Shown: positions 1-64,000 of the stretch, piece by piece
Layout of the letters: every line of letters begins with the position of its first letter
How positions within the stretch are numbered: the stretch's first letter is position 1
Source of the DNA: Bdellovibrionota bacterium
GTDB taxonomy: Bacteria > Bdellovibrionota > UBA1018 > CAIPTA01 > JAALKR01
Direction: 5' to 3'
DNA length: 64,000 nt
Assembly (NCBI GenBank): GCA_965207455.1
Contig: CBDBMJ010000001.1
Location: 322,514 to 386,513 of the forward strand
The notes under the pieces: generated by a model
Told to the model about the DNA's origin: nothing
Seen by the model: only the letters and a program-made list of their open reading frames with translations
Databases searched by the model: none
Program-made: the position numbers and the translations under genes

Positions 1-1
1 T

Positions 2-139
2 TTATTAAAAGATGTTAACGATATTTATCGTATTTGGGTTGAGCATAAAGCGCCATACGGTTCCTCTATTAAAGTAAAAGATTGTTTTTTTTCAGGTATA
101 GTTTTTGAAGACTATGATGTATCCACTGCCCAACAATAA
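2..139 (+). CDS. 3' fragment (C-terminal 45 aa) of a lipoprotein paralogous to the downstream 463-aa lipoprotein; the gene starts upstream of the window
   Basis: Frame-2 translation ...KDVNDIYRIWVEHKAPYGSSIKVKDCFFSGIVFEDYDVSTAQQ* aligns with the C-terminus of ORF 253..1644 (…SENIYRIWAQHEGIFDDDVTLKECFFTGVVFENTAPPSQLR*). Confidence 0.45.
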   Translation, partial: LLKDVNDIYRIWVEHKAPYGSSIKVKDCFFSGIVFEDYDVSTAQQ

Positions 140-175
140 TTAATTTATATTTAGTTTAAACTTTATAATTTTTTT

Positions 176-204
176 TTGTTATTTGAAAAAAATCTGTCTA
201 TAAT
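176..204 (+). promoter_or_regulatory. sigma-70-like promoter: TTGTTA-N17-TATAAT
   Basis: -35 TTGTTA at 176-181, 17-nt spacer, -10 TATAAT at 199-204, about 50 nt upstream of the lipoprotein ATG. A mini-ORF ATGAAAAAATATTAA (225-239) with its own AGGAG sits between the promoter and the main RBS AAGGAGGAG. Confidence 0.3.
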
Positions 205-252
205 TTCTAATAGGAGTTTTTGAGATGAAAAAATATTAAAAAGGAGGAGAAG

Positions 253-1644
253 ATGAATTATTTTAAATTGTTATTTGTATTAAGTTTCATATTTTTTGTT
301 GGGTGTGGCAGTGATTCTATAAAGAGCACTACTACTGATGATCATCCTGACACTGAAATCCCATTAATAGTGGGTTTGTTAACGGTATCGCCGGCATTTA
401 TCGATACGCCAAATTTCAACATTATATTGCTGGATCCTTTAGACGGTTCCATATTGACCTTACATAAGGCATCGGCTTGTAGTGATGCTCCTCTTGGCAC
501 AGCAACGGTTACTGATAATACAGCCTATGCGATAACTTCAAGTGCTTTAGATAGCCCGGGCAATTATAACTACTATGTGAAGTATACACCGTCAGATGGA
601 GGTAGAACTTTTTGTTCCTCAGGGATGCCCTACCAGCTAATTGGTGAACCTGTGTTAACCCTTACTTCTTCTTCCCCCTCTTTTAGTGGGACATCACCAG
701 AAATATCTATTGCCATAGAGAACAGTATAGCGGGTAGCCTAACATTACATCCGGATGCTACTTGTGGGGGTAGTAGTCTGGGAAGTGCTACTGTGGGTTC
801 TGGATCCGCACCACTAACCATAACAGCACCCATGGTTTCCATATCAGGTAATCATACCTATTCTGTTAAATATACATTAGATACAAATGCAGCACTCATC
901 TGTTCTGGAGAAGTAACCTATGTTCTTGCCACACCTGAAGTTAAGATAAAAACTCCTACCTACAAATCTGCAATAACGGGAGGAGATTTTCCTTCAGCAA
1001 ATGGAGTATATTCAGGCAGTAATGCAAATTTTATTGTTCAGATTGCTAGCGATTTACTTACCGAGGGCAGTACTGTTAACCTCTACAGCGATGCAACTTG
1101 TACCACTCTTCTGTTAGGAGGAACAACCCCAGCTACAAAAGAAGTGGATTTAACTATGAAGGAGACTACAGAAGGTAGCTATTCTTATTATGCAAAAGAA
1201 GTGGGTTCGAGTGGTGATTTATCTCTTTGTTCCAGTGCTGGATCGTATAATCTGATAGCGCCTGTTTTAGACCTCACAACAGATCAGTCTGCTTCAGCCA
1301 CGAGTATTGCGCTTACTATAACGGACTTTGCTAACATTCATGATGATGGCAGTTCGAACACGGATGCCAATAATCTTTTTCTTTATTTTTCGGAGAGTAA
1401 TGATCCATTCTCTCCCAAATGCTCGGACATCCGGTTTGATTTAGGTAGCGCCATAACAGGAAATGTTACTGGTATAAGTGTAGCGCTTCCTGCAGGTAAC
1501 CAGTTCGCACCAAAAGATAGCGAGAATATATACCGTATTTGGGCTCAACATGAAGGAATCTTTGATGACGACGTAACCTTAAAGGAATGTTTCTTTACGG
1601 GTGTTGTTTTTGAAAATACAGCTCCGCCATCGCAGTTACGGTAA
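253..1644 (+). CDS. secreted/lipoprotein with three internal ~100-aa Cys-containing repeats (Ig-like or adhesin-like)
   Basis: N-terminal signal peptide ending FFVGCGSD (lipobox-like Cys). Three repeats share the pattern L(H/Y)xDA(T/S)C…LG(T/S)ATV…(N/H)(Y/T)Y(S/Y)(V/Y)KY…CSSG. Strong RBS AAGGAGGAGAAG before the ATG. Its C-terminus is paralogous to the upstream gene fragment. Confidence 0.6.
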   Translation: MNYFKLLFVLSFIFFVGCGSDSIKSTTTDDHPDTEIPLIVGLLTVSPAFIDTPNFNIILLDPLDGSILTLHKASACSDAPLGTATVTDNTAYAITSSALDSPGNYNYYVKYTPSDGGRTFCSSGMPYQLIGEPVLTLTSSSPSFSGTSPEISIAIENSIAGSLTLHPDATCGGSSLGSATVGSGSAPLTITAPMVSISGNHTYSVKYTLDTNAALICSGEVTYVLATPEVKIKTPTYKSAITGGDFPSANGVYSGSNANFIVQIASDLLTEGSTVNLYSDATCTTLLLGGTTPATKEVDLTMKETTEGSYSYYAKEVGSSGDLSLCSSAGSYNLIAPVLDLTTDQSASATSIALTITDFANIHDDGSSNTDANNLFLYFSESNDPFSPKCSDIRFDLGSAITGNVTGISVALPAGNQFAPKDSENIYRIWAQHEGIFDDDVTLKECFFTGVVFENTAPPSQLR

Positions 1645-2757
1645 ATTGCTTTCGTGGAGAGCAAGCAGATCCACCAGGACTAGGGCAGCCATTGCTTCCA
1701 CAATGGGAACTGCTCTTGGTAGGGGAAATAGATCATGGCGTCCTTGTACGGAAATGATTGTTTCCTCTCCTGTTTGCATATTAGTACTGGCAATGGGTTG
1801 GGGAATGCTTGTGGGGGCATGAAAGTCGACGGAAAGCCATAGAGGGTTTCCCGTGGTCATGCCACCTAGGAGTCCACCGTGACGATTTCCATCTATTTTT
1901 AATAGCCCCGTTTTACTTTTTACAATGGGATCTCGAATCATGGATCCTGGTCGATAGCTCATCTTCTGACCTCCACCCAATTGCACTCCCACAGTGGCAG
2001 GTAAGGTCATCATGGCATGGGCAAGCAGTGCACTGGCTTTGTCGAAAATAGGTTCTCCCAGTCCTGGAGGAAGCCCTTGCACCCAACACTCCACAGCCCC
2101 GCCCAAGCTATTTTTTTCTTCCCTAGTTCTTATTAAAAGTTCTTCAAAGGGTTGAATATTGTCGATGGGAAGGCAGAGCTTGTTGTTTTTTCTATGGGCA
2201 TCGATTCGTGGCCATAGGTCTTGGGTAAGTTCTCGGGTTTCGTGGAAGGGAATTTCCTTACGGGGAACCTGCATTTCTCCAATGCGGGACACGAACGCTA
2301 GGATTTCAATATTTTTCCTGCTTAGAATTTTCTTTGCAATGGTAGCTCCAGCAACTCGAGCCACTGTTTCCCGGGCACTAAGCCTTCCACCGCCGCGAAA
2401 GTCCCGATGGGAATGTTTTTTTTGGGTGGTGAAGTCTCCATGACCGGGTCGGGGAGTATGTTCAAACTGAGTATAGTCTTGGCTATGGGTATTTTGATTT
2501 TTTATGACTAGGCTGATGGGAGTGCCCGTGGTTTTTCCTTGAAATACACCGCTTTGTATATGTACTTCGTCCGTTTCTTTTCTTGTCGTGCTGTATGCAT
2601 TTTGTCCTCCACGCCTGCGGTTCATGTCTTTCTGAAAATCTTCTTGGGTGAGAGGAATTCCGGAGGGACAACCGTCCACCACAACACCGTTAGCGGCACC
2701 ATGGCTTTCTCCCCAAGTGGTAATTCGAAAAATGCGACCAAAACTATTTCCCTTCAT
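1636..2757 (-). CDS. aroC: chorismate synthase
   Basis: 373 aa. N-terminus MKGNSFGRIFRITTWGESHGAANGVVVDGCPSGIPL… is a canonical AroC start, and the length is typical. RBS AGGGGGA. Divergent from the aro fusion gene. Confidence 0.9.
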   Translation of the reverse strand: MKGNSFGRIFRITTWGESHGAANGVVVDGCPSGIPLTQEDFQKDMNRRRGGQNAYSTTRKETDEVHIQSGVFQGKTTGTPISLVIKNQNTHSQDYTQFEHTPRPGHGDFTTQKKHSHRDFRGGGRLSARETVARVAGATIAKKILSRKNIEILAFVSRIGEMQVPRKEIPFHETRELTQDLWPRIDAHRKNNKLCLPIDNIQPFEELLIRTREEKNSLGGAVECWVQGLPPGLGEPIFDKASALLAHAMMTLPATVGVQLGGGQKMSYRPGSMIRDPIVKSKTGLLKIDGNRHGGLLGGMTTGNPLWLSVDFHAPTSIPQPIASTNMQTGEETIISVQGRHDLFPLPRAVPIVEAMAALVLVDLLALHESNLP

Positions 2758-2822
2758 ACGATCCCCCTATTTCCTTCTGCTTTTATATAGCATATACTAA
2801 GTGGTTAGGGGGAGGGTATGGA

Positions 2823-5393
2823 ATGAAGGTCTGCGTTACAGGGAAAGAGAGTTCCTCTGAGGCGATATACCATCGTTTAGCAGGGGTACTAGACTCCTGT
2901 GATCAATCCCTTTGTGAAATACGTTTGGACTACTGTGATTTTTCTCCACAGGAGGCTTTAGATTTTTTACAAGCCCTTCCTGAAAAGTGGTGTTCACGTC
3001 TTATAATTACTCAGCGACGGAAGTATGCGGGATCTGCTTCTGGGTGCACCTGGGACCACAAAACTTGGCAAGAGTGGTGGCAAGCCGCTCTTGTTTTGCA
3101 AAACTGGTATGTTGGAGATTTGGATTGGCAAAAGGGTAGGGACTGGGGTTTTCTTCCCCCTGATGCTAACGTATTATTTTCCTACCATGGTTCCATTGAG
3201 GCCTTGGATCGGGATCGTTCGACGCTTGTTCAAGAAGCAAAAAAATTTAATGCTGGTATTAAAATAGCGGCTCCTGTTCATAGTGCAGAGGATTTAGCTC
3301 GTCTTGCTAAAATAAGAGCTAAGATTCCTTCCTCGTTCCATCGTCCTGTGGTTGCAGTGGCCATGGGTATTGTTGGAAGGGCTTGGCGTTGGTCTCAGTC
3401 CTTAGCTGGCGACTGGTCTTATTTTTCTTTTACCCACGAGCTTCAGACAGATGCTGGGCAATCTTCTTGGCAAGAGCTTCGTCCCTTTCTTTCAAAAATA
3501 AAAACGAAGCCATCATGGCCTAAGCTCTATATCCTATGGTGCATGGACTGCAAAAATAAAAAAGGGGAAGAGTATTGGAATTCTTTTTTTCTATCCCATG
3601 GTCTTCATAGTCGTTATATTTCTATTCCTTGTGACGGGTCTAAGGCCACAGAGCACTGGAAAACGGCAGCGCTATTTTGGATGGAAAAGGCAGGTGTGCA
3701 TGGAGCGAGTGTCACTCGTCCTTTTAAGGAATTGATGGCCCAGGGGTCTGGCTTGCCTGCTGTGAACACGGTCACTTGGAGTTCCGACCGAAAATGGAAT
3801 TTTGCAGACACGGATGGACGTGCCGTGCTCGATCTTTTTCCAGACTCTCCCCGGGTTGGAATCATTGGTGGTGGAGGGGCAGGTAAGGCTGTTGCCCATG
3901 CTTGTGCTATGGAGAAAATTCCATATTTTATATGGCGTCGAGATGGGGGTGGTTTTTTAAAAAAACTTGAGTCTTCTCAGCAGTGGAATATATTTGTTTC
4001 CACTTGGCCGGGAGAAGAGCAACATATATTAGTTTCGCAGTTGGAGGCTAGGTTAAGCTCTCGAGAGAGAAACAACATTCAGTGTATTGTGGACGCTCAA
4101 TTTTATTTGTCGGAAAGTCCTCTTGCGCACTTTTGTAAAAAAAATAATATTACCTATCTATGGGGAGACAAGTGGTGGATGGGGCAAGCCCGGGGACAAG
4201 CACTCCACTGGTTTCCCCGTCGACACGTATTGACTGAACTTAAGGAATATATTCCCCGTTCGAAAAGTGAAACCATTCGTGCCCTTGCCATTGCCTCCCT
4301 TTTTCCAGGGAAATGGACTATCCAGGAGCCCTCAGTATGTGACGATGTTATTTATTTTCGTGAAGCCATGGAAGCTCTTGGTGTGCGCATAACGGAGTGC
4401 CACGGGCTTCAAGTACAATCTTCCGGTAATTTAGTGGCTCCCAAGACACCTATTTTTGTGGGAGAGTCGGCCACTGCTCTACGGTTTTTAATGGTTCTTG
4501 CTTGTGTGATGAAAGGGGAGAAGCTTATCGTCGATGCTGGACCGTCTTTGCGAACCCGTCCCTTAGGAGATTGGTCTTCGTCGAAGGTATGGCCGTTGGA
4601 GATTCCTGTTGGGGGTTTCCTCGAGGAGATTTCTGTGGCGCAAACCAGTCAATTTGCCTCTGCCGGTCTTATCGCTGCTGCGGGAAAGATGTATTCCTCT
4701 GGGGAAAGTCAATCCATTTGTGTAAAAGATAGCTGGCATTCCTTTCCCTATTTCTCATTGACGAGAAAAATGCTTAACGACATGGGAGTGGCAGTGGTGG
4801 GAGACAATCCATTTACCATTCCTGTTCAAAAAAATATTTCTCCAAAAAATATACCCATTTCCTTGGATGCCTCGGCCCTTTCTTATTATGAAATTTTCTA
4901 TCGCTATTACCACAAGAAATCTCTTTATACGGAATATGCAGTGAGTTCTCAGGGCGATGGGAAATTTCCTGTTTTTTTAGATGATTTAATCCAGTGTGAA
5001 AAGGAATGTCGCATTTCCTTAACTGATCATCCGGACTTAGCTCCCAGTCTATGGGCAGCCGCTATCTTATTCCAGAAAAAATTGACGGTTCACTCCACCC
5101 CACAGCTTTGCCATAAAGAGTGTGATCGTAGTGATGCTCTTGTGGTGGCAGCTAAAAAACTATCTCTTCCATCAGAAGTTATTGACGGTGGTTTTTATGT
5201 GGATGGTGGTGGAGGAAATAAAGCTCAAGCAATTACTTTGGACACCCGAGGAGATCATAGGTTAGCCATGGCCTTTGCGCTGGTACAAACCAAGTGGCTG
5301 AAGACTCGGATCAATAACCATCAATGTGTGGAAAAATCTTTTCCCCGTTTTTGGGAAGGGCTTTCTTTTATGAAGAAAACAATCGAATGCTAA
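2823..5393 (+). CDS. trifunctional shikimate-pathway fusion: type I 3-dehydroquinate dehydratase (AroD) - shikimate dehydrogenase (AroE) - EPSP synthase (AroA)
   Basis: 856 aa. N-terminal ~230 aa contain …EIRLDYC… and …PVVAVAMGIVGRAW… (type I DHQase-like). The middle part has VTRPFKE (compare NVTIPHK), AVNTV, NTDGRAVL and GIIGGGGAGKAV (an AroE Rossmann fold). The C-terminal ~430 aa show EPSPS-like …VCDDVIYFREAMEALGVRI… and …VGESATALRFLMVLAC…. RBS GGAGGG. Confidence 0.8.
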   Translation: MKVCVTGKESSSEAIYHRLAGVLDSCDQSLCEIRLDYCDFSPQEALDFLQALPEKWCSRLIITQRRKYAGSASGCTWDHKTWQEWWQAALVLQNWYVGDLDWQKGRDWGFLPPDANVLFSYHGSIEALDRDRSTLVQEAKKFNAGIKIAAPVHSAEDLARLAKIRAKIPSSFHRPVVAVAMGIVGRAWRWSQSLAGDWSYFSFTHELQTDAGQSSWQELRPFLSKIKTKPSWPKLYILWCMDCKNKKGEEYWNSFFLSHGLHSRYISIPCDGSKATEHWKTAALFWMEKAGVHGASVTRPFKELMAQGSGLPAVNTVTWSSDRKWNFADTDGRAVLDLFPDSPRVGIIGGGGAGKAVAHACAMEKIPYFIWRRDGGGFLKKLESSQQWNIFVSTWPGEEQHILVSQLEARLSSRERNNIQCIVDAQFYLSESPLAHFCKKNNITYLWGDKWWMGQARGQALHWFPRRHVLTELKEYIPRSKSETIRALAIASLFPGKWTIQEPSVCDDVIYFREAMEALGVRITECHGLQVQSSGNLVAPKTPIFVGESATALRFLMVLACVMKGEKLIVDAGPSLRTRPLGDWSSSKVWPLEIPVGGFLEEISVAQTSQFASAGLIAAAGKMYSSGESQSICVKDSWHSFPYFSLTRKMLNDMGVAVVGDNPFTIPVQKNISPKNIPISLDASALSYYEIFYRYYHKKSLYTEYAVSSQGDGKFPVFLDDLIQCEKECRISLTDHPDLAPSLWAAAILFQKKLTVHSTPQLCHKECDRSDALVVAAKKLSLPSEVIDGGFYVDGGGGNKAQAITLDTRGDHRLAMAFALVQTKWLKTRINNHQCVEKSFPRFWEGLSFMKKTIEC

Positions 5394-5899
5394 ACCTCTC
5401 CATTGTTTTAATAGGATTTCGATGTGTGGGTAAGACCACTGTAGGAATAGAATTGGCAAAAAAATTGAACCGGAATTTCATAGACAGCGACGCTTTGCTG
5501 GAGAAAAAATTAGGAATGCCGTTATGGAGATTTGCTCGAGAAAAAGGGCTTTCTGAGTTTCGACACCAAGAGGGAGCTTTAATACAAACACTCATGAAAA
5601 GAACCTCAAATAAAAATCATGTAATAGCACTGGGTGGCGGTTTTGTGGACTGGGCTCCTTCTTTTGATACTGTCTTTCAGTCGAAAAATTTTAGAATCCA
5701 TATAGAAATGAATCCCAATGATTTATGGAAGCGAATACAGGAAGAAGACAAACATTGGGTGAGTCCCCTTCCCACTAAGGAAATATTTACCATGCTGTTT
5801 ATGGAACGTCGGAGAAAATTCCAAGCGCTATCCCACAATGATATTTTATGCTTAGGAAAAAAACCCGTAGATATAGATAGTCTTCTTATAGATGATTGA
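5387..5899 (+). CDS. aroK: shikimate kinase
   Basis: MLNLSIVLIGFRCVGKTTVGIELAKKL is a P-loop typical of shikimate kinase. About 170 aa from the ATG at 5387, which overlaps the stop of the fusion gene. The ORF track's longer 5324 start is unlikely. Confidence 0.85.
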   Translation: MLNLSIVLIGFRCVGKTTVGIELAKKLNRNFIDSDALLEKKLGMPLWRFAREKGLSEFRHQEGALIQTLMKRTSNKNHVIALGGGFVDWAPSFDTVFQSKNFRIHIEMNPNDLWKRIQEEDKHWVSPLPTKEIFTMLFMERRRKFQALSHNDILCLGKKPVDIDSLLIDD

Positions 5900-6607
5900 T
5901 TAGGATTCTTTCCCACTGGGCTTTTTCCCAATGAAAATCCAAGATACACCCAAGTTAAGAGCAAAGGGAGTAAAAGCAATAAAACCCTCTTGGAAGAGCA
6001 TCTCTCGCACTGCTTTGGGTTCAGGGAACTCCTGTATGGATTTTGCTAAATATTTATAGGATGTTTTAGAGGACAGGAGTCCAGCAAGCGTAGGCATTGT
6101 TTTATTTAATAGGGCGCTATAGATGGTGCGAGATATCCCCGGGTGGGGAAGACCCAACTCTAAAATAGCAAGCACACCTCCTGGTTTTAACACTCGAAAG
6201 GTTTCTTGGAGAGCTTTTTCCCGTTTCTCCACATTCCGAAAGCCAAAGGCAATGGTGATGAGGTCCATGGATTGGCTGTCCTGCTCAATGTCCTCTGCCC
6301 GTCCTTCTATCCAGTCAATGCTAGCAGCAAACTTTTTTTTCTGTGCTTCCACTAGCATGGCTTGGTTGGGATCTGATGCCATTATCTTTGCTTGCGGCCA
6401 CCACTGATGGGCTAGGCGAGCGATATTGCCCGTTCCACAGGCAAGGTCTAGGACAGTAGTGGGCTTTTTACCTAGAGCCGATTCTGCGTTCTTGAGGAGG
6501 GTACGGCGCCACTTCAGATCCTGTCCCATGGTCATCATGGTATTTAAAAGTTCATACCTGGGGGCTACTTTTGTGAAAAGGTCGATGGGATTATTTTCCG
6601 TGTCCAT
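5900..6607 (-). CDS. ubiE: demethylmenaquinone/ubiquinone C-methyltransferase (UbiE/MenG family, SAM-dependent)
   Basis: 235 aa. FTKVAPRYELLNTMMTMGQDLKWRR plus LDLACGTGNIA (SAM-binding motif I) match the UbiE family signature. Convergent with aroK. Confidence 0.8.
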   Translation of the reverse strand: MDTENNPIDLFTKVAPRYELLNTMMTMGQDLKWRRTLLKNAESALGKKPTTVLDLACGTGNIARLAHQWWPQAKIMASDPNQAMLVEAQKKKFAASIDWIEGRAEDIEQDSQSMDLITIAFGFRNVEKREKALQETFRVLKPGGVLAILELGLPHPGISRTIYSALLNKTMPTLAGLLSSKTSYKYLAKSIQEFPEPKAVREMLFQEGFIAFTPFALNLGVSWIFIGKKPSGKES

Positions 6608-6676
6608 ATAAGTATAGAAATACCAAGGCTAGCAGAGGAAAGGAAGCAAAAGATGCCTTTTAGGAGAATTTCCACA

Positions 6677-7147
6677 CTACATGATGTTGCCAAGCACCTG
6701 AACTCGCAGTTTACAGGGCGTTAAAAAGCAATAATCTTGCCAAGGTTGGGCAAGCTTGATGGTTGGAATCTTTATTTTACCGTTGGGGAAAAAACTTAAT
6801 CCCACAGATTTACAGCCACGGGTAAAGTCTTGGTAATGGACGAGGTATCCATTGATCCAAATGGCTATCAGGTACACGTTATAGGGGAGTCCCACGATGT
6901 TGGGACCAGTGGGGTAGGCAAGCTCCAAGTTCATTTCTCCCTCTATGGCAGAAACACTCAACTGGGCTTCGGTGGAGAAGGATTCAAAAAAGTTTTTTGC
7001 TTTTAGGTTCATTGTAGCGGAGAGCTCACCTGTTTCGGGTAGTAGTTTTTCATGTCGAGACTGGGGCACCTGTTTTAGGCACTCCATGGCTGCATGGGTG
7101 TAGGTAGGGAGAAGCAGGAAAAATACGAAGAAAAATAATAATCTCAT
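6677..7147 (-). CDS. small secreted hypothetical protein
   Basis: 156 aa with a strongly hydrophobic signal peptide MRLLFFFVFFLLLPTYTHA, Cys-containing. No recognisable domain. Confidence 0.45.
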   Translation of the reverse strand: MRLLFFFVFFLLLPTYTHAAMECLKQVPQSRHEKLLPETGELSATMNLKAKNFFESFSTEAQLSVSAIEGEMNLELAYPTGPNIVGLPYNVYLIAIWINGYLVHYQDFTRGCKSVGLSFFPNGKIKIPTIKLAQPWQDYCFLTPCKLRVQVLGNIM

Positions 7148-7377
7148 GGTTATAAAAGGGTTCGGCGGCTGGGGGGCTTTTCTTTAGTATTATTTTGACG
7201 CTCAGCCCATTTTTTTAGGAAAATTCAATAAAAACAACAAGATTGAGGTTTTTTTCCTTATATGCGACTGCGTGATTCACTCAAAAAAATCAACAAAGAG
7301 CATTAATCTCTGGACTTTCTCACGTTTTAATGCTATGCTTCATTTTCGGTGGTAGAAATACAGAGTGGAGTGTAATA

Positions 7378-10056
7378 ATGAAAAAAATAAGGAAAATATC
7401 CATTTTTTTGGTCCTACCCTGTTTCCTTTTTTCCTTTCTTGGTCAGGCAGAGGAGACAGGACAGGTAGTACTTGCTAGGGAACTTTTGACGGATAAAACC
7501 AAGCAAGTAAAAATTCTTCTGAAGACGCAGCTTATTTCTGAGAATATTGTTGCTTTAGGGAATGCAAGAAAATCTTTTGTTGTAACCTTTCGTGAGTTTG
7601 GGAATAAATTACGCATGGAAAATGCTGCAGGTGATTTTATCGATAAAGATTTAAAACCTAATTTCATCATCACAGAGTTTCCCATAGTAAAGAGAAACTC
7701 GGACTCTATTGTGATTGACTGGAATGAAGGTATGCAGAAGTATCCTAATCAGCGTTCTTGGTATACTTCTGATTTTCAAGAGTTTTCAGAAGGGGCTTGG
7801 ATAGTTGCAAAACAGTCTAGGCTTTTGAAATCAAGAGTGGATGGTAACAAAATTACTGTTGCACAGTCGCTTGTTAGCGAATCTGTTTTTGATGGACAAG
7901 AGAGCAGAGTAAAAGTGAAATATACTTTGGAACCTTATGTGAAAAGTGCAAGCTTTATTCCCTATAAGGAAGAGCCCGATAAAAGGTTTTTAAATTTTGC
8001 CTATTTTGAAGCGAACCCTATCCTAAAGAAACAAAAGGGAGAAGAGGTTATTTACTCTGCTAAATGGGATAACAGTAAGCCCATTGTTTTTCATATGAGC
8101 CATAATACTCCGGAGTATTTAAAGGATGCAATAAAAAGGGGTGCTCTTTATTGGAATCGTACTGGTTATTTGGATATTAAGGTTAGGGAAGCAGCGGAAG
8201 GCATCTCGGCTCCCAGTGATGCCTTTAATATGATCCAATGGGTAAATGTTGATAATTTAGGATTTGCTTATGCAGATCTAAATCCTGATCCTTTAACAGG
8301 GGAAATTCTTCAAGCTAATATTTATTTTTCCAGTACTTATGTTGCCTATAATAAGGACAGGGCTCTATTATTATTGAGGAGATGGGAGGATAAAAAATAC
8401 TCCGCAATGCACTTGTTTGAGAAGCATTTTTTGTGTTCAAAATCAGAGGAACAGTTTAGCTCTTACGTTGAAGCATTAAGGGCTGCACTCTTTACTTCGA
8501 CTAAAAGTACAGATGAGCTTGTTAAAAAAATCTCTCAAGATTATGTAAGTGTTGTTATGGCTCATGAAGTTGGTCATATATTAGGGCTTCGTCATAATTT
8601 TGCTGGTTCTCTTTCCTCTAATTCTTCCCAATTTGATGCAAAAGCTTTTCTTAAAAATTATTTGAAAGGAACTTCTGCTCCTATTGGTTATTATCCTTCA
8701 AATACTGTAATGGAGTATAGCACATTTACAGATAGATTAATGTATGGATTTCAGATGCGAGTTACTCCCTCTTTTATTGGAGAGTATGATCGTTTAGCTA
8801 TCCAAAATTTATATTCACAGAATAGAGTTGAGGGGACTGAGGAAAAACCTCTTCCTGTTTTTTGTACAGATTCTCATTTGTCTACATATGTTGATTGTAA
8901 TACTCGTGACGATAATCCTTTGCTTGTTCACAATTACTTTAATGATTTCCGTGATCTAGTTGCCCGAAAGAGACCAGAAAAGCTTATAAATAGATTTTTA
9001 CTCAATAAATATTCCACTGATTTGGACGACGAAGATAAAGTGCCCTTTGAGCGTACTAAACTACCTCCGATGGATTTTTCTCGAGAGGCTGAATTAATGC
9101 ATTCTCTTTTAACTCTTTTTCATAAAGAATCCAGATATATCAGCATTGAATCTAAGTTTCCTAGGGAAAACAATGAGTATTATAAAGACAAGATTCAAGA
9201 AGAAAAATATAAATTATTAAATGAGCAGCTTCAGAGTCTCGATGATAGTTTTCCAAATATCTTTTCATTTTTGATGGAACTGACCTTTCCTGGATTATTT
9301 CCTGATTCTGGAAGTGTCACTTTATTTCTAGCTGAAATGCACCAAGTAAAAGATATGCTTGATGATCAGTACAAAAACGACTTCACTAAAGGAGAAAGGA
9401 AAATTATACTAGACAGGGCTCGTAGTTATTTTAAATCCTATAACAAGGAAATGCCACTAAAAATCTTGTCTTTATTGAATGAGAAAATTTCAGAATTAGA
9501 TTTTAGTGAAGCTAGTGATGATAACCATGGATTTGTTTGGCTAAAGAAACTAGAGGACTCTCTAAAGGATGTTCTTTTTCAAATAGTGACAAAAAAATCC
9601 GCACGCATGCTTTTTCATGCAGTATCAGTAAAGGCACCCGAGGTTATCCCACCTGTTGAAACAGTAACAAAAGAAGATACAAAAGAAGTAACAAAAGCAG
9701 CAATAAAAAGTTTCAATCCTAGGTTTTCTTTTGGAAGAACAAAAAAACCCAAGGTTACCCCTCCTCTTATTGAGAACAAGGTTGTTCTGATAAAGGCGTA
9801 TGCTTATGACATTGAACTTCGAAGTCTGGCAGCCGAACTATTACTCAAATGGCCAAAAAGCAAGCTTGGCGATGCTTGGAATAGGGAAAGTAGAGAAAAG
9901 GCAAGAAAAGAACTTATTAAGGATTATAAAAAATGGAAGGAGGACTATGGTAAAGACTTCTTTAGCCGAAATCACGAGGACTGGTTACTTCTTGCTTGGA
10001 TTCGGGAGCAAAAAGAGATGATAAAGATTTTTTCTATCAGCGATAAAGAGTTGTAA
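7378..10056 (+). CDS. secreted zinc metalloprotease, metzincin motif (DUF4953/DUF5117-like family), paralog 1 of 3
   Basis: Signal peptide MKKIRKISIFLVLPCFLFSFLGQA with GGAG RBS, so the start is at 7378 rather than 7330. HEVGHILGLRHNF fits HExxHxxGxxH (metzincin) and is followed by VMEY (Met-turn-like). About 890 aa, with an extra ~60-aa insert (…VKAPEVIPPVETVTKEDTKEVTK…) relative to paralogs 2 and 3. Confidence 0.75.
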   Translation: MKKIRKISIFLVLPCFLFSFLGQAEETGQVVLARELLTDKTKQVKILLKTQLISENIVALGNARKSFVVTFREFGNKLRMENAAGDFIDKDLKPNFIITEFPIVKRNSDSIVIDWNEGMQKYPNQRSWYTSDFQEFSEGAWIVAKQSRLLKSRVDGNKITVAQSLVSESVFDGQESRVKVKYTLEPYVKSASFIPYKEEPDKRFLNFAYFEANPILKKQKGEEVIYSAKWDNSKPIVFHMSHNTPEYLKDAIKRGALYWNRTGYLDIKVREAAEGISAPSDAFNMIQWVNVDNLGFAYADLNPDPLTGEILQANIYFSSTYVAYNKDRALLLLRRWEDKKYSAMHLFEKHFLCSKSEEQFSSYVEALRAALFTSTKSTDELVKKISQDYVSVVMAHEVGHILGLRHNFAGSLSSNSSQFDAKAFLKNYLKGTSAPIGYYPSNTVMEYSTFTDRLMYGFQMRVTPSFIGEYDRLAIQNLYSQNRVEGTEEKPLPVFCTDSHLSTYVDCNTRDDNPLLVHNYFNDFRDLVARKRPEKLINRFLLNKYSTDLDDEDKVPFERTKLPPMDFSREAELMHSLLTLFHKESRYISIESKFPRENNEYYKDKIQEEKYKLLNEQLQSLDDSFPNIFSFLMELTFPGLFPDSGSVTLFLAEMHQVKDMLDDQYKNDFTKGERKIILDRARSYFKSYNKEMPLKILSLLNEKISELDFSEASDDNHGFVWLKKLEDSLKDVLFQIVTKKSARMLFHAVSVKAPEVIPPVETVTKEDTKEVTKAAIKSFNPRFSFGRTKKPKVTPPLIENKVVLIKAYAYDIELRSLAAELLLKWPKSKLGDAWNRESREKARKELIKDYKKWKEDYGKDFFSRNHEDWLLLAWIREQKEMIKIFSISDKEL

Positions 10057-10231
10057 TGACTGTAGGGGCAAAGAGCTTTAGCGCGAGCATTTCAGCGTTC
10101 CTAAGCAGTTTAACGCGCAGCTCGTCTGCGGGAACGGGGTGACTCGCCTCCTTATTATAATATGTAAGCACTTGTTTTCCTCATAATTTGGTGCTAGGTA
10201 ATATTGATTACTAAAAAATATAGGGGGCACC
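10052..10231 (+). repeat. conserved GC-rich intergenic spacer, copy A (~98 % identical to 12766..12950)
   Basis: Direct comparison of the two spacers shows about 4 differences in 180 nt. The core ggggcaaagagctttagcgcgagcatttcagcg…cgcgcagctcgtctgcgggaacggggtgactcgcctcc is about 55-60 % GC in an ~35 % GC context. It is followed by TTATTATAAT and a ~100-nt leader to TATAGGGGGCACCATG. Confidence 0.7.
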
Positions 10232-12765
10232 ATGAAAATAAAAATACTATTCCTTTTACCATTTTTCTTTTTTCCTTCCTTGGGTCATGCTCAGGATAAA
10301 GAGAAGATTTTTTCAGGAAGAATATTAATTCATAAAAAGTTTGTGGAGAACCAAACAAAACTTCTTCTTAAGACTCAGCTTATTTCTCAGAGTGTTGTTG
10401 TGTTGGGGAGTGCGAGAAAATCTTTTATTGTAACATTCAATGGTTGTGAGGAAGACAAATTATGTATGAACGCCTCCACAGTCAATTTCATTGACAATAA
10501 TTCGCAACCCCATGCCATGATTGTTGATTTTACCGTAATAGAAAGCAGAGGGGATTTTATTGAGATCGACTGGAACGAAGGTATGAATAGATTTCCTGTT
10601 CAGACTGGTTGGTTTATCTCTGGCAATCAAGTTTTTTCACCGTATGATTGGTCAAAGGAGGTTTCTGAATCCAAGCCTTTAGAATTAAGAACCAATGGTG
10701 ATAAAATTACTATTACCCAGTTATTTACCTTTTCTTTTGATGTATTTACCCTTAGTAATAAGTCTCGTTTTTCTTCTGATGAACAAGAGAGTAGGTTAAA
10801 GGTAAAATATACCCTAGAGCCTTATATAAAGAATAAAAACTTTATTCCCTACAGAGAAGTGCCTTATAAAAAGGATAAAAGTCCGCCCAATTTAAATTTT
10901 GGCTATATTGAAAGTTATCCTATTTTAGAGAAAAATACGGGTAATCAGATCATTCATATTGGTAAATGGGATAACAGTAAGCCCATAGTTTTTCATATCA
11001 GCCATAATACTCCAGAGTATTTAAAGGAAGCAGTAAAAGAGGGTCTTCTTTATTGGAGTCGAGCCACTAAGGATTTCAAGGTGGAGGCTGTGGAGGAAAA
11101 GAGTGGCATAACGGCTCCCAGCGATGGTTATAATATGGTCCAATGGTTGAGTGGAGATAGTTTAGAACTTGCTTATGCAGATGCAGCCATAGAACCTTTA
11201 ACAGGGGAAATTCTTCAAGCGAATGTTTATCTTTCCAGTGTTTTTGCGGTTGGCAGTAGAAATGAAGCACTCCAACTGTTAAGAAAATGGAAGAATATGG
11301 AGGTACCCACCGAGCATACATTCAAAGCTTATTCTTTATGTCAAAAAATGAATCAATATATTCCTTCTTTTATAGAGGCATTACGAGCCGCACTTGTTTC
11401 CCCGAATGGAGGAACAGATGAGCTTTTTCAGAAAATCTCCCAAGATCATATAAGTCTTGTTGTGGCTCATGAAGTTGGTCATACACTAGGTCTTCGTCAT
11501 AATTTTGCTGGTTCTCTTCATTCCAATGTATCTCGCTCGCAGAGGTTAGAGTTTTTTAAAAGCTATTTGAATGGAGAGCTTGGATCTGTTGATTATTACC
11601 CATTTAGTACTGTAATGGACTATAACAGTTTTACAGAGATATTGATTCATATACATCGGACTCAGGTTGATTCTTCTTTTATGGGGGAATACGATCGCCT
11701 AGCTATTCAGAATTTATATTCAGAAGAAGTTAAACAGACTGAAGGAAATCTCCTCCCTCTTTTTTGTAAAGATTCTGATGTAGCTAAGTATGTTGATTGT
11801 AACCGGGGTGATCATGGCTCTTCGCTGGTTGAGAAATATTTCCATGATTTCTTTGATCTAGTGAAAAGACGTCGATCAGTAAGGTTTATCATTTTTTAAT
11901 TAATAAATATGAAGAGAGTCCTCAAGACAGCATGCCTTTTGAAGGGATTGAAATATTGTTGAACCCCACTCAGGAACCCAATGCCATGCTAACTCTTTTA
12001 ACTTTTTTTGACAAAAAATCTAGGTATATTAGTGTTGAGTCTCAATTTCCTAGAAACTATCTTGCTTTATTAGAAGATGAGGTTCAAGAGGCGAAATATA
12101 GACTATTAAGTGAGCAGTTTCAATTCTTGGACAATAAGTATACAAACCCCTTCTTGGTTTTAATGCAGTTGACTTTCCCAGAGGGTGAAAGCTTGTTTGA
12201 GCAACAGATGGGCAAGGTAAGGGCACTACTTGATGGTCAGCATAAAAATAACTTCACTGAAGAAGAAAAGGAAATTATACTAGAGAAAGCGTATAGTTAT
12301 TTTAAAACCTATAGCAAGAAAATGCCATTGGTACTCCTTTCTTCTTTGACTGAGAAATTACCGGGATTAGACTTTAGTCAAGCCAGTAAGGATAACCATG
12401 GATTTGTTTGGTTGAAGAAATTAGAGGAAGCCTTAAAGGATACTCTAGTTCAAGTAGTAACAAAAAAATCCGATGTTACACTTTCTGTTCAGGACAGTAC
12501 TGTTGATATAAAGAAATATGCTTATGATATTAAACTTCGAAGTCTGGCAGCCCAACTGCTACTCAAATGGCCAAAAAGCAAACTCGGTAGTGCTTGGAAT
12601 GGGGAAGGTAGAAAAAAGGTAAAAGCAGAAATTAGTAAGGATTATGAAAAATGGAAGAAGGGCTATGGTGCAGACTTCTTTAGCCGTAATCATGGGGACT
12701 GGTCACTTCTTGCTTGGATTCAGGAGCAAAAGCAGATAATGGGTATTTTTTCTATTAGACCGTAA
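10232..12765 (+). pseudogene. metzincin metalloprotease paralog 2, disrupted by an in-frame TAA plus small indels and split into 555-aa and 277-aa ORFs
   Basis: ORFs 10232..11899 and 11932..12765 together align along the full length of paralog 3 (836 aa). Paralog 3 has …ttaatcagtaaatatggcgagaaccctcaagac… (FLISKYGENPQD) where paralog 2 has …ttttTAAttaataaatatgaagagagtcctcaagac…, that is a stop codon (11897-11899) plus a frameshift. The HEVGHTLGLRHNF motif is intact in the first piece. Confidence 0.6.
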
Positions 12766-12950
12766 GATTTGTAATGGCTGTAGGGGCCAAAGAGCCTTAG
12801 CGCGAGCATTTCAGCGCTCCTAAGCAGTTTAACGCGCAGCTCGTCTGCGGGAACGGGGTGACTCGCCTCCTTATTATAATATGTAAGCACTTGTTTTCCT
12901 CATAATTTGGTGCTAGGTAATATTGATTACTAAAAAATATAGGGGGCACC
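12766..12950 (+). repeat. conserved GC-rich intergenic spacer, copy B
   Basis: See copy A. The first ~60 nt of the downstream coding region are also near-identical. Confidence 0.7.
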
Positions 12951-15461
12951 ATGAAAATAAAAATACTATTCCTTTTACCATGTTTCTTTTTTTCTTCCCT
13001 GGGTCATGCTCAGGATACAGAAGAGCTTTTTTCGGGAAGAATAACAATTCATAAGAAGTTTGTGGAGAACCAAACAAAATTTCTTCTCAAGACTCAGCTT
13101 ATTTCTCAGAGTGTTGTTGCGTTGGGGAATGCGAGAAAATCTTTTATTGTAACATTTGATGGTTGTGGGGAAAACAAATTATGTATGAATAACTCCACAG
13201 TTAATTTCGTTGATAGTAATTTATCACCTAGTTCTAGGATTGCTGACTTTACCGTAAAAGAAAGCACGGGGGATTCCATTGAGATTGATTGGGCTGAAGG
13301 TATGAATAAATTTCCTATTCAGTCCGGTTGGTTTGGATCTGACGGTCAATTTTTTTCACCGGATGATTGGTCTTTGGCTGTTGAATCCAAGCCTTTGGAG
13401 TCAAAAACGATTGGCGATAAAATGGTTATTACCCAGTTGTTTACCGGTTCTCTTGATGGAAAAGAGGCTAATCTCAAGGTAAAATTTACTTTAGAGCCTT
13501 ATAAGAAGAATGAAAGTTTTATTCCCTACAGGGAAGCGTCTTATAAAAAGTTTTTAAATTTTGGTTATTTTGAAAGTTACCCTATTTTAGAGGAAAACAC
13601 GGGGATTAATATTATTCATTCGAGTAAATGGGATAACAGTAAGCCCGTAGTTTTTCATATCAGCCATAATACTCCGGAGTATTTAAAGGAAGCAGTGAAA
13701 GAAGGTATTCTTTATTGGAATCGAGCTACCAAGGACGCTTCCTTGAGGCTTGAGGCAGTAGAGGAAAAGAGCGGTATAACGGCTCCTAGTGAGGGTTATA
13801 ATATGGTTCAATGGGTGAATGCGGATAGCTTAGGATTTGCTTATGCAGATGCAAGCATGGAGCCGTTAACAGGGGAAATTCTTCAAGCTAATATTTATTT
13901 TTCCAGCACTTTTGTGGCTGGCACTAGAGATGCGGCACTGCTGTTGTTAAAAAGATGGAAAAATAATGAGATATCCATCACACATCCATTTGAAGAATAT
14001 TCTTTGTGTAAAAAAACAGATAAATATTTTCATTCTTATATAGAAGCACTAGAGACTGCGCTTATCTCTTTAAATGGAGAAGGAGATGAACTTTTCCAAA
14101 AAATTTCTCAAGATTATGTACGCCTGGTTATGGCTCATGAAGTTGGTCATACGTTAGGGCTTCGCCATAATTTTGCTGGCTCTCTCCATTCCAGTGTTTC
14201 CCGTTCACAGAGGGCAGATTTTTTTAAAGATTATTTGGAAGGAGAACTTGAGTCTACTGATTATTACTCAACCAGTACTGTAATGGACTACAATGTTTTT
14301 TCGAGTTCATTAATTTATGGACATAGGATGCGAGTTGACCCTTCTTTTATGGGAGAATATGACCGCCTAGCTATTCAGAATTTATATTTAAAAGAGATTA
14401 AGCAGACTGGAGAAAACCCCCTCCCTCTTTTTTGCACAGATTCCCATGTACTTAAATATATTGATTGTAATCGTTTTGATTATAACGCTTCGTTGGTTGA
14501 AGAATATTTCTATGATTTCTTTAATTTAGCGAAAATTCGTCGAGCAGAAATTTTTATAAATAATTTTTTAATCAGTAAATATGGCGAGAACCCTCAAGAC
14601 AGGAAGCCTTTTGAGGATGTTGCAGTATCGTTGGATGCCTCTTGGGAAGCCACTGCCATGATTTCTCTTTTAACTCTTTTTGATGAAAAATCTAAATATA
14701 TTAGTGTTGAGTCTCAATTCCCTAGAAACCAGCTTGGTTTAGAGGATAAGATTCAAGAGGTAAAATATAAATTATTAAGTGATCAGTTCCAACTTTTGGA
14801 TAATGAGCACACAAACCCTTTCTTGGTTTTAATGCAATTGGCTTTTCCTGAAGATGGAACCTTATTTGACCAACAGATGGGTAAGGTAGAAAATCTACTG
14901 AATAGTAAGTATAAAGAGGATTTCACGGAAGAAGAAAAGACAATGGTATTGGAAAGAGCACGTAGGTACTTTGCTGTTTATGGCAAGGAAATGCCACGGG
15001 AACTCTTGCTCGCATTGAGTAAACCATTGGCTGAGTTAGACTTTAGTCGAGCTGATGATGATAATCATGGATTTGAGTGGTTAAATAAACTGCAAACAGC
15101 CTTAGAATATGCTGCGTTTCAAGTGGTAACAAAGCAATCTGAGGATAAGCTCCCTACTGCTCTTGATGTTAATGAATATGCCTATGACTTTAAATTGCGA
15201 GAGATGGCTGCAGAAATTTTCTCTCTGTCGCCTCAAAGCAAGCTCAAGAGCACTTGGAATAGTAGTGGTAAAGTAAGTACAAGAGGAAAGCTTATGGAGC
15301 AATATGCTGAGTTGAAAAAGCTCTATGGTAATGATTTTTTTAGGCGAGTGCATGAGGATCGTTCCCATCTCCAGCCCTGGATTGAGCAGCAAAGGAAAAT
15401 GATGAAACTTTTTCTTATTAAGGATACAGATCCACAGAGACCTTTGTATCATTTTTGGTAG
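12951..15461 (+). CDS. secreted zinc metalloprotease, metzincin motif, paralog 3 (intact)
   Basis: 836 aa. Signal peptide MKIKILFLLPCFFFSSLGHA. HEVGHTLGLRHNFAGSLHS then TVMDY. Collinear with paralogs 1 and 2. Confidence 0.75.
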   Translation: MKIKILFLLPCFFFSSLGHAQDTEELFSGRITIHKKFVENQTKFLLKTQLISQSVVALGNARKSFIVTFDGCGENKLCMNNSTVNFVDSNLSPSSRIADFTVKESTGDSIEIDWAEGMNKFPIQSGWFGSDGQFFSPDDWSLAVESKPLESKTIGDKMVITQLFTGSLDGKEANLKVKFTLEPYKKNESFIPYREASYKKFLNFGYFESYPILEENTGINIIHSSKWDNSKPVVFHISHNTPEYLKEAVKEGILYWNRATKDASLRLEAVEEKSGITAPSEGYNMVQWVNADSLGFAYADASMEPLTGEILQANIYFSSTFVAGTRDAALLLLKRWKNNEISITHPFEEYSLCKKTDKYFHSYIEALETALISLNGEGDELFQKISQDYVRLVMAHEVGHTLGLRHNFAGSLHSSVSRSQRADFFKDYLEGELESTDYYSTSTVMDYNVFSSSLIYGHRMRVDPSFMGEYDRLAIQNLYLKEIKQTGENPLPLFCTDSHVLKYIDCNRFDYNASLVEEYFYDFFNLAKIRRAEIFINNFLISKYGENPQDRKPFEDVAVSLDASWEATAMISLLTLFDEKSKYISVESQFPRNQLGLEDKIQEVKYKLLSDQFQLLDNEHTNPFLVLMQLAFPEDGTLFDQQMGKVENLLNSKYKEDFTEEEKTMVLERARRYFAVYGKEMPRELLLALSKPLAELDFSRADDDNHGFEWLNKLQTALEYAAFQVVTKQSEDKLPTALDVNEYAYDFKLREMAAEIFSLSPQSKLKSTWNSSGKVSTRGKLMEQYAELKKLYGNDFFRRVHEDRSHLQPWIEQQRKMMKLFLIKDTDPQRPLYHFW

Positions 15462-15481
15462 GCACCTAAGAAAGAGTATTT

Positions 15482-16855
15482 GTGAGAAATTTCCGTTTTT
15501 ACAACAAATACTCTGAAATTTTTTCTTGGTTCTGGCTTTCTTTACTCCTACTTAGTTGCTTTGATTATTTTTATCTTTCTTGGAAAGATTCTTATGGGAA
15601 CTTACTGGGTTTGTATGCCCTACAGTTTCTTCTTTTCTCAGCTATCATTTTGCATCAAAAAAAGTTTCATTTTACTGTATTTCAAATATTTTCTGCAGCC
15701 ATTGTTTGTCGTTTGGTTTTGTTGTTTACAGAACCAGTTTTAGAGAATGATTATTTTCGCTATCTTTGGGATGGTCATGTTTTTTCCCAAGGAATTAGCC
15801 CATACGCATATGCTCCCAATCATCCATTTTTAGACTCCATTACCACAGGATATAGAAAATATATTTCTTTCAGCAACATTTCCACCATTTATCCACCCTT
15901 TGCCCAATATGTATTTCTCATCTCCAATTTTTTGGCCCCACATTCTTTGATGGGCTTAAAAATTATATTCACACTATTTGATCTCGCTACAGGTATTCTT
16001 ATTTTTTCTTGGATGAAAAAAAGAAATATTCATCCCACTTGGTCTCTTTTATATTTTTTAAACCCTCTTGTTTTTAAAGAGATAGCAAACTCTGCCCATA
16101 TAGATTCCATTGCTGCATTTTTGAGCACCCTAGCACTATACTTTTTTTCTTATAAACGAAAGGCAGGGGCTTGGGTTATTTTAGGACTAGCAACATGTAC
16201 AAAAATTTATCCATTGGTGCTAGTGCCGATTTTTTTAATGTGGGATAAAAAAAGGATTCGAAATGGATTTTTATATCTTGCTACTATTTTACTTCTCTAC
16301 CTTCCTTTCCTCTACCAAGAAGGGTTATTGTTTTCAGGCACAAAAGCGTATGCTCGTACATGGGTATTTAATGCCAGCATATTTCAAATTGCAAATTTTT
16401 TCCTCGATTTAATTGTTCAACCCTTTCAATCTATTCCTTGGGTAGCAAAGGCCCATGATTTTAGTTATTTTACTAAGGGTCTTATGGCAATTTTTTTCCT
16501 ATTGGGGTCAACATATAAATTATATAAAATGAAAAGTGAGGAAGATATTCCAAGTACTGCACTTTGGATTTTAGGTTTGTTACTTATTCTTTCTCCAGTA
16601 TTAAATGCCTGGTATGTCCTTTGGCTGCTTCCACTAGCTTGCTTGGAACGAAGTGTTCCATGGTTAAGCTTTACTTTTCTTGTTGTGGGGGCCTATTCTT
16701 GGTTTTACTCCAAGGAATGGGTACTAACCTTCCGATCGTTAGAATATGGAATATTTTTTATGCTTCTAACCTACCCGTTTTGGAAAAGAGCTTGGAAGAA
16801 TGGCATATCGAAATATAAGCCAAAGTATTTTAATTCCAGCACGGATAGTTCCTGA
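15482..16855 (+). CDS. polytopic integral membrane protein, putative GT-C-type glycosyltransferase (DUF2029/GT87-like by context)
   Basis: 457 aa with at least 10 hydrophobic helices and aromatic-rich loops. Convergent with, and overlapping, a GT2 gene. No motif is verifiable by eye. Confidence 0.45.
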   Translation: MRNFRFYNKYSEIFSWFWLSLLLLSCFDYFYLSWKDSYGNLLGLYALQFLLFSAIILHQKKFHFTVFQIFSAAIVCRLVLLFTEPVLENDYFRYLWDGHVFSQGISPYAYAPNHPFLDSITTGYRKYISFSNISTIYPPFAQYVFLISNFLAPHSLMGLKIIFTLFDLATGILIFSWMKKRNIHPTWSLLYFLNPLVFKEIANSAHIDSIAAFLSTLALYFFSYKRKAGAWVILGLATCTKIYPLVLVPIFLMWDKKRIRNGFLYLATILLLYLPFLYQEGLLFSGTKAYARTWVFNASIFQIANFFLDLIVQPFQSIPWVAKAHDFSYFTKGLMAIFFLLGSTYKLYKMKSEEDIPSTALWILGLLLILSPVLNAWYVLWLLPLACLERSVPWLSFTFLVVGAYSWFYSKEWVLTFRSLEYGIFFMLLTYPFWKRAWKNGISKYKPKYFNSSTDSS

Positions 16856-17473
16856 AATAGTACCTGTGATTTTAGATATACCCACCCGCTTTCGGTAGCG
16901 AACAGGTACTTCACCAACAGCAAGTTTCAGCTTCAGTGCTTTTATTTGCATCTCCACGGTCCAGCCAAAATTAGTGTCGCACATTTGGAGTTGTTCTAGG
17001 GCAGATGATCGGATGGCTCGAAATGGACCCAGGTCCGTGAAGCGATATCCAAATCGAAGTTGCATCAGGGTGGTGGCTAACCAGTTACCCAAACGTGCTT
17101 GGGGAAGAAGGGCATTTTTTTCAGCTCTTTTTACACGGGAACCAATAACCAGATCTAATTTTTTTCTCTCCAGCGCATCCAGTAGAATATGTATATCTTC
17201 AGGGTAGTCGCTATAGTCTCCATCTAAAAAAATATAAATATCGGGTTGGTACTGTTGAGCAGCGGCAATTCCCGTTAAGCAGGCTTGGCCATAGCCGCGA
17301 CGCTTTTCCTCCACAACCGTAGCACTCATCCCACGGGCTACCTGTCCAGTATTATCTGTACTGCCATTATTCACCACAATAATGTGTTGGGCATATTTAG
17401 GTGGAATATCTCGAATTACCGAGGAAATGGATCGCTCCTCATTGAAGGCCGGGATAATGATTACATAGTCCAT
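16766..17473 (-). CDS. GT2-family glycosyltransferase (polyprenyl-phosphate sugar synthase-like; TIGR04283-like)
   Basis: 235 aa. MDYVIIIPAFNEERSI (GT2 N-terminal motif) and FLDGDYSD (DxD). Size and neighbourhood with DUF2064 fit the TIGR04283/TIGR04282 pair. Confidence 0.75.
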   Translation of the reverse strand: MDYVIIIPAFNEERSISSVIRDIPPKYAQHIIVVNNGSTDNTGQVARGMSATVVEEKRRGYGQACLTGIAAAQQYQPDIYIFLDGDYSDYPEDIHILLDALERKKLDLVIGSRVKRAEKNALLPQARLGNWLATTLMQLRFGYRFTDLGPFRAIRSSALEQLQMCDTNFGWTVEMQIKALKLKLAVGEVPVRYRKRVGISKITGTISGTIRAGIKILWLIFRYAILPSSFPKRVG

Positions 17474-17569
17474 GCCCTTTCACTATATCAGGAATCATGG
17501 CATGCAGGACAAATAAAAAATAGACGAAACTGGGAATGTTTTGTAGTCTAATTCTTTAGGGGGAGTTTT

Positions 17570-19720
17570 ATGAAAAAAAATCTTATACGACTAGGTATGA
17601 TTGCCACGATTGCTGGACTTATTTTGGTCTTTTGGGCCTATGATCTAGGGGAGTATTTGAGTTTTGCCAGCTTAAAGGCAAATCAAGCCCTATTGCAGGA
17701 AAATTATATGGAGAATAAGGGCGTATTTATCGCTCTTTACATGTTGATCTATATTATATCCACTGCAATTTCCTTGCCTGGAGCAACCATTTTAACGCTG
17801 GCTGGCGGTGCTATTTTTGGTCTCACTTTGGGTACAATTTTAATTTCTTTTGCAAGTACTATTGGAGCCACCGGTGCTTTTCTTGTTTCCCGATTCCTAT
17901 TGAAAGAGGCGTTTGAGAAAAAGTTTCGAGATAGGCTTGCTACAATTAATAAAGGAATTGAAAAAGATGGTGCATTCTATCTTTTTACTTTACGTTTAGT
18001 TCCCTTGCTTCCATTTTTTGCCGTTAATATTTTAATGGGCTTAACAAAAATACGAGTCTTTACCTATTTTTTCACAAGTCAAGTGGGAATGCTCTTAGGG
18101 ACGATAGTTTATGTAAATGCGGGAACGCAGCTTGCTCAACTGGAGTCGCTCGGAGGTATTCTTTCTCTACCCCTAATTTTATCTTTTTGTTTACTAGGTA
18201 TATTTCCATGGGTTGCTAAGTTTATTGTGGGAATCGTAAAATCTCGTAAAATATATGCTAAATTTTCAGGAAAAAAGCCAAGAAAATTTCAATATAATAT
18301 GATTGTTATTGGTGCTGGTTCTGCCGGGCTAGTATCTGCTTATATTGCTGCTGCTGTAAAAGCAAAGGTGCTTCTTGTGGAAAGACATAAAATGGGCGGA
18401 GATTGTTTAAATACGGGATGCGTGCCCTCTAAGGCACTTATTCGTTCTGCAAAAATGCTTTCCTATGCTAAGCGAGCCAAAGAGTTTGGCTTTCGTTCCA
18501 CAACCGTGGATTTTAGCTTTTCTGATGTCATGGAACGGGTGCAATCGGTTATTAAAAAAGTGGAGCCACATGACTCCATGGAGCGCTATAGAAGCTTAGG
18601 TGTGGAGTGTACTCAGGGAGAGGCCACGATTAAGGATCCATGGCATGTTGAAGTAGATGGCAAAGTCTATAGCACTAAAAATATTGTGGTTGCTACGGGA
18701 GCTCGTCCTTTGGTTCCAGACTTTCCCGGTTTAAAAAATATCGACTATCTTCATACCGATAATGTTTGGGAATTGAGAGAACTTCCTAAGCGTTTCCTTG
18801 TATTAGGAGGAGGACCCATTGGCAGTGAGCTAGCTCAGTGTTTTCAACGTTTGGGTTCTCAGGTGACGATTGTGGAGGGGCACAACACGGTTTTAAATCG
18901 GGAAGACACCGAGGTTTCCACACTCATTACGGAGAAATTTAGGAAAGAAGGTATCAATGTACTTTCTGGACACATGGCCAAATCCTTTTCTGTGGATAAT
19001 GGGGAAAAATCTCTTTTATGTGCAACAAAAGATGGAAAGGAAACTAGGGTGGTTTTCGACAAAGTGCTCATTGCTTTGGGTCGAAGAGCAAATGTAACCA
19101 GTGTTGGTTTAGAAAATTTAGGTGTGGAAATTACTCCAAGGGGCACCATAGAGGCAGATAGTTTTTTACGAACAAACTTCCCCAATATTTATGTTTGTGG
19201 TGATGTGACAGGACCCTATCAATTTACCCACACGGCAGCCCACCAGGCATGGTTTGTGGCTGTAAACGCCTTATTCAGTCCTTTGAAAAAATTTCCTGTG
19301 GATTATCGAGTGATCCCTTGGTGTACATACACGGACCCTGAGGTGGCCCGTGTGGGTTTAAGTGAGCGGGAAGCTGGAGAGAAAGGGGTTGAGTATGAAG
19401 TTACCCAATACGGTATTGATGACTTAGACCGTGCTATTGCGGATAGTGAGGATCATGGTTTTATAAAAGTTCTCACGGTGCCGGGGAAGGATAAAATTTT
19501 AGGAGTAACTATTGTTGGTTCCCATGCAGGAGACCTTATTGTGGAATTTGTGGCAGCAATGAAACACGGTTTTGGTTTAAATAAGATTTTAGGCACGATT
19601 CATATTTATCCCACGCTTGGGGAGTCCAATAAGTATGTGGCTGGAAATTGGAAAAAAGCCCATTCTCCCAAAAAAGTGTTAGAGTTTTTAGGTAAATTTC
19701 ATGCATGGAGAAGAGGGTAA
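17570..19720 (+). CDS. fusion protein: DedA/TVP38 (SNARE-associated) membrane domain + FAD-dependent pyridine nucleotide-disulfide oxidoreductase (lipoamide dehydrogenase/mercuric reductase-like)
   Basis: The N-terminal ~230 aa are multi-TM (DedA-like). Then come NMIVIGAGSAGLVSAYIAAA (FAD-binding GxGxxG), GGDCLNTGCVPSK (redox-active CxxxxC), a second Rossmann fold VLGGGPIGSELAQ, and C-terminal HIYPTLGE (a His-Glu dimerisation-domain motif). Confidence 0.75.
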   Translation: MKKNLIRLGMIATIAGLILVFWAYDLGEYLSFASLKANQALLQENYMENKGVFIALYMLIYIISTAISLPGATILTLAGGAIFGLTLGTILISFASTIGATGAFLVSRFLLKEAFEKKFRDRLATINKGIEKDGAFYLFTLRLVPLLPFFAVNILMGLTKIRVFTYFFTSQVGMLLGTIVYVNAGTQLAQLESLGGILSLPLILSFCLLGIFPWVAKFIVGIVKSRKIYAKFSGKKPRKFQYNMIVIGAGSAGLVSAYIAAAVKAKVLLVERHKMGGDCLNTGCVPSKALIRSAKMLSYAKRAKEFGFRSTTVDFSFSDVMERVQSVIKKVEPHDSMERYRSLGVECTQGEATIKDPWHVEVDGKVYSTKNIVVATGARPLVPDFPGLKNIDYLHTDNVWELRELPKRFLVLGGGPIGSELAQCFQRLGSQVTIVEGHNTVLNREDTEVSTLITEKFRKEGINVLSGHMAKSFSVDNGEKSLLCATKDGKETRVVFDKVLIALGRRANVTSVGLENLGVEITPRGTIEADSFLRTNFPNIYVCGDVTGPYQFTHTAAHQAWFVAVNALFSPLKKFPVDYRVIPWCTYTDPEVARVGLSEREAGEKGVEYEVTQYGIDDLDRAIADSEDHGFIKVLTVPGKDKILGVTIVGSHAGDLIVEFVAAMKHGFGLNKILGTIHIYPTLGESNKYVAGNWKKAHSPKKVLEFLGKFHAWRRG

Positions 19721-20414
19721 AAATATTTCCAAAGACATAAGTGTGGGTGTTGCCATATTTGTGAAAACTCCTGGCAAGTCCCCCATAAAAACACGGTTAG
19801 CTAAGACGGTTGGTAAGGAGGTAGCTGAGGAGTTTTACCTACATTCCACCGACGTATTATACGAGGTATGCCAGGCTGCTTGTGGCAAGTTTCAGGGGAA
19901 GGCAGATGTGTATTGGTCTATCGCAGAAAAAGAAAGCGATACGTACTGGAAGACGCTTCCTTGTATTTATCAAGGAGAGGGCGACCTCGGAGATCGAATG
20001 CACCAAGTATACCAGTTTTTATGTAAAAAATATTCTCACACGTTTCTATTGGGATCCGACTCTCCACAGATAATGCCAGAAGTATTAATAAAAGCAATAG
20101 CTGCTTTAAAGGATGGTAATGATTTTGTAATAGGGCCAGCCCTAGATGGAGGGTTTTACTTGTTAGGGGGTTCCAAAGCAATACCTCTTAATGTTTGGAA
20201 AAATACGCCTTACAGTGATCCAAACACCATGGACATTTTTGTAAATAATTTAAATCCTTACGGAAAAATATTTTTTACTGGTCCTACCTTTGATGTGGAT
20301 ACAGAGAAAGATATGCACTTACTGCAGCAAACACTTCAGCGTAACAAGAAAAAAGGTCTTTCTTCTCAAAACAAGTTATTGGAGTGGCTTAGATTACTGA
20401 CTATGGATACGTAA
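19701..20414 (+). CDS. DUF2064 / TIGR04282-like nucleotidyltransferase-fold protein (MobA-like)
   Basis: 237 aa. VAIFVKTPGKSPIKTRL, LLGSDSPQI and DGGFYLLG resemble the DUF2064 family, which is typically paired with a small GT2. Overlaps the upstream gene by 20 nt. Confidence 0.5.
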   Translation: MHGEEGKNISKDISVGVAIFVKTPGKSPIKTRLAKTVGKEVAEEFYLHSTDVLYEVCQAACGKFQGKADVYWSIAEKESDTYWKTLPCIYQGEGDLGDRMHQVYQFLCKKYSHTFLLGSDSPQIMPEVLIKAIAALKDGNDFVIGPALDGGFYLLGGSKAIPLNVWKNTPYSDPNTMDIFVNNLNPYGKIFFTGPTFDVDTEKDMHLLQQTLQRNKKKGLSSQNKLLEWLRLLTMDT

Positions 20415-20439
20415 AAATATTTATTATGTAGACATATAT

Positions 20440-20469
20440 TTGACAGGGCGTGATAGGTTTTGTTATTAT
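20440..20469 (+). promoter_or_regulatory. sigma-70-like promoter TTGACA-N18-TATTAT upstream of the sigma-54 activator gene
   Basis: TTGACA at 20440-20445 and TATTAT at 20464-20469. A ~140-nt leader runs to the RBS AGGAGGG and ATG at 20617. Confidence 0.35.
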
Positions 20470-20616
20470 TTTAATGTGAGTTGTTACTGTTCTTTTTTTT
20501 GTTAAATTATATATTGTATATGTTTTAAGCCTTGGAGACTAGGATAGGATCCATGGCATTTAATACGGCAGGTTTTCCTGTCGGATACGGGTATATATAT
20601 CTAGGAGGGATAATGT

Positions 20617-22011
20617 ATGTTAAAAAAATCGGTTTTATTAGTTCATGAAGGCTCGTCTGTACGGTGCGCGCTTTCTAAACTATTAAGACTGAGTAAGTAT
20701 GAGGTTACGGCAGTTTCAACATACAATGAAGCAGTTGATGTTTTTAGAAATAAAAAATATAATCTTATCGTATCTAGTTCATCTCTTTCAGACGGTAACG
20801 GGCTAGAACTGATACAAAAATTGCAAAAAGAAAATAGTAATTTAAGAGCAATTGTTACAATAAATTCGGTAGAAGTTTCAGAGGAAATCAAAGAGAGTGG
20901 AATTTCACACTACACCATTAATCTTTTGAAAAAAGGAGAATTTACTGGCTTAGTAAAAAGTATTTTGAAGGGATGTGAAAAACTTTCTTCAACTGGTCAG
21001 AATGGAAAGAAAAACTCCCCACAAATAAATAAAAATTATTTAAACGGTTTTGTGAGTAAGTCGGATACAATGATGCAAATATTCGATTTAATTAATAAAG
21101 TTGCTGATTCAGATTCTACTGTACTCATATCTGGAGAGTCGGGTACAGGAAAAGATCTTGTGGCAAGAGCGTTACACTATCATTCATCTAGATTTAATAA
21201 AGCTTTTATTCCGGTAAATTGTGCAGCTATTCCAAGAAATCTTTTAGAGAGTGAATTATTTGGCTATGTAAAAGGAGCGTTTACAGGAGCTATTTCCGAT
21301 AGAATAGGAAGATTTCAAGCAGCTGATAAGGGCACATTATTTTTAGATGAAATAGGAGATATGCCTCCAGAGCTGCAAGTTAAGCTGCTTCGATTTTTGC
21401 AAAATAAAGAATTTGAGCCAGTGGGGTCCATAAGCTCCATGTCTTCTGATACTAGAATTATTGCAGCAACTAATATTGATTTAGATCAAGCAGTAGCAAG
21501 CAAATTATTTAGAGAGGATTTATACTATCGATTGAATGTGATACCCATATGTGTGCCACCATTAAGAGAGCGTAAGAATGACATTCCACTGTTAGTTGAA
21601 GAGTTTTTAAAGCAATTTAACAAAGAAAGAAAATATGATGTTTCCATAAACAGCACTGAGTCCATGAATATATTGAAGCAATACTCTTGGCCGGGGAATA
21701 TTCGAGAGTTAGAGAATTTAATTCAACGGCTTGTTATTTTAAAACAATCGGGAGATATTGAGCCAAAAGACTTTCCTAAAAAAATGTTTCTAGATAAATT
21801 TAAAATTAGTAACTCACAAAAATCTTTTATAGATTTTGAATTACCCGAAGAGGGCGTTAATTTTAAGGAATTAGTAAATTCCTTTGAGGATCATCTCCTC
21901 CAGCAAGCACTATCTAGAACCGATGGAAATAAGAACAAAGCAAGTGAGTTGCTTAGATTGAATCGAACCACGCTTGTGGAAAAAGTAAAAAGGCGACAAA
22001 TCAGTAAGTAG
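20617..22011 (+). CDS. sigma-54-dependent transcriptional activator (enhancer-binding protein) with a degenerate receiver domain; FleQ/FlrA-type flagellar master regulator
   Basis: 464 aa. AAA+ region: Walker A ESGTGKDLVARALH, GAFTGA motif (GYVKGAFTGA) and FLDEIGDMP. C-terminal Fis-type HTH (…NKNKASELLRLNRTTLVEKVKRR). The N-terminal REC-like domain has LLVHEGSS where CheY-type receivers have the acidic DD pair, and IVSSSSLSDGNG where the phospho-acceptor Asp would be. Confidence 0.85.
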   Translation: MLKKSVLLVHEGSSVRCALSKLLRLSKYEVTAVSTYNEAVDVFRNKKYNLIVSSSSLSDGNGLELIQKLQKENSNLRAIVTINSVEVSEEIKESGISHYTINLLKKGEFTGLVKSILKGCEKLSSTGQNGKKNSPQINKNYLNGFVSKSDTMMQIFDLINKVADSDSTVLISGESGTGKDLVARALHYHSSRFNKAFIPVNCAAIPRNLLESELFGYVKGAFTGAISDRIGRFQAADKGTLFLDEIGDMPPELQVKLLRFLQNKEFEPVGSISSMSSDTRIIAATNIDLDQAVASKLFREDLYYRLNVIPICVPPLRERKNDIPLLVEEFLKQFNKERKYDVSINSTESMNILKQYSWPGNIRELENLIQRLVILKQSGDIEPKDFPKKMFLDKFKISNSQKSFIDFELPEEGVNFKELVNSFEDHLLQQALSRTDGNKNKASELLRLNRTTLVEKVKRRQISK

Positions 22012-22113
22012 GATTTTTATATAAACGCCACTATTTTGACTGATTTCTTCAATAGTTGTCACTATTTCTAAAAGAATAAACTCTAAGTAATCATTATTAT
22101 TAAAAAAAATAAT

Positions 22114-22129
22114 TGGCACAGTTATTGCT
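22114..22129 (+). promoter_or_regulatory. sigma-54 promoter (-24/-12): TGGCACagttaTTGCT
   Basis: Exact TGGCAC-N5-TTGC consensus, 16 nt upstream of the ATG at 22145, immediately downstream of the sigma-54 activator gene. It heads the TPR-flgB-flgC-fliE… block. Confidence 0.6.
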
Positions 22130-22144
22130 CTATATTGCCGTAGG

Positions 22145-24733
22145 ATGGATAAATTATTATTAATACTATTTTTATGGATGTATATGCCTCTTGAGTTAAG
22201 AGCATCTACTCTCAGTCCAAGCATTAAAACCTTCCCATCTTATACACGGCTAAAGTTTCCAGTGAATGAACGCTCAATTTTTAATGTACTCAAAGATGGC
22301 AAGGGCGATGAAATCTCACTAAAGATTAGCAATTTTAATCCTGATGCTTGGACGAACAATATACCCACATTTTCAGATAAGCGTGTATCTGTAAAAGGAG
22401 TGATGGAAAAAGGAAAAATTCATTTGTCTTTTAATCTTTTATTAAAGAACTCCAAGCACTTTACTTATTTTTATAAAGATCCACCTGTTATTATTGTGGA
22501 TATATGGAATGAGAACATAAAAAATAAAAAAAGAAAGAAAAAAAGAATTGTTCGCACAAAGAGAAAGAAAAAAATAGATAATCCATCAGCTAATTTGCTT
22601 ATTAACAAAGAAGATAGAATTTTATCTTTAAATAAAGACCTGCTTCTGGATCATGATTTTATAGTGCCAAAATTTTCATACATTGACAGAAACATAGATA
22701 CAACCAGAAGGATAGATATAGGCGCTAACTGGAAATGGACAAAAGTAGATGTGTCAAAAAAAGGATCGGTACACTTTTCTCTTGCAAAAAAGCTATTTCG
22801 AAGAAAGAGCTATGCTTTGGCAATAAAATCCACAGATATTTTTGAGAGAGATTGTCCGGAAAGTATTTATAAAAATGAGATTCATTTTTTAAAAGCATTA
22901 GCTTATTTGAAGCTCGGTGAACTAAAGAAAAATCCCAATATTATAAGGGATGGGAATAGGCGATTAAAAGTACTGATGCTGAAAGAATTTAGCGGTAAAG
23001 ATTCTAGTAAGTATAAAAAATTTATTAATGATTTGCGGTTTTACTATGGATTAAATTCTTACTTAATTGGTAATTGGGTAGAGGCTGTCTCTAATTTTGA
23101 GTTTATTAGAAAACTTTACAGCAATAAAAATGAAAAAATACCCCCGGTTTTATTGATGCTGATGGCAGAGTCTTATTTTCAGATGAAGAATTTTCAGAGA
23201 TCTAAAAGAATATATAATAATGTTATAACATTATATAAAAATACTTATTTTGAAAAAGAATCTTTATATAGATTGGCTAATACTTTAGCTGTGGAAGGAA
23301 ATTATAAAAGATCAATTGTTACATTTTTAAGAGCACTACATAAATATCCAGAATATGACAGGAAAAGAACTGAGGCTAATTTTAATTTAGCAGAAGTGTA
23401 TTATCGAACAAGAGATTTTAAAAATTCTAGAAAATTTTATAAGAGCTTTATTCAAAAAAATCCCTCTCACACCATTGCTGGCATTGCTTATATTCGATTA
23501 GGAGAGATAGCTGAACTTTTAAATAAAGATATTCGTTCTGCAGAAAAATATTATAGAAAAACACGCTCTCGATTCCCTTTTTCATTTGGGAGCAAGTTGG
23601 CATTAATACATTTGTCAAGATTGAAGCATAAAGATTCTGTGAATTTTGATTATAGATTAAAAGCTATTCGTAAAATCTATGACTCAAAGAGTACGCCCGG
23701 CGATTTAAGGATGGTGGCACAGATTGAGCTTGTCCATTATCTTATTTATAAGTCTGAGATAAATGAAGCTATCAACTTGGTGGAATTGGGACTGCGCAAT
23801 AATGGTGGAAAGTGGTATGAGAAATTTAAAAGTATTTATTCTTGGGCTTTAAGCAAGAAACTCGATCTACTAATCAATCAAGGAAATTATACGAGTGCTT
23901 TGCAATTATATAATAGTAAGAAGCAATGGATCGATGGAATCGGTCCTGGAAAATATAAGCTTTTAGCCTCCTTGTACGAAGGCCTAAATTTATTTACAAC
24001 AAGCAATGAGTATAGGAAAAAATACCTACAAATTGTTTTAAGCAAATATGGCAAAAATATAAGTGCAGCTAGTAGTGAGAATAAGAGAATTAATTTCATT
24101 AAAGCACAAAGGCTGTTTGCTCAAAATAAATTTAAAAAAGCTATTCGTTTGTTAAAAGGTTCAAGTTATTTTAAATCTCTTCATATTAGAGCCCTTTCTT
24201 ATAAGAAATTAAATAATAGGTTTAAAGCAAAATCTGAGGCAAAAAAAGGAATTAAATTATATGTAGATAATAAAAAACAAATTTCTGCAAAGGATTTTAG
24301 AAATGGAATTATAGATTTTACTGAAATCTTGTATAATGACGCAGAGGAAAATTTAAACTATAAAAAAATGCATGATTTATTGGAAAAAGCGAATAATGAG
24401 CTGCCAGTAAAATATGAACGATTTTCTTTTTTGAAAGCAGATACTTTTTGGTATCAAGAAAATCATGCTGAGGCAATTAAATCATATCAAGAAGCTATTA
24501 AGAAATATCCTAAAAGTGAACGATTAAATAGAACTAATTATAGATTAGCGATTAGTTATATATCTATTGGAAATGAAGAAATGGCTACTAAAATTTTGAA
24601 AAAACTTAAGGATAGCTCTAATGATGTCTGGAGTGAATCTGCTGAGCAAGAATTGGCACTAATGGGTTGGGAGAAGAAATATTCTTCCATTTTAAGAGCA
24701 GCACCTCCAGTTGGAATTGGTATTAATTTTTAG
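22145..24733 (+). CDS. TPR-repeat protein with N-terminal signal/anchor and a Lys/Arg-rich segment; first gene of the flgB operon
   Basis: 862 aa. Multiple TPR-like units (…AESYFQMKNFQRSKRIYNNVITLY…, …LAEVYYRTRDFKNSRKFYKSFIQKNPSH…) and the basic stretch KNKKRKKKRIVRTKRKKK. A 12-nt gap separates it from flgB. Confidence 0.55.
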   Translation: MDKLLLILFLWMYMPLELRASTLSPSIKTFPSYTRLKFPVNERSIFNVLKDGKGDEISLKISNFNPDAWTNNIPTFSDKRVSVKGVMEKGKIHLSFNLLLKNSKHFTYFYKDPPVIIVDIWNENIKNKKRKKKRIVRTKRKKKIDNPSANLLINKEDRILSLNKDLLLDHDFIVPKFSYIDRNIDTTRRIDIGANWKWTKVDVSKKGSVHFSLAKKLFRRKSYALAIKSTDIFERDCPESIYKNEIHFLKALAYLKLGELKKNPNIIRDGNRRLKVLMLKEFSGKDSSKYKKFINDLRFYYGLNSYLIGNWVEAVSNFEFIRKLYSNKNEKIPPVLLMLMAESYFQMKNFQRSKRIYNNVITLYKNTYFEKESLYRLANTLAVEGNYKRSIVTFLRALHKYPEYDRKRTEANFNLAEVYYRTRDFKNSRKFYKSFIQKNPSHTIAGIAYIRLGEIAELLNKDIRSAEKYYRKTRSRFPFSFGSKLALIHLSRLKHKDSVNFDYRLKAIRKIYDSKSTPGDLRMVAQIELVHYLIYKSEINEAINLVELGLRNNGGKWYEKFKSIYSWALSKKLDLLINQGNYTSALQLYNSKKQWIDGIGPGKYKLLASLYEGLNLFTTSNEYRKKYLQIVLSKYGKNISAASSENKRINFIKAQRLFAQNKFKKAIRLLKGSSYFKSLHIRALSYKKLNNRFKAKSEAKKGIKLYVDNKKQISAKDFRNGIIDFTEILYNDAEENLNYKKMHDLLEKANNELPVKYERFSFLKADTFWYQENHAEAIKSYQEAIKKYPKSERLNRTNYRLAISYISIGNEEMATKILKKLKDSSNDVWSESAEQELALMGWEKKYSSILRAAPPVGIGINF

Positions 24734-24745
24734 GAGTAAAGAGAT

Positions 24746-25156
24746 ATGATGAATAAATTATTAGGGTCAACAATAAAAGCACTTGCTAATAGCTTGGATC
24801 TTCGATCACAGAAGCAAAATATTATTTCAAGTAATATTGCAAATTCAGAGACCCCTGGATATAAAGCGAAACGCTTAGATTTTGAGCAAGAATTGTCTAG
24901 AGTGATTGAATCGGGTGGTGTGAATTTATCTAAAACTCATGCTCGTCATATTAATTTGAATGGAGAGTTTGGAAGTATTCAAGCAGATATTTATAACAAC
25001 CCAAATGATGTTGTACGAGAAGATGGGAACACAGTAGATCGAGATGCGGAATTGGTGGCCTTAAAAGAAAACCAGCTTTTGTATACAGCAGCAGTAGAAA
25101 TGCTTAAAAGAAAATTAGCTTTAGTAAAATATTCTATAAACGAAGGAGGTAGATAA
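24746..25156 (+). CDS. flgB: flagellar basal-body rod protein FlgB
   Basis: 136 aa. …SSNIANSETPGYKAKRLDFE… rod-family N-terminus. RBS AGGAG. Position before flgC. Confidence 0.85.
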   Translation: MMNKLLGSTIKALANSLDLRSQKQNIISSNIANSETPGYKAKRLDFEQELSRVIESGGVNLSKTHARHINLNGEFGSIQADIYNNPNDVVREDGNTVDRDAELVALKENQLLYTAAVEMLKRKLALVKYSINEGGR

Positions 25157-25587
25157 TGGATTTTCTTTCATCTATGCGAGTAAGTGCGAGTGCTTTAAAT
25201 GCTCACCAAATTAGAATGAATAGTATTTCTTCTAATATTGCAAATGCGGAAACCACATCCCCAGAAGGGCCATATCGGAGGAAAGATCCCATATTTCAAT
25301 CTGTGGTGGATCGAAGTCATTTTGGTGAGATATTACAAAACCAAATGGATAGGCATGTGCAAGGTGTAATGGTAAAGGAAATAAGAGAGGATAGTAGTCC
25401 TCCAAAATTAATATATAATCCCACCCATCCCCATGCACGATCAGATGGCTATGTGGAGATGCCTAATGTGAATATAGTAAAAGAAATGGCTAATATGATT
25501 AATGCCTCTCGATCATATGAAGCAAATATTGCTGCAATGAATGCAGCTAAAGATATGGCAATTAAAGCATTGGATATTGGAAAATAG
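25156..25587 (+). CDS. flgC: flagellar basal-body rod protein FlgC
   Basis: 143 aa. MDFLSSMRVSASALNAHQIRMNSISSNIANAETT is a canonical FlgC N-terminus. Confidence 0.85.
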   Translation: MDFLSSMRVSASALNAHQIRMNSISSNIANAETTSPEGPYRRKDPIFQSVVDRSHFGEILQNQMDRHVQGVMVKEIREDSSPPKLIYNPTHPHARSDGYVEMPNVNIVKEMANMINASRSYEANIAAMNAAKDMAIKALDIGK

Positions 25588-25599
25588 GAGTAATTATAT

Positions 25600-25932
25600 A
25601 TGGTGAACTTTAATAGTATAGAATTAATCAGTAGCAATCCTAGTTTAGGGAATTCTAGTGTAGAAAATAAAAAAATATCACTGGAAAATACAGTTGAAAA
25701 TAAAAATGTATCTAGCACATTTTCTGACTTGTTGTTTGATAAAATAGCAGAATCTAATCAGAGCATTAAGACTTCAGAGGAATCTATCAAAGGATTACTG
25801 GTTGGTAAAGAAAAGAATCTTCATGGAACAATACTTTCTATTGAGAAAGCAGATATTTCTTTTCGATTTTTAATGCAAGTTAGAAATAAAATGTTAGATG
25901 CATATAAAGAAATAATGAGGATGCAAATTTAA
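25600..25932 (+). CDS. fliE: flagellar hook-basal body protein FliE
   Basis: 110 aa. C-terminal …LMQVRNKMLDAYKEIMRMQI matches the FliE signature. Position between flgC and fliF. Confidence 0.75.
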   Translation: MVNFNSIELISSNPSLGNSSVENKKISLENTVENKNVSSTFSDLLFDKIAESNQSIKTSEESIKGLLVGKEKNLHGTILSIEKADISFRFLMQVRNKMLDAYKEIMRMQI

Positions 25933-25949
25933 TTGAAGGGGAAAAATAA

Positions 25950-27608
25950 GTGAAAGATTTTTTTGTTAATATTTCAGATTCTTTTCAAGAATTTTCTTTT
26001 GGAAGAAAAGTAGGTATAGTTGTATTTTCCTTATTAACACTGTCTGTGATTGTGGCAATGTTCATTTGGGTATCCAAGGCAAATTATGTGAATTTGCTGT
26101 CCAATTTAAATTCAACAGATTCTACATCAATTATTCGTTATTTGAAGGATAAAAAAATCCCCTTTAAGGTTAGTGCAGATGGAGCTGCTGTAATGATTCC
26201 TCAAGATTATGTATATGATTTGCGCTTAGAATTGGCTAGTGGAGGATTAGCACAAACTAGCGTAGTTGGATATGAAATTTTTGATAAACAAGATTTTGGT
26301 GCCACTAGTTTGGCACAGAAAATAAATAAGAAAAGAGCCACAGAGGGTGAGCTGGTTCGTACTATTAATTATATAAAAGGCATAAAACGCTCCCGTGTGC
26401 ATCTTGCCATTCCCAAAACTAGTCCATTTTTAAGTGATAATACCAAGCCCACAGCGTCTATTGTACTAGATTTGAAAAACGGCTTTGAAATGACAGAGCA
26501 ACATATTCGAAGCATACAAAATCTTGTTTCTTCATCAGTGCAAAGCATGGAGGCAGATAGTGTATCTATAGTCTCCACAACAGGTAAGCAGCTATCTAGA
26601 AATATAAAAAATCCAGCAGCAATCTTGGCTGCAGAGCAGTTAGATTATCAACGGAAATATGAAGATGCGTTGGAGAAGAAAATTATTGCCATATTAGGGC
26701 CTGTTGCAGGAGAAGGTCGAGTAATTGCAAAAGTTTCGGCTGATTTAGATTTTAGTAGAGAAGTGGAAAATAAAACCTTATTTGATGGAGATAATGCTAC
26801 ACCAAGGTCTGTGAGTAAGGATTATGACTCTATGTCTGGCTCTCGCCCTATCTCTGGAGGTGTTCCTGGAGCACAAAGCCAAGTTCCTGATATAGAAGGT
26901 GTGGAACAGAGACAGAATACAGTAAGAAATCAAACAAACCGTAATAGAGATATTATGAATTATGAAATCCCGCAGACTATCATAAAAAAAGAAAAGCCAA
27001 TGGCAACGTTAAGGAAAATTTCTGTGGCAATTATGTTGAATGGAAAATCAATCCAAACAAACGCTGCAGTTGATAGAGAGATTGCGTCAGGAGAGTGGTC
27101 TGAAGATAAAATTGAGAAGTTTAAATTATTAGCAGCCAATGCAGTGGGATGGACAAAAGGACGTGATCCAGATATTGAAATAAAAGTAATGAAATTTTTC
27201 AAGGAAGACTTAGAATCTGCTAATTTGTTGTGGGAAGCGGCTCAGCAAAAAGAATTATATGCAGCAATAGTTGGTTGGGCTGCTATAGGACTTCTCTTTA
27301 CTCTATTTTTTATTTTTGTAGTTCGTCCATTGATTAAATGGATTGTGGAAAATACTGGAGAAAGTGTGGAAGAGTTTTTACCACAAACATTGGAAGAATT
27401 GGAAGCTAAACAGGCAGCTAATTTTCCTGGAATGGAAGCACTTCTTCCTGAAATTGAAGAAAAAGTAGATCCAATAAAGGTTCAAGGAGAAATGATAAGA
27501 GAAAAAATAATTGGATTGGTTTCTGATAGCCCTCACAAGGCAGCACAAGTTGTGCATGAATGGATTAATGACAAAAGAAATAGGATATCTACAAAGGGAG
27601 AAGTGTAA
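25950..27608 (+). CDS. fliF: flagellar MS-ring protein FliF
   Basis: 552 aa, GTG start. N-terminal TM, central ring-building region and C-terminal TM (…AAIVGWAAIGLLFTLFFIF…). Position before fliG. Confidence 0.85.
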   Translation: MKDFFVNISDSFQEFSFGRKVGIVVFSLLTLSVIVAMFIWVSKANYVNLLSNLNSTDSTSIIRYLKDKKIPFKVSADGAAVMIPQDYVYDLRLELASGGLAQTSVVGYEIFDKQDFGATSLAQKINKKRATEGELVRTINYIKGIKRSRVHLAIPKTSPFLSDNTKPTASIVLDLKNGFEMTEQHIRSIQNLVSSSVQSMEADSVSIVSTTGKQLSRNIKNPAAILAAEQLDYQRKYEDALEKKIIAILGPVAGEGRVIAKVSADLDFSREVENKTLFDGDNATPRSVSKDYDSMSGSRPISGGVPGAQSQVPDIEGVEQRQNTVRNQTNRNRDIMNYEIPQTIIKKEKPMATLRKISVAIMLNGKSIQTNAAVDREIASGEWSEDKIEKFKLLAANAVGWTKGRDPDIEIKVMKFFKEDLESANLLWEAAQQKELYAAIVGWAAIGLLFTLFFIFVVRPLIKWIVENTGESVEEFLPQTLEELEAKQAANFPGMEALLPEIEEKVDPIKVQGEMIREKIIGLVSDSPHKAAQVVHEWINDKRNRISTKGEV

Positions 27609-27611
27609 AAA

Positions 27612-28628
27612 ATGAATGCGATTGAAAGCGTAAGAGATTTAACAGGAATTCAACAAGTTGCCATACTTTTGAATGCCATAGGAAATGATTGCACAAAACT
27701 CATATTTGGAGAGCTAAAAGATAACGATATTAAGCGTTTGATTGGTATTATGGGCTCGATTGATAAAGCGCCTATTGCCATAGTTAAAGGTGTTTTAGAG
27801 AATTTTTACCATGAATTATCCGAAGAAGAATCCTTGCTTTTTGGCAAGTCTAAAAATAAAAATTTCTTGATAGATACATTAGGAGAGGATAGAGCAACTC
27901 AAATAACAGGAAATATCAATATGAAAGCGGAAAGGCAATCTTTAGAGGCATTAGAACTTGTGGATACTAGAACATTGGCAAATTTTCTTATGAATGAGCA
28001 TCCACAAACCATTGCTTTAATCATGACATATCTTAATCCATCTCGAAAAGCAGATATCATTAAGCAATTCCCAGATGAATTACAAGTGGATGTGGTAATG
28101 CGTTTAGCTGTTATTGACTTTGTTGGTCCTGATATAATTGCACAGTTGGACTCAGTATTAAAATCTGAACTTGCTACTATGGGGACAATTAGCAAAACAG
28201 TTCTCGGTGGTGTGGATGCTGTTGCAGAAATGTTTAACACTATGGATAAAGGTACAGAAACAAATATAATGTCTAATGTTGAAGAACGAGACAATGAACT
28301 GGCAGAAGAGATTAAGCGACTTATGTTTCTTTTTGAAGACCTTATTCATATCAATGATAGAGGATTTCAAACATTACTCAAAGAGTGTCCTAATTCTAAA
28401 TTGATTGTTGCTATGAAAACAGCTCCAGACAATATTATTAACAAAATATTTAAAAATATGTCTAAACGAGCAGGAGAACTTTTAAAAGAAGACTTAAATA
28501 ATTTAGCGCCACAGAGGGTTTCTGATGTAGAGACTGCACAAGCTGAAATTTTAAGTATAGCAAAAAAATTAGAAGCCGATGGGAAGATAGTAATCAATCG
28601 AGGAATGGGTAAGGATGAGTTTGTATAG
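27612..28628 (+). CDS. fliG: flagellar motor switch protein FliG
   Basis: 338 aa. Typical FliG length and helical repeats (…MRLAVIDFVGPDIIAQL…). Position. Confidence 0.85.
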   Translation: MNAIESVRDLTGIQQVAILLNAIGNDCTKLIFGELKDNDIKRLIGIMGSIDKAPIAIVKGVLENFYHELSEEESLLFGKSKNKNFLIDTLGEDRATQITGNINMKAERQSLEALELVDTRTLANFLMNEHPQTIALIMTYLNPSRKADIIKQFPDELQVDVVMRLAVIDFVGPDIIAQLDSVLKSELATMGTISKTVLGGVDAVAEMFNTMDKGTETNIMSNVEERDNELAEEIKRLMFLFEDLIHINDRGFQTLLKECPNSKLIVAMKTAPDNIINKIFKNMSKRAGELLKEDLNNLAPQRVSDVETAQAEILSIAKKLEADGKIVINRGMGKDEFV

Positions 28629-28639
28629 GAAGGCTTTTC

Positions 28640-29371
28640 ATGTCTGATAAATTTGTTAAATATGAATTTAATAAAAAATATGATTTAAGGGTGCAGAATA
28701 GAGAGTATTCATTGCAGGAATTTTTCGTGTCTGGAGAAAGTAATAGAGTTGCAGTAAATTCCAATGTGTCGTTTGAAGTTCATGATTTAGTGGCAGAAAA
28801 AATTGAATTAGAGAAAAATAAAGTAAATAAAATAGAACAAAGATTTCAAGAAGAGTTGGAAAAACGATGGATACAGGAAAAAGAACGGGCAAAAATAGAA
28901 GGCTATACGGAAGGATTAAATCTTGGTAAAAAGGAAGCTCTAGTTGCAGAAAGACCAATTTTAGAGGAAAAAGTACATAATTTTATCCAGATTTTAAATG
29001 AACTGGATTCTTCCAAAGAGCTAGTGTTTAAATGGAATGAAAAATTTCTAACAAATTTTTTATCTCGCCTAGTGAGTGCCATCGTGCTCAAGGAGATACA
29101 CTTAGATCCCGATTATGTTGGTCGCCTAATTTTGGATTTAATTGCTCAAACAAATAATACAGATCATTTAAAAATACTCATTTCAAATGAAGATAGTAAA
29201 TTTTTAGACAGGGCAAAAGATATGATTGGAAAAGAATTACCTGATTTTAAAAATATTCATTTTTCTGTGGATAAAGATATACCTGCTGGCGGTTGCAAGA
29301 TAGTAGCGAAAACGGTAAATATAGATACAAGTGTGGATAAACAGATTGAAAGGGCTATAGCAGCCTGGTGA
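28640..29371 (+). CDS. fliH: flagellar export apparatus protein FliH
   Basis: 243 aa, coiled-coil, charged protein between fliG and fliI. Confidence 0.6.
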   Translation: MSDKFVKYEFNKKYDLRVQNREYSLQEFFVSGESNRVAVNSNVSFEVHDLVAEKIELEKNKVNKIEQRFQEELEKRWIQEKERAKIEGYTEGLNLGKKEALVAERPILEEKVHNFIQILNELDSSKELVFKWNEKFLTNFLSRLVSAIVLKEIHLDPDYVGRLILDLIAQTNNTDHLKILISNEDSKFLDRAKDMIGKELPDFKNIHFSVDKDIPAGGCKIVAKTVNIDTSVDKQIERAIAAW

Positions 29372-29471
29372 AAAAATAGAATAGATTTTCCTTCCCTGTT
29401 TTATTGCGGGGTGTTAATCTAATAGTAAGGCAAATATTGAATTGTTCAAGGAGTGAACAGGAATACATAGC

Positions 29472-30809
29472 ATGAACGCTTTATACAAAGTAGATGAAAA
29501 AAAATATAACGATGGCTTCGATCGCCTCGTTCTCCATGATTTTTCAGGGAAAGTAACAAAATCTGTGGGTCTTACCATTGAAGTGGATTTGCCAAGTGCC
29601 ACTGTTGGCGGGATCTGTGAGCTAAATGTTGGAGCAAATGCTCCCAGGGTTTCCTGTGAGGTAATTGGTTTTAAAAATGACAAAACTGTTTTAATGCCCT
29701 TAGATAGCATGAAGGGTATTAGTACTCAATCCACAGTGAAATTTATTAGTAAGGAAGCCACTACTGTAGTTAGTGATAGTTTATTAGGGCGAGTGCTTGA
29801 TGGAGCAGGTAAGCCCGTAGATGGCAAGGGTGAGATTCCAGATGCCATAGAAAGATCTATTTATGTTTCATCAAGAAATCCATTGGATAGGATTTCTATT
29901 TCCGACCCTCTAGACCTGGGAGTTCGTTCTATCAATGGCTTTATGACCTGTGGTAGGGGTCAAAAAATGGGAATTATAGCGGGCTCTGGAGTGGGAAAAA
30001 GTGTGCTCTTGGGAATGATTGCTCGAAATACAAATGCAGACGTTAATGTAATTGCTCTAGTGGGTGAGAGGGGAAGAGAGGTACGAGAGTATATTGAGAA
30101 CGATCTGGGACCTGAGGGTTTGAGCCGCTCTGTGCTTGTTGTGGCTACCAGTGATCAATCTCCATTGCTAAGAATGCGTGCCTCTTATATAGCGGCCACT
30201 ATTGCTGAGCATTTTGCTGGACAAGGTAAGCATGTATTATTTCTTATGGATTCTCTTACAAGATTTTGTATAGCTCAGAGGGAAATTGGTCTTTCTTTAG
30301 GTGAGTTGCCAGTCACAAAAGGATATACCCCATCTGTTTTTTCTGCACTTCCAAAGTTATTAGAAAGGGCGGGCACTCAGAGGGATGGAAAGGGAAGTAT
30401 TACTGGGTTGTACACGGTTTTAGTAGATGGTGATGATATGGATGATCCTATTGGTGATGCGGCCCGATCCTTTACAGATGGACACATAGTTCTTTCCAGA
30501 AAGTTAGCTGATCGAGGGCATTATCCTCCTATAGATGTGGTTTCCAGTATTTCTAGGGTTATGAGAGGTATTACTTCTCAAGAGCATTATGACTCAAGTG
30601 TAGCTCTCCGTGAGTTAATGGCCATATATTCAGACTCAGAAGATTTAATTCAAATAGGAGCTTATGTAAAAGGAATTAATTCCAAGTTAGATCAAGCAAT
30701 ATCTGTAAATAATACTATAAATGGATTATTGCGACAGCAAGTAGGAGAATCAACCTCCATTGATGAGACAAAAGCATTGATGAAGTCTATCTTAGGAGAG
30801 AGTCAATGA
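29472..30809 (+). CDS. fliI: flagellum-specific ATP synthase FliI
   Basis: 445 aa. Walker A GSGVGKS, …LFLMDSLTRF… and T3SS ATPase-family motifs. Confidence 0.9.
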   Translation: MNALYKVDEKKYNDGFDRLVLHDFSGKVTKSVGLTIEVDLPSATVGGICELNVGANAPRVSCEVIGFKNDKTVLMPLDSMKGISTQSTVKFISKEATTVVSDSLLGRVLDGAGKPVDGKGEIPDAIERSIYVSSRNPLDRISISDPLDLGVRSINGFMTCGRGQKMGIIAGSGVGKSVLLGMIARNTNADVNVIALVGERGREVREYIENDLGPEGLSRSVLVVATSDQSPLLRMRASYIAATIAEHFAGQGKHVLFLMDSLTRFCIAQREIGLSLGELPVTKGYTPSVFSALPKLLERAGTQRDGKGSITGLYTVLVDGDDMDDPIGDAARSFTDGHIVLSRKLADRGHYPPIDVVSSISRVMRGITSQEHYDSSVALRELMAIYSDSEDLIQIGAYVKGINSKLDQAISVNNTINGLLRQQVGESTSIDETKALMKSILGESQ

Positions 30810-31267
30810 AAAAGTATAAATTTAAATTACATGCAATAGAGAAGCATAAAAAAATGATTGAAAAAGACAGGAAGTCTCATTTGAGTCAAGAAATAATAAA
30901 GATGAGAGGCATAGAAAAAAACTTATTAATTATTAAAAATAATGAATCTAAATTTTCAAGTGTTTATGAAAAATTAGGAGATGGTTCAGAAAATATTCAT
31001 CTTAATAAAATTTTTGTGATTGATAATTTTATAAATGCACAGAAAGTAAAGCGAAAAGAAATTCAAGAAATGATTCTACAGCAAGAATCTGTATTGAAAA
31101 AGTCATTCGAGGGGTATATTGATGCCAGGAAAGACAAGAGAATAATAGAAATGCTTAGAGAAAAAGATTATAAAAAATATAAAAAGAATTTACGTAAGAA
31201 TGAACGTAAAGAATTAGATGACATATATACAACGAGAAGTTTTCAGAAAAATAAGGAAAATCATTAA
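30806..31267 (+). CDS. fliJ: flagellar export chaperone FliJ
   Basis: 153-aa coiled-coil protein overlapping the fliI stop. Called by position and size. Confidence 0.55.
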   Translation: MKKYKFKLHAIEKHKKMIEKDRKSHLSQEIIKMRGIEKNLLIIKNNESKFSSVYEKLGDGSENIHLNKIFVIDNFINAQKVKRKEIQEMILQQESVLKKSFEGYIDARKDKRIIEMLREKDYKKYKKNLRKNERKELDDIYTTRSFQKNKENH

Positions 31268-31278
31268 AGGACTATTTT

Positions 31279-31809
31279 ATGACTAAATTTATTATATTAT
31301 TTTTATCGTTTCAATTTTTATTGGCAGATATTGCTTTTTCTCAAGAAATTAAGGGAAAAAGAGCACGCAATGAGGCGCTTTTACTTACAAGGGAGGGAAT
31401 TGAAGAGCTTCAAGAAAGGGAGAGGAATATAGCTGAAAAGGAAAGTCTTTTATTAGAAAAAGAAAAAGCTCTAAAGATTCAAGAAAAAATATTGAAAGAT
31501 AAGCTTAAAAAGATTGGAAGTATACAGAAGAGTATAGCAAAAAAATTAGATTATTTCAGTAATTCAATGGCTGGAAAAGTAAAGAAATTAGTTACGATTG
31601 TGAGTGCAATGAAGCCAGACATGGCTGCAAGATATTTTGAAACTGTGGAGCCATATTTGGCAGTGGAGATTTTAGGGCAATTGGAAGCAAAAAGAGCAGC
31701 AAAAATTTTAAATAAAGTAGATAAAGAAGTTTCTGCTCGAATTTCAGAGTTATATACAGGTTATCAAAATAATTTTTCTAAGAAATATAAATCAAAACCT
31801 TCAGGATAG
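31279..31809 (+). CDS. FlbB/YlxF-like flagellar protein (MgtE-N/MotE-like domain)
   Basis: 176 aa with a signal/TM N-terminus and …VTIVSAMKPDMAARYFETVEPYLAVEILGQLEAKRAAKILNKV… (MgtE_N-like). Same position as Bacillus ylxF and spirochete flbB, after fliJ. Confidence 0.5.
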   Translation: MTKFIILFLSFQFLLADIAFSQEIKGKRARNEALLLTREGIEELQERERNIAEKESLLLEKEKALKIQEKILKDKLKKIGSIQKSIAKKLDYFSNSMAGKVKKLVTIVSAMKPDMAARYFETVEPYLAVEILGQLEAKRAAKILNKVDKEVSARISELYTGYQNNFSKKYKSKPSG

Positions 31810-31826
31810 CTATAGGAGAAAAAATT

Positions 31827-32939
31827 ATGGATATAAAAAATATAACAAGTTCTGGTCCAGCGTATGGTCTATTGGATATCATATTCGGCACTGTGCCCAA
31901 TGAGAAGGAAGCAGAAGAAATGGCTGATGGAGAGAAATTTGATCCACTTTTGGCAGTACTGCAGAAACTAGAAACAAAAAATATAATAGAGGAACCCACA
32001 ATGTCCATAAAAAATATGAAAACAGAGAGTGAAGATATAGGGATGAAGTTCAATGACATTTCTGTGAAAATGCCTGTTTCTGATGAAAAGAATCTCACGC
32101 TGAATAATAATAGGATTCAGTTTAATGAGGATATTTCTAAAGCTATTCAAAATAAAGATACAGGGAAAATGATGGATATTATAGAAAAAAGAAAATCTCA
32201 ATTGAAAGAAGAAATGCCAAGTCTTGTAAAATTAGAAAAAGTAATAGATAAGAAAGGTGTAAATCAATTTTCATCTATGGACTCCATTGCAAAGTTAGTA
32301 AAAAAACTAGAATCAGAAATATCTAAACAAGAAAAATCTGTTTCTACGGAAGACTTCATTCGTATAAACAAGAGTAATGAAAAGAAAGTAGAAACAACGA
32401 AGAAAGAAGGTTCTACAGACTCCAATACTAAAGGAGAAATGCTCTTCAATGCAGAGTCAGCTACTGCTTTAAAATCTAAAAATGAAGGAGTGAAAATCAT
32501 TAAATTAGACAGTTTACATTCATTAGGCAGCACACTTGCTCCAAAATTAGCAACAAACTTGAATTATATTGCTAATCAAGGTGGTGGTGAGATGAGGATA
32601 ATTTTTACTCCAGAAAATTTTGGTGAAATGCAAGTAAGAGTTTCCACTCAAGGAGATAATGTAAATGTTAAATTCATAGTAGAAAATTCAGAGGTGGCTT
32701 CTGCCCTTCGTAGCGAGGGACAAAATTTAAAAGAAGCATTATTTGCAAATAATCTTCGTTTGAATGGGGTTGAGGTGATAGTTCGAGATTCTAATGACTT
32801 AAATAGTTTTGAAAATGAGGATAAACAGAATAATTCAAATAAGCGTTCACCTAGTAAAGATGATACATATGCTGATCACAAGCAAAAAAATGGGCAAGAC
32901 CAAGAGGAAGAGCAGTTTAATTTGAGGAGATATGCATAA
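31827..32939 (+). CDS. fliK: flagellar hook-length control protein FliK
   Basis: 370 aa. C-terminal Flg_hook-like domain …GGGEMRIIFTPENFGEMQVRVSTQGDNVNVKFIVENSEVASALRSEGQNLKEALFANNLRLNGVEV. Position before flgD. Confidence 0.65.
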   Translation: MDIKNITSSGPAYGLLDIIFGTVPNEKEAEEMADGEKFDPLLAVLQKLETKNIIEEPTMSIKNMKTESEDIGMKFNDISVKMPVSDEKNLTLNNNRIQFNEDISKAIQNKDTGKMMDIIEKRKSQLKEEMPSLVKLEKVIDKKGVNQFSSMDSIAKLVKKLESEISKQEKSVSTEDFIRINKSNEKKVETTKKEGSTDSNTKGEMLFNAESATALKSKNEGVKIIKLDSLHSLGSTLAPKLATNLNYIANQGGGEMRIIFTPENFGEMQVRVSTQGDNVNVKFIVENSEVASALRSEGQNLKEALFANNLRLNGVEVIVRDSNDLNSFENEDKQNNSNKRSPSKDDTYADHKQKNGQDQEEEQFNLRRYA

Positions 32940-33808
32940 TGAATGGGAATGGAAGCATACCAAAGACATCTAATGATGCTATTCAAAGATTATTAGATAA
33001 ATTTGGAAATAATTTCACAGATAAGCCAGCTACAAGTATTAAAAAAGAGTTGGGGAAAGATGATTTTGTGAAGCTTATGAGTGTACAATTACAATACCAA
33101 GATCCCATGTCTCCATTAAATAATGAACAAATGGCTGCTCAACTAGCTCAGTTTTCAAGTTTAGAGCAGATGACAAATGTAAATAAAAATTTAAATGCCA
33201 TGAGTGCTGCAGCAAGAGGCAGAGATAATATTATGGCAACAGCATTGATTGGAAAGGAAATAATAGCCAATTCTTCATTAGTTTCATTGGATGGTAAAAA
33301 TCCAGCTGATTTAGATTTTCACTTAGAAAGTAAAATTCGAGGTGGTCAGATTTCTATTTTAAATAAAAATGGAGCAGTTGTAAATAAAATCACTCTAAAG
33401 AATATGAATGAAGGTGCTCAAAAGTTGAAATGGGATGGTTTAAATGATGATGGTGTGAAAGTCCCCTCTGGTGAATATGCTTTTCATATAACTGCCTACG
33501 ATCATAATATGAAGCAAGTTAAATCTTCTGCACAGATAAAAGGCATTGTTTCTGGAGTGGTATTTGAAAATAGTCAGGCAGTATTAATTTTAGATAATAA
33601 AAAAATATCAATGGATTCAGTTAGTAAAATTTCTAGTGTGGAAGAGAAAAAAAATATTTCAACAGAGCTTAATAAATCGAATGATACTGCTCTAAGTGTT
33701 GTGGAGAAAAAGAGTTTATCTGTAGTTGAGAAAAAAGAAGAAGATCCGGAAGATGCGATCTCTCCTGGATATATGGGTTCAAATTTATGGAGGCCTGATT
33801 TACAGTAG
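32939..33808 (+). CDS. flgD: flagellar hook assembly/capping protein FlgD
   Basis: 289 aa. …MSVQLQYQDPMSPLNNEQMAAQLAQFSSLEQM… is the conserved FlgD N-terminal motif. Confidence 0.8.
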   Translation: MNGNGSIPKTSNDAIQRLLDKFGNNFTDKPATSIKKELGKDDFVKLMSVQLQYQDPMSPLNNEQMAAQLAQFSSLEQMTNVNKNLNAMSAAARGRDNIMATALIGKEIIANSSLVSLDGKNPADLDFHLESKIRGGQISILNKNGAVVNKITLKNMNEGAQKLKWDGLNDDGVKVPSGEYAFHITAYDHNMKQVKSSAQIKGIVSGVVFENSQAVLILDNKKISMDSVSKISSVEEKKNISTELNKSNDTALSVVEKKSLSVVEKKEEDPEDAISPGYMGSNLWRPDLQ

Positions 33809-33815
33809 GTGTTTT

Positions 33816-34232
33816 ATGGGAAATAATATATCAAATAATATATCAAATATAAAGAATAATAATCTTCCTCAGTTGCAAAGGAACGATCAGAAAGAGATAA
33901 AATCTGATGATCAATTTAAAAATTTACTTGAAAATAAGTTAAATTTAAAGAATGTAGAAAAAAAGCTACCAATTCAATCTGATTTGATTTTTAGTAAACA
34001 TGCTGTAGAGAGAATTCGGGATAGAGGAATTTCTATGCAGGCAGAGCAAGTGAGAAAATTGGAAAAAGCTGTGGATGCGGCATCGGAAAAGGGCTCTAGA
34101 GAAGCATTAATTTTAATGGATGATACAGCGTTTATTGTTAGTATTTCTAATAAAACAGTAATTACTGCTTTAGATAAAGAATCATCTAAGGGAAATATTT
34201 TTACAAATATTGATTCAACAATAATGATATAA
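33816..34232 (+). CDS. small flagellar-operon protein of unknown function (between flgD and flgE; TIGR02530-like)
   Basis: ~138 aa from the ATG at 33816. …FSKHAVERIRDRGISMQAEQVRKLEKAVDAASEKGSREALILMDDTAFIVSISNKTVITAL…. A protein of this type occupies the same slot in Firmicutes/Thermotogae flagellar operons. The ORF track's longer 33726 start lies inside flgD and is probably spurious. Confidence 0.4.
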   Translation: MGNNISNNISNIKNNNLPQLQRNDQKEIKSDDQFKNLLENKLNLKNVEKKLPIQSDLIFSKHAVERIRDRGISMQAEQVRKLEKAVDAASEKGSREALILMDDTAFIVSISNKTVITALDKESSKGNIFTNIDSTIMI

Positions 34233-34370
34233 ATAGGAGGTGGAACATGAAATATAAATGAAAAATAAATTAAATGTGATTTGAAAAAGATATAAAAAGC
34301 TGGACCCGTTAGGGAGGCTTTGCATATATAAACATAAACAATGTTCATAATTAGCAGGAGGCTTAAAAAA

Positions 34371-35681
34371 ATGGGTATATTATCATCATTATATACAGCT
34401 GTAAGCGGCGTTGAAGCTTATGGTACCGCACTCGGCGTTGTTGCCGATAACATAGCAAATGCAAATACTGTAGGATTTAAAACAAGTCGTGCAGAATTTG
34501 AAGATGTGATCGCAAGATCAATTAAGGGCGATGTTGGTGGAAACCAAATCGGTCGAGGAACTCACTTGGGAGCTGTGAAGCAGATATTTTCCCAAGGGAG
34601 TCTAGTACAAACAGAAAGACCCACGGATCTGGCGATTAGTGGTGGGGGATTTTTTGTTCTTGATGGGCTGAGAGGTCAAACATTTACCAGAAATGGAGCG
34701 TTTAATTTTAACAGAGAAGGTCAACTAGTTAATTCTGGTGACGAAAAAGTTCTTGGTTTTAAAGCAAACGAGAATGGTAAATTTGAAACAAAACTATCTC
34801 CTATTAAAATAGAAGATAATGTGATTGGTGCGAGAGAGACTTCTCAGTTAAATCTTGCAGTGAATCTGGATGTTAGGAGCAGAGTGGTTTCTAATGGTTT
34901 TGATCTCAATAATGCAGATAAAACGTCTAGCTATTCCACAAGTGTAAATATTGTGGATTCTGTTGGAAACTCTCATGCAGTGAAGGTGTATTTTACACGT
35001 TTAGGAGATAATACATGGGACTGGAATGCCGTAGGCACTGGTAGACAGGAAATAAGTGGTGAAGAGGGTAAAAAAATCATTAAGGAGGATCAGAGCTTTA
35101 TTGGGGCTAGTGGCACCATTGAGTTTGGATCGTCGGGTCAGTTGTCTCGTCAAACAATTGATTCGAATTCCTTTAATTTCGGAAGAGGAGCAGCGTCTAA
35201 TCAGCAAGTAGAGTTTCTTTTTGGAAATGATAAGGATAGGGGTATTGAGGGATTATCTAATTCCACACAATACGGGTCAGCCAATGATGTATATGAAAAC
35301 AATCAAAATGGGTATGCAGCAGGAAGTATTACAGGTTTATCTTTCAGCGATGAAGGTATTCTTTCTGCGAGTTACTCTAATGGAATTACAAAAGATGTAA
35401 GTCAAATTGCATTGGCAAAATTTCAGAATAATGAGGGTCTTCATAAACTAGGTAGCAACCTCTTCCAAAAGTCCATATCTTCTGGAGAAGCAAATCTTGG
35501 CTCACCTGCTCGTGGTGGGCGTGGTAAGATTTTTGCCAGAACAGTGGAATCTTCAACTACAGACATTGCTTCAGAGTTCGTGTCTCTTATTAAGCTACAA
35601 CGTGCATTTCAAGCAAATGCCAGAACAATGACGGCTTCTGATGAGTTGATGCAAGAAATACTGAATATTCGCAGAGGGTAA
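34371..35681 (+). CDS. flgE: flagellar hook protein FlgE
   Basis: Start at MGILSSLYTAVSGVEAYGTALGVVADNIANANTVGFK with an AGGAGG RBS 8 nt upstream. C-terminal …ASEFVSLIKLQRAFQANARTMTASDELMQEILNIRRG (rod/hook family). Confidence 0.85.
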   Translation: MGILSSLYTAVSGVEAYGTALGVVADNIANANTVGFKTSRAEFEDVIARSIKGDVGGNQIGRGTHLGAVKQIFSQGSLVQTERPTDLAISGGGFFVLDGLRGQTFTRNGAFNFNREGQLVNSGDEKVLGFKANENGKFETKLSPIKIEDNVIGARETSQLNLAVNLDVRSRVVSNGFDLNNADKTSSYSTSVNIVDSVGNSHAVKVYFTRLGDNTWDWNAVGTGRQEISGEEGKKIIKEDQSFIGASGTIEFGSSGQLSRQTIDSNSFNFGRGAASNQQVEFLFGNDKDRGIEGLSNSTQYGSANDVYENNQNGYAAGSITGLSFSDEGILSASYSNGITKDVSQIALAKFQNNEGLHKLGSNLFQKSISSGEANLGSPARGGRGKIFARTVESSTTDIASEFVSLIKLQRAFQANARTMTASDELMQEILNIRRG

Positions 35682-35696
35682 CCCTCTACATAAGGT

Positions 35697-35720
35697 CTGG
35701 CACTCTTAGATGAGTGCCAG
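35697..35720 (+). terminator. perfect 9-bp hairpin (ctggcactc-ttagat-gagtgccag) 16 nt after the flgE stop, followed by a second palindrome GACAATTTATTGTC (35733-35746)
   Basis: Seen directly in the sequence. There is no strong U-tract, so it may be an attenuator or a processing/stabilising hairpin rather than a full terminator. Confidence 0.3.
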
Positions 35721-35888
35721 GCTTTCCCTATCGACAATTTATTGTCAATAAGTGCCTCCTAATGGAGTTCATTTGACATTTTAGTGAATATATTCATACA
35801 ATTTTATTTTCTCTAGGAATAAGACGACGCATATCGTTGATATGTTTGTGTTTTTTTAATTTCAAAATACACGGAATAAAATCAAAAC

Positions 35889-35904
35889 TGGCATAGCTAT
35901 TGCA
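35889..35904 (+). promoter_or_regulatory. sigma-54 promoter TGGCATagctaTTGCA upstream of fliL
   Basis: GG-N10-GC spacing is exact, with one mismatch to TGGCAC. The predicted TSS is about 12 nt upstream of the fliL ATG (35927), just before its AGGAG RBS. Confidence 0.55.
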
Positions 35905-35926
35905 ATCTGTTTGTCAGGAGATTTCT

Positions 35927-36451
35927 ATGACGTTTATTTTGCCCAAATACCTTCACTCTTCTTCTGCTAAAGCAGGAAATGGGTTTTTAATGGGATTATT
36001 GGTTTTGAATATATTTTTTATTGCAGCAGTTTCCGTAGTTCTTTTCTTAGGACAAAAGCGACAAAAAGAATTGCAAAATATTAACCAAATAGTTCGATCG
36101 GCAGAGCAAGAAGAATCAGATGATAAAAACGTGAAGAATAGAGAGATTGAAGCTCGATTTTTTGATATGGGTGACTTTACAGTGAATTTAAGTGGTTCTG
36201 GTCCAGCACATTATGTTCGACTTAAATTAAGTTTTGAATTAGGCAAAAATATTCAAGAAACGGAAATGAAGAGAAGATCTCCGCAAATTAGAGATAAAAT
36301 TATAACCATTCTAAACAGCAAGCGTCATCAGGATTTACAATCAAAAGATGGAAGATTTTTTCTAAAAGAAGAGATTGAAATAGCAGTTAATACATTTTTG
36401 CAAACAGGAAAAGTGCAGGGAGTTTATTTCTCTACATTTGTTTTTGAATAG
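35927..36451 (+). CDS. fliL: flagellar basal body-associated protein FliL
   Basis: ~175 aa from the ATG at 35927 (RBS CAGGAG). A single N-terminal TM (LMGLLVLNIFFIAAVSVVLFL) plus a periplasmic domain. Position before fliM. Confidence 0.7.
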   Translation: MTFILPKYLHSSSAKAGNGFLMGLLVLNIFFIAAVSVVLFLGQKRQKELQNINQIVRSAEQEESDDKNVKNREIEARFFDMGDFTVNLSGSGPAHYVRLKLSFELGKNIQETEMKRRSPQIRDKIITILNSKRHQDLQSKDGRFFLKEEIEIAVNTFLQTGKVQGVYFSTFVFE

Positions 36452-36463
36452 GAGTATTGGGTT

Positions 36464-37456
36464 ATGGGCCAGATGTTGAGTCAAAATGAGATAGATGCAT
36501 TATTAGATGCAGTAATGTTGCCTGAAGAATCAAACAATATTAGTTCTAGTAGTGAGAAAAATCACAGCGCAGTCAATGTAACACCTTACGATTTAGGTAA
36601 TCAAGATAGGGTAATACGAGGAAGAATGATTACCTTTGATGTAATCTATGAGCGTTTCATTCGATTATTTAGGATCAATTTATCTTCTTCACTTAGGAAA
36701 ATTGCTTCATTGAGTATTTTATCCACAGATTTAATGAAATTTGGAGAATTTCTGAATACTCTTCCCATTCCATCTTGTATTGGTGTAATGCGATTTGAAT
36801 CTTTACGAGGTTCTGGTCTCATTGTATTAGAGACAAAATTAGTTTATGCTCTCATAAATTCTTATTTTGGTGGCTCTGATCATAGCAGTAAAAAAGGAGA
36901 TGGGAAGGAATACACTCGAATTGAATTATCCATTTTAGAAAAAGTAATTAAAACAGCTATTTCTGATTTAAATGAAGCATGGGAGCCAGTACATAAAACT
37001 GATATTTCTTTTACAAGACTTGAAGTGAATCCTCAATTTGTTAGCTTGATTCCTCCATCTGACGTGGTTGTTTCCACTGCGTTTGAAGTAGAGCTTGAGA
37101 ATACTTCTGGAACTATTTCAATAGTGATTCCTTACTCTACATTAGATCCAATTAAGAAAAAATTGCATGCTGGATTTCAGCCAGATGGCGAGAAATTTGA
37201 AAAAGTTTGGGCAGAACAAGTTGGAAATCATCTTGATGATACAAAATTAAATAGTAAGGTTTGTTTAGGAGAAGCCGATCTCACTATTTTTGATTTAATT
37301 AGTTTAAATTTAGGAGATACTGTTCTTTTGGATAGAAATGCAGATGAAGAATTAGATTTAAAAGTTGAAAATATTCCTAAATTTAAGTGCATTTTAGGAA
37401 ATTCTAAGGGAAATAAGGCAATTCAAATTACCAGAAAAATAAATAATAGGAGATAA
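36464..37456 (+). CDS. fliM: flagellar motor switch protein FliM
   Basis: 330 aa. N-terminal LSQNEIDALL (the CheY-P binding motif of FliM), a middle domain and a C-terminal SpoA-like region. Confidence 0.85.
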   Translation: MGQMLSQNEIDALLDAVMLPEESNNISSSSEKNHSAVNVTPYDLGNQDRVIRGRMITFDVIYERFIRLFRINLSSSLRKIASLSILSTDLMKFGEFLNTLPIPSCIGVMRFESLRGSGLIVLETKLVYALINSYFGGSDHSSKKGDGKEYTRIELSILEKVIKTAISDLNEAWEPVHKTDISFTRLEVNPQFVSLIPPSDVVVSTAFEVELENTSGTISIVIPYSTLDPIKKKLHAGFQPDGEKFEKVWAEQVGNHLDDTKLNSKVCLGEADLTIFDLISLNLGDTVLLDRNADEELDLKVENIPKFKCILGNSKGNKAIQITRKINNRR

Positions 37457-37460
37457 AATC

Positions 37461-37841
37461 ATGAGCGATACTAATTCTGCAAAAAAAGATGAAGAAATAA
37501 AAGAAAATATTCCAGAGAAAGATTTTTCTAATTTAGATAATGAAAAGAAAATAGCTGAAAAAAAAATAAATAGCAATGATATACGAAGTTTGGATTTTAT
37601 ATTAGACATCCCATTAAAGGTGAGTGTTGAAGTTGGTCATACGAAAATATTGGTTAGAGATTTACTTCAATTGGGGCAGGGTTCAGTTGTGGAGTTAACT
37701 AAATTTGCTGGAGAGCCTTTAGAGATGCTAGTGAATGATAAATTAATCGCTAGAGGTGAAGTTGTTGTAGTTAATGAAAAATTTGGATTAAGACTTACAG
37801 ATATCATTTCGCCAGAAGACCGTGTAGAGCAATTAAGATAA
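37461..37841 (+). CDS. fliN: flagellar motor switch protein FliN
   Basis: 126 aa. C-terminal SpoA domain …LDIPLKVSVEVGHTKILVRDLLQLGQGSVVELTKFAGEPLEMLVNDKLIARGEVVVVNEKFGLRL…. Confidence 0.8.
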   Translation: MSDTNSAKKDEEIKENIPEKDFSNLDNEKKIAEKKINSNDIRSLDFILDIPLKVSVEVGHTKILVRDLLQLGQGSVVELTKFAGEPLEMLVNDKLIARGEVVVVNEKFGLRLTDIISPEDRVEQLR

Positions 37842-37867
37842 TATTTTAGGATGTCAGGAGGACACCG

Positions 37868-38836
37868 ATGAGGAAATTCAAGACGAATTTATTTAGTGAA
37901 AAATTATTATTTTTTCTTTCTAAGTTAGCTTTATTTTTTGTTTGTTTTATTATTTGTTTATGGATGATTTCAGGCGCAAAAGCTGCTGAACAGAGAATTG
38001 ATAAAATAGATGTTATCCATAGCAGCCCAGAAAAATCCATAGTTGAGATTGTTTTCAACTCTCCAATTCAAGAAGACAAGATAACAGCAAGTTTTGATAG
38101 AGATTTCATTCAGTTTTCTTTACAAGATGTTAGTGCCTATCCCTCTAAATTAGAGAAAGTTGCTGGTGGGAAAGTTAGAAAGATATATTCTTATCAATAT
38201 AAACCAAATATTTCAAGAACTAGAATTTTCTTCGATGAGAAAGCTGAGAAAATTAAAAAATATGTCCATTGGGTTATAGATGGGAATAAAATAAAGATTG
38301 AAATTAAATCAGAAGATCTTTTAAAAACAGTCAAAAGCTCCATATTAGAAGAGGAATTTACTGCAGAAGAGGAATTGCTATTTAGTTCTTTAAGTAAAAA
38401 AAATGATCTCTCCCCCACTAAAGAAAACGAAGGAAATAAGAATATTTATAGTAAAAATATGGAAATGATATACGCTTTGTTGTTTGTTGTTTTTTGCATT
38501 GGGGCAGTTTCATTTTTATTAAGAAAAATCATGAAAAATAAAGGACTCAAGGTTGCTAAAAGAAAGGTAATGATCAATGTCCTGGGAAGTCATACCCTAT
38601 CACAAGGAAAAGAAATAAGTGTTATAAAAGTTGGTGAGCAGTATATGGTTATTGGCGTTACTAATCATAATATTAATTTAATTAAATCAATCGAAGCTGA
38701 TTTTAATGAGAACGATTCTTTTGATTCTGTTTTTAAGGAAGTTTCTGCCAAAGATAAGAATGAAGAAGTCATTCAGGATATGAGTGTCATTAGCTCTATA
38801 AAGAGAAAAATAAGAGGGTTTAAGCAGTTAAATTAA
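37868..38836 (+). CDS. fliO: FliO/FliZ-family flagellar export protein with an extra ~200-aa N-terminal domain
   Basis: 322 aa. The C-terminal part has a TM ([18 protein letters not shown]) followed by …[40 protein letters not shown]… (FliO-like). Position between fliN and fliP. Confidence 0.5.
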
Positions 38837-38840
38837 ATTA

Positions 38841-39599
38841 ATGATTAAAAAAAATATTTTATTAGCTATGATGGTTTTGCTTGGAATCCTATTTTTGGGG
38901 ACTGCTGTATCAGCTCAGGGAGTGAAAATCCCATCAATTAATATCAGCATGGCAGATGGGAAGCCAGCAGATATGGTGGCAGCTATTAAAATTATTATCA
39001 TGCTTACTATATTGTCTTTGGCGCCAGCTATTTTGATTATGATGACTTCTTTTACTCGAATAGTTGTTGTTTTATCATTCCTTCGTCAAGCGTTATCCAC
39101 TCAGCATATGCCACCAAATCAGATCATAATAGGCTTGGCACTTTTTCTTTCCTTTTTTGTAATGGCGCCAGTATTTTCAGATATAAATGATAAAGCAATT
39201 AAGCCTTATATGGATAAAAAAATCGATCAATCCTCGGCAATAAAGAATGCGGAAATGCCATTGAGAAAATTTATGTTTTCTCAAACAAGAGAAAGAGATT
39301 TAGTATTATTTTTAGATTTAGCAAAAGTAAAAAATGCGAAAAAGAAGAAAGATGTGCCTACCTGGGTTCTTATTCCAGCTTTTATTATTAGTGAACTGAA
39401 GATGGCATTTCAGATTGGATTTATGCTATATTTGCCATTTTTAATAATTGACATGGTAATTGCCAGTGTTCTTATGGCTATGGGTATGATGATGTTGCCT
39501 CCAGTGGTGATTTCATTGCCTTTTAAATTACTTTTATTTGTTTTAGTTGATGGTTGGGAGCTAGTAACAGGATCCCTTGTTAGATCTTTTGGTGGTTAG
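38841..39599 (+). CDS. fliP: flagellar export apparatus protein FliP
   Basis: 252 aa. Signal peptide, then highly conserved …[15 protein letters not shown]… and …[32 protein letters not shown]…. Confidence 0.9.
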
Positions 39600-39613
39600 A
39601 GGAGTGAAATATT

Positions 39614-39883
39614 ATGACAGAAGAAATGATTTTGAGTTTAAGCAGGGAAACTATATTTACTACACTATTAGTTGCAGGTCCTATTTTAGCAATGGCTCTA
39701 ATAACAGGTCTTTTTATCAGTATCATTCAAGCCATTACTCAAATAAATGAAGCAACCTTAACTTTTATACCAAAAATACTGGCAATCGTCCTAACAGTTT
39801 TAATCATGTCTCCTTGGATGACTGAAGTTATGACAAATTATACAAGAGAATTGATTATCTCAGTTCCAGATAGAGTTAGGTAA
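39614..39883 (+). CDS. fliQ: flagellar export apparatus protein FliQ
   Basis: 89 aa with two TMs. …LLVAGPILAMALITGLFISIIQAITQINE… is a FliQ signature. Confidence 0.85.
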   Translation: MTEEMILSLSRETIFTTLLVAGPILAMALITGLFISIIQAITQINEATLTFIPKILAIVLTVLIMSPWMTEVMTNYTRELIISVPDRVR

Positions 39884-39895
39884 TAGAGGTTATTT

Positions 39896-40687
39896 TTGAA
39901 TATATATGATTTTGATTACGCACATTTCATTCTTTTTTTCGGCGCTTTTGTGCGCATATCTGCTTTCATGCTGGTCTTACCAATATTCAGCAATAATGCT
40001 ATACCATCATTAGTAAAAATTCTTCTATCTTTTTCATTATTAGTCATATTATTTCCATCTATTCAAATTGGTTTCGCTAATGGTGTTCCTCGGATGGATT
40101 CTTTAGGTGATATTTTTGTTTTAGTGGCAAAAGAATTATTTGTTGGACTAACAGTTGGATTTTTAGCTAAACTCATTTTTGAATCTATTGCTTTTGGCTT
40201 TTCTTATCTTGGACTGCAGATGGGATTTGGATTTTCTTCTTTGTATGATCCAAACACTGAAGCAAATACACCAGTAGTTTCTAAATTTCTTATGGTAATT
40301 GTTTCTTTATTATTTATTACATTTGATGGACATTACATGATTATCCTATCCATATCTGAAACCTTTAATGTGGTCCCATTAGGAAAAGTTTTTATACAAA
40401 AAGATATTTTTTCTTATGTTATTGAAACTGGTTCCCAACTTTTTTTAATTGCAGTTAAATTGGGAGCGCCAATGGCACTTATTATTTTTTTAATGAATAT
40501 AACCTTTGGAGTAATTGCTAGAGCTGTTCCTCAGATAAATGTTTTAATTTTAAGTTTTACAATTAATATTTTAGTAGGATTTCTTGTTTTAATTGTGATG
40601 ATTCCATCATTAGGCACCAATGTGGAAACTATTATGGGCGAGATGTTTATGAGAGTTTTAGGTGCTTTGAGGTATCTCCATGCCTGA
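39896..40687 (+). CDS. fliR: flagellar export apparatus protein FliR
   Basis: 263-aa polytopic membrane protein in the position between fliQ and flhB. Confidence 0.8.
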   Translation: MNIYDFDYAHFILFFGAFVRISAFMLVLPIFSNNAIPSLVKILLSFSLLVILFPSIQIGFANGVPRMDSLGDIFVLVAKELFVGLTVGFLAKLIFESIAFGFSYLGLQMGFGFSSLYDPNTEANTPVVSKFLMVIVSLLFITFDGHYMIILSISETFNVVPLGKVFIQKDIFSYVIETGSQLFLIAVKLGAPMALIIFLMNITFGVIARAVPQINVLILSFTINILVGFLVLIVMIPSLGTNVETIMGEMFMRVLGALRYLHA

Positions 40688-41765
40688 AGCAAATGATAAT
40701 GACGATTCAGAAAATAAAACCGAAGAACCCACGGCGCAGCGCTATGAGGATTTCCGAAAAGAAGGTCAAGTAGCGCAGTCTAGGGAGTTAAATGCGTTTA
40801 TTGTACTGATTTCATGTGTTTTAGTTATTTATTTAGGTTCTCCATCTTTTTTAGTTAATTTTTTAGAAGTTTGTAGAAATTTATTCAAAACCAGCGCAAC
40901 GATTGCTTTTACAGATGTTGAAATTAAAAGAGTATTAATGACAGTTTTTAAAAGTATATTATTCACTGTACTTCCTGTGGCAATAGTGGGGTTTTTGGCA
41001 GGAATTTTAGGAAGTATTTTACAAATAGGATTTAATTTATCTTGGAAACCTTTAGAACCAAATATTGAAAAAATAAATCCAATAAAAGGATTAAAGAAGA
41101 TATTTTCAATGACTTCTGTTGTGGAAGGTATAAAATCAATTTTAAAAATAGGTGGAATCTCTTATATTGCTTATTTAATTATTTCAAACTCTATTCTTAC
41201 TTCATTCAGTATGACAGATTTAGATACAAATACTTTTATTACTTATATTGGCAGTACTGGATTTAAAATGATAGGAGCCATATCAATAGCATTATTTGTT
41301 ATTTCCATGGGGGATTTACTTTATAAGAAATATGAATATAGACAAAAATTAATGATGACAAGGAAAGAGATAAAGGATGAGCTAAAAGAACGAGAAGGTG
41401 ACTCACTGTTAAGAGCGAGAGTTCGAAGTGTGCAAAGAGAAATGGCACAAAAAAGAATGATGGATAATATACCTGATTCCGATGTTATTGTTACTAACCC
41501 TACCCATATAGCGGTAGCGATTAAATATGACAATGAAAATATGGCAGCTCCCAGAGTAGTGGCCAAGGGAGCGGATCATTTGGCTGAAAAAATCAAAAGT
41601 ATTGCAAAAAAATCTAATATTCCAAGGGTGGAAAATGTGCTTTTGGCTCGAACATTGCATAAGCATGTAGAAGTGGGTCAATACATACCTAGAAATCTTT
41701 ATGAAGCAGTAGCAAAGGTTTTAGCTTATGTATATGGTCTTAAAGGAAAAGTAATAGGTCGATAA
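40680..41765 (+). CDS. flhB: flagellar export apparatus protein FlhB
   Basis: 361 aa. N-terminal …KTEEPTAQRYEDFRKEGQVAQSRE… and the NPTH autocleavage motif (…VIVTNPTHIAVAI…). Confidence 0.9.
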   Translation: MPEANDNDDSENKTEEPTAQRYEDFRKEGQVAQSRELNAFIVLISCVLVIYLGSPSFLVNFLEVCRNLFKTSATIAFTDVEIKRVLMTVFKSILFTVLPVAIVGFLAGILGSILQIGFNLSWKPLEPNIEKINPIKGLKKIFSMTSVVEGIKSILKIGGISYIAYLIISNSILTSFSMTDLDTNTFITYIGSTGFKMIGAISIALFVISMGDLLYKKYEYRQKLMMTRKEIKDELKEREGDSLLRARVRSVQREMAQKRMMDNIPDSDVIVTNPTHIAVAIKYDNENMAAPRVVAKGADHLAEKIKSIAKKSNIPRVENVLLARTLHKHVEVGQYIPRNLYEAVAKVLAYVYGLKGKVIGR

Positions 41766-41780
41766 GGAGTAAATTGCTAA

Positions 41781-43886
41781 GTGTCTGAACTTCAAGGAAA
41801 AAATACTTTCTTTTCTGTAACAAAAAGTGCAGATTTGAGCGTTGCTGTCGGTCTGATAGGAATTTTGGTTTTGATGGTAATGCCCCTTCCCGCCTTCATT
41901 ATCGATATTTTTTTGGCGCTTTCAATTGGTGGAAGTATCCTTCTTTTGCTTACAGCGGTATATGCTAGGCGTCCGTTGGATTTCAGTGTATTGCCGTCCA
42001 TACTTTTGACGGCAACATTGTTTCGCTTAGCTTTAAACGTAGCCTCTACACGTTTAGTGTTATTAAATGGCCCAACTGAGGGGGCTGCAGCAGCTGGAAA
42101 TATTATTCAGAGCTTTGGGGAATTTGTTGTTGGCGGTAATTACGCAGTCGGTATCATTATCTTCATTATATTAGTAATTATCAATTTTGTTGTAATTACA
42201 AAAGGAGCTGGTCGGGTAGCTGAGGTGGCAGCTAGATTTACCTTGGATGCCATGCCAGGTAAGCAAATGGCTATTGATGCGGACTTAAACGCAGGTGCCA
42301 TATCGGAGAAGGAAGCCAAAGAGAGGCGAGAGACCATATCTAAAGAGGCTGACTTTTATGGAGCAATGGATGGTGCCTCTAAGTTTGTGCGAGGAGATGC
42401 CATTGCAGGCATCTTAATCGTTCTTGTGAATATTGTTGGCGGTATTATTATAGGAACGATTCAAAATGGAATGAGTATTTCTGATGCTGCTTCTGTTTTT
42501 GTACTTTTAACGGTGGGAGATGGTCTAGTAACTCAAATACCTGCATTAATAATTTCCACGGCAGCAGGTATAGTGGTTACCCATGCTAGCGGCTCTCAGG
42601 ATTTGGGTGGTGAGGTTCGATCTCAGATGATGTCCCAGCCAAAATCATTGGCTATTGCTTCTTTAGTAATGGCTTTTATTGGGCTTATTCCAGGGCTTCC
42701 TGCCTTTCCATTTCTTTTTATCAGTGGTTGTTTGGCCTATATTTTTCATCGAGTAACGAAAAGCAAACGGAAAGAAGAGGAAATGAAACTTCAAAGAGAA
42801 TCCATGGAACAGGAGAAATCTGCTGAAAATAAAATTGAAAAACTGTTGGCAATGGACGTATTGGAGTTGGAGGTAGGATATGGTCTTGTTAATATTGTCG
42901 ATCCAGATCAAGGCGGTGAATTACTTAGTAGAATCAATCAAATCAGGAGGCAGTTCGCTTTAGAATTTGGAATTATTATTCCCTCATTACGGATTAGAGA
43001 TAATTTACAATTAAACCCAGGTGAATATAATTTTATTTTAAAAGGAGTTTCTTGTGGTAGGGCTGATTTGGTTACAGATCATTTACTTGCCATGGATCCG
43101 GGAAGTGTTGTGGAATCAGTACCAGGTATTGATACAAAAGAGCCTGCGTTTGGTTTACCTGCAATTTGGATTAATCCAAATAATAAAGAATTAGCTCAAA
43201 TGAATGGCTATACGGTTGTAGATATTTCTACTGTTATAGCCACACATATTACGGAGTTATTAAGAAAGCATTTATATACATTGTTGGGTCGTCAAGAGCT
43301 TCAGACTTTACTGGATGGTATTAAAGAGGAATATCCAAAAGTTGTTGAGGATTTAATTCCTGGAATTCTTCCGGTTGGTACAATTTTAAAGGTACTGCAG
43401 AATTTGCTCCATGAAGGTGTTCCCATTCGTGATTTGAGGACTATATTAGAAATTCTTGCAGATGAAGGGGCTAGCTCTAAAGATGTGATTCTGCTTACAG
43501 AGCGCGTGCGCTGCGGCCTTCAGAGGACAATATGCTCCCGCTTGGTGAATGAGGATAAGGAAATTCATATTTTAACATTAGAGAGGCAAATTGAAGAAAA
43601 TATTGCCAATTCTATAATAAAAACGGAATCAGGTGTGGAAATTTCTCCTGATCCAGATTTTGTTCAGAAACTTTTAGGTGCTCTGAATGTGGATGTGGCT
43701 CGTTCCATAGAAGAATATTCCCAATCTATTGTGTTGTGCTCACCATCAGTGAGGTATCACTTAAAGAAATTAATTGAGAGATTTATCCCGAATTTAATAG
43801 TTTTATCTCATGATGAGATATCCCCAGAAGTAAATTTAAAGTCAATTGGAATAGTGAGGTTAAATAATGCAAGTCAAGAAATTTGA
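41781..43886 (+). CDS. flhA: flagellar export apparatus protein FlhA
   Basis: 701 aa, GTG start. N-terminal 8-TM region with the conserved FHIPG-like loop region (…DAMPGKQMAIDADLNAGAISEKEAKERR…) and a cytoplasmic C-terminal domain. Confidence 0.9.
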   Translation: MSELQGKNTFFSVTKSADLSVAVGLIGILVLMVMPLPAFIIDIFLALSIGGSILLLLTAVYARRPLDFSVLPSILLTATLFRLALNVASTRLVLLNGPTEGAAAAGNIIQSFGEFVVGGNYAVGIIIFIILVIINFVVITKGAGRVAEVAARFTLDAMPGKQMAIDADLNAGAISEKEAKERRETISKEADFYGAMDGASKFVRGDAIAGILIVLVNIVGGIIIGTIQNGMSISDAASVFVLLTVGDGLVTQIPALIISTAAGIVVTHASGSQDLGGEVRSQMMSQPKSLAIASLVMAFIGLIPGLPAFPFLFISGCLAYIFHRVTKSKRKEEEMKLQRESMEQEKSAENKIEKLLAMDVLELEVGYGLVNIVDPDQGGELLSRINQIRRQFALEFGIIIPSLRIRDNLQLNPGEYNFILKGVSCGRADLVTDHLLAMDPGSVVESVPGIDTKEPAFGLPAIWINPNNKELAQMNGYTVVDISTVIATHITELLRKHLYTLLGRQELQTLLDGIKEEYPKVVEDLIPGILPVGTILKVLQNLLHEGVPIRDLRTILEILADEGASSKDVILLTERVRCGLQRTICSRLVNEDKEIHILTLERQIEENIANSIIKTESGVEISPDPDFVQKLLGALNVDVARSIEEYSQSIVLCSPSVRYHLKKLIERFIPNLIVLSHDEISPEVNLKSIGIVRLNNASQEI

Positions 43887-45192
43887 AGCTCCAACCATAC
43901 AGGAAGCCATTAATGTTATTAAGCGTGAAATGGGTCCAAATGCGATTATTTTGTCTAAAAAAGAGCATAAAAAAGGTTTTGGATTAATGAGTAAAAAATC
44001 TATTGAGGTTACAGCAGCGGTCTCAAATGAAGAAATAGAAAAGAAAAATTTAATTGAAAGAGATTTACCAGAGAAAGATAAAAAGGAGATTTGGAGTAAG
44101 ACTGTAAAAAAACAAAAGAAAGTGTATGGAAATTATTTTGAAAATCAATTATCGAATCAAGATAAAGACAGCATTGAAATAAGTTCTTTGGCTAAAGATA
44201 AATCTCAAGAAGTAGTTACTCAGAAAAGATATGCTTATATTGATGGGGATGATATCGAGCCCATAAGTGAAGGAGAGGAAAATATTGACTCTTTATTAAA
44301 AGAGGTAAATGGATTGAAACAAGTGGTTCGAGATATGGCTGCGGATCGAAAAAAAGTTCAATATCAAGATTCCCCTGATTTATCTAATATGGATTGGAGT
44401 GATGAACTAATAGAGGCTTATCACATGCTTGCTAATTCAGGTATGAAAAAAAGTTATGTTCGTGAGCTTATTCAAGAGGTGAATTTTGATTTAAAAGATT
44501 CAGATTATACAAATAAGGAACTGGTTCAAGAAAGATTAGCTACATGTTTGATGAAAAAAGTAACAATAGCGGATCCATTGAAGAATGTGGGTGCTATATC
44601 AGGTACTTCTGATCCCTCTATTATTGCCATAATAGGCCCCACAGGTGTGGGAAAAACAACCACGATAGCAAAGATTGCAAGCAAGGCCACTGCTAAAAAT
44701 ATCAGAGTAGGTCTGGTGAATTTAGATTCTTATAAAATTGGTGCTGCAGATCAATTATCTATGTATTCAAAATTAATGAAGCTCCCTTTTCGAAATACAA
44801 GAAAAAAAGAAGAGTTACAGCAGATTTTATATGATTTCAGTTCATTAGATTTAATCTTGGTTGATACAGTTGGCTCGAGTCAAAAGGATCAAGATAAATT
44901 AGCAGAAATAAAGGGGTTGCTTTCTTCTATTTCGGGAATTAAATCTTTGTTAGTTTTAAGTGCATCTACTAGAGGTTCTGATGTTTCTGACATTGTTAAA
45001 AGATATAGTATACTTCAACCTCAAGGGGTGATTTTTTCTAAGCTAGATGAAACCAGTGCTTTTGGTTCCATGTTTAATATTCATTTGTCTTCTAAATTGC
45101 CATTAAGTTATTTTTGTGTGGGGCAAAAGGTTCCGGATGACATTGAAATGGCAAGTTCAGAGAGATTGGCAGATTTAATTTTAGATTTATAG
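43867..45192 (+). CDS. flhF: flagellar placement GTPase FlhF (SRP-type)
   Basis: 441 aa. G-domain IAIIGPTGVGKTTTIAK, DTVG and SKLDET (SRP-GTPase motifs). Confidence 0.8.
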   Translation: MQVKKFEAPTIQEAINVIKREMGPNAIILSKKEHKKGFGLMSKKSIEVTAAVSNEEIEKKNLIERDLPEKDKKEIWSKTVKKQKKVYGNYFENQLSNQDKDSIEISSLAKDKSQEVVTQKRYAYIDGDDIEPISEGEENIDSLLKEVNGLKQVVRDMAADRKKVQYQDSPDLSNMDWSDELIEAYHMLANSGMKKSYVRELIQEVNFDLKDSDYTNKELVQERLATCLMKKVTIADPLKNVGAISGTSDPSIIAIIGPTGVGKTTTIAKIASKATAKNIRVGLVNLDSYKIGAADQLSMYSKLMKLPFRNTRKKEELQQILYDFSSLDLILVDTVGSSQKDQDKLAEIKGLLSSISGIKSLLVLSASTRGSDVSDIVKRYSILQPQGVIFSKLDETSAFGSMFNIHLSSKLPLSYFCVGQKVPDDIEMASSERLADLILDL

Positions 45193-45219
45193 CAATTACA
45201 TAAAAAGGAGGGATATTTT

Positions 45220-46077
45220 TTGGAATCAAAACAAAATAAAAGTGAGAATAAAAAGAAATTATGGAATGGAGAGGACTTCATGCGTATTATTTCTGTTACT
45301 AGTGGAAAAGGCGGTGTTGGAAAATCAAATATTGTTTTGAATCTTGGAATAGCAATAAGAAAAATGGGATTGCGTGTATTGATATTAGATGGAGATTTTG
45401 GATTGGCTAATATTGATATATTAATGAACTTAAATATAAATGCTACTTTGTTTGATGTTTTAAAGAAAGATAAGAGCATTGATGAAATCATTTATAAAAG
45501 TAAATACGGCATAGATATTATTCCATCTAGCTCTGGAATGTTGAGTATGACAAATTTATCTATTCATGAGAAGGCGCAGTTTTTAAATTGCATGAAAGAG
45601 CTTGAATGTAAATATGACGTACTACTTATGGATACTGGTGCAGGAATAAATAGTGATATGATTTATTTAAATACTTCAGCAGATGATATTTTTGTTGTTA
45701 CTACTGGAGAGCCAACGTCAATAACAGATGCATATGCTGTTATAAAAATCCTTCATAAGGAATACAAAATTAAAAAAGTAAATTTATTAGTAAATCAAGT
45801 TCGAGATGATAATGAGGGTCTTGCCATATACAATAGAATTCATGAAGTTAGTGATAGATTTTTAAATGTTAGAATTGACTATCTTGGTTCTGTGAGATGG
45901 GATTCAAATGTAGTCGATTCTGTAAAAACGAGTCATCCATTTTTATCAAAATATCCAAATGGAATGGCTTCTTTGAATTGCAAAGAAATAGCAAGAAAAG
46001 TGTACCGCACTCAACATGAAAATAATTTTCATTTAAGTAAGAAATGTTTTTGGTCGGCTTTAGTGGATAGAGCTTAA
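45220..46077 (+). CDS. flhG: MinD/ParA-type ATPase FlhG (FleN/YlxH)
   Basis: Deviant Walker A SGKGGVGKS. Follows flhF. The start is possibly at the downstream ATG (MRIISV…, 45283). Confidence 0.75.
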   Translation: MESKQNKSENKKKLWNGEDFMRIISVTSGKGGVGKSNIVLNLGIAIRKMGLRVLILDGDFGLANIDILMNLNINATLFDVLKKDKSIDEIIYKSKYGIDIIPSSSGMLSMTNLSIHEKAQFLNCMKELECKYDVLLMDTGAGINSDMIYLNTSADDIFVVTTGEPTSITDAYAVIKILHKEYKIKKVNLLVNQVRDDNEGLAIYNRIHEVSDRFLNVRIDYLGSVRWDSNVVDSVKTSHPFLSKYPNGMASLNCKEIARKVYRTQHENNFHLSKKCFWSALVDRA

Positions 46078-46097
46078 TAAATTAATGGAGGATTAAA

Positions 46098-46931
46098 GTG
46101 AATAAAGAAGTAGAAAAATACAAGAGTGTGGAAAATGAAGAAAATAAATCTTCCAATGACTCATATAAATCGAAAGCGCCAAAAAATATTATTATAGAGG
46201 GTCTTACGAAAGAAGAGTTAGTTATTCGTTATGCTTATTTAGTGAAATATTTAGCTCAGAAATTGGTGGTGCGATTGCCGGCTAATATTGAATTAGATGA
46301 TTTAATTAGCGTGGGAGTAATGGGTTTGATAGATGCCATAGATAAATATGATCCAAACAGACAAAATAAGTTTAAAACTTACGCGGAGTTCAGAATTCGA
46401 GGTAGTATGCTGGATGAGCTTAGAGCTCAAGATTGGGCTCCCAGGAGCGTGAGGGAAAAATCCAAGCGATTAGAGCGGACTCATGCGCAATTGATGCAAA
46501 AAACAGGTAGACAAGCAACGGAAGAAGAGGTTCGTACAGAACTCAAAATGAATCGAAAAGAATACCATGACTTATTATATGAGATACGCACTGTATCATT
46601 AGTGAATTTTGAAGATATAGGGACTCTCAAAAAAGCAGATAAGAAAGCCGTAATGGATCTTGTGGATAAAGGAATAGTGCCTAATCCGCTGGCGGAAGCT
46701 AGCCGGAATAATATTAAGAAAGTAATAGAAAATGCTATTTATGCTTTACCTGAAAAACAAAGACTAGTTTTATCTTTATACTATTATGAGGAGCTTAATT
46801 TAAGAGAGATAGGAGGAATATTGAATGTGACTGAATCAAGAGTAAGTCAACTTCATACGCAAGCAATTGTTCGATTGAAATCTAGACTTAAAAATAGATT
46901 TGATGAATTTGTACAAATGTTTAATAAATAA
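46098..46931 (+). CDS. fliA: flagellar sigma factor sigma-28 (FliA/SigD)
   Basis: 277 aa, GTG start. Region 2 (…LISVGVMGLIDAIDKYDPNRQNKFKTYAEFRIRGSMLDELR…) and region 4 HTH (…YYEELNLREIGGILNVTESRVSQLHTQAI…). Confidence 0.85.
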   Translation: MNKEVEKYKSVENEENKSSNDSYKSKAPKNIIIEGLTKEELVIRYAYLVKYLAQKLVVRLPANIELDDLISVGVMGLIDAIDKYDPNRQNKFKTYAEFRIRGSMLDELRAQDWAPRSVREKSKRLERTHAQLMQKTGRQATEEEVRTELKMNRKEYHDLLYEIRTVSLVNFEDIGTLKKADKKAVMDLVDKGIVPNPLAEASRNNIKKVIENAIYALPEKQRLVLSLYYYEELNLREIGGILNVTESRVSQLHTQAIVRLKSRLKNRFDEFVQMFNK

Positions 46932-46942
46932 AATATTATTTC

Positions 46943-47998
46943 ATGAGACGCGACATACAAAAAAATATGGGAAGATTGGAAGAGCAATTAAGTGAGCTAG
47001 AGGCAATTGTACTTAATTGTCCTTTACAAGAAAACGCAAATAAGTTAATCGATAATATACAAACTGCAAAAATCCGATCGCAACATATTCGAGAAGAGAT
47101 AGAAGAAGATATACTGTGGGGAGAGTACCGTTCTTTGGAGGAATTTTGTGATAATTTATCTCGATTTATTATCAAGGAATCAAATAAAAAAGGAATTAAT
47201 ATTTCTTTGCTCACCCATTTTATAGGGAAAGTTCCAGAATCTATTTTGAATAAAGTAAAACCTATTTTGGAGAGTTTGTTATATATTTGTTTGGAACGAT
47301 TACGTGAAGAAGGGATTGAGAAAAGACTTGAAGGCAATAAATTTTCTTCCTCCACATTGCTTTTCCAAGCAACTAGTGATCATGACTGTTTTCGTGTGAA
47401 AATTATGGATGACGGACCGAAAGATGGCGAGAGTGTTGTGAGAGAAAAAATAGATTTTTCTAATATAGTTGAGCTTTCTGGAATTTACATGTTTCGAAAA
47501 TTAGAAAGATATGGATTAAATTTTGAATTGAAAATTCCCATTCCGAGAGTTCGTCCCTTGGCCTATATACTGAAGTGGGAAAGAGAAGTTTTTGCTATTC
47601 CAGGAATTTCTGTTATTGGGAAAATGGAAAAGCTGTATTTTTCTGATTTCTTTATTTCTGATGAAAAATTATTATGTTCTGTTAGATTTAAAAATGAAAA
47701 AATTCCTATTTTTATAGTAAAATCTGGTTTAGAGCGCTTAGATCAAGAAAAATTAAAATCCTATTCCACAGATTTCTTCTGTGTAATTGTGGTTGGAACA
47801 GTGGAGACAAAAATGGCTATTCTTACGGAAAAGATTCCTGATAGGCAAATGGTTCGTATGCAATTATTGGAAAAGGTATTATCTGATGATTCTTGGTATA
47901 AGGGCTTTGCAATGTTTGATGAAGAAGGTAAGGAAAAAGTGGTTCCTTTACTGGATAGTAAAAGTTTAGAAAATTACTGTAGGATGTATGGGATATGA
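46943..47998 (+). CDS. CheA-like protein lacking the HPt (P1) and P2 domains: helical N-terminus + degenerate HATPase (P4-like) + CheW-like (P5) domain
   Basis: 351 aa, 11 nt after fliA. LERLREEGIE…FRVKIMDDGPKDG mirrors the CheA N-box/G1 region (LVRNAVDHGIE…V.V.DDGRGID), but the catalytic Asn and His are replaced (R and E). …KIPIPRVRPLAYILKW EREVFAIPGISVIGKMEK…LLCSVRFKNEKIPIFIVKSGL…TDFFCVIVVGTVETKMAILTEKI… matches the CheA P4-P5 linker (LPLTLAII) and CheW-fold motifs (EYAIP…VLGVINLRGEVLPVIDL…). Confidence 0.5.
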   Translation: MRRDIQKNMGRLEEQLSELEAIVLNCPLQENANKLIDNIQTAKIRSQHIREEIEEDILWGEYRSLEEFCDNLSRFIIKESNKKGINISLLTHFIGKVPESILNKVKPILESLLYICLERLREEGIEKRLEGNKFSSSTLLFQATSDHDCFRVKIMDDGPKDGESVVREKIDFSNIVELSGIYMFRKLERYGLNFELKIPIPRVRPLAYILKWEREVFAIPGISVIGKMEKLYFSDFFISDEKLLCSVRFKNEKIPIFIVKSGLERLDQEKLKSYSTDFFCVIVVGTVETKMAILTEKIPDRQMVRMQLLEKVLSDDSWYKGFAMFDEEGKEKVVPLLDSKSLENYCRMYGI

Positions 47999-50295
47999 AA
48001 TCAGCTTCTGTTAACTCTAGCTTTACTTCCTATTTCTCTATTCTTTGCCTGTCAATCTTGCTTTTCTATGCTTTATTCTTGGTGTATGGCTCACTGAATG
48101 ATGCGTCTCGCCTTGGACTGGAGGCAACGAAAAAAGTAAGAGTTTTATCTGGCTTAAAAGAGACTTTTAAAAATATTGAAACTCCAAAAGATTATATTTC
48201 TGCACGTAAACAGCTAAAAAAGAAAAAATTTAATGGATTTATAAAAAAAGAATTAAAAGAGATTGAATCTTGGTCCAATAAGGCAGCACTATCGAATAAA
48301 ACCTTAATGAAAAACAAAAGGCTAGTTTTTTCTGAGATTTTTTCTCTGCATAAAAAAAATATTGTACCAAGAAAAATGCGACCTATAATTTCAAGATCTA
48401 TTCAAAATGTAAATAAATTATTTATATCCAATAGTCGCCCTGAGTTCATCTTGTTATTTACGGACACAGAAAAAGAAAAATTTTTGAAAATGAAAAAAAG
48501 TCTATCCAATTTGCCTAGGCGATCAATTTCGAGTATTGATTATGTGATTAATGCTTTGAATAAGTTAAGTAAATCTGCAAAGAAAAGTGTTTCCTTGGGA
48601 AAAAACAAGAAGAGTGCTGTAAGAAATATTAACATTGCATTGAGTAAGGAGATTTCGGGAATAGAGTCGAACTTATTAAAAAATATAAATCAATTGCAGA
48701 GAAATTTTTATTTGTTCTTAGTTGTTGTTATGTTTGTGATTTTTATGAGTATATTTGGTGTGAAAATGAGTGGAAAAAGCATTTCAGCAGCATTTAAAAA
48801 GAAAAAGAAAACACTCGGTCTTTACTTGAGCTTGTATGGTTATGATAAACCTGAAGAAGTACTTAAAGAAGTAGATAAGGTTATGGATGAAGATAAAGAC
48901 TGGAATGATTTTATACGAGAAGTTGCTTATCATGAGAAAAAGTTTATAGAAAAAAATTCAGCAGAACTTTCTTTGAGCAGGAGTACACATTTCCCATTTG
49001 TTGTTTTTTCTTCAGAAGGAAAGGCAATTTACTGGAATTCTCATTTAGTCCGTACTTTGGGCGTGGGTTCCTATGATGAGGTAGGTTCTCTTTCTTTGAA
49101 AGAGTTTTTTAATCAAAGTAGTTTCTTTGATAAAGATAGGAATTTTTTAGAATCCTTTCCTTTGCCTTATAATGAATTTAGTTCCATAAAAGAAATGGAA
49201 TGTTTGGATTTATTTTTAAGGACAACCAAACAAGAAATGTTGCCAATTCGAGCATATATATACCCAATAGATACAGGAAAATTATCTGGTGGTATTCTGG
49301 TAGGTTTTGAAGATAGGAGCGATGCGGAGGAAGAAATTTCAAGAAAAATCACTGAAACTATAATGATTTTAGATGATGTTATTACGGTGATTTCCGAAGA
49401 TAGCACCCAACCGCTACCGTATTTAGACTTAGAATCTGTATCTCCACAAGTATTACCATTACTGGAGAAATTTAAACGCTTGCAAATTCATTTGAATGAA
49501 AAAGCAGATATTTTTAGAAGTGAGTTGGCAGCAGTCTTGTCATACGTGCAAAAAGAGCAAGAAATTTTACACCATATTCACAGGGAGTCAGAGGATTTAA
49601 GCAGTAAGCAAGATATCTTGCATTCCGCATTAGAGCAATTGAATCGAACAGATGGAATTTTGTCAAAAAATTGTTCTCTTGCAGAGAATAGATTGGAGAA
49701 TTTAATTCAAAGATGGAAACGATTGACTGTCGATATTGAAAATAAAGATAAAGCTAATACTAAGGCGAAAAGCTATGAAAACCAAGTGCAAAAAGTAGTG
49801 GAACAAATGCAAGTATGGGTTAAAGCTTTTTCTGAAGCTGTGGAAGTTATGAGGGAATGTAGAGATTGGGTGAAATCAGAAGCTATTAACGTCAACTTAA
49901 ATGACAAGGAAAACAAAGATGTTTTTAGAGGGCGTGTGAGAAAATTCTCTATTTCAGTTTCTGAATTTTTTCATCAATTGGAAGCTGTGGAAAAAGACTT
50001 AAAAAGCTTTATTGATAAGCACCCGGGAGGAATGGACTTTTTGGGTATTGATAGTGGTGTGGATCTGAATCCAGTATTGGAAGAGATGAGTAAAACTTAT
50101 GAAGATATGGCACAGTACCTCGCACAGTGGAAAGATGGAAATCGAAATATTAAAGAGGCTAGTCAGAAAGCAGAAAAATTTCAAGAAATTATACAAAAGT
50201 ATGATTTAGAATTGAAGGTTCTCAATAAAAACTCCCTTGTTTTAAATGAGAATGCTTGCCAAAGCCTTGTGAGATGGAGTTCACCAAAGGCTTAG
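47995..50295 (+). CDS. receptor-like membrane protein: TM1 - ~200-aa periplasmic loop - TM2 - PAS-like domain - ~400-aa coiled coil, with no recognisable MCP signalling motif
   Basis: 766 aa. TM1 FSILCLSILLFYALFLVYG and TM2 FYLFLVVVMFVIFMSIFGV. A PAS-like segment …FPFVVFSSEGKAIYWNSHLVRTLGV…. Long heptad-rich C-terminus. Overlaps the upstream gene's stop by 4 nt, so it is probably co-translated. Confidence 0.45.
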   Translation: MKSASVNSSFTSYFSILCLSILLFYALFLVYGSLNDASRLGLEATKKVRVLSGLKETFKNIETPKDYISARKQLKKKKFNGFIKKELKEIESWSNKAALSNKTLMKNKRLVFSEIFSLHKKNIVPRKMRPIISRSIQNVNKLFISNSRPEFILLFTDTEKEKFLKMKKSLSNLPRRSISSIDYVINALNKLSKSAKKSVSLGKNKKSAVRNINIALSKEISGIESNLLKNINQLQRNFYLFLVVVMFVIFMSIFGVKMSGKSISAAFKKKKKTLGLYLSLYGYDKPEEVLKEVDKVMDEDKDWNDFIREVAYHEKKFIEKNSAELSLSRSTHFPFVVFSSEGKAIYWNSHLVRTLGVGSYDEVGSLSLKEFFNQSSFFDKDRNFLESFPLPYNEFSSIKEMECLDLFLRTTKQEMLPIRAYIYPIDTGKLSGGILVGFEDRSDAEEEISRKITETIMILDDVITVISEDSTQPLPYLDLESVSPQVLPLLEKFKRLQIHLNEKADIFRSELAAVLSYVQKEQEILHHIHRESEDLSSKQDILHSALEQLNRTDGILSKNCSLAENRLENLIQRWKRLTVDIENKDKANTKAKSYENQVQKVVEQMQVWVKAFSEAVEVMRECRDWVKSEAINVNLNDKENKDVFRGRVRKFSISVSEFFHQLEAVEKDLKSFIDKHPGGMDFLGIDSGVDLNPVLEEMSKTYEDMAQYLAQWKDGNRNIKEASQKAEKFQEIIQKYDLELKVLNKNSLVLNENACQSLVRWSSPKA

Positions 50296-50924
50296 CTAGA
50301 AAAACGGTTCCTCAGTGTAAAAACCAACTTTTGGACATTTTCCCTTAACTCAACCTCATTCCCCTCGTTAGGGATAATGTAGTCTGCATGTTTGATCTTT
50401 TCTTCCTCAGGCATCTGAGTCCTCATGATTTGCTTTATCTGTTCCACGGGCATTCCATTTCGAAGAGTGATTCGTTGGATGCGAAGATCTTCCGGTGCTG
50501 TAACACAGATAACGGCTTTAAGATGACTAGTGGATCCAGCCTCCAGTAGTACGGGAGCCTCGTAGATTATAATTTTCCCTGTGCTCTCTATGGCTAACTG
50601 TTGGGCTTTTTTGAGAGCCTGCCGTCGTATTTCAGGATGGAGGAGGGCTTCCAGTTGCTTGCGTTGTTCCGGATGGGTGAAAATTTTCTTTTTTAGCCAT
50701 GGTCGTTTCAGGGCTCCTTCATGATCAAGGGCCTGGGATCCAAAGATTTCTACAATTTTAGGAAGAATGGGGCTTTGGGGAGCAGTAATCTCACGGGCAA
50801 TACTGTCTGCATCTAAGGTGGGAAAACCAAGCTCTTCAAAAAATTTTCGCACAGTGGATTTGCCCGAACCAATCCCTCCAGTGAGGCCCACCATAATAGG
50901 GATATCTTTTATTGTTTTAGCCAC
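50292..50924 (-). CDS. coaE: dephospho-CoA kinase
   Basis: 210 aa. P-loop MVGLTGGIGSGKSTV, and size and fold typical of CoaE. Confidence 0.85.
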   Translation of the reverse strand: MAKTIKDIPIMVGLTGGIGSGKSTVRKFFEELGFPTLDADSIAREITAPQSPILPKIVEIFGSQALDHEGALKRPWLKKKIFTHPEQRKQLEALLHPEIRRQALKKAQQLAIESTGKIIIYEAPVLLEAGSTSHLKAVICVTAPEDLRIQRITLRNGMPVEQIKQIMRTQMPEEEKIKHADYIIPNEGNEVELRENVQKLVFTLRNRFSS

Positions 50925-51063
50925 AATATATTATTACATATAGTAGACACCAAAAACCTCCTTTATTTCTAAAGGAGGCTTAGGGTATCTTTTTTATCAA
51001 TAGTCACAATATATTATCAGGTATTTAAACACCGAAAACTCACTTTATTTCTAAAGAAGCTTT
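50922..51063. repeat. imperfect tandem duplication of an ~83-bp unit in the coaE-OAT intergenic region
   Basis: Unit 1 is cacaatatattattacatatagtagacaccaaaaacctcctttatttctaaaggaggctt…. Unit 2 is cacaatatattatcaggtatttaaacaccgaaaactcactttatttctaaagaagcttt…. Only unit 1 retains the hairpin. Confidence 0.4.
50950..50978 (-). terminator. rho-independent terminator of the ornithine aminotransferase gene
   Basis: Perfect 9-bp stem CCTCCTTTA-tttc-TAAAGGAGG, immediately followed on the minus strand by TTTTTG. It sits ~85 nt downstream of the OAT stop and inside an ~83-bp imperfect tandem duplication (50922-51063). Confidence 0.55.
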
Positions 51064-52387
51064 ATATATTACGATTATATTCCGCAAAAGTTTCTTGGAT
51101 AATTTTACATGCTCTAAGAATTTGTGCTTCTGTAATGACTAGAGGAGGTGCGAATCGAATAATCGTTTCGTGTATGGGTTTTGCTAGAAGACCATTTTTC
51201 TCTAGTTTCGCAGAAATATCCCATGCTGATATTTTCTTCTCTTCCTGAGAATAAAATTCAATAACATTGAACAGCCCCTTACCTCGAACTTCTTTAATCC
51301 AAGGGTATTTCATGGTGGACATTTCTTTACGAAATATGGCACCGAGAGTGCTTGAATTTTCAGCCAAGTTTTCCTCTTCTAGGATTTGTAGGGCAGCCAT
51401 GGTTGTGGAACAAGCAAGAGGATTTCCTCCGTATGTTGAGCCATGCTCTCCGGGTCTGAGACACGACATAATATCTTCATCCGCCAGTACCAAAGATACG
51501 GGAAAGGCCCCTCCAGACAGAGCTTTTCCAAGAATGAGGATATGGGGACGAACGTCCTCATGATCACAGGCTAACTTTCTCCCTGTTCTGCCTAATCCCG
51601 TCTGCACTTCATCCGCGATAAATAAAACATTCTTTTCTTCGCATAGTTGGAACGTTTTTCTTAGGTAGCCATCATCTGGCACAACTACGCCAGCCTCTCC
51701 TTGTATGGGTTCTAGTAGAATGCCTGCAACATTAGGATCCTGTAGAGCTTCTTCCACAGCATTTATATTATTGTAAGGAATAATTTCAATTCCAGGTAGG
51801 AACGGACCAAAGCCATCTCGCACAAAAGAATAAGTGGAACCAGAAACAACGGCTAGGGTTCGTCCATGGAAGTTTCCTTCCATAAATATAATTTTAGCTT
51901 GATTCTTTGGAATTCCTTTCTTTCTATAGGCCCATTGTCGGCATAATTTTAGAGCAGTTTCCACACCTTCCGCACCTGTGTTCATGGGATACATTTGCTG
52001 GTAGTTGAAAAAATTTGTGACAAACTTTTCATACTCTTCAAATGTATCATTATGAAAAGCACGGGAAGTAAGCATTAATTTTTCTGCTTGACTCTTTAGT
52101 GCTTCAAGTATTTTCGGGTGGCAATGACCTTGGTTTATGGTGGAGTAGGCAGAGTGGAAATCAAAGTATTTTTTATTTTCCACATCCCATACATAAATCC
52201 CCTCGCCTCGATTGAGTGTAACAGGGATTGTTCGGTAGTTATGAGCTCCATAACTTTCTTTTGATTCTGTATTATTTTTATTAAGTACAACAGGCGTTGT
52301 CTTACAGTTATGAGACCCATAACTGTTTTCTGAAGTATTATCCACCGGACCCTCCCCACCACATGGGCGTAGGATTCCCCATAGCAA
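51062..52387 (-). CDS. rocD: ornithine aminotransferase (class-III PLP aminotransferase)
   Basis: …NYRTIPVTLNRGEGIYVWDVENKKYFDFHSAYSTINQGHCHPKILEAL…LMLTSRAFHND… and …ILLEPIQGEAGVVVP… are OAT/ArgD-family signatures. The N-terminal ~60 aa of the ORF contain an internal duplication, so the true start is likely downstream of 52387. Confidence 0.8.
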   Translation of the reverse strand: MLWGILRPCGGEGPVDNTSENSYGSHNCKTTPVVLNKNNTESKESYGAHNYRTIPVTLNRGEGIYVWDVENKKYFDFHSAYSTINQGHCHPKILEALKSQAEKLMLTSRAFHNDTFEEYEKFVTNFFNYQQMYPMNTGAEGVETALKLCRQWAYRKKGIPKNQAKIIFMEGNFHGRTLAVVSGSTYSFVRDGFGPFLPGIEIIPYNNINAVEEALQDPNVAGILLEPIQGEAGVVVPDDGYLRKTFQLCEEKNVLFIADEVQTGLGRTGRKLACDHEDVRPHILILGKALSGGAFPVSLVLADEDIMSCLRPGEHGSTYGGNPLACSTTMAALQILEEENLAENSSTLGAIFRKEMSTMKYPWIKEVRGKGLFNVIEFYSQEEKKISAWDISAKLEKNGLLAKPIHETIIRFAPPLVITEAQILRACKIIQETFAEYNRNI

Positions 52388-52720
52388 ATCCCGGAGTAAA
52401 TCCCAGAGTAAAAGTTGAACTCACATTCAATTTCGATAGTTTCGATAGTTTTAGTTTTTTCGTTTTCATAATCTTTCCTTTCTTTGTTAAAAATTAATTT
52501 GATCAGTGCGTCTAATAGAGATTTTTTTATAAATCAATACTTTTATTTTCTCTGTAAGGTCGAAATTAAAATTTTACACCCTCTAGCAAAATGAAAATTT
52601 CACAACACGACGCGTAACTACTTTTGTTTTTAAATAATATGTACATTATGTTGCGCAATATAAAAGCATTCGATTTTTCAGGAAAGATTATCGTATCGTT
52701 TGCGCATAGTTCAACACTGA

Positions 52721-52750
52721 AAGTCAAAGACTTAAAAGTCAAAGACTTAA
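52721..52750. repeat. 15-bp perfect tandem repeat (aagtcaaagacttaa x2)
   Basis: Seen directly, within a ~760-bp AT-rich ORF-free stretch. Confidence 0.5.
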
Positions 52751-53278
52751 ATGTGTTTTGTCGACTGCGCCAGCATAGAGCATTATTTAATAGATCGCAA
52801 AAGTTGTGATTATTACCTTAAACACCGTAATTCATTTACTGGGGGTAGGGCTGTTGAGGACTCCGGCTGTTAAAAGCCTATTCAAACGCCTCTTCTGACC
52901 AAAATCTCCGGTTGAAGTTAGATAAAATTACTTTATTATATTTTTTCTGCTCCATTTTGATTTCCTCCGTAAATTCAAGCTTGTTACAAAAGATTACGGA
53001 GCTAAAGTACCTAATTATAGCAAAAGTAATTAGATTTAAAGAAAAAAATATTGACACTAAATTGAAAAGTGTATAGTAATGCCTTTAACGGAGGGGGCAT
53101 ATGGTGTGTCCTTTTAAAATTAAAAAATTAAATTAGAAAGGAAAGAAAGTTATGAACAACAAAACAAAAAATAATGCGCTATGGTTAACTGTTTTTTTTG
53201 CAGGGGTAGGACTGGTGTCAACTAGTTTTGCATTTGACGAAGGAGCTGAAGATTTGAGGGAGCGATCTCTGAATAATT

Positions 53279-54628
53279 CTAGAAGGATTGTATCTGAGCC
53301 TCTATTTTCCACAGCCTCCTATAAGAAGATAGAAGCTCTTTAGGTGTTGCCTCTTCTATATTCGTACAAAGACCGGCAATACCATCCCATTTTCTATCTT
53401 CCTCGATTATTTTTTTATTTACAGCCACGCTGCCCTTAGATTTTTCCAGAAATCGTCCAATACCTCTATTTTGAGTAAGTTTTTTTGTATCAATGGTGCC
53501 GTCTTTTCCTTTTAATTTTTCTATCACACTCAAGATCTTCTCTCTCTTATATGCATCGTGTGCAGCTCTCTTTTGAGAATAAACTGCTACCACTCGTCTC
53601 CCATCATTGCAGAACTCGAATACGCTCCTATCTTCATCTATAGCGTTATAGTTATTTAAATTCAAAACTTCCTCCTGTAGCTTCTTCGTCATTTTCCTCA
53701 AAGGACAAGAGATAATATACTCCATAGAACGCTCACCATGATCTTCTTTATCTTCAAAATAAGAGAAGTTCTTTTTTGAGAACATTGCTTTATCCGCAGT
53801 CACTCGAATTTTATTTAATTTATATTTCTTCTTAATTTTTTCTAGGCAATGGATAAACGTTTTTGTTTCTGCGGTATTGCCTGGGAATACCTCATAACTA
53901 ATTGGTAAGCCATCGGAGTCTGTAAGCAGTGCAAGCACCACTTGTACTTCTTTAAATTTACTATCCTTGCTGAAACCAAAGTTTTTTAAATCTGTCACAT
54001 TCGTATTTTCAAAGTATAGTGTCGTTACATCAAATAGCATAATATCTAAAGCCTGACTCTTATCTATCATTTTCCTTGATAATTTAGCCTTGATTTCCTC
54101 TTCTCTCTCAGAAAGATGGTCCATCATTCTGAGTATCTGGCTATGAGAGGATTGCATTTCAAATCTATCTAACATTACTTGGATAGATCTGCGTTTACTA
54201 GATGGCTCAACATATCTGGCAAGCACGCAGTATTTCAAAACTTTGTTCCACTCTCTATCTTTTCTAGTATTTGAAATGATTTCATTAAGACCTAGCTGAT
54301 CATAAATGAAACCGAGAATATCCGGAATACCATCATTAATAGCATCCCTCCCCTCAAGGTAACAAAGGCTTGTGGTAAGTGGAAGAGGAATGGGTTCTTG
54401 CTTTTGCTTTGTTTCCATTTCTGCTTTTATATTCAAAGCAATTTTTTTATAATACTCTATCATTTGTGGATCCTTGGATTGACCCACTGTTTTGATTATT
54501 TCCTGCCTAACTTTTCCATTTATTCTGTATCCACGAACTAGGCGAACAACCGTATTATGGCAAAATAAAAATAATATTTTATTTTTTAAAGACGATGCTG
54601 ACAAAATGTTTTTTCTATTACGACACAA
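53279..54628 (-). mobile_element. IS1634/IS4-family DDE transposase gene, 3'-truncated (IS remnant)
   Basis: 449 aa. N-terminus …YRINGKVRQEIIKTVG…. DDE triad contexts DVTTLYFE, VTADKAM and C-terminal YRRLWKIEAQIQSF (the Y-x2-R-x3-E signature). The ORF stops immediately after this motif, whereas intact family members continue for ~80-100 aa. No further ORF follows downstream, and inverted repeats were not identifiable by eye. Confidence 0.65.
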
Positions 54629-54902
54629 AAAAGTTTGGAATCTTTTTGAGATAAGGTCATAGTTACTATTAAATGACCATTAACCACACACCACAATAGG
54701 GAAACATTTCCAGGATCCCCCGACCCTTAAAATTTTCGATTAAAATACTATTCTCGATCCGCAATAACGCATCGACCTATTTCTTTATTGTTGTTCCCAG
54801 CATATTTTGAGGCAAATATACACGGTTTTCGTATTTATATTTCTTTTTTTATGAAAATACACTGTGTTTTCCTGTATTTTCCCAATTAAATGAGGCAGTT
54901 TT

Positions 54903-54930
54903 TAACTTTTTATTTTATGGTTGCCGATAG
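54903..54930 (+). promoter_or_regulatory. possible sigma-28-type promoter TAACTTTT-N12-GCCGATAG upstream of the pgpH-like gene
   Basis: The -10 GCCGATAG matches the FliA consensus GCCGATAA in 7 of 8 positions. The -35 TAAC and a 16-nt spacing are slightly off consensus. It lies 28 nt before the ATG at 54958. Confidence 0.3.
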
Positions 54931-54957
54931 AGCATACAGGAGAAGGTAGAGTTTATT

Positions 54958-57510
54958 ATGCCTGGAAATGACAAGAAAAAAAACGTGGGTAAAAACGGGG
55001 AGAAACGATCCGACAGGAAAACGAAATCGGTATTGCTTTCTGATAATCCTTTGTTTAAGAAAAGTCGAGTGGAACTGCCGATTCGTCATAAAAATCTCCA
55101 GGGCTTTCGACGACTACCTTTGCTCGATGAATTAAGCCGAAAATTCCAACCATTGGACGAGCGCTATAACTTGCGCCCTAAAATTGTAATTGTTTTTCTA
55201 GCTGTTTTCTTGTCTTTTTTCATTTTTCATAAAATTACAGACCCATTTTATGATTATCGTTTAGGAGAAATCGCACAGCGCCACTTTATTTCTCAGCATA
55301 TTTTAGAGTTTGTGGACAAAGACACCACAGAGGCGAAACGCAAACAAGCCCTTCAGTCTGTTCTGCCCGTGTATGACTATGATCATCAAATTATTCATAA
55401 AAATACGCAACAAATGCGAAATGCATTTCAACAGATGCGCAAAAAATTTCCCAATTTGGTCAAGAAGAATAGGCGTTTGCACCGCAAGGCTTTAGCCGAC
55501 GGAGGAGAAAAACTCTCTGAATTTCAGGAAGCTAGAAAATTATTTGCCTCTGCCTTGGGTCTAGAGGTTTCCGATGGGGAATTCAAATCAGCCATGCGAC
55601 TAAATTTTTCCTATAAATTTGAACGAACCCTTATTCATTTATTTTCTGCTATTGATAACCGTCTTTTAGTTTTAAGTAAGGAAGTGCTGAATAGTAGCCC
55701 AGAAAAAGGGATTATCATTAATCATCTCAATGATCCCTTTCTGGAAAATAGGGAAGAGGTTTTTAAGAATTTGTCTACTATTGTGGATATAAAAAAATCG
55801 AGAGAGAATTTGCTGTCGAAAGGGTCAGAAATCTTCTTAAGTAGTCGCAAGGAAGATGAAAAAAATATTTTCAAACTTATGTCCAAGTTAGTGGTGCCAA
55901 ACCTAACTTTTAATAAGCAAATAACCGAACGAAGAAAAACTGCCGTGGTGGACGAGGTAAACCCTGTGATTATTAAGATCAGCAAAGGTGATATTATTGT
56001 TCGCTATGGAGATAGGATAACAGAGAGGCACCTTACCATTCTGAGATACATGGAAACTCAACAGAAAGATCAAGCATCCCATGTTCGATTTTTATTCACA
56101 GTAATTCTCCTCACAATATTGCTGTATGTATTATACAAATTTTGCTCCCATGGCTTTGAATCCTATACCTATACATTTAGAGACTTAGTTGTTTTTATGG
56201 CGCTGATGGTGGGAACAATTCTTAGTGTGAAGGGAATACAGTTTGTGGCTATAGAAGCATTTAGAGAAAAATTTCCTCAAATTCCACTAGAGTTTTATCA
56301 ATTTTTATTACCCCTGGGTGCTTGTCCTGTGGTGATTCGCATGATTAGCTCCCGGCTTTCTGCTCTGATGTTTATGATCATCATGTCTGTTATCTGTGGA
56401 ATTCTTTTGGATAGAAGTTTCTTTTTTGTTTGCTATGCACTCATTACCTCTCTTACGGCAACTACTCTTGCCAATAGGATTAAAACTAGGAGAGTGATAT
56501 ACCGAATGGGGCTGATTACTGGCTTGGTGAATATTGTGGTGATCACTTGTATTGCAGCGAATGTTCGTGATGGAGCTAATTTATCGTTGCTTTGGGACGA
56601 TATGTATTGGATTTTTTGGGCAGGATTTCTTTCAGGACTCCTTACTTCTGCTGTTGTTACTACCCTAGTGCCCATTATTGAGTTTTTTTCCGGTCACTCC
56701 ACGGATTTGCGTTTACTGGAACTGGCATCCATGGATCACCCTCTGCTCCAAGAACTGATGGTAAAGGCTCCAGGCACATACCACCATTCCATCATTATTG
56801 GTTCATTGGTGGAGAAATCAGCCGATGCCATTGGGGCGAATCCACTTTTAGCTCGTGTAATGGCCTATTACCATGATGTGGGCAAAACTGAACGTCCCCT
56901 GTACTTTATTGAAAATCAAGGGGGAGGTTATAATCGCCATGATGGACTACAACCCCACATGAGTGCCATGATCATTCGAGAACACGTTAAGAGGGGACAA
57001 GAGTTGGGCTATAAATATAAACTTCCTCAGCCCATTATCGATGCCATGAGTGAGCACCATGGCTCCTCTACGATCACCTATTTTTATAATAAAGCAAGAG
57101 GCCTGGCAGAGGATCCGGACTCTGTTATGGAAACGGACTACCAATATGATGGCGAAAGCCCACAGTCCAAGGAGTCTGCCCTGGTGATGTTGGGAGATGT
57201 GGTGGAGGCAGCTACCCGTTCCCTGGTGGATCCAACGCCACTAAGGCTGTCTGGTTTAGTAAGGAATGTGCTTAATAAATATTTTGCAGAAGGGCACTTG
57301 TCTGAGTGTAGCCTTACCCTAAGGGATCTGGACCTTATTGCAAAAAACTTCGTGGACGTGCTTATTGGTATTTATCATGCACGAATTGATTATGGTGTTT
57401 CCATTACGAAGGAACTTGATGTAAAGAAGAAAGAAAATGGAAATTTGGATTCAAAAGGAAACGGTCATAAGCGCGCCGGTGGTGGCACACTTAAAGCACG
57501 CAATATGTAA
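54958..57510 (+). CDS. pgpH: 7TM-receptor-with-intracellular-HD-hydrolase protein (PgpH/YqfF-like HD-domain phosphohydrolase)
   Basis: 850 aa. N-terminal extracytoplasmic region, 7 TM helices, then an HD domain (…HHSIIIGSLVEKSADAIGANPLLARVMAYYHDVGK…). Followed by ybeY as in Firmicutes/spirochetes. Confidence 0.7.
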   Translation: MPGNDKKKNVGKNGEKRSDRKTKSVLLSDNPLFKKSRVELPIRHKNLQGFRRLPLLDELSRKFQPLDERYNLRPKIVIVFLAVFLSFFIFHKITDPFYDYRLGEIAQRHFISQHILEFVDKDTTEAKRKQALQSVLPVYDYDHQIIHKNTQQMRNAFQQMRKKFPNLVKKNRRLHRKALADGGEKLSEFQEARKLFASALGLEVSDGEFKSAMRLNFSYKFERTLIHLFSAIDNRLLVLSKEVLNSSPEKGIIINHLNDPFLENREEVFKNLSTIVDIKKSRENLLSKGSEIFLSSRKEDEKNIFKLMSKLVVPNLTFNKQITERRKTAVVDEVNPVIIKISKGDIIVRYGDRITERHLTILRYMETQQKDQASHVRFLFTVILLTILLYVLYKFCSHGFESYTYTFRDLVVFMALMVGTILSVKGIQFVAIEAFREKFPQIPLEFYQFLLPLGACPVVIRMISSRLSALMFMIIMSVICGILLDRSFFFVCYALITSLTATTLANRIKTRRVIYRMGLITGLVNIVVITCIAANVRDGANLSLLWDDMYWIFWAGFLSGLLTSAVVTTLVPIIEFFSGHSTDLRLLELASMDHPLLQELMVKAPGTYHHSIIIGSLVEKSADAIGANPLLARVMAYYHDVGKTERPLYFIENQGGGYNRHDGLQPHMSAMIIREHVKRGQELGYKYKLPQPIIDAMSEHHGSSTITYFYNKARGLAEDPDSVMETDYQYDGESPQSKESALVMLGDVVEAATRSLVDPTPLRLSGLVRNVLNKYFAEGHLSECSLTLRDLDLIAKNFVDVLIGIYHARIDYGVSITKELDVKKKENGNLDSKGNGHKRAGGGTLKARNM

Positions 57511-57913
57511 AGTATTCCACAATTTATCCCGCCGACGATTGCTGAGTGCGTCGGCACTGAAAAAAATGGAGATTTCCATTCTTTTAACGGGAAATCTGGG
57601 AATACGAAAACTCAATAAGCAATGGAGAAAAAAAGATCGAGCTACCGATGTTCTATCCTTTCCCCAGTATACAGAGGCAGAACTGAAGAACTTTCCCATG
57701 AAGCGCACTTCATGGAGCCTGGGAGATGTGGTCCTCAATGTGGAACGTGCCCGAGTGGATGCAAAAAAAAATAAAATAACCCTGCGGGCAGAGCTGGATC
57801 GGTTATTAATCCATGGAATTGTTCATTTATTGGGTTACGACCATGAACTAGGAGAAAAAGAAGCCAAGCGCATGGAACGCCTAGAGAAGTACTTATTAGG
57901 TCATCACAGATAA
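57437..57913 (+). CDS. ybeY: rRNA maturation endoribonuclease YbeY
   Basis: 158 aa. …TDVLSFPQY… and the zinc-binding HGIVHLLGYDHE motif. Overlaps the 3' end of the pgpH-like gene by 74 nt in another frame. Confidence 0.8.
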   Translation: MEIWIQKETVISAPVVAHLKHAICKVFHNLSRRRLLSASALKKMEISILLTGNLGIRKLNKQWRKKDRATDVLSFPQYTEAELKNFPMKRTSWSLGDVVLNVERARVDAKKNKITLRAELDRLLIHGIVHLLGYDHELGEKEAKRMERLEKYLLGHHR

Positions 57914-58003
57914 ACCCACCACAAACAGAAAAAAACGTCGGCTGACACTGTGCGCGCATTCAATAAGTTGACAACGCCACCAAGGATAGGGTGTCATTAG
58001 GGT

Positions 58004-58585
58004 ATGGACAATAGAAACACTACTTATTTTGATCAAGACGGCGAGGAAGCCTTAAGACCCATTCATACCTATTCAGGAAATAGACGGTGGATTAAACAAT
58101 TGGTTCGCAACGAAGTGAACTTATCCCATACGGGCACAGGGGATTTAGTGGGTCACCAGGATCATAAGAAAGTTGTGGGAGAAGCCACAGTGGAGCTTCT
58201 AATAAGTTTAAAAGAGGAGTTTACCTCCTGTGTGGACATGTTTAATTCCTATCGAGGCGACAAGGACATGTTCAACTCCATCAAAATTTTTCATGTCTCT
58301 AAGACAGCAGCAGACTTCATTCTCTTTCGCAATAACCTGAAATTCTTAACGAGTAACGAAAACCTTGGAGTAATTAATTTTTCATTTATTTCCCGCATGG
58401 GCCTTTTGCCCCAGCAAACAGACACTGAGAATAAGACGAATTCCTCTAAGGAGAGTTACGACATTATAGCTCAAATATATCCATTTAATGAATTGGCTTG
58501 GACGTTTCACGGTGAAAGAATCAACATGGAAGCACTGGTTCGTTACATGTTTGTGGAGTTCGTAAAAACCTCAGCAGTATACTAG
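58004..58585 (+). CDS. hypothetical cytoplasmic protein
   Basis: 193-aa ORF with no recognisable motif. Reasonable codon usage. Confidence 0.35.
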   Translation: MDNRNTTYFDQDGEEALRPIHTYSGNRRWIKQLVRNEVNLSHTGTGDLVGHQDHKKVVGEATVELLISLKEEFTSCVDMFNSYRGDKDMFNSIKIFHVSKTAADFILFRNNLKFLTSNENLGVINFSFISRMGLLPQQTDTENKTNSSKESYDIIAQIYPFNELAWTFHGERINMEALVRYMFVEFVKTSAVY

Positions 58586-58592
58586 CACTTTT

Positions 58593-59492
58593 TTAAATAT
58601 GATCGCTTATTTGGTTTGATTGCTTTTTTATATTTGCTGAAAACTCTTCCTTTGTTTCTGGTTTCCAATTAAATTGATTTGAAAATTTCTTTGAACTAAG
58701 GGTGTAGTTTTGAGTTGCGCTATCTTCTTCTAAAAGAAGTTTCAAAGGTTTTGGAAACTGAAGACATTGGCCAAGCAGTGTACAAATATTTTTCTCATTT
58801 TCTTCCACTCCTCCTAAATGATAGATGGGAGAGAGGTTAGCGGGTTTATTTTCTAACAACCGCTCTATGGCATAGATTAAGTTGTATAGACTGATATAAC
58901 TATGTGTAGTGTTTGGGTTAACAGGTAGAGATTTGTCTTGGGTTAGATTTTTTCTAACAGTATCTAGGAAACTGGGTTGGTGAAAATGGCTTATTCCCAA
59001 TACTCTTCCAAAGCGTAGAATGGTACTGCTGATGGATTGTGTTCGAATATAGCCCTCTCCAGTTGCCTTGCTTTGGGCAAGTTCATGGGAATGAAAATTT
59101 TGGTTTTCTTCTTTGGATTGTTTTTTTTTTCCATCTAATATTTCAGCACAGCTAAGATGAATATTGGGAATTTCTCTATCCGACGCACTTTGGGCGAGAG
59201 CTAGAGGTATGTAAGTATTTACTATACTAGCAAGAGATTTATTTTCCTCACATTCCTTTAGATTGTTTAATCCACTGGCCATGATGGTATAGCTGGGGCG
59301 TAGCATTTTCATATACCTGTCTATTAATAGTTTAAAAGAATCCATATTGAGAGGGTAAGAGTGCACATCGGGTATGGATATGGGATGATTGAAATAAACT
59401 CCTGTTACGGAGTATTTGTGTCTTAGGTGGTAAGCTAGATTGTACCCAATAAATCCACTGATTCCCAATATGAAGATACGTTTTTTTACCAT
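58593..59492 (-). CDS. NAD(P)-binding Rossmann-fold protein, RmlD/epimerase-dehydratase-like
   Basis: 299 aa. N-terminal RIFILGISGFIGYNLAYHL (a GxxGxxG-like dinucleotide fold). Size fits dTDP-4-dehydrorhamnose reductase-like enzymes. Immediately downstream of the flagellin gene. Confidence 0.4.
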   Translation of the reverse strand: MVKKRIFILGISGFIGYNLAYHLRHKYSVTGVYFNHPISIPDVHSYPLNMDSFKLLIDRYMKMLRPSYTIMASGLNNLKECEENKSLASIVNTYIPLALAQSASDREIPNIHLSCAEILDGKKKQSKEENQNFHSHELAQSKATGEGYIRTQSISSTILRFGRVLGISHFHQPSFLDTVRKNLTQDKSLPVNPNTTHSYISLYNLIYAIERLLENKPANLSPIYHLGGVEENEKNICTLLGQCLQFPKPLKLLLEEDSATQNYTLSSKKFSNQFNWKPETKEEFSANIKKQSNQISDHI

Positions 59493-59539
59493 TCACTCTA
59501 TGGTAGCAGAAAATAAAAGAGCTGTTTTAAAGATTAATT

Positions 59540-59559
59540 CCGGCCCATTGCTGGGCCGG
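59540..59559 (-). terminator. GC-rich hairpin CCGGCCCA-ttgc-TGGGCCGG ~40 nt downstream of the flagellin stop
   Basis: Perfect 8-bp stem. Moderately U-rich on the minus strand afterwards (aauuaaucuuu). Confidence 0.45.
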
Positions 59560-59601
59560 AATCTGAAGCAGGAAATGAACTATTATCTGCTTATGAAATT
59601 T

Positions 59602-60441
59602 TTAAACTCTTCCTAAAAGCTGTACTACGCCTTCTCCATGACTATTAGCTTGTCCTAAGACGGCGATACCTGCTTGCATTAAAATTTTGTTTTTTGCGAG
59701 TTCTGCTGTTTCCTCTGCCATATCTGCGTCGCTTATACGAGAGTTTGCAGCAGACATATTTTCCACACTTACTCTAATATTATTTAGAGTGGACTGTAGC
59801 CTGTTTTGTATGGCTCCAAAATTAGCACGGATTCTAGACACCTGTACAATGGCGCTATCTATTGTATCCAGAGAATTCTGTGAATTTACTTTTTCTTCCA
59901 CACTTGTTTCGTCTAATTCAAGTGCGGCTGAGGAAACATTTGTTCGGCTGACATCAAAGGTAATTCTATCCACTGTGGGATTATTTCGAGTACCCACTTG
60001 GATGTCTATTTTTTTACCAGAACCATTTAGTAGAGGCACTCGATTAAACTCGGAAGAGTTAGCAATTCGATCTATTTCATCTTTAAGAGCGCTATATTCC
60101 ACATTTAAAAATTTTCGTTCTTCTGCTCCAATAGTATCGGAAGCTGCTTGTACGGAGAGTTCTCTTAGTCGAATTAAAATTCTACTTACTTCCGTGAGTC
60201 CGCCTTCAGCTACTTGAATCAGGGAGATACCGTCTTGGGCATTTCTGCCAGCTTGCCCCAATCCTCTTATTTGTGCTTTTAGGTTTTCACTAATGGCCAG
60301 CCCAGCTGCATCGTCTCCTGCACGATTGATGCGGTTACCGCTAGCCAATCTTTCCAGAGATTTTTCTAAAGCAGTACTGGTGCCTGCCAGCGACCTTTGG
60401 GCGTTTATTGATGATATATTGGTGTTTATCCTTAAACTCAT
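59602..60441 (-). CDS. fliC: flagellin
   Basis: 279 aa. N-terminal MSLRINTNISSINAQRSLAGTSTALEKSLERLASGNRINRAGDDAAGLAISE and C-terminal …AETAELAKNKILMQAGIAVLGQANSHGEGVVQLLGRV are conserved D0/D1 segments. RBS GGAGG. Confidence 0.9.
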   Translation of the reverse strand: MSLRINTNISSINAQRSLAGTSTALEKSLERLASGNRINRAGDDAAGLAISENLKAQIRGLGQAGRNAQDGISLIQVAEGGLTEVSRILIRLRELSVQAASDTIGAEERKFLNVEYSALKDEIDRIANSSEFNRVPLLNGSGKKIDIQVGTRNNPTVDRITFDVSRTNVSSAALELDETSVEEKVNSQNSLDTIDSAIVQVSRIRANFGAIQNRLQSTLNNIRVSVENMSAANSRISDADMAEETAELAKNKILMQAGIAVLGQANSHGEGVVQLLGRV

Positions 60442-60496
60442 ATCCGCTCCTCCTTGAGGGTTTTTGTTATTGTTTGCTCTACATGTTTCAAAAATA

Positions 60497-60523
60497 TAAT
60501 CGGAACTTTGGGATAGAACTTTA
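60497..60523 (-). promoter_or_regulatory. sigma-28 (FliA) promoter of the flagellin gene: TAAAGTTC-N11-TCCGATTA
   Basis: Minus-strand sequence cataaagttctatcccaaagttccgattatattttt matches the consensus TAAAGTTT-N11-GCCGATAA closely. It is ~55 nt upstream of the flagellin ATG. Confidence 0.65.
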
Positions 60524-60549
60524 TGAAAAAATAAAATATAATTTAATAG

Positions 60550-61704
60550 ATGGATTTAAAATCAAGAAATATACATCCGCATGAACTGGAAGAGGTGATA
60601 TCCATGGTTTCCGATGAGTTTTCCTATCCCAATGGAGAGAAAATTAGTCGAGATTTCCCGTTATTATTCTCCATGTCCAACCATAAGCACTTATGGGTAC
60701 ATGCCTCCGAAGAAGATACAACAAGTAATATTTATTCCCATAGTGGAAGTTTTTTTACTCAAATGTATATAGATGGATTTTCCTTGCCTGTTGGTGGTAT
60801 TGGAGGGGTGGTAGCTAGAAAAAACAAGCAAGGAAAGGGGCTGGCCACTGATTTAGTAGAGAAATGTATTCAAGATTTGAGGAAGCAGGGAGCTGCTCTG
60901 GCTTTTTTATGGACAGGTAATTTCGACTTCTACAGAAGGCTTGGCTTCGATCTGGTGGGTCGTCAGTGGTTTATTCATCTATTAAAGGAAAGAAGGTATT
61001 TGCTCCTACGGATGGCAAAGAAATTAGCTGAAGAGCAGGGGAAGTCTTTGGAGGATTGGACCATACTGGATAGTTTTGAAGCAAAACGCTGTGTGATGAA
61101 AGAGGGTAAGGCACTTTTGGATCAACATAGTTTGCGTGTGGAGCGTGATTTAGAACAATTCTCTAAATTATTATCTTTACCTAAGTCTAGGGTGTTGGGT
61201 TCTCAGTATAGAGGTAATTTAGATGCCTACCTTGTGATAGATAAGGGAATTGACTTAAAGGATCATATTCATGAGTGGGCAGGAGATACGGTGCCCCTGC
61301 TACTACTCATGGCAAAAGCATTGGAGGAAGGTTCTCTTACATTCATTTCGCCTCAATTTACATTAGAGGAGGCGCCTATCTTATATGAGTTAGAAAAGAA
61401 TGGGTTTCTTGCCCAAGCGGGATATATGTCCATGGTGAAGTTATTGGATTTCTCAGCTATTGAAAAGCTTATTTATCAAAAAATAGAGGGTATGAAATTA
61501 TCCAAAGAAGATTTTTCTTTGGAAAAAAAAGAAGGGCGTTATTGGATTGGCAATGAATTAAATCTAAGTGAGTCTGACTTTTTAAAGTTAATTTTTGGTC
61601 CAGAATTGCCATCAACATACTTTCAGTGTGAAAAGGAACTGCAGAATTACCTGGATGCTCTCTTTCCTCTACGCCTATGGTGGTGGGGTTTAGATTCTGT
61701 ATAA
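60550..61704 (+). CDS. GNAT-family N-acetyltransferase, Eis-like architecture
   Basis: 384 aa. …IDGFSLPVGGIGGVVARKNKQGKGLATDLVEKCIQDLRKQGAALAFLWTGNFDFYRRLGFDLVG… (acetyl-CoA binding R/Q-x-x-G-x-G/A region). The length and the extra C-terminal domain are like Eis/COG4552. Divergent from flagellin. Confidence 0.45.
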   Translation: MDLKSRNIHPHELEEVISMVSDEFSYPNGEKISRDFPLLFSMSNHKHLWVHASEEDTTSNIYSHSGSFFTQMYIDGFSLPVGGIGGVVARKNKQGKGLATDLVEKCIQDLRKQGAALAFLWTGNFDFYRRLGFDLVGRQWFIHLLKERRYLLLRMAKKLAEEQGKSLEDWTILDSFEAKRCVMKEGKALLDQHSLRVERDLEQFSKLLSLPKSRVLGSQYRGNLDAYLVIDKGIDLKDHIHEWAGDTVPLLLLMAKALEEGSLTFISPQFTLEEAPILYELEKNGFLAQAGYMSMVKLLDFSAIEKLIYQKIEGMKLSKEDFSLEKKEGRYWIGNELNLSESDFLKLIFGPELPSTYFQCEKELQNYLDALFPLRLWWWGLDSV

Positions 61705-63701
61705 GCAACGGGTTCCAGTTCAATTTTCAGTAGATGGATACTTACTCGAGCTATTTGTACTTCTATCCGGTCGCCTAGGATGATTTTTTTTCCAGACCGT
61801 AGTTTTCTAAAAAACATATATTTTTCGTTATACACATAGTCTGCTCCCATTCTATTAATATCTACGAATCCTTCAATTAGGAGAGTGTCTAGTTCCACAA
61901 AAGCCCCTTTTCTATTAAAACTCATGATGGTGCCAGTAAATGTATGTCCCAGGTATTTGCTAGCATAGCGAGCTTGTTTTAGTTGTATCATTTGTCTTTC
62001 TGCTTCGATGGCAGCTCGGTCCCTTTCGGAGCAATTTTGAGCAATCGTGGAAAGGTATTTTGGAGAAAATAATTTTTTAGCCTTAGGTAGTGATTGGAAT
62101 GTAGCTTTGAGGGAGCGGTGAACAGTAAGATCCGCATACCTGCGTATGGGGCTAGTAAAGTGGGTGTAAAAATCAGAGGCAAGAGCAAAATGCTTCAAGT
62201 TATTTTTGCTATAAATAGCTTGTTTTAAGCTCCTTAGCAGGAGTATGTTTAATACTTTTTTAGATGGATGATTGTCTATTGCTTTCAAGAAATGTTGATA
62301 GGAGGTTTGAATGCCAGAATTTTTTTGATTTTTTACAGGTATACCTAAGGATTGGGCAATGGTTAGAAATGTTTCTGTGGAGTTACTTTCGGGTGGCTCA
62401 TGAACACGGAAAATAATTGGAACTCTTTTTTCCGATAGAGATTTAGCAGTGGCTTCATTAGCTGCTATCATGCATTCCTCTATTAGTCTGTGGGAATTTA
62501 GTCTTTGAATTTTCTCTACTCCAAGTGGCTTTCCTTCAGGACTTACTTTGATAGCGGACTCCTGTATATCCAGATCTATATTTCCTCTTTGATTTCTATT
62601 TTTTAATAAAGATTCATATATGGCGAATAAGGATTTCAGGCTTTCTTTTATGGGAGAATCAAAGTCTTTCTTCTTTTCAAAGAAATCTTCCACTTCGCGA
62701 TAAGTGCAGCGTTTTTGGCTTTGGATAACAGCATTATAAAAGTTAGATTTCTCTACCTCTCCTTTTTTATTAAATTGTATTTCACAAACCACAGCTAGTC
62801 GGTCCACATTTGGTTTTAGAGAGCAGATTCCATTGGAGAGTTTTTCAGGCAACATGGGCACAGCCATGTGAGGAAAATAAACGCTTGTTCCTCGAAGGAA
62901 AGCTTCTTTATCTATGGGTGAATTGGGTATTACATAATGGGATACATCGGCAATAGCAACCCAAAGGGTATGACCGCCGGATTTTAATTTTTCAGCACAT
63001 ACGGCATCGTCGAAATCTTTAGCTGTGGGACCATCTATGGTGATAAATGCCATGTCTCTTAGATCTTTCCGGTCTTTATATTCTTCTTTTTTTACATGGG
63101 AAGGAATTCGCTTTTCTTGATCTACACACGCTTTAGGAAACACAGTATTTAAATTATGCTTAGAAGTGATATATAGATCATCTGTGGTGAAATCCATGGA
63201 TTCGCCTAGGATGGAAACAATCTCTCCTTTAGGAAGCTCATATAAATTCTTGCCATAGACGATTTTCACTAGAATAGCATTTCCTGGCTTTAAATTTTTC
63301 ATGGATGTTTGCTTTTCGTGTAGTTTGAGAGGAATCATAAGGTCCATGCCCTTACCTTGAACCTCTATCATGGGTTTTTTCCGGTCTAAAACAAAAGTAC
63401 CAACCACGGTTTTTAAATTGTGTTTGATAATACGAATTAGTTCACCACTATATTTTTTTGTTGAGCGGTGAGAAGTGGAGACTCGAACCTCCACGATATC
63501 TCCAGTTATTAAGGGAGCAGCCTCGTCAGCACCTAGGAAAATATCTTCATTAAACCCTTTAACGGGTGGTTGGATAGCTATGAAGGCAAAACCTTTAGAG
63601 TTTTTAATAACCCGACCACAGACAATAGTATTACTCGGATTTTTTTTTGAAAAGTTTCGTTTTCGAGATTTTTTTGCGAAAGATTTTTTTTTTCTTTTCA
63701 T
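61647..63701 (-). CDS. rnr: ribonuclease R (RNB-family 3'-5' exoribonuclease with S1 domain)
   Basis: Cold-shock-like N-terminus (…CGRVIKNSKGFAFI…), RNB core (…AFITIDGPTAKDFDDAV… and …HFALASDFYTHFTSPIRRYADL…), and a C-terminal S1 (…GTIMSFNRKGAFVELD…). A basic N-terminal stretch MKRKKKSFAKKSRKR. The start is taken at Met-34 of the ORF (63701); the 63800 start is possible. Confidence 0.8.
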   Translation of the reverse strand: MKRKKKSFAKKSRKRNFSKKNPSNTIVCGRVIKNSKGFAFIAIQPPVKGFNEDIFLGADEAAPLITGDIVEVRVSTSHRSTKKYSGELIRIIKHNLKTVVGTFVLDRKKPMIEVQGKGMDLMIPLKLHEKQTSMKNLKPGNAILVKIVYGKNLYELPKGEIVSILGESMDFTTDDLYITSKHNLNTVFPKACVDQEKRIPSHVKKEEYKDRKDLRDMAFITIDGPTAKDFDDAVCAEKLKSGGHTLWVAIADVSHYVIPNSPIDKEAFLRGTSVYFPHMAVPMLPEKLSNGICSLKPNVDRLAVVCEIQFNKKGEVEKSNFYNAVIQSQKRCTYREVEDFFEKKKDFDSPIKESLKSLFAIYESLLKNRNQRGNIDLDIQESAIKVSPEGKPLGVEKIQRLNSHRLIEECMIAANEATAKSLSEKRVPIIFRVHEPPESNSTETFLTIAQSLGIPVKNQKNSGIQTSYQHFLKAIDNHPSKKVLNILLLRSLKQAIYSKNNLKHFALASDFYTHFTSPIRRYADLTVHRSLKATFQSLPKAKKLFSPKYLSTIAQNCSERDRAAIEAERQMIQLKQARYASKYLGHTFTGTIMSFNRKGAFVELDTLLIEGFVDINRMGADYVYNEKYMFFRKLRSGKKIILGDRIEVQIARVSIHLLKIELEPVAYTESKPHHHRRRGKRASR

Positions 63702-63953
63702 GACTTTTGTTTTTATAAAAACGATTCTCAAAGATTCTGAATATACCTTTATAATAGCATAGATAAGGCTAATCGAGAGAAAATACCTGTTCAAAGGCAT
63801 AGCTAAGTTTCATTCATATTTTTTTATACTGATTATCGTGTAGGTAATGATGTATTTTTTATACCGTTGACTTTTTGATGCGGTATGGAATAAAATAATA
63901 TTTGTAATTATAAAAATAACAATAACACAGTGACAACTTGGAGGTTGCTATAA

Positions 63954-64000
63954 TGAAAAAATATATTTCTATCGTAATGATGATTAGCATTGGGATTTTA
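63954..64000 (+). CDS. 5' end of a gene encoding a protein with an N-terminal signal/TM segment (MKKYISIVMMISIGIL…)
   Basis: GGAGG RBS 8 nt upstream. Runs off the window. Confidence 0.3.

Follow-up and report, generated by a model that had tools for sequence, protein, structure and literature searches.

The fliA operon of this Bdellovibrionota genome ends in two genes, here called ORF-A and ORF-B. Sequence profiles and a predicted structure indicate that the product of ORF-A is a descendant of the P3-P4-P5 core of CheA and, by its residues, a pseudokinase; ORF-B encodes a transmembrane protein that appears to be built as a sensor. Judged from the sequences, the pair is conserved in one branch of the Bdellovibrionota, and it suggests that part of CheA has been reused for a flagellum-linked job without phosphorylation.

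The end of the fliA operon

The following features were placed in the window, i.e., the whole stretch of 64,000 nucleotides analysed:

41781..46077, + strand: flhA, flhF and flhG, in the same gene string and directly upstream of fliA (from their translations)
46098..46931, + strand: fliA (sigma-28), 277 aa, the gene immediately 5' of ORF-A and the operon anchor
46943..47998, + strand: ORF-A, 351 aa, putative CheA-core pseudokinase
47995..47998, + strand: ATGA overlap (4 nt) of the ORF-A stop and the ORF-B start
47995..50295, + strand: ORF-B, 766 aa, transmembrane sensor-like protein
50292..50924, - strand: coaE, a convergent gene that overlaps the ORF-B stop codon

The coordinates bear out the layout given in the first-pass annotation, with the 351-aa frame starting 11 nt past the end of fliA and the 766-aa frame overlapping its stop by the 4-nt ATGA, an arrangement that suggests translational coupling of the two genes. 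The end of the flagellar operon is marked by coaE. FliA of the window is 62-68% identical to FliA of related loci, and the latter carry the Sigma70_r2, r3 and r4 domains. No Shine-Dalgarno sequence is visible for ORF-A, unlike flagellin, whose gene is preceded by a strong one. In the promoter search of the window, flagellin was also the only gene with a sigma-28-type promoter; none lies directly 5' of the ORF-A/ORF-B pair, while a generic promoter/terminator scan, itself uninformative, found no terminator before the end of ORF-B. The earlier proposal that the pair is wired to sigma-28 thus holds as predicted co-transcription with the sigma-28 gene, but not as control from a sigma-28-type promoter, the sole one fronting flagellin.

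Genes for CheA, CheW, CheY, MCPs and MotAB are all missing from the window, as was first noted for motAB, cheY, cheW and canonical cheA. Neither the window nor any of 80 related Bdellovibrionota loci has a canonical che gene within 10 kb of fliA, and such absence is the norm among the 80 loci examined.

A CheA core and its lost catalytic elements

Direct searches of ORF-A against Pfam and NCBIfam gave nothing significant (Pfam CheW only at E 0.2), and the ORF-A family stayed below thresholds for Pfam HATPase_c, H-kinase_dim and CheW. When ORF-A and ORF-B were searched directly against Pfam, NCBIfam and the PDB, the only matches, internalin and OKR_DC_1_N among them, were sub-threshold or spurious and were dismissed as noise. 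The CheA core was recovered by more sensitive comparisons. A profile of the 20-member family matched Thermotoga maritima CheA-289 in the PDB at E 8e-10 to 3e-9, spanning P3, P4 and P5; Foldseek of the AF2 model (pLDDT 87.9) placed CheA core units at the top (E 8e-19 to 3e-17); hhalign against Escherichia coli CheA gave 92.6% probability (E 4.5e-7); and in phmmer searches E. coli CheA directly matched family members. The likeness to CheA is real, yet it is seen only through profiles or structure.

Along the protein, residues ~1-60 form a P3-like dimerisation hairpin, ~61-200 a degenerate P4 Bergerat fold and ~201-351 a P5 CheW-like double barrel. It had been read as keeping only P4 and P5, and both are present: the P4 fold is retained in the Foldseek matches (TM-score relative to target ~0.6), T. 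maritima P5 is matched by positions 182-323 of the profile, and 2ch4, 3ur1 and 4jpb are among the structural P5 matches. Because the CheA P3-P4-P5 profile match and the AlphaFold/Foldseek matches to CheA cores extend further, P3 has to be added to that reading. The beginning of CheA-289 is matched by positions 15-65 of the profile, the AF2 model has helices at 2-24 and 32-58, and Foldseek support comes from the P3P4 structure 4xiv and from P3-P4-P5 structures. Both strings quoted in the first-pass annotation, KIPIPRVRPLAYILKW and LERLREEGIE, were located in ORF-A.

Neither P1/Hpt with its phosphorylatable His nor P2 is found in ORF-A, in agreement with the initial reading: the beginning of P3 is matched by its very first residues, the AF2 model has nothing but the P3 hairpin ahead of P4, and a start codon 11 nt after fliA leaves no room for these domains. 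The column equivalent to the N-box Asn (N380) holds Asn in 0/20 family members, with a hydrophobic residue or Ala instead, and the equivalents of E. coli CheA His376 and His384 are substituted. The proposed loss of the N-box Asn and His therefore stands, although the register suggested for it was off by one residue. The ATP lid, previously described as shortened, is deleted together with the F box and G2 box, some 45 residues (about 426-470 of E. coli CheA, by alignment) being gone in both clades of the family; G1 'DDG' is the sole P4 motif kept. Having lost P1, P2 and those parts of P4 that bind ATP and carry out catalysis, ORF-A should be unable to act as a histidine kinase, and neither autophosphorylation nor phosphotransfer to CheY is predicted for it.

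At 50% clustering the family comprises 20 representatives, all about 300-365 aa. There are two deep clades, and in the second a trace of the CheA N-box region survives as 'LD-YGVE..ERL'. Identity among members is 20-37%, much lower than the 62-68% of FliA, and is spread evenly across P3, P4 and P5; the DD of G1, R204, R305, W318 and P335 are near-invariant. The family of ORF-A is thus small and evolves fast, its ~350-aa proteins being maintained at full length, and its even identity and constant size would argue for selection. All homologues found come from metagenomes or MAGs, the named ones being Bdellovibrionota or older synonyms. Word-indexed searches returned the query alone. Related loci were gathered with FliA as anchor, as alignments of ORF-A held no stretch conserved enough.

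The membrane partner and conservation of the pair

ORF-B has two transmembrane segments (TM1 ~aa 9-35, TM2 ~233-261) enclosing a periplasmic helical bundle (~36-232) similar to the PilJ and TorS sensor domains. The cytoplasmic part starts with a helical linker, followed by a PAS fold (~335-440) and by long helices within 442-762 (487-632, 638-675 and 692-762), in which a KHPGG loop is conserved. The succession of periplasmic bundle, TM2, PAS and helical stalk corresponds to that of a sensor; the structure model has a low pTM (0.30). The MCP-type topology ascribed to the protein, with two TM segments, a periplasmic ligand-binding domain and PAS, is present, but the helical region measures roughly 320 aa, not ~400. 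Just as first stated, no recognisable MCP signalling motif was found: the signalling domain with its conserved hairpin tip (Pfam MCPsignal) is missing, the C-terminal helices are without detectable homology to it, and no known or enzymatic output domain was found. We also considered ORF-B as a cryptic MCP, on a by-eye likeness of 'AINVNLN / LNANNSILGSK' at a helix turn to the tip 'LALNAAIEAAR' of MCPs, but the likeness was not borne out by objective tests. Of the chemosensory-array-derived pair initially proposed, descent is supported for ORF-A, from CheA, but not for ORF-B, whose helices show no detectable likeness to MCP signalling domains.

Wherever a related locus has enough sequence, in nine distinct loci (L002, L004/5, L006, L007, L009, L012, L013, L026 and L042), the order fliA/ORF-A/ORF-B is conserved with frames overlapping or tightly abutting, which answers in the affirmative whether orthologous pairs lie beside fliA in relatives. 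The overlap between ORF-A and ORF-B is the identical 4 nt in L002, L004-L007, L009, L012 and L026, 11 nt in L013 and 8 nt in L042. Pfam-annotated flhA-flhF-flhG precede fliA in L002, L004 and L006; CoaE follows the pair convergently in L004, L005 and L007, and in L006 with one extra gene between.

Homologues of ORF-B follow fliA widely in both the Oligoflexia and the Bacteriovoracia. Those in Bacteriovoracia occur without ORF-A, next to a seemingly unrelated ~313-aa neighbour or to none, so that ORF-A and ORF-B are not an obligate pair. The ~313-aa proteins, which lie between fliA and the ORF-B homologues, were compared with ORF-A as possible diverged relatives, and homology was not supported (hhalign E 0.03, no PDB or Pfam matches).

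Known relatives, competing explanations and meaning

ORF-A shares the order and fold of P3-P4-P5 with CheA (T. maritima CheA-289, 1b3q; E. coli CheA core units 6s1k and 8c5v), and the P4-P5 linker 'LPLxxxR/I', G1 'DDG' and the P3 start (LEEQLERL versus EKLDNLMDL) align. Unlike CheA, whose core is defined as P1, P3, P4 and P5 (PMC10782961), it lacks P1 (Hpt), P2, the N-box Asn, F box, G2 box and ATP lid, and no cheW, cheY or MCP gene adjoins it. Each loss has a precedent in Rhodobacter sphaeroides, where CheA4 is a natural CheA without Hpt and CheA3 has a degenerate, non-functional kinase domain without Mg2+/ATP-binding residues (PMC10782961). CheA4, however, is an active kinase that phosphorylates P1 of CheA3 in a working phosphorelay within a che cluster, and CheA3 retains a phosphorylatable P1, whereas ORF-A unites both losses in a flagellar operon. 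ParP of Vibrio and Pseudomonas is likewise non-catalytic, has a CheW-like domain and is encoded downstream of fliA in polar flagellates; it reportedly places arrays at the pole via contacts with MCPs and CheA (PMC5706961). It differs from ORF-A in having only the CheW-like domain and a ParC-binding N-terminus, with no P3/P4, and its partner is the ParA-like ATPase ParC rather than a membrane PAS protein; no parC-like gene adjoins ORF-A. MCPs have the same topology as ORF-B (TM, ~200-aa periplasmic helical-bundle sensor, TM, cytoplasmic PAS, long helices), but the MCP signalling domain is missing from the latter. Tls of E. coli B2 strains, likewise of chemosensory origin, acts on flagellar biology by a route other than CheA/CheY signalling (PMC12623472); unlike the pair, it is a recognisable Trg-like MCP acting on FlhDC, with no CheA-like partner and no sequence relation.

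The explanation we favour, at a probability of roughly 0.5, is that the ORF-A pseudokinase and the ORF-B sensor form a flagellum-linked membrane complex that signals without phosphotransfer. The two proteins would assemble at a set ratio, with an ORF-A dimer, joined via P3, docking through its CheW-like P5 onto the helical stalk of an ORF-B dimer, a contact that by analogy may resemble the one between CheA P5 and the receptor in the core signalling unit. As phosphotransfer by ORF-A appears impossible, a signal or positional information would be relayed by protein-protein contact; since the pair is made with FlhF, FlhG and FliA at the end of an early flagellar operon, CheY would be a less likely target than the flagellar pole, the basal body or the control of flagellar genes. 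Several observations count against this explanation: the stalk of ORF-B has no homology to the MCP domain normally bound by P5/CheW, the ORF-B model has a low pTM, the ORF-B homologues of Bacteriovoracia live without ORF-A, and ORF-A has no visible Shine-Dalgarno sequence. More tentatively, the CheA core may serve, in one lineage of Bdellovibrionota, as a kinase-independent adaptor on a PAS transmembrane sensor, passing an environmental or envelope cue straight to the flagellar apparatus; conformational or assembly changes could then act on the basal body, on FliA activity or on FlhF/FlhG-dependent placement.

In polar-flagellated gammaproteobacteria, che and parC/parP genes come after fliA, and a CheA remnant in this slot agrees with descent from such an arrangement. 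This and the intact P3-P4-P5 fold of ORF-A lend something to a ParP-like scaffold, in which ORF-A would enter ordinary MCP/CheA/CheW arrays via P5 and P3 and ORF-B would anchor or position these arrays at the flagellated pole, the pair organising chemotaxis rather than substituting for it. The CheW-like C-terminus of Vibrio ParP is described as integrating into core units by contacts with MCP and CheA (PMC5706961). We nevertheless consider such a scaffold unlikely, given that the window and the 80 related loci have no canonical che gene within 10 kb of fliA and that divergence as fast as that of ORF-A (20-37% identity against 62-68% for FliA) is unusual for part of a conserved lattice. Rather improbable, too, is a complex of ORF-A and ORF-B that binds or sequesters FliA or another regulator upon a periplasmic or PAS cue and so tunes late flagellar gene expression without phosphorylation. 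Tls, which sequesters FlhDC in E. coli (PMC12623472), sets a precedent, the pair adjoins fliA and is predicted to be co-transcribed with it in all loci, and ORF-B has sensor domains with no enzymatic output; but gene adjacency is the sole link to FliA, neither protein is similar in Pfam/NCBIfam to anti-sigma factors such as FlgM, and the MCP domain recognisable in Tls is not so in ORF-B.

Loss of all catalytic motifs, rapid divergence and the fact that Bacteriovoracia keep ORF-B but have no ORF-A in this slot would also fit plain decay, with ORF-A a functionless leftover of a post-fliA cheA and ORF-B an unrelated chance neighbour. We regard this as very improbable, because the intact ~350-aa frames of 20 divergent representatives with their near-invariant residues, the confident three-domain AF2 fold and the overlapping or abutting ORF-A/ORF-B frames kept across two deep clades would not survive neutral decay.

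Neither protein is named in the profile libraries or in the sources consulted, and the literature searched holds no description of such a CheA-core/sensor pair, in line with the first impression that no system of this composition had been described. In chemosensory systems CheA is seen as the enzyme at the core that never varies. P1, P3, P4 and P5 were present in all the homologues covered by the most recent survey of CheA architecture, which relied on domain models that are blind to the ORF-A family. Conservation of a P3-P4-P5 pseudokinase that stands alone in a flagellar operon would mean that the CheA scaffold can persist for a non-catalytic role. The last two products of the fliA operon, 'hypothetical proteins' until now, gain a testable identity, and ORF-B points to an undescribed flagellum-linked membrane module. 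If its function is confirmed, ORF-A would provide a bacterial example of how pseudokinases evolve in the two-component superfamily, and, should the adaptor reading be true, the pair would represent a chemosensory-derived signalling route without any phosphorelay.

Layout of the fliA operon and its surroundings

The window carries on its plus strand a long run of flagellar genes, closed by the two genes studied here:

20617-24733 (+), head of the string, before flgB: sigma-54 activator with a receiver domain (FlrC/FleR-like, 464 aa), then an 862-aa multi-TPR protein
Middle of the string (+): flgB, flgC, fliE, fliF, fliG, fliH, fliI, fliJ, fliK, flgD, flgE, fliL, fliM, fliN, fliO, fliP, fliR
End of the string (+): flhB, flhA, flhF, flhG, fliA (3' end at 46931)
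46943-47998 (+): ORF-A, 351 aa
47995-50295 (+): ORF-B, 766 aa

The gap between fliA and ORF-A is 11 nt, ORF-B shares ATGA with the ORF-A stop codon, and the stops of ORF-B and the convergent coaE overlap. Neither a sigma-28-type promoter nor a terminator was detected between fliA, ORF-A and ORF-B in a scan of the window. The sole sigma-28-type promoter match there, TAAAGTT-N11-CCGAT (TAAAGTT-N11-TCCGATTA; 60499-60523, -), is located upstream of a flagellin gene (59602-60441) preceded by a strong Shine-Dalgarno sequence, AAGGAGGAG; none comparable was found for ORF-A. No cheA, cheW, cheY, MCP, cheR/B or motAB genes were identified within the window.

Some other features deserve mention. Three paralogous large proteins, each with a DUF4953 Met-zincin domain (7330-10056, 10232-11899 and 12951-15461, +), are encoded in alternation with ORFs without Pfam match. 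Two ORFs encode unusual fusions: a DHquinase_I domain is joined to an EPSP-synthase domain in an 856-aa protein (2823-5393, +), and a VTT (DedA-type) membrane domain to a pyridine nucleotide-disulfide oxidoreductase in one of 716 aa (17570-19720, +).

ORF-A, a CheA-derived protein

ORF-A is nearly invisible to single-sequence searches: Pfam returned CheW at E 0.2 only, NCBIfam and PDB searches gave nothing meaningful, and a word-indexed homologue search recovered the query itself and nothing more. Exhaustive phmmer against 1.84 billion cluster representatives gathered a family of 20 proteins (20-37% identity), mostly of 330-365 aa, with two shorter members of 251 and 298 aa. The 20-member profile matched Thermotoga maritima CheA-289 (1b3q, 3ja6; E 8e-10 to 3e-9) co-linearly, from the start of the P3 dimerisation hairpin through the P4 kinase/ATPase domain into the CheW-like P5. 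Similarly, hhalign aligned ORF-A with residues 308-606 of E. coli CheA (92.6% probability, E 4.5e-7), and E. coli CheA as phmmer query directly matched two family members (4-5e-5). The AlphaFold2 model built on the 20-member alignment is confident (pLDDT 87.9, pTM 0.81): its N-terminal helical hairpin leads into an alpha/beta domain, which is followed by a double beta-barrel. The top Foldseek matches were the CheA chains in core signalling units from E. coli (6s1k, 8c5v; E ~1e-18); below them came CheA-289, complexes of P4-P5 with CheW, and P4 or P5 domains on their own. The profile, AlphaFold2 and Foldseek lines are independent and concordant; judged by sequence and model, ORF-A is a CheA P3-P4-P5 core, and it clearly belongs to the CheA-core fold family.

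The first-pass annotation had proposed a kinase-dead CheA relative devoid of Hpt, and the alignments agree. The reading frame leaves no space for P1 (Hpt) or P2. Ser111, Ile115 and Arg119 of ORF-A align with His376, Asn380 and His384 of E. coli CheA; none of the 20 family members has Asn at the N380 column, where the residue is Ala, Val, Ile or Leu. The G1 'DDG' is kept in 18-19 of 20, and after it ~45 residues are absent from ORF-A, equivalent to E. coli CheA 426-470 (F box, G2 box and ATP lid). A deeper clade (loci L012, L013, L026 and L042) has kept 'LD-YGVE..ERL', closer to 'LD-HGIE..KRL' of CheA; it shows the same deletion and no N-box Asn, so the loss of catalytic elements is old and common to both clades. 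ORF-A is thus a predicted pseudokinase, departing from CheA membership in P1 and in the catalytic boxes. P3, P4 and P5 have diverged equally (~23-25% mean pairwise identity), and the retention of length and fold despite this divergence points to a structural role under selection.

P1, P3, P4 and P5 are present in every CheA homologue of an architecture survey (PMC10782961). The nearest precedents are Rhodobacter sphaeroides CheA4, without Hpt, and CheA3, with a degenerate kinase domain (PMC10782961), but these two jointly still make a phosphorelay. The full-text literature searched yielded no account of a dead CheA core standing alone within a flagellar operon.

ORF-B and conservation of the pair

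Hydropathy of ORF-B indicates two transmembrane segments (~9-35 and 233-261), the second followed by a Lys-rich stretch. The AlphaFold2 model (19 homologues; pLDDT 72.8, pTM 0.30, helix packing uncertain) has the following layout:

Periplasmic helical bundle
Helix through the second transmembrane segment
335-440: PAS alpha/beta domain
487-632, 638-675 and 692-762: helices, with a conserved KHPGG loop among the C-terminal ones

Foldseek returned PAS/LOV domains and nothing else. This layout makes ORF-B a putative sensor-like protein of MCP-like topology, as previously proposed; descent from MCPs is unsupported, since Pfam MCPsignal is absent from ORF-B and the relatives scanned, PDB profile matches are generic coiled coils, and the HH comparison with E. 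coli Tar/Tap scored no higher than a reversed-sequence control.

Every one of the closest ORF-A homologues is directly 3' of the FliA gene. Wherever the contig extends, an ORF-B homologue (~765 aa) is next with a 4-nt overlap, and coaE and a 7TMR-HD gene follow, as in the window. FliA is 62-68% identical across loci whose ORF-A is only ~25-37% identical. A survey by FliA alignment, with one genome per GTDB species, returned 80 loci, nearly all labelled Bdellovibrionota or older synonyms. Loci L008-L010 and those of the deeper clade contain an ORF-A family member, followed by ORF-B wherever sequence suffices (frame overlap 4 to 11 nt). About 30 Bacteriovoracia loci encode an ORF-B homologue of ~785 aa (hhalign 99% probability, E 7e-18, 593 columns) after fliA, either directly or behind a ~313-aa protein (L040, L052, L053, L056, L058 and others; e.g. 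L056:10756-11727). This unannotated ~313-aa family has an invariant 'HFPFLFRPxSxIIP'-type motif, no Pfam or PDB match and no HH similarity to ORF-A or anything else. In Bdellovibrio-type loci (e.g. L044), the first gene 3' of fliA encodes a tyrosine recombinase. All named ORF-B homologues are labelled 'hypothetical protein'.

In the window, coaE is separated from the 7TMR-HD gene by an apparent class-III aminotransferase ORF (by eye; 51062-52387, -) and a DDE_Tnp_1 transposase gene (53279-54628, -); in L004, L006 and L007 a 7TMR-HDED gene directly follows coaE, and 51062-54628 (-) looks like an insertion particular to the window genome. A trypsin-like serine protease gene (L006:13377-14300) separates the ORF-B homologue from coaE and overlaps the ORF-B stop codon.

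Possible role of the pair

Derived from CheA, ORF-A is a P3-P4-P5 protein that lacks HPt and is kinase-dead by its sequence; it is stably paired with the PAS-containing transmembrane sensor-like ORF-B, and the pair closes the fliA operon. Neutral decay of the pair is unlikely because of this conservation. Two functional alternatives compete: the proteins might tie canonical arrays to the pole in the manner of a ParP-like adaptor (PMC5706961), or act as a Tls-like sequestration regulator (PMC12623472). In the reading we favour, ORF-A would bind ORF-B in a complex, its CheW-like P5 domain docking on the helical stalk of ORF-B, and the pair may act without phosphotransfer on a flagellar target, e.g., placement, the basal body or FliA.
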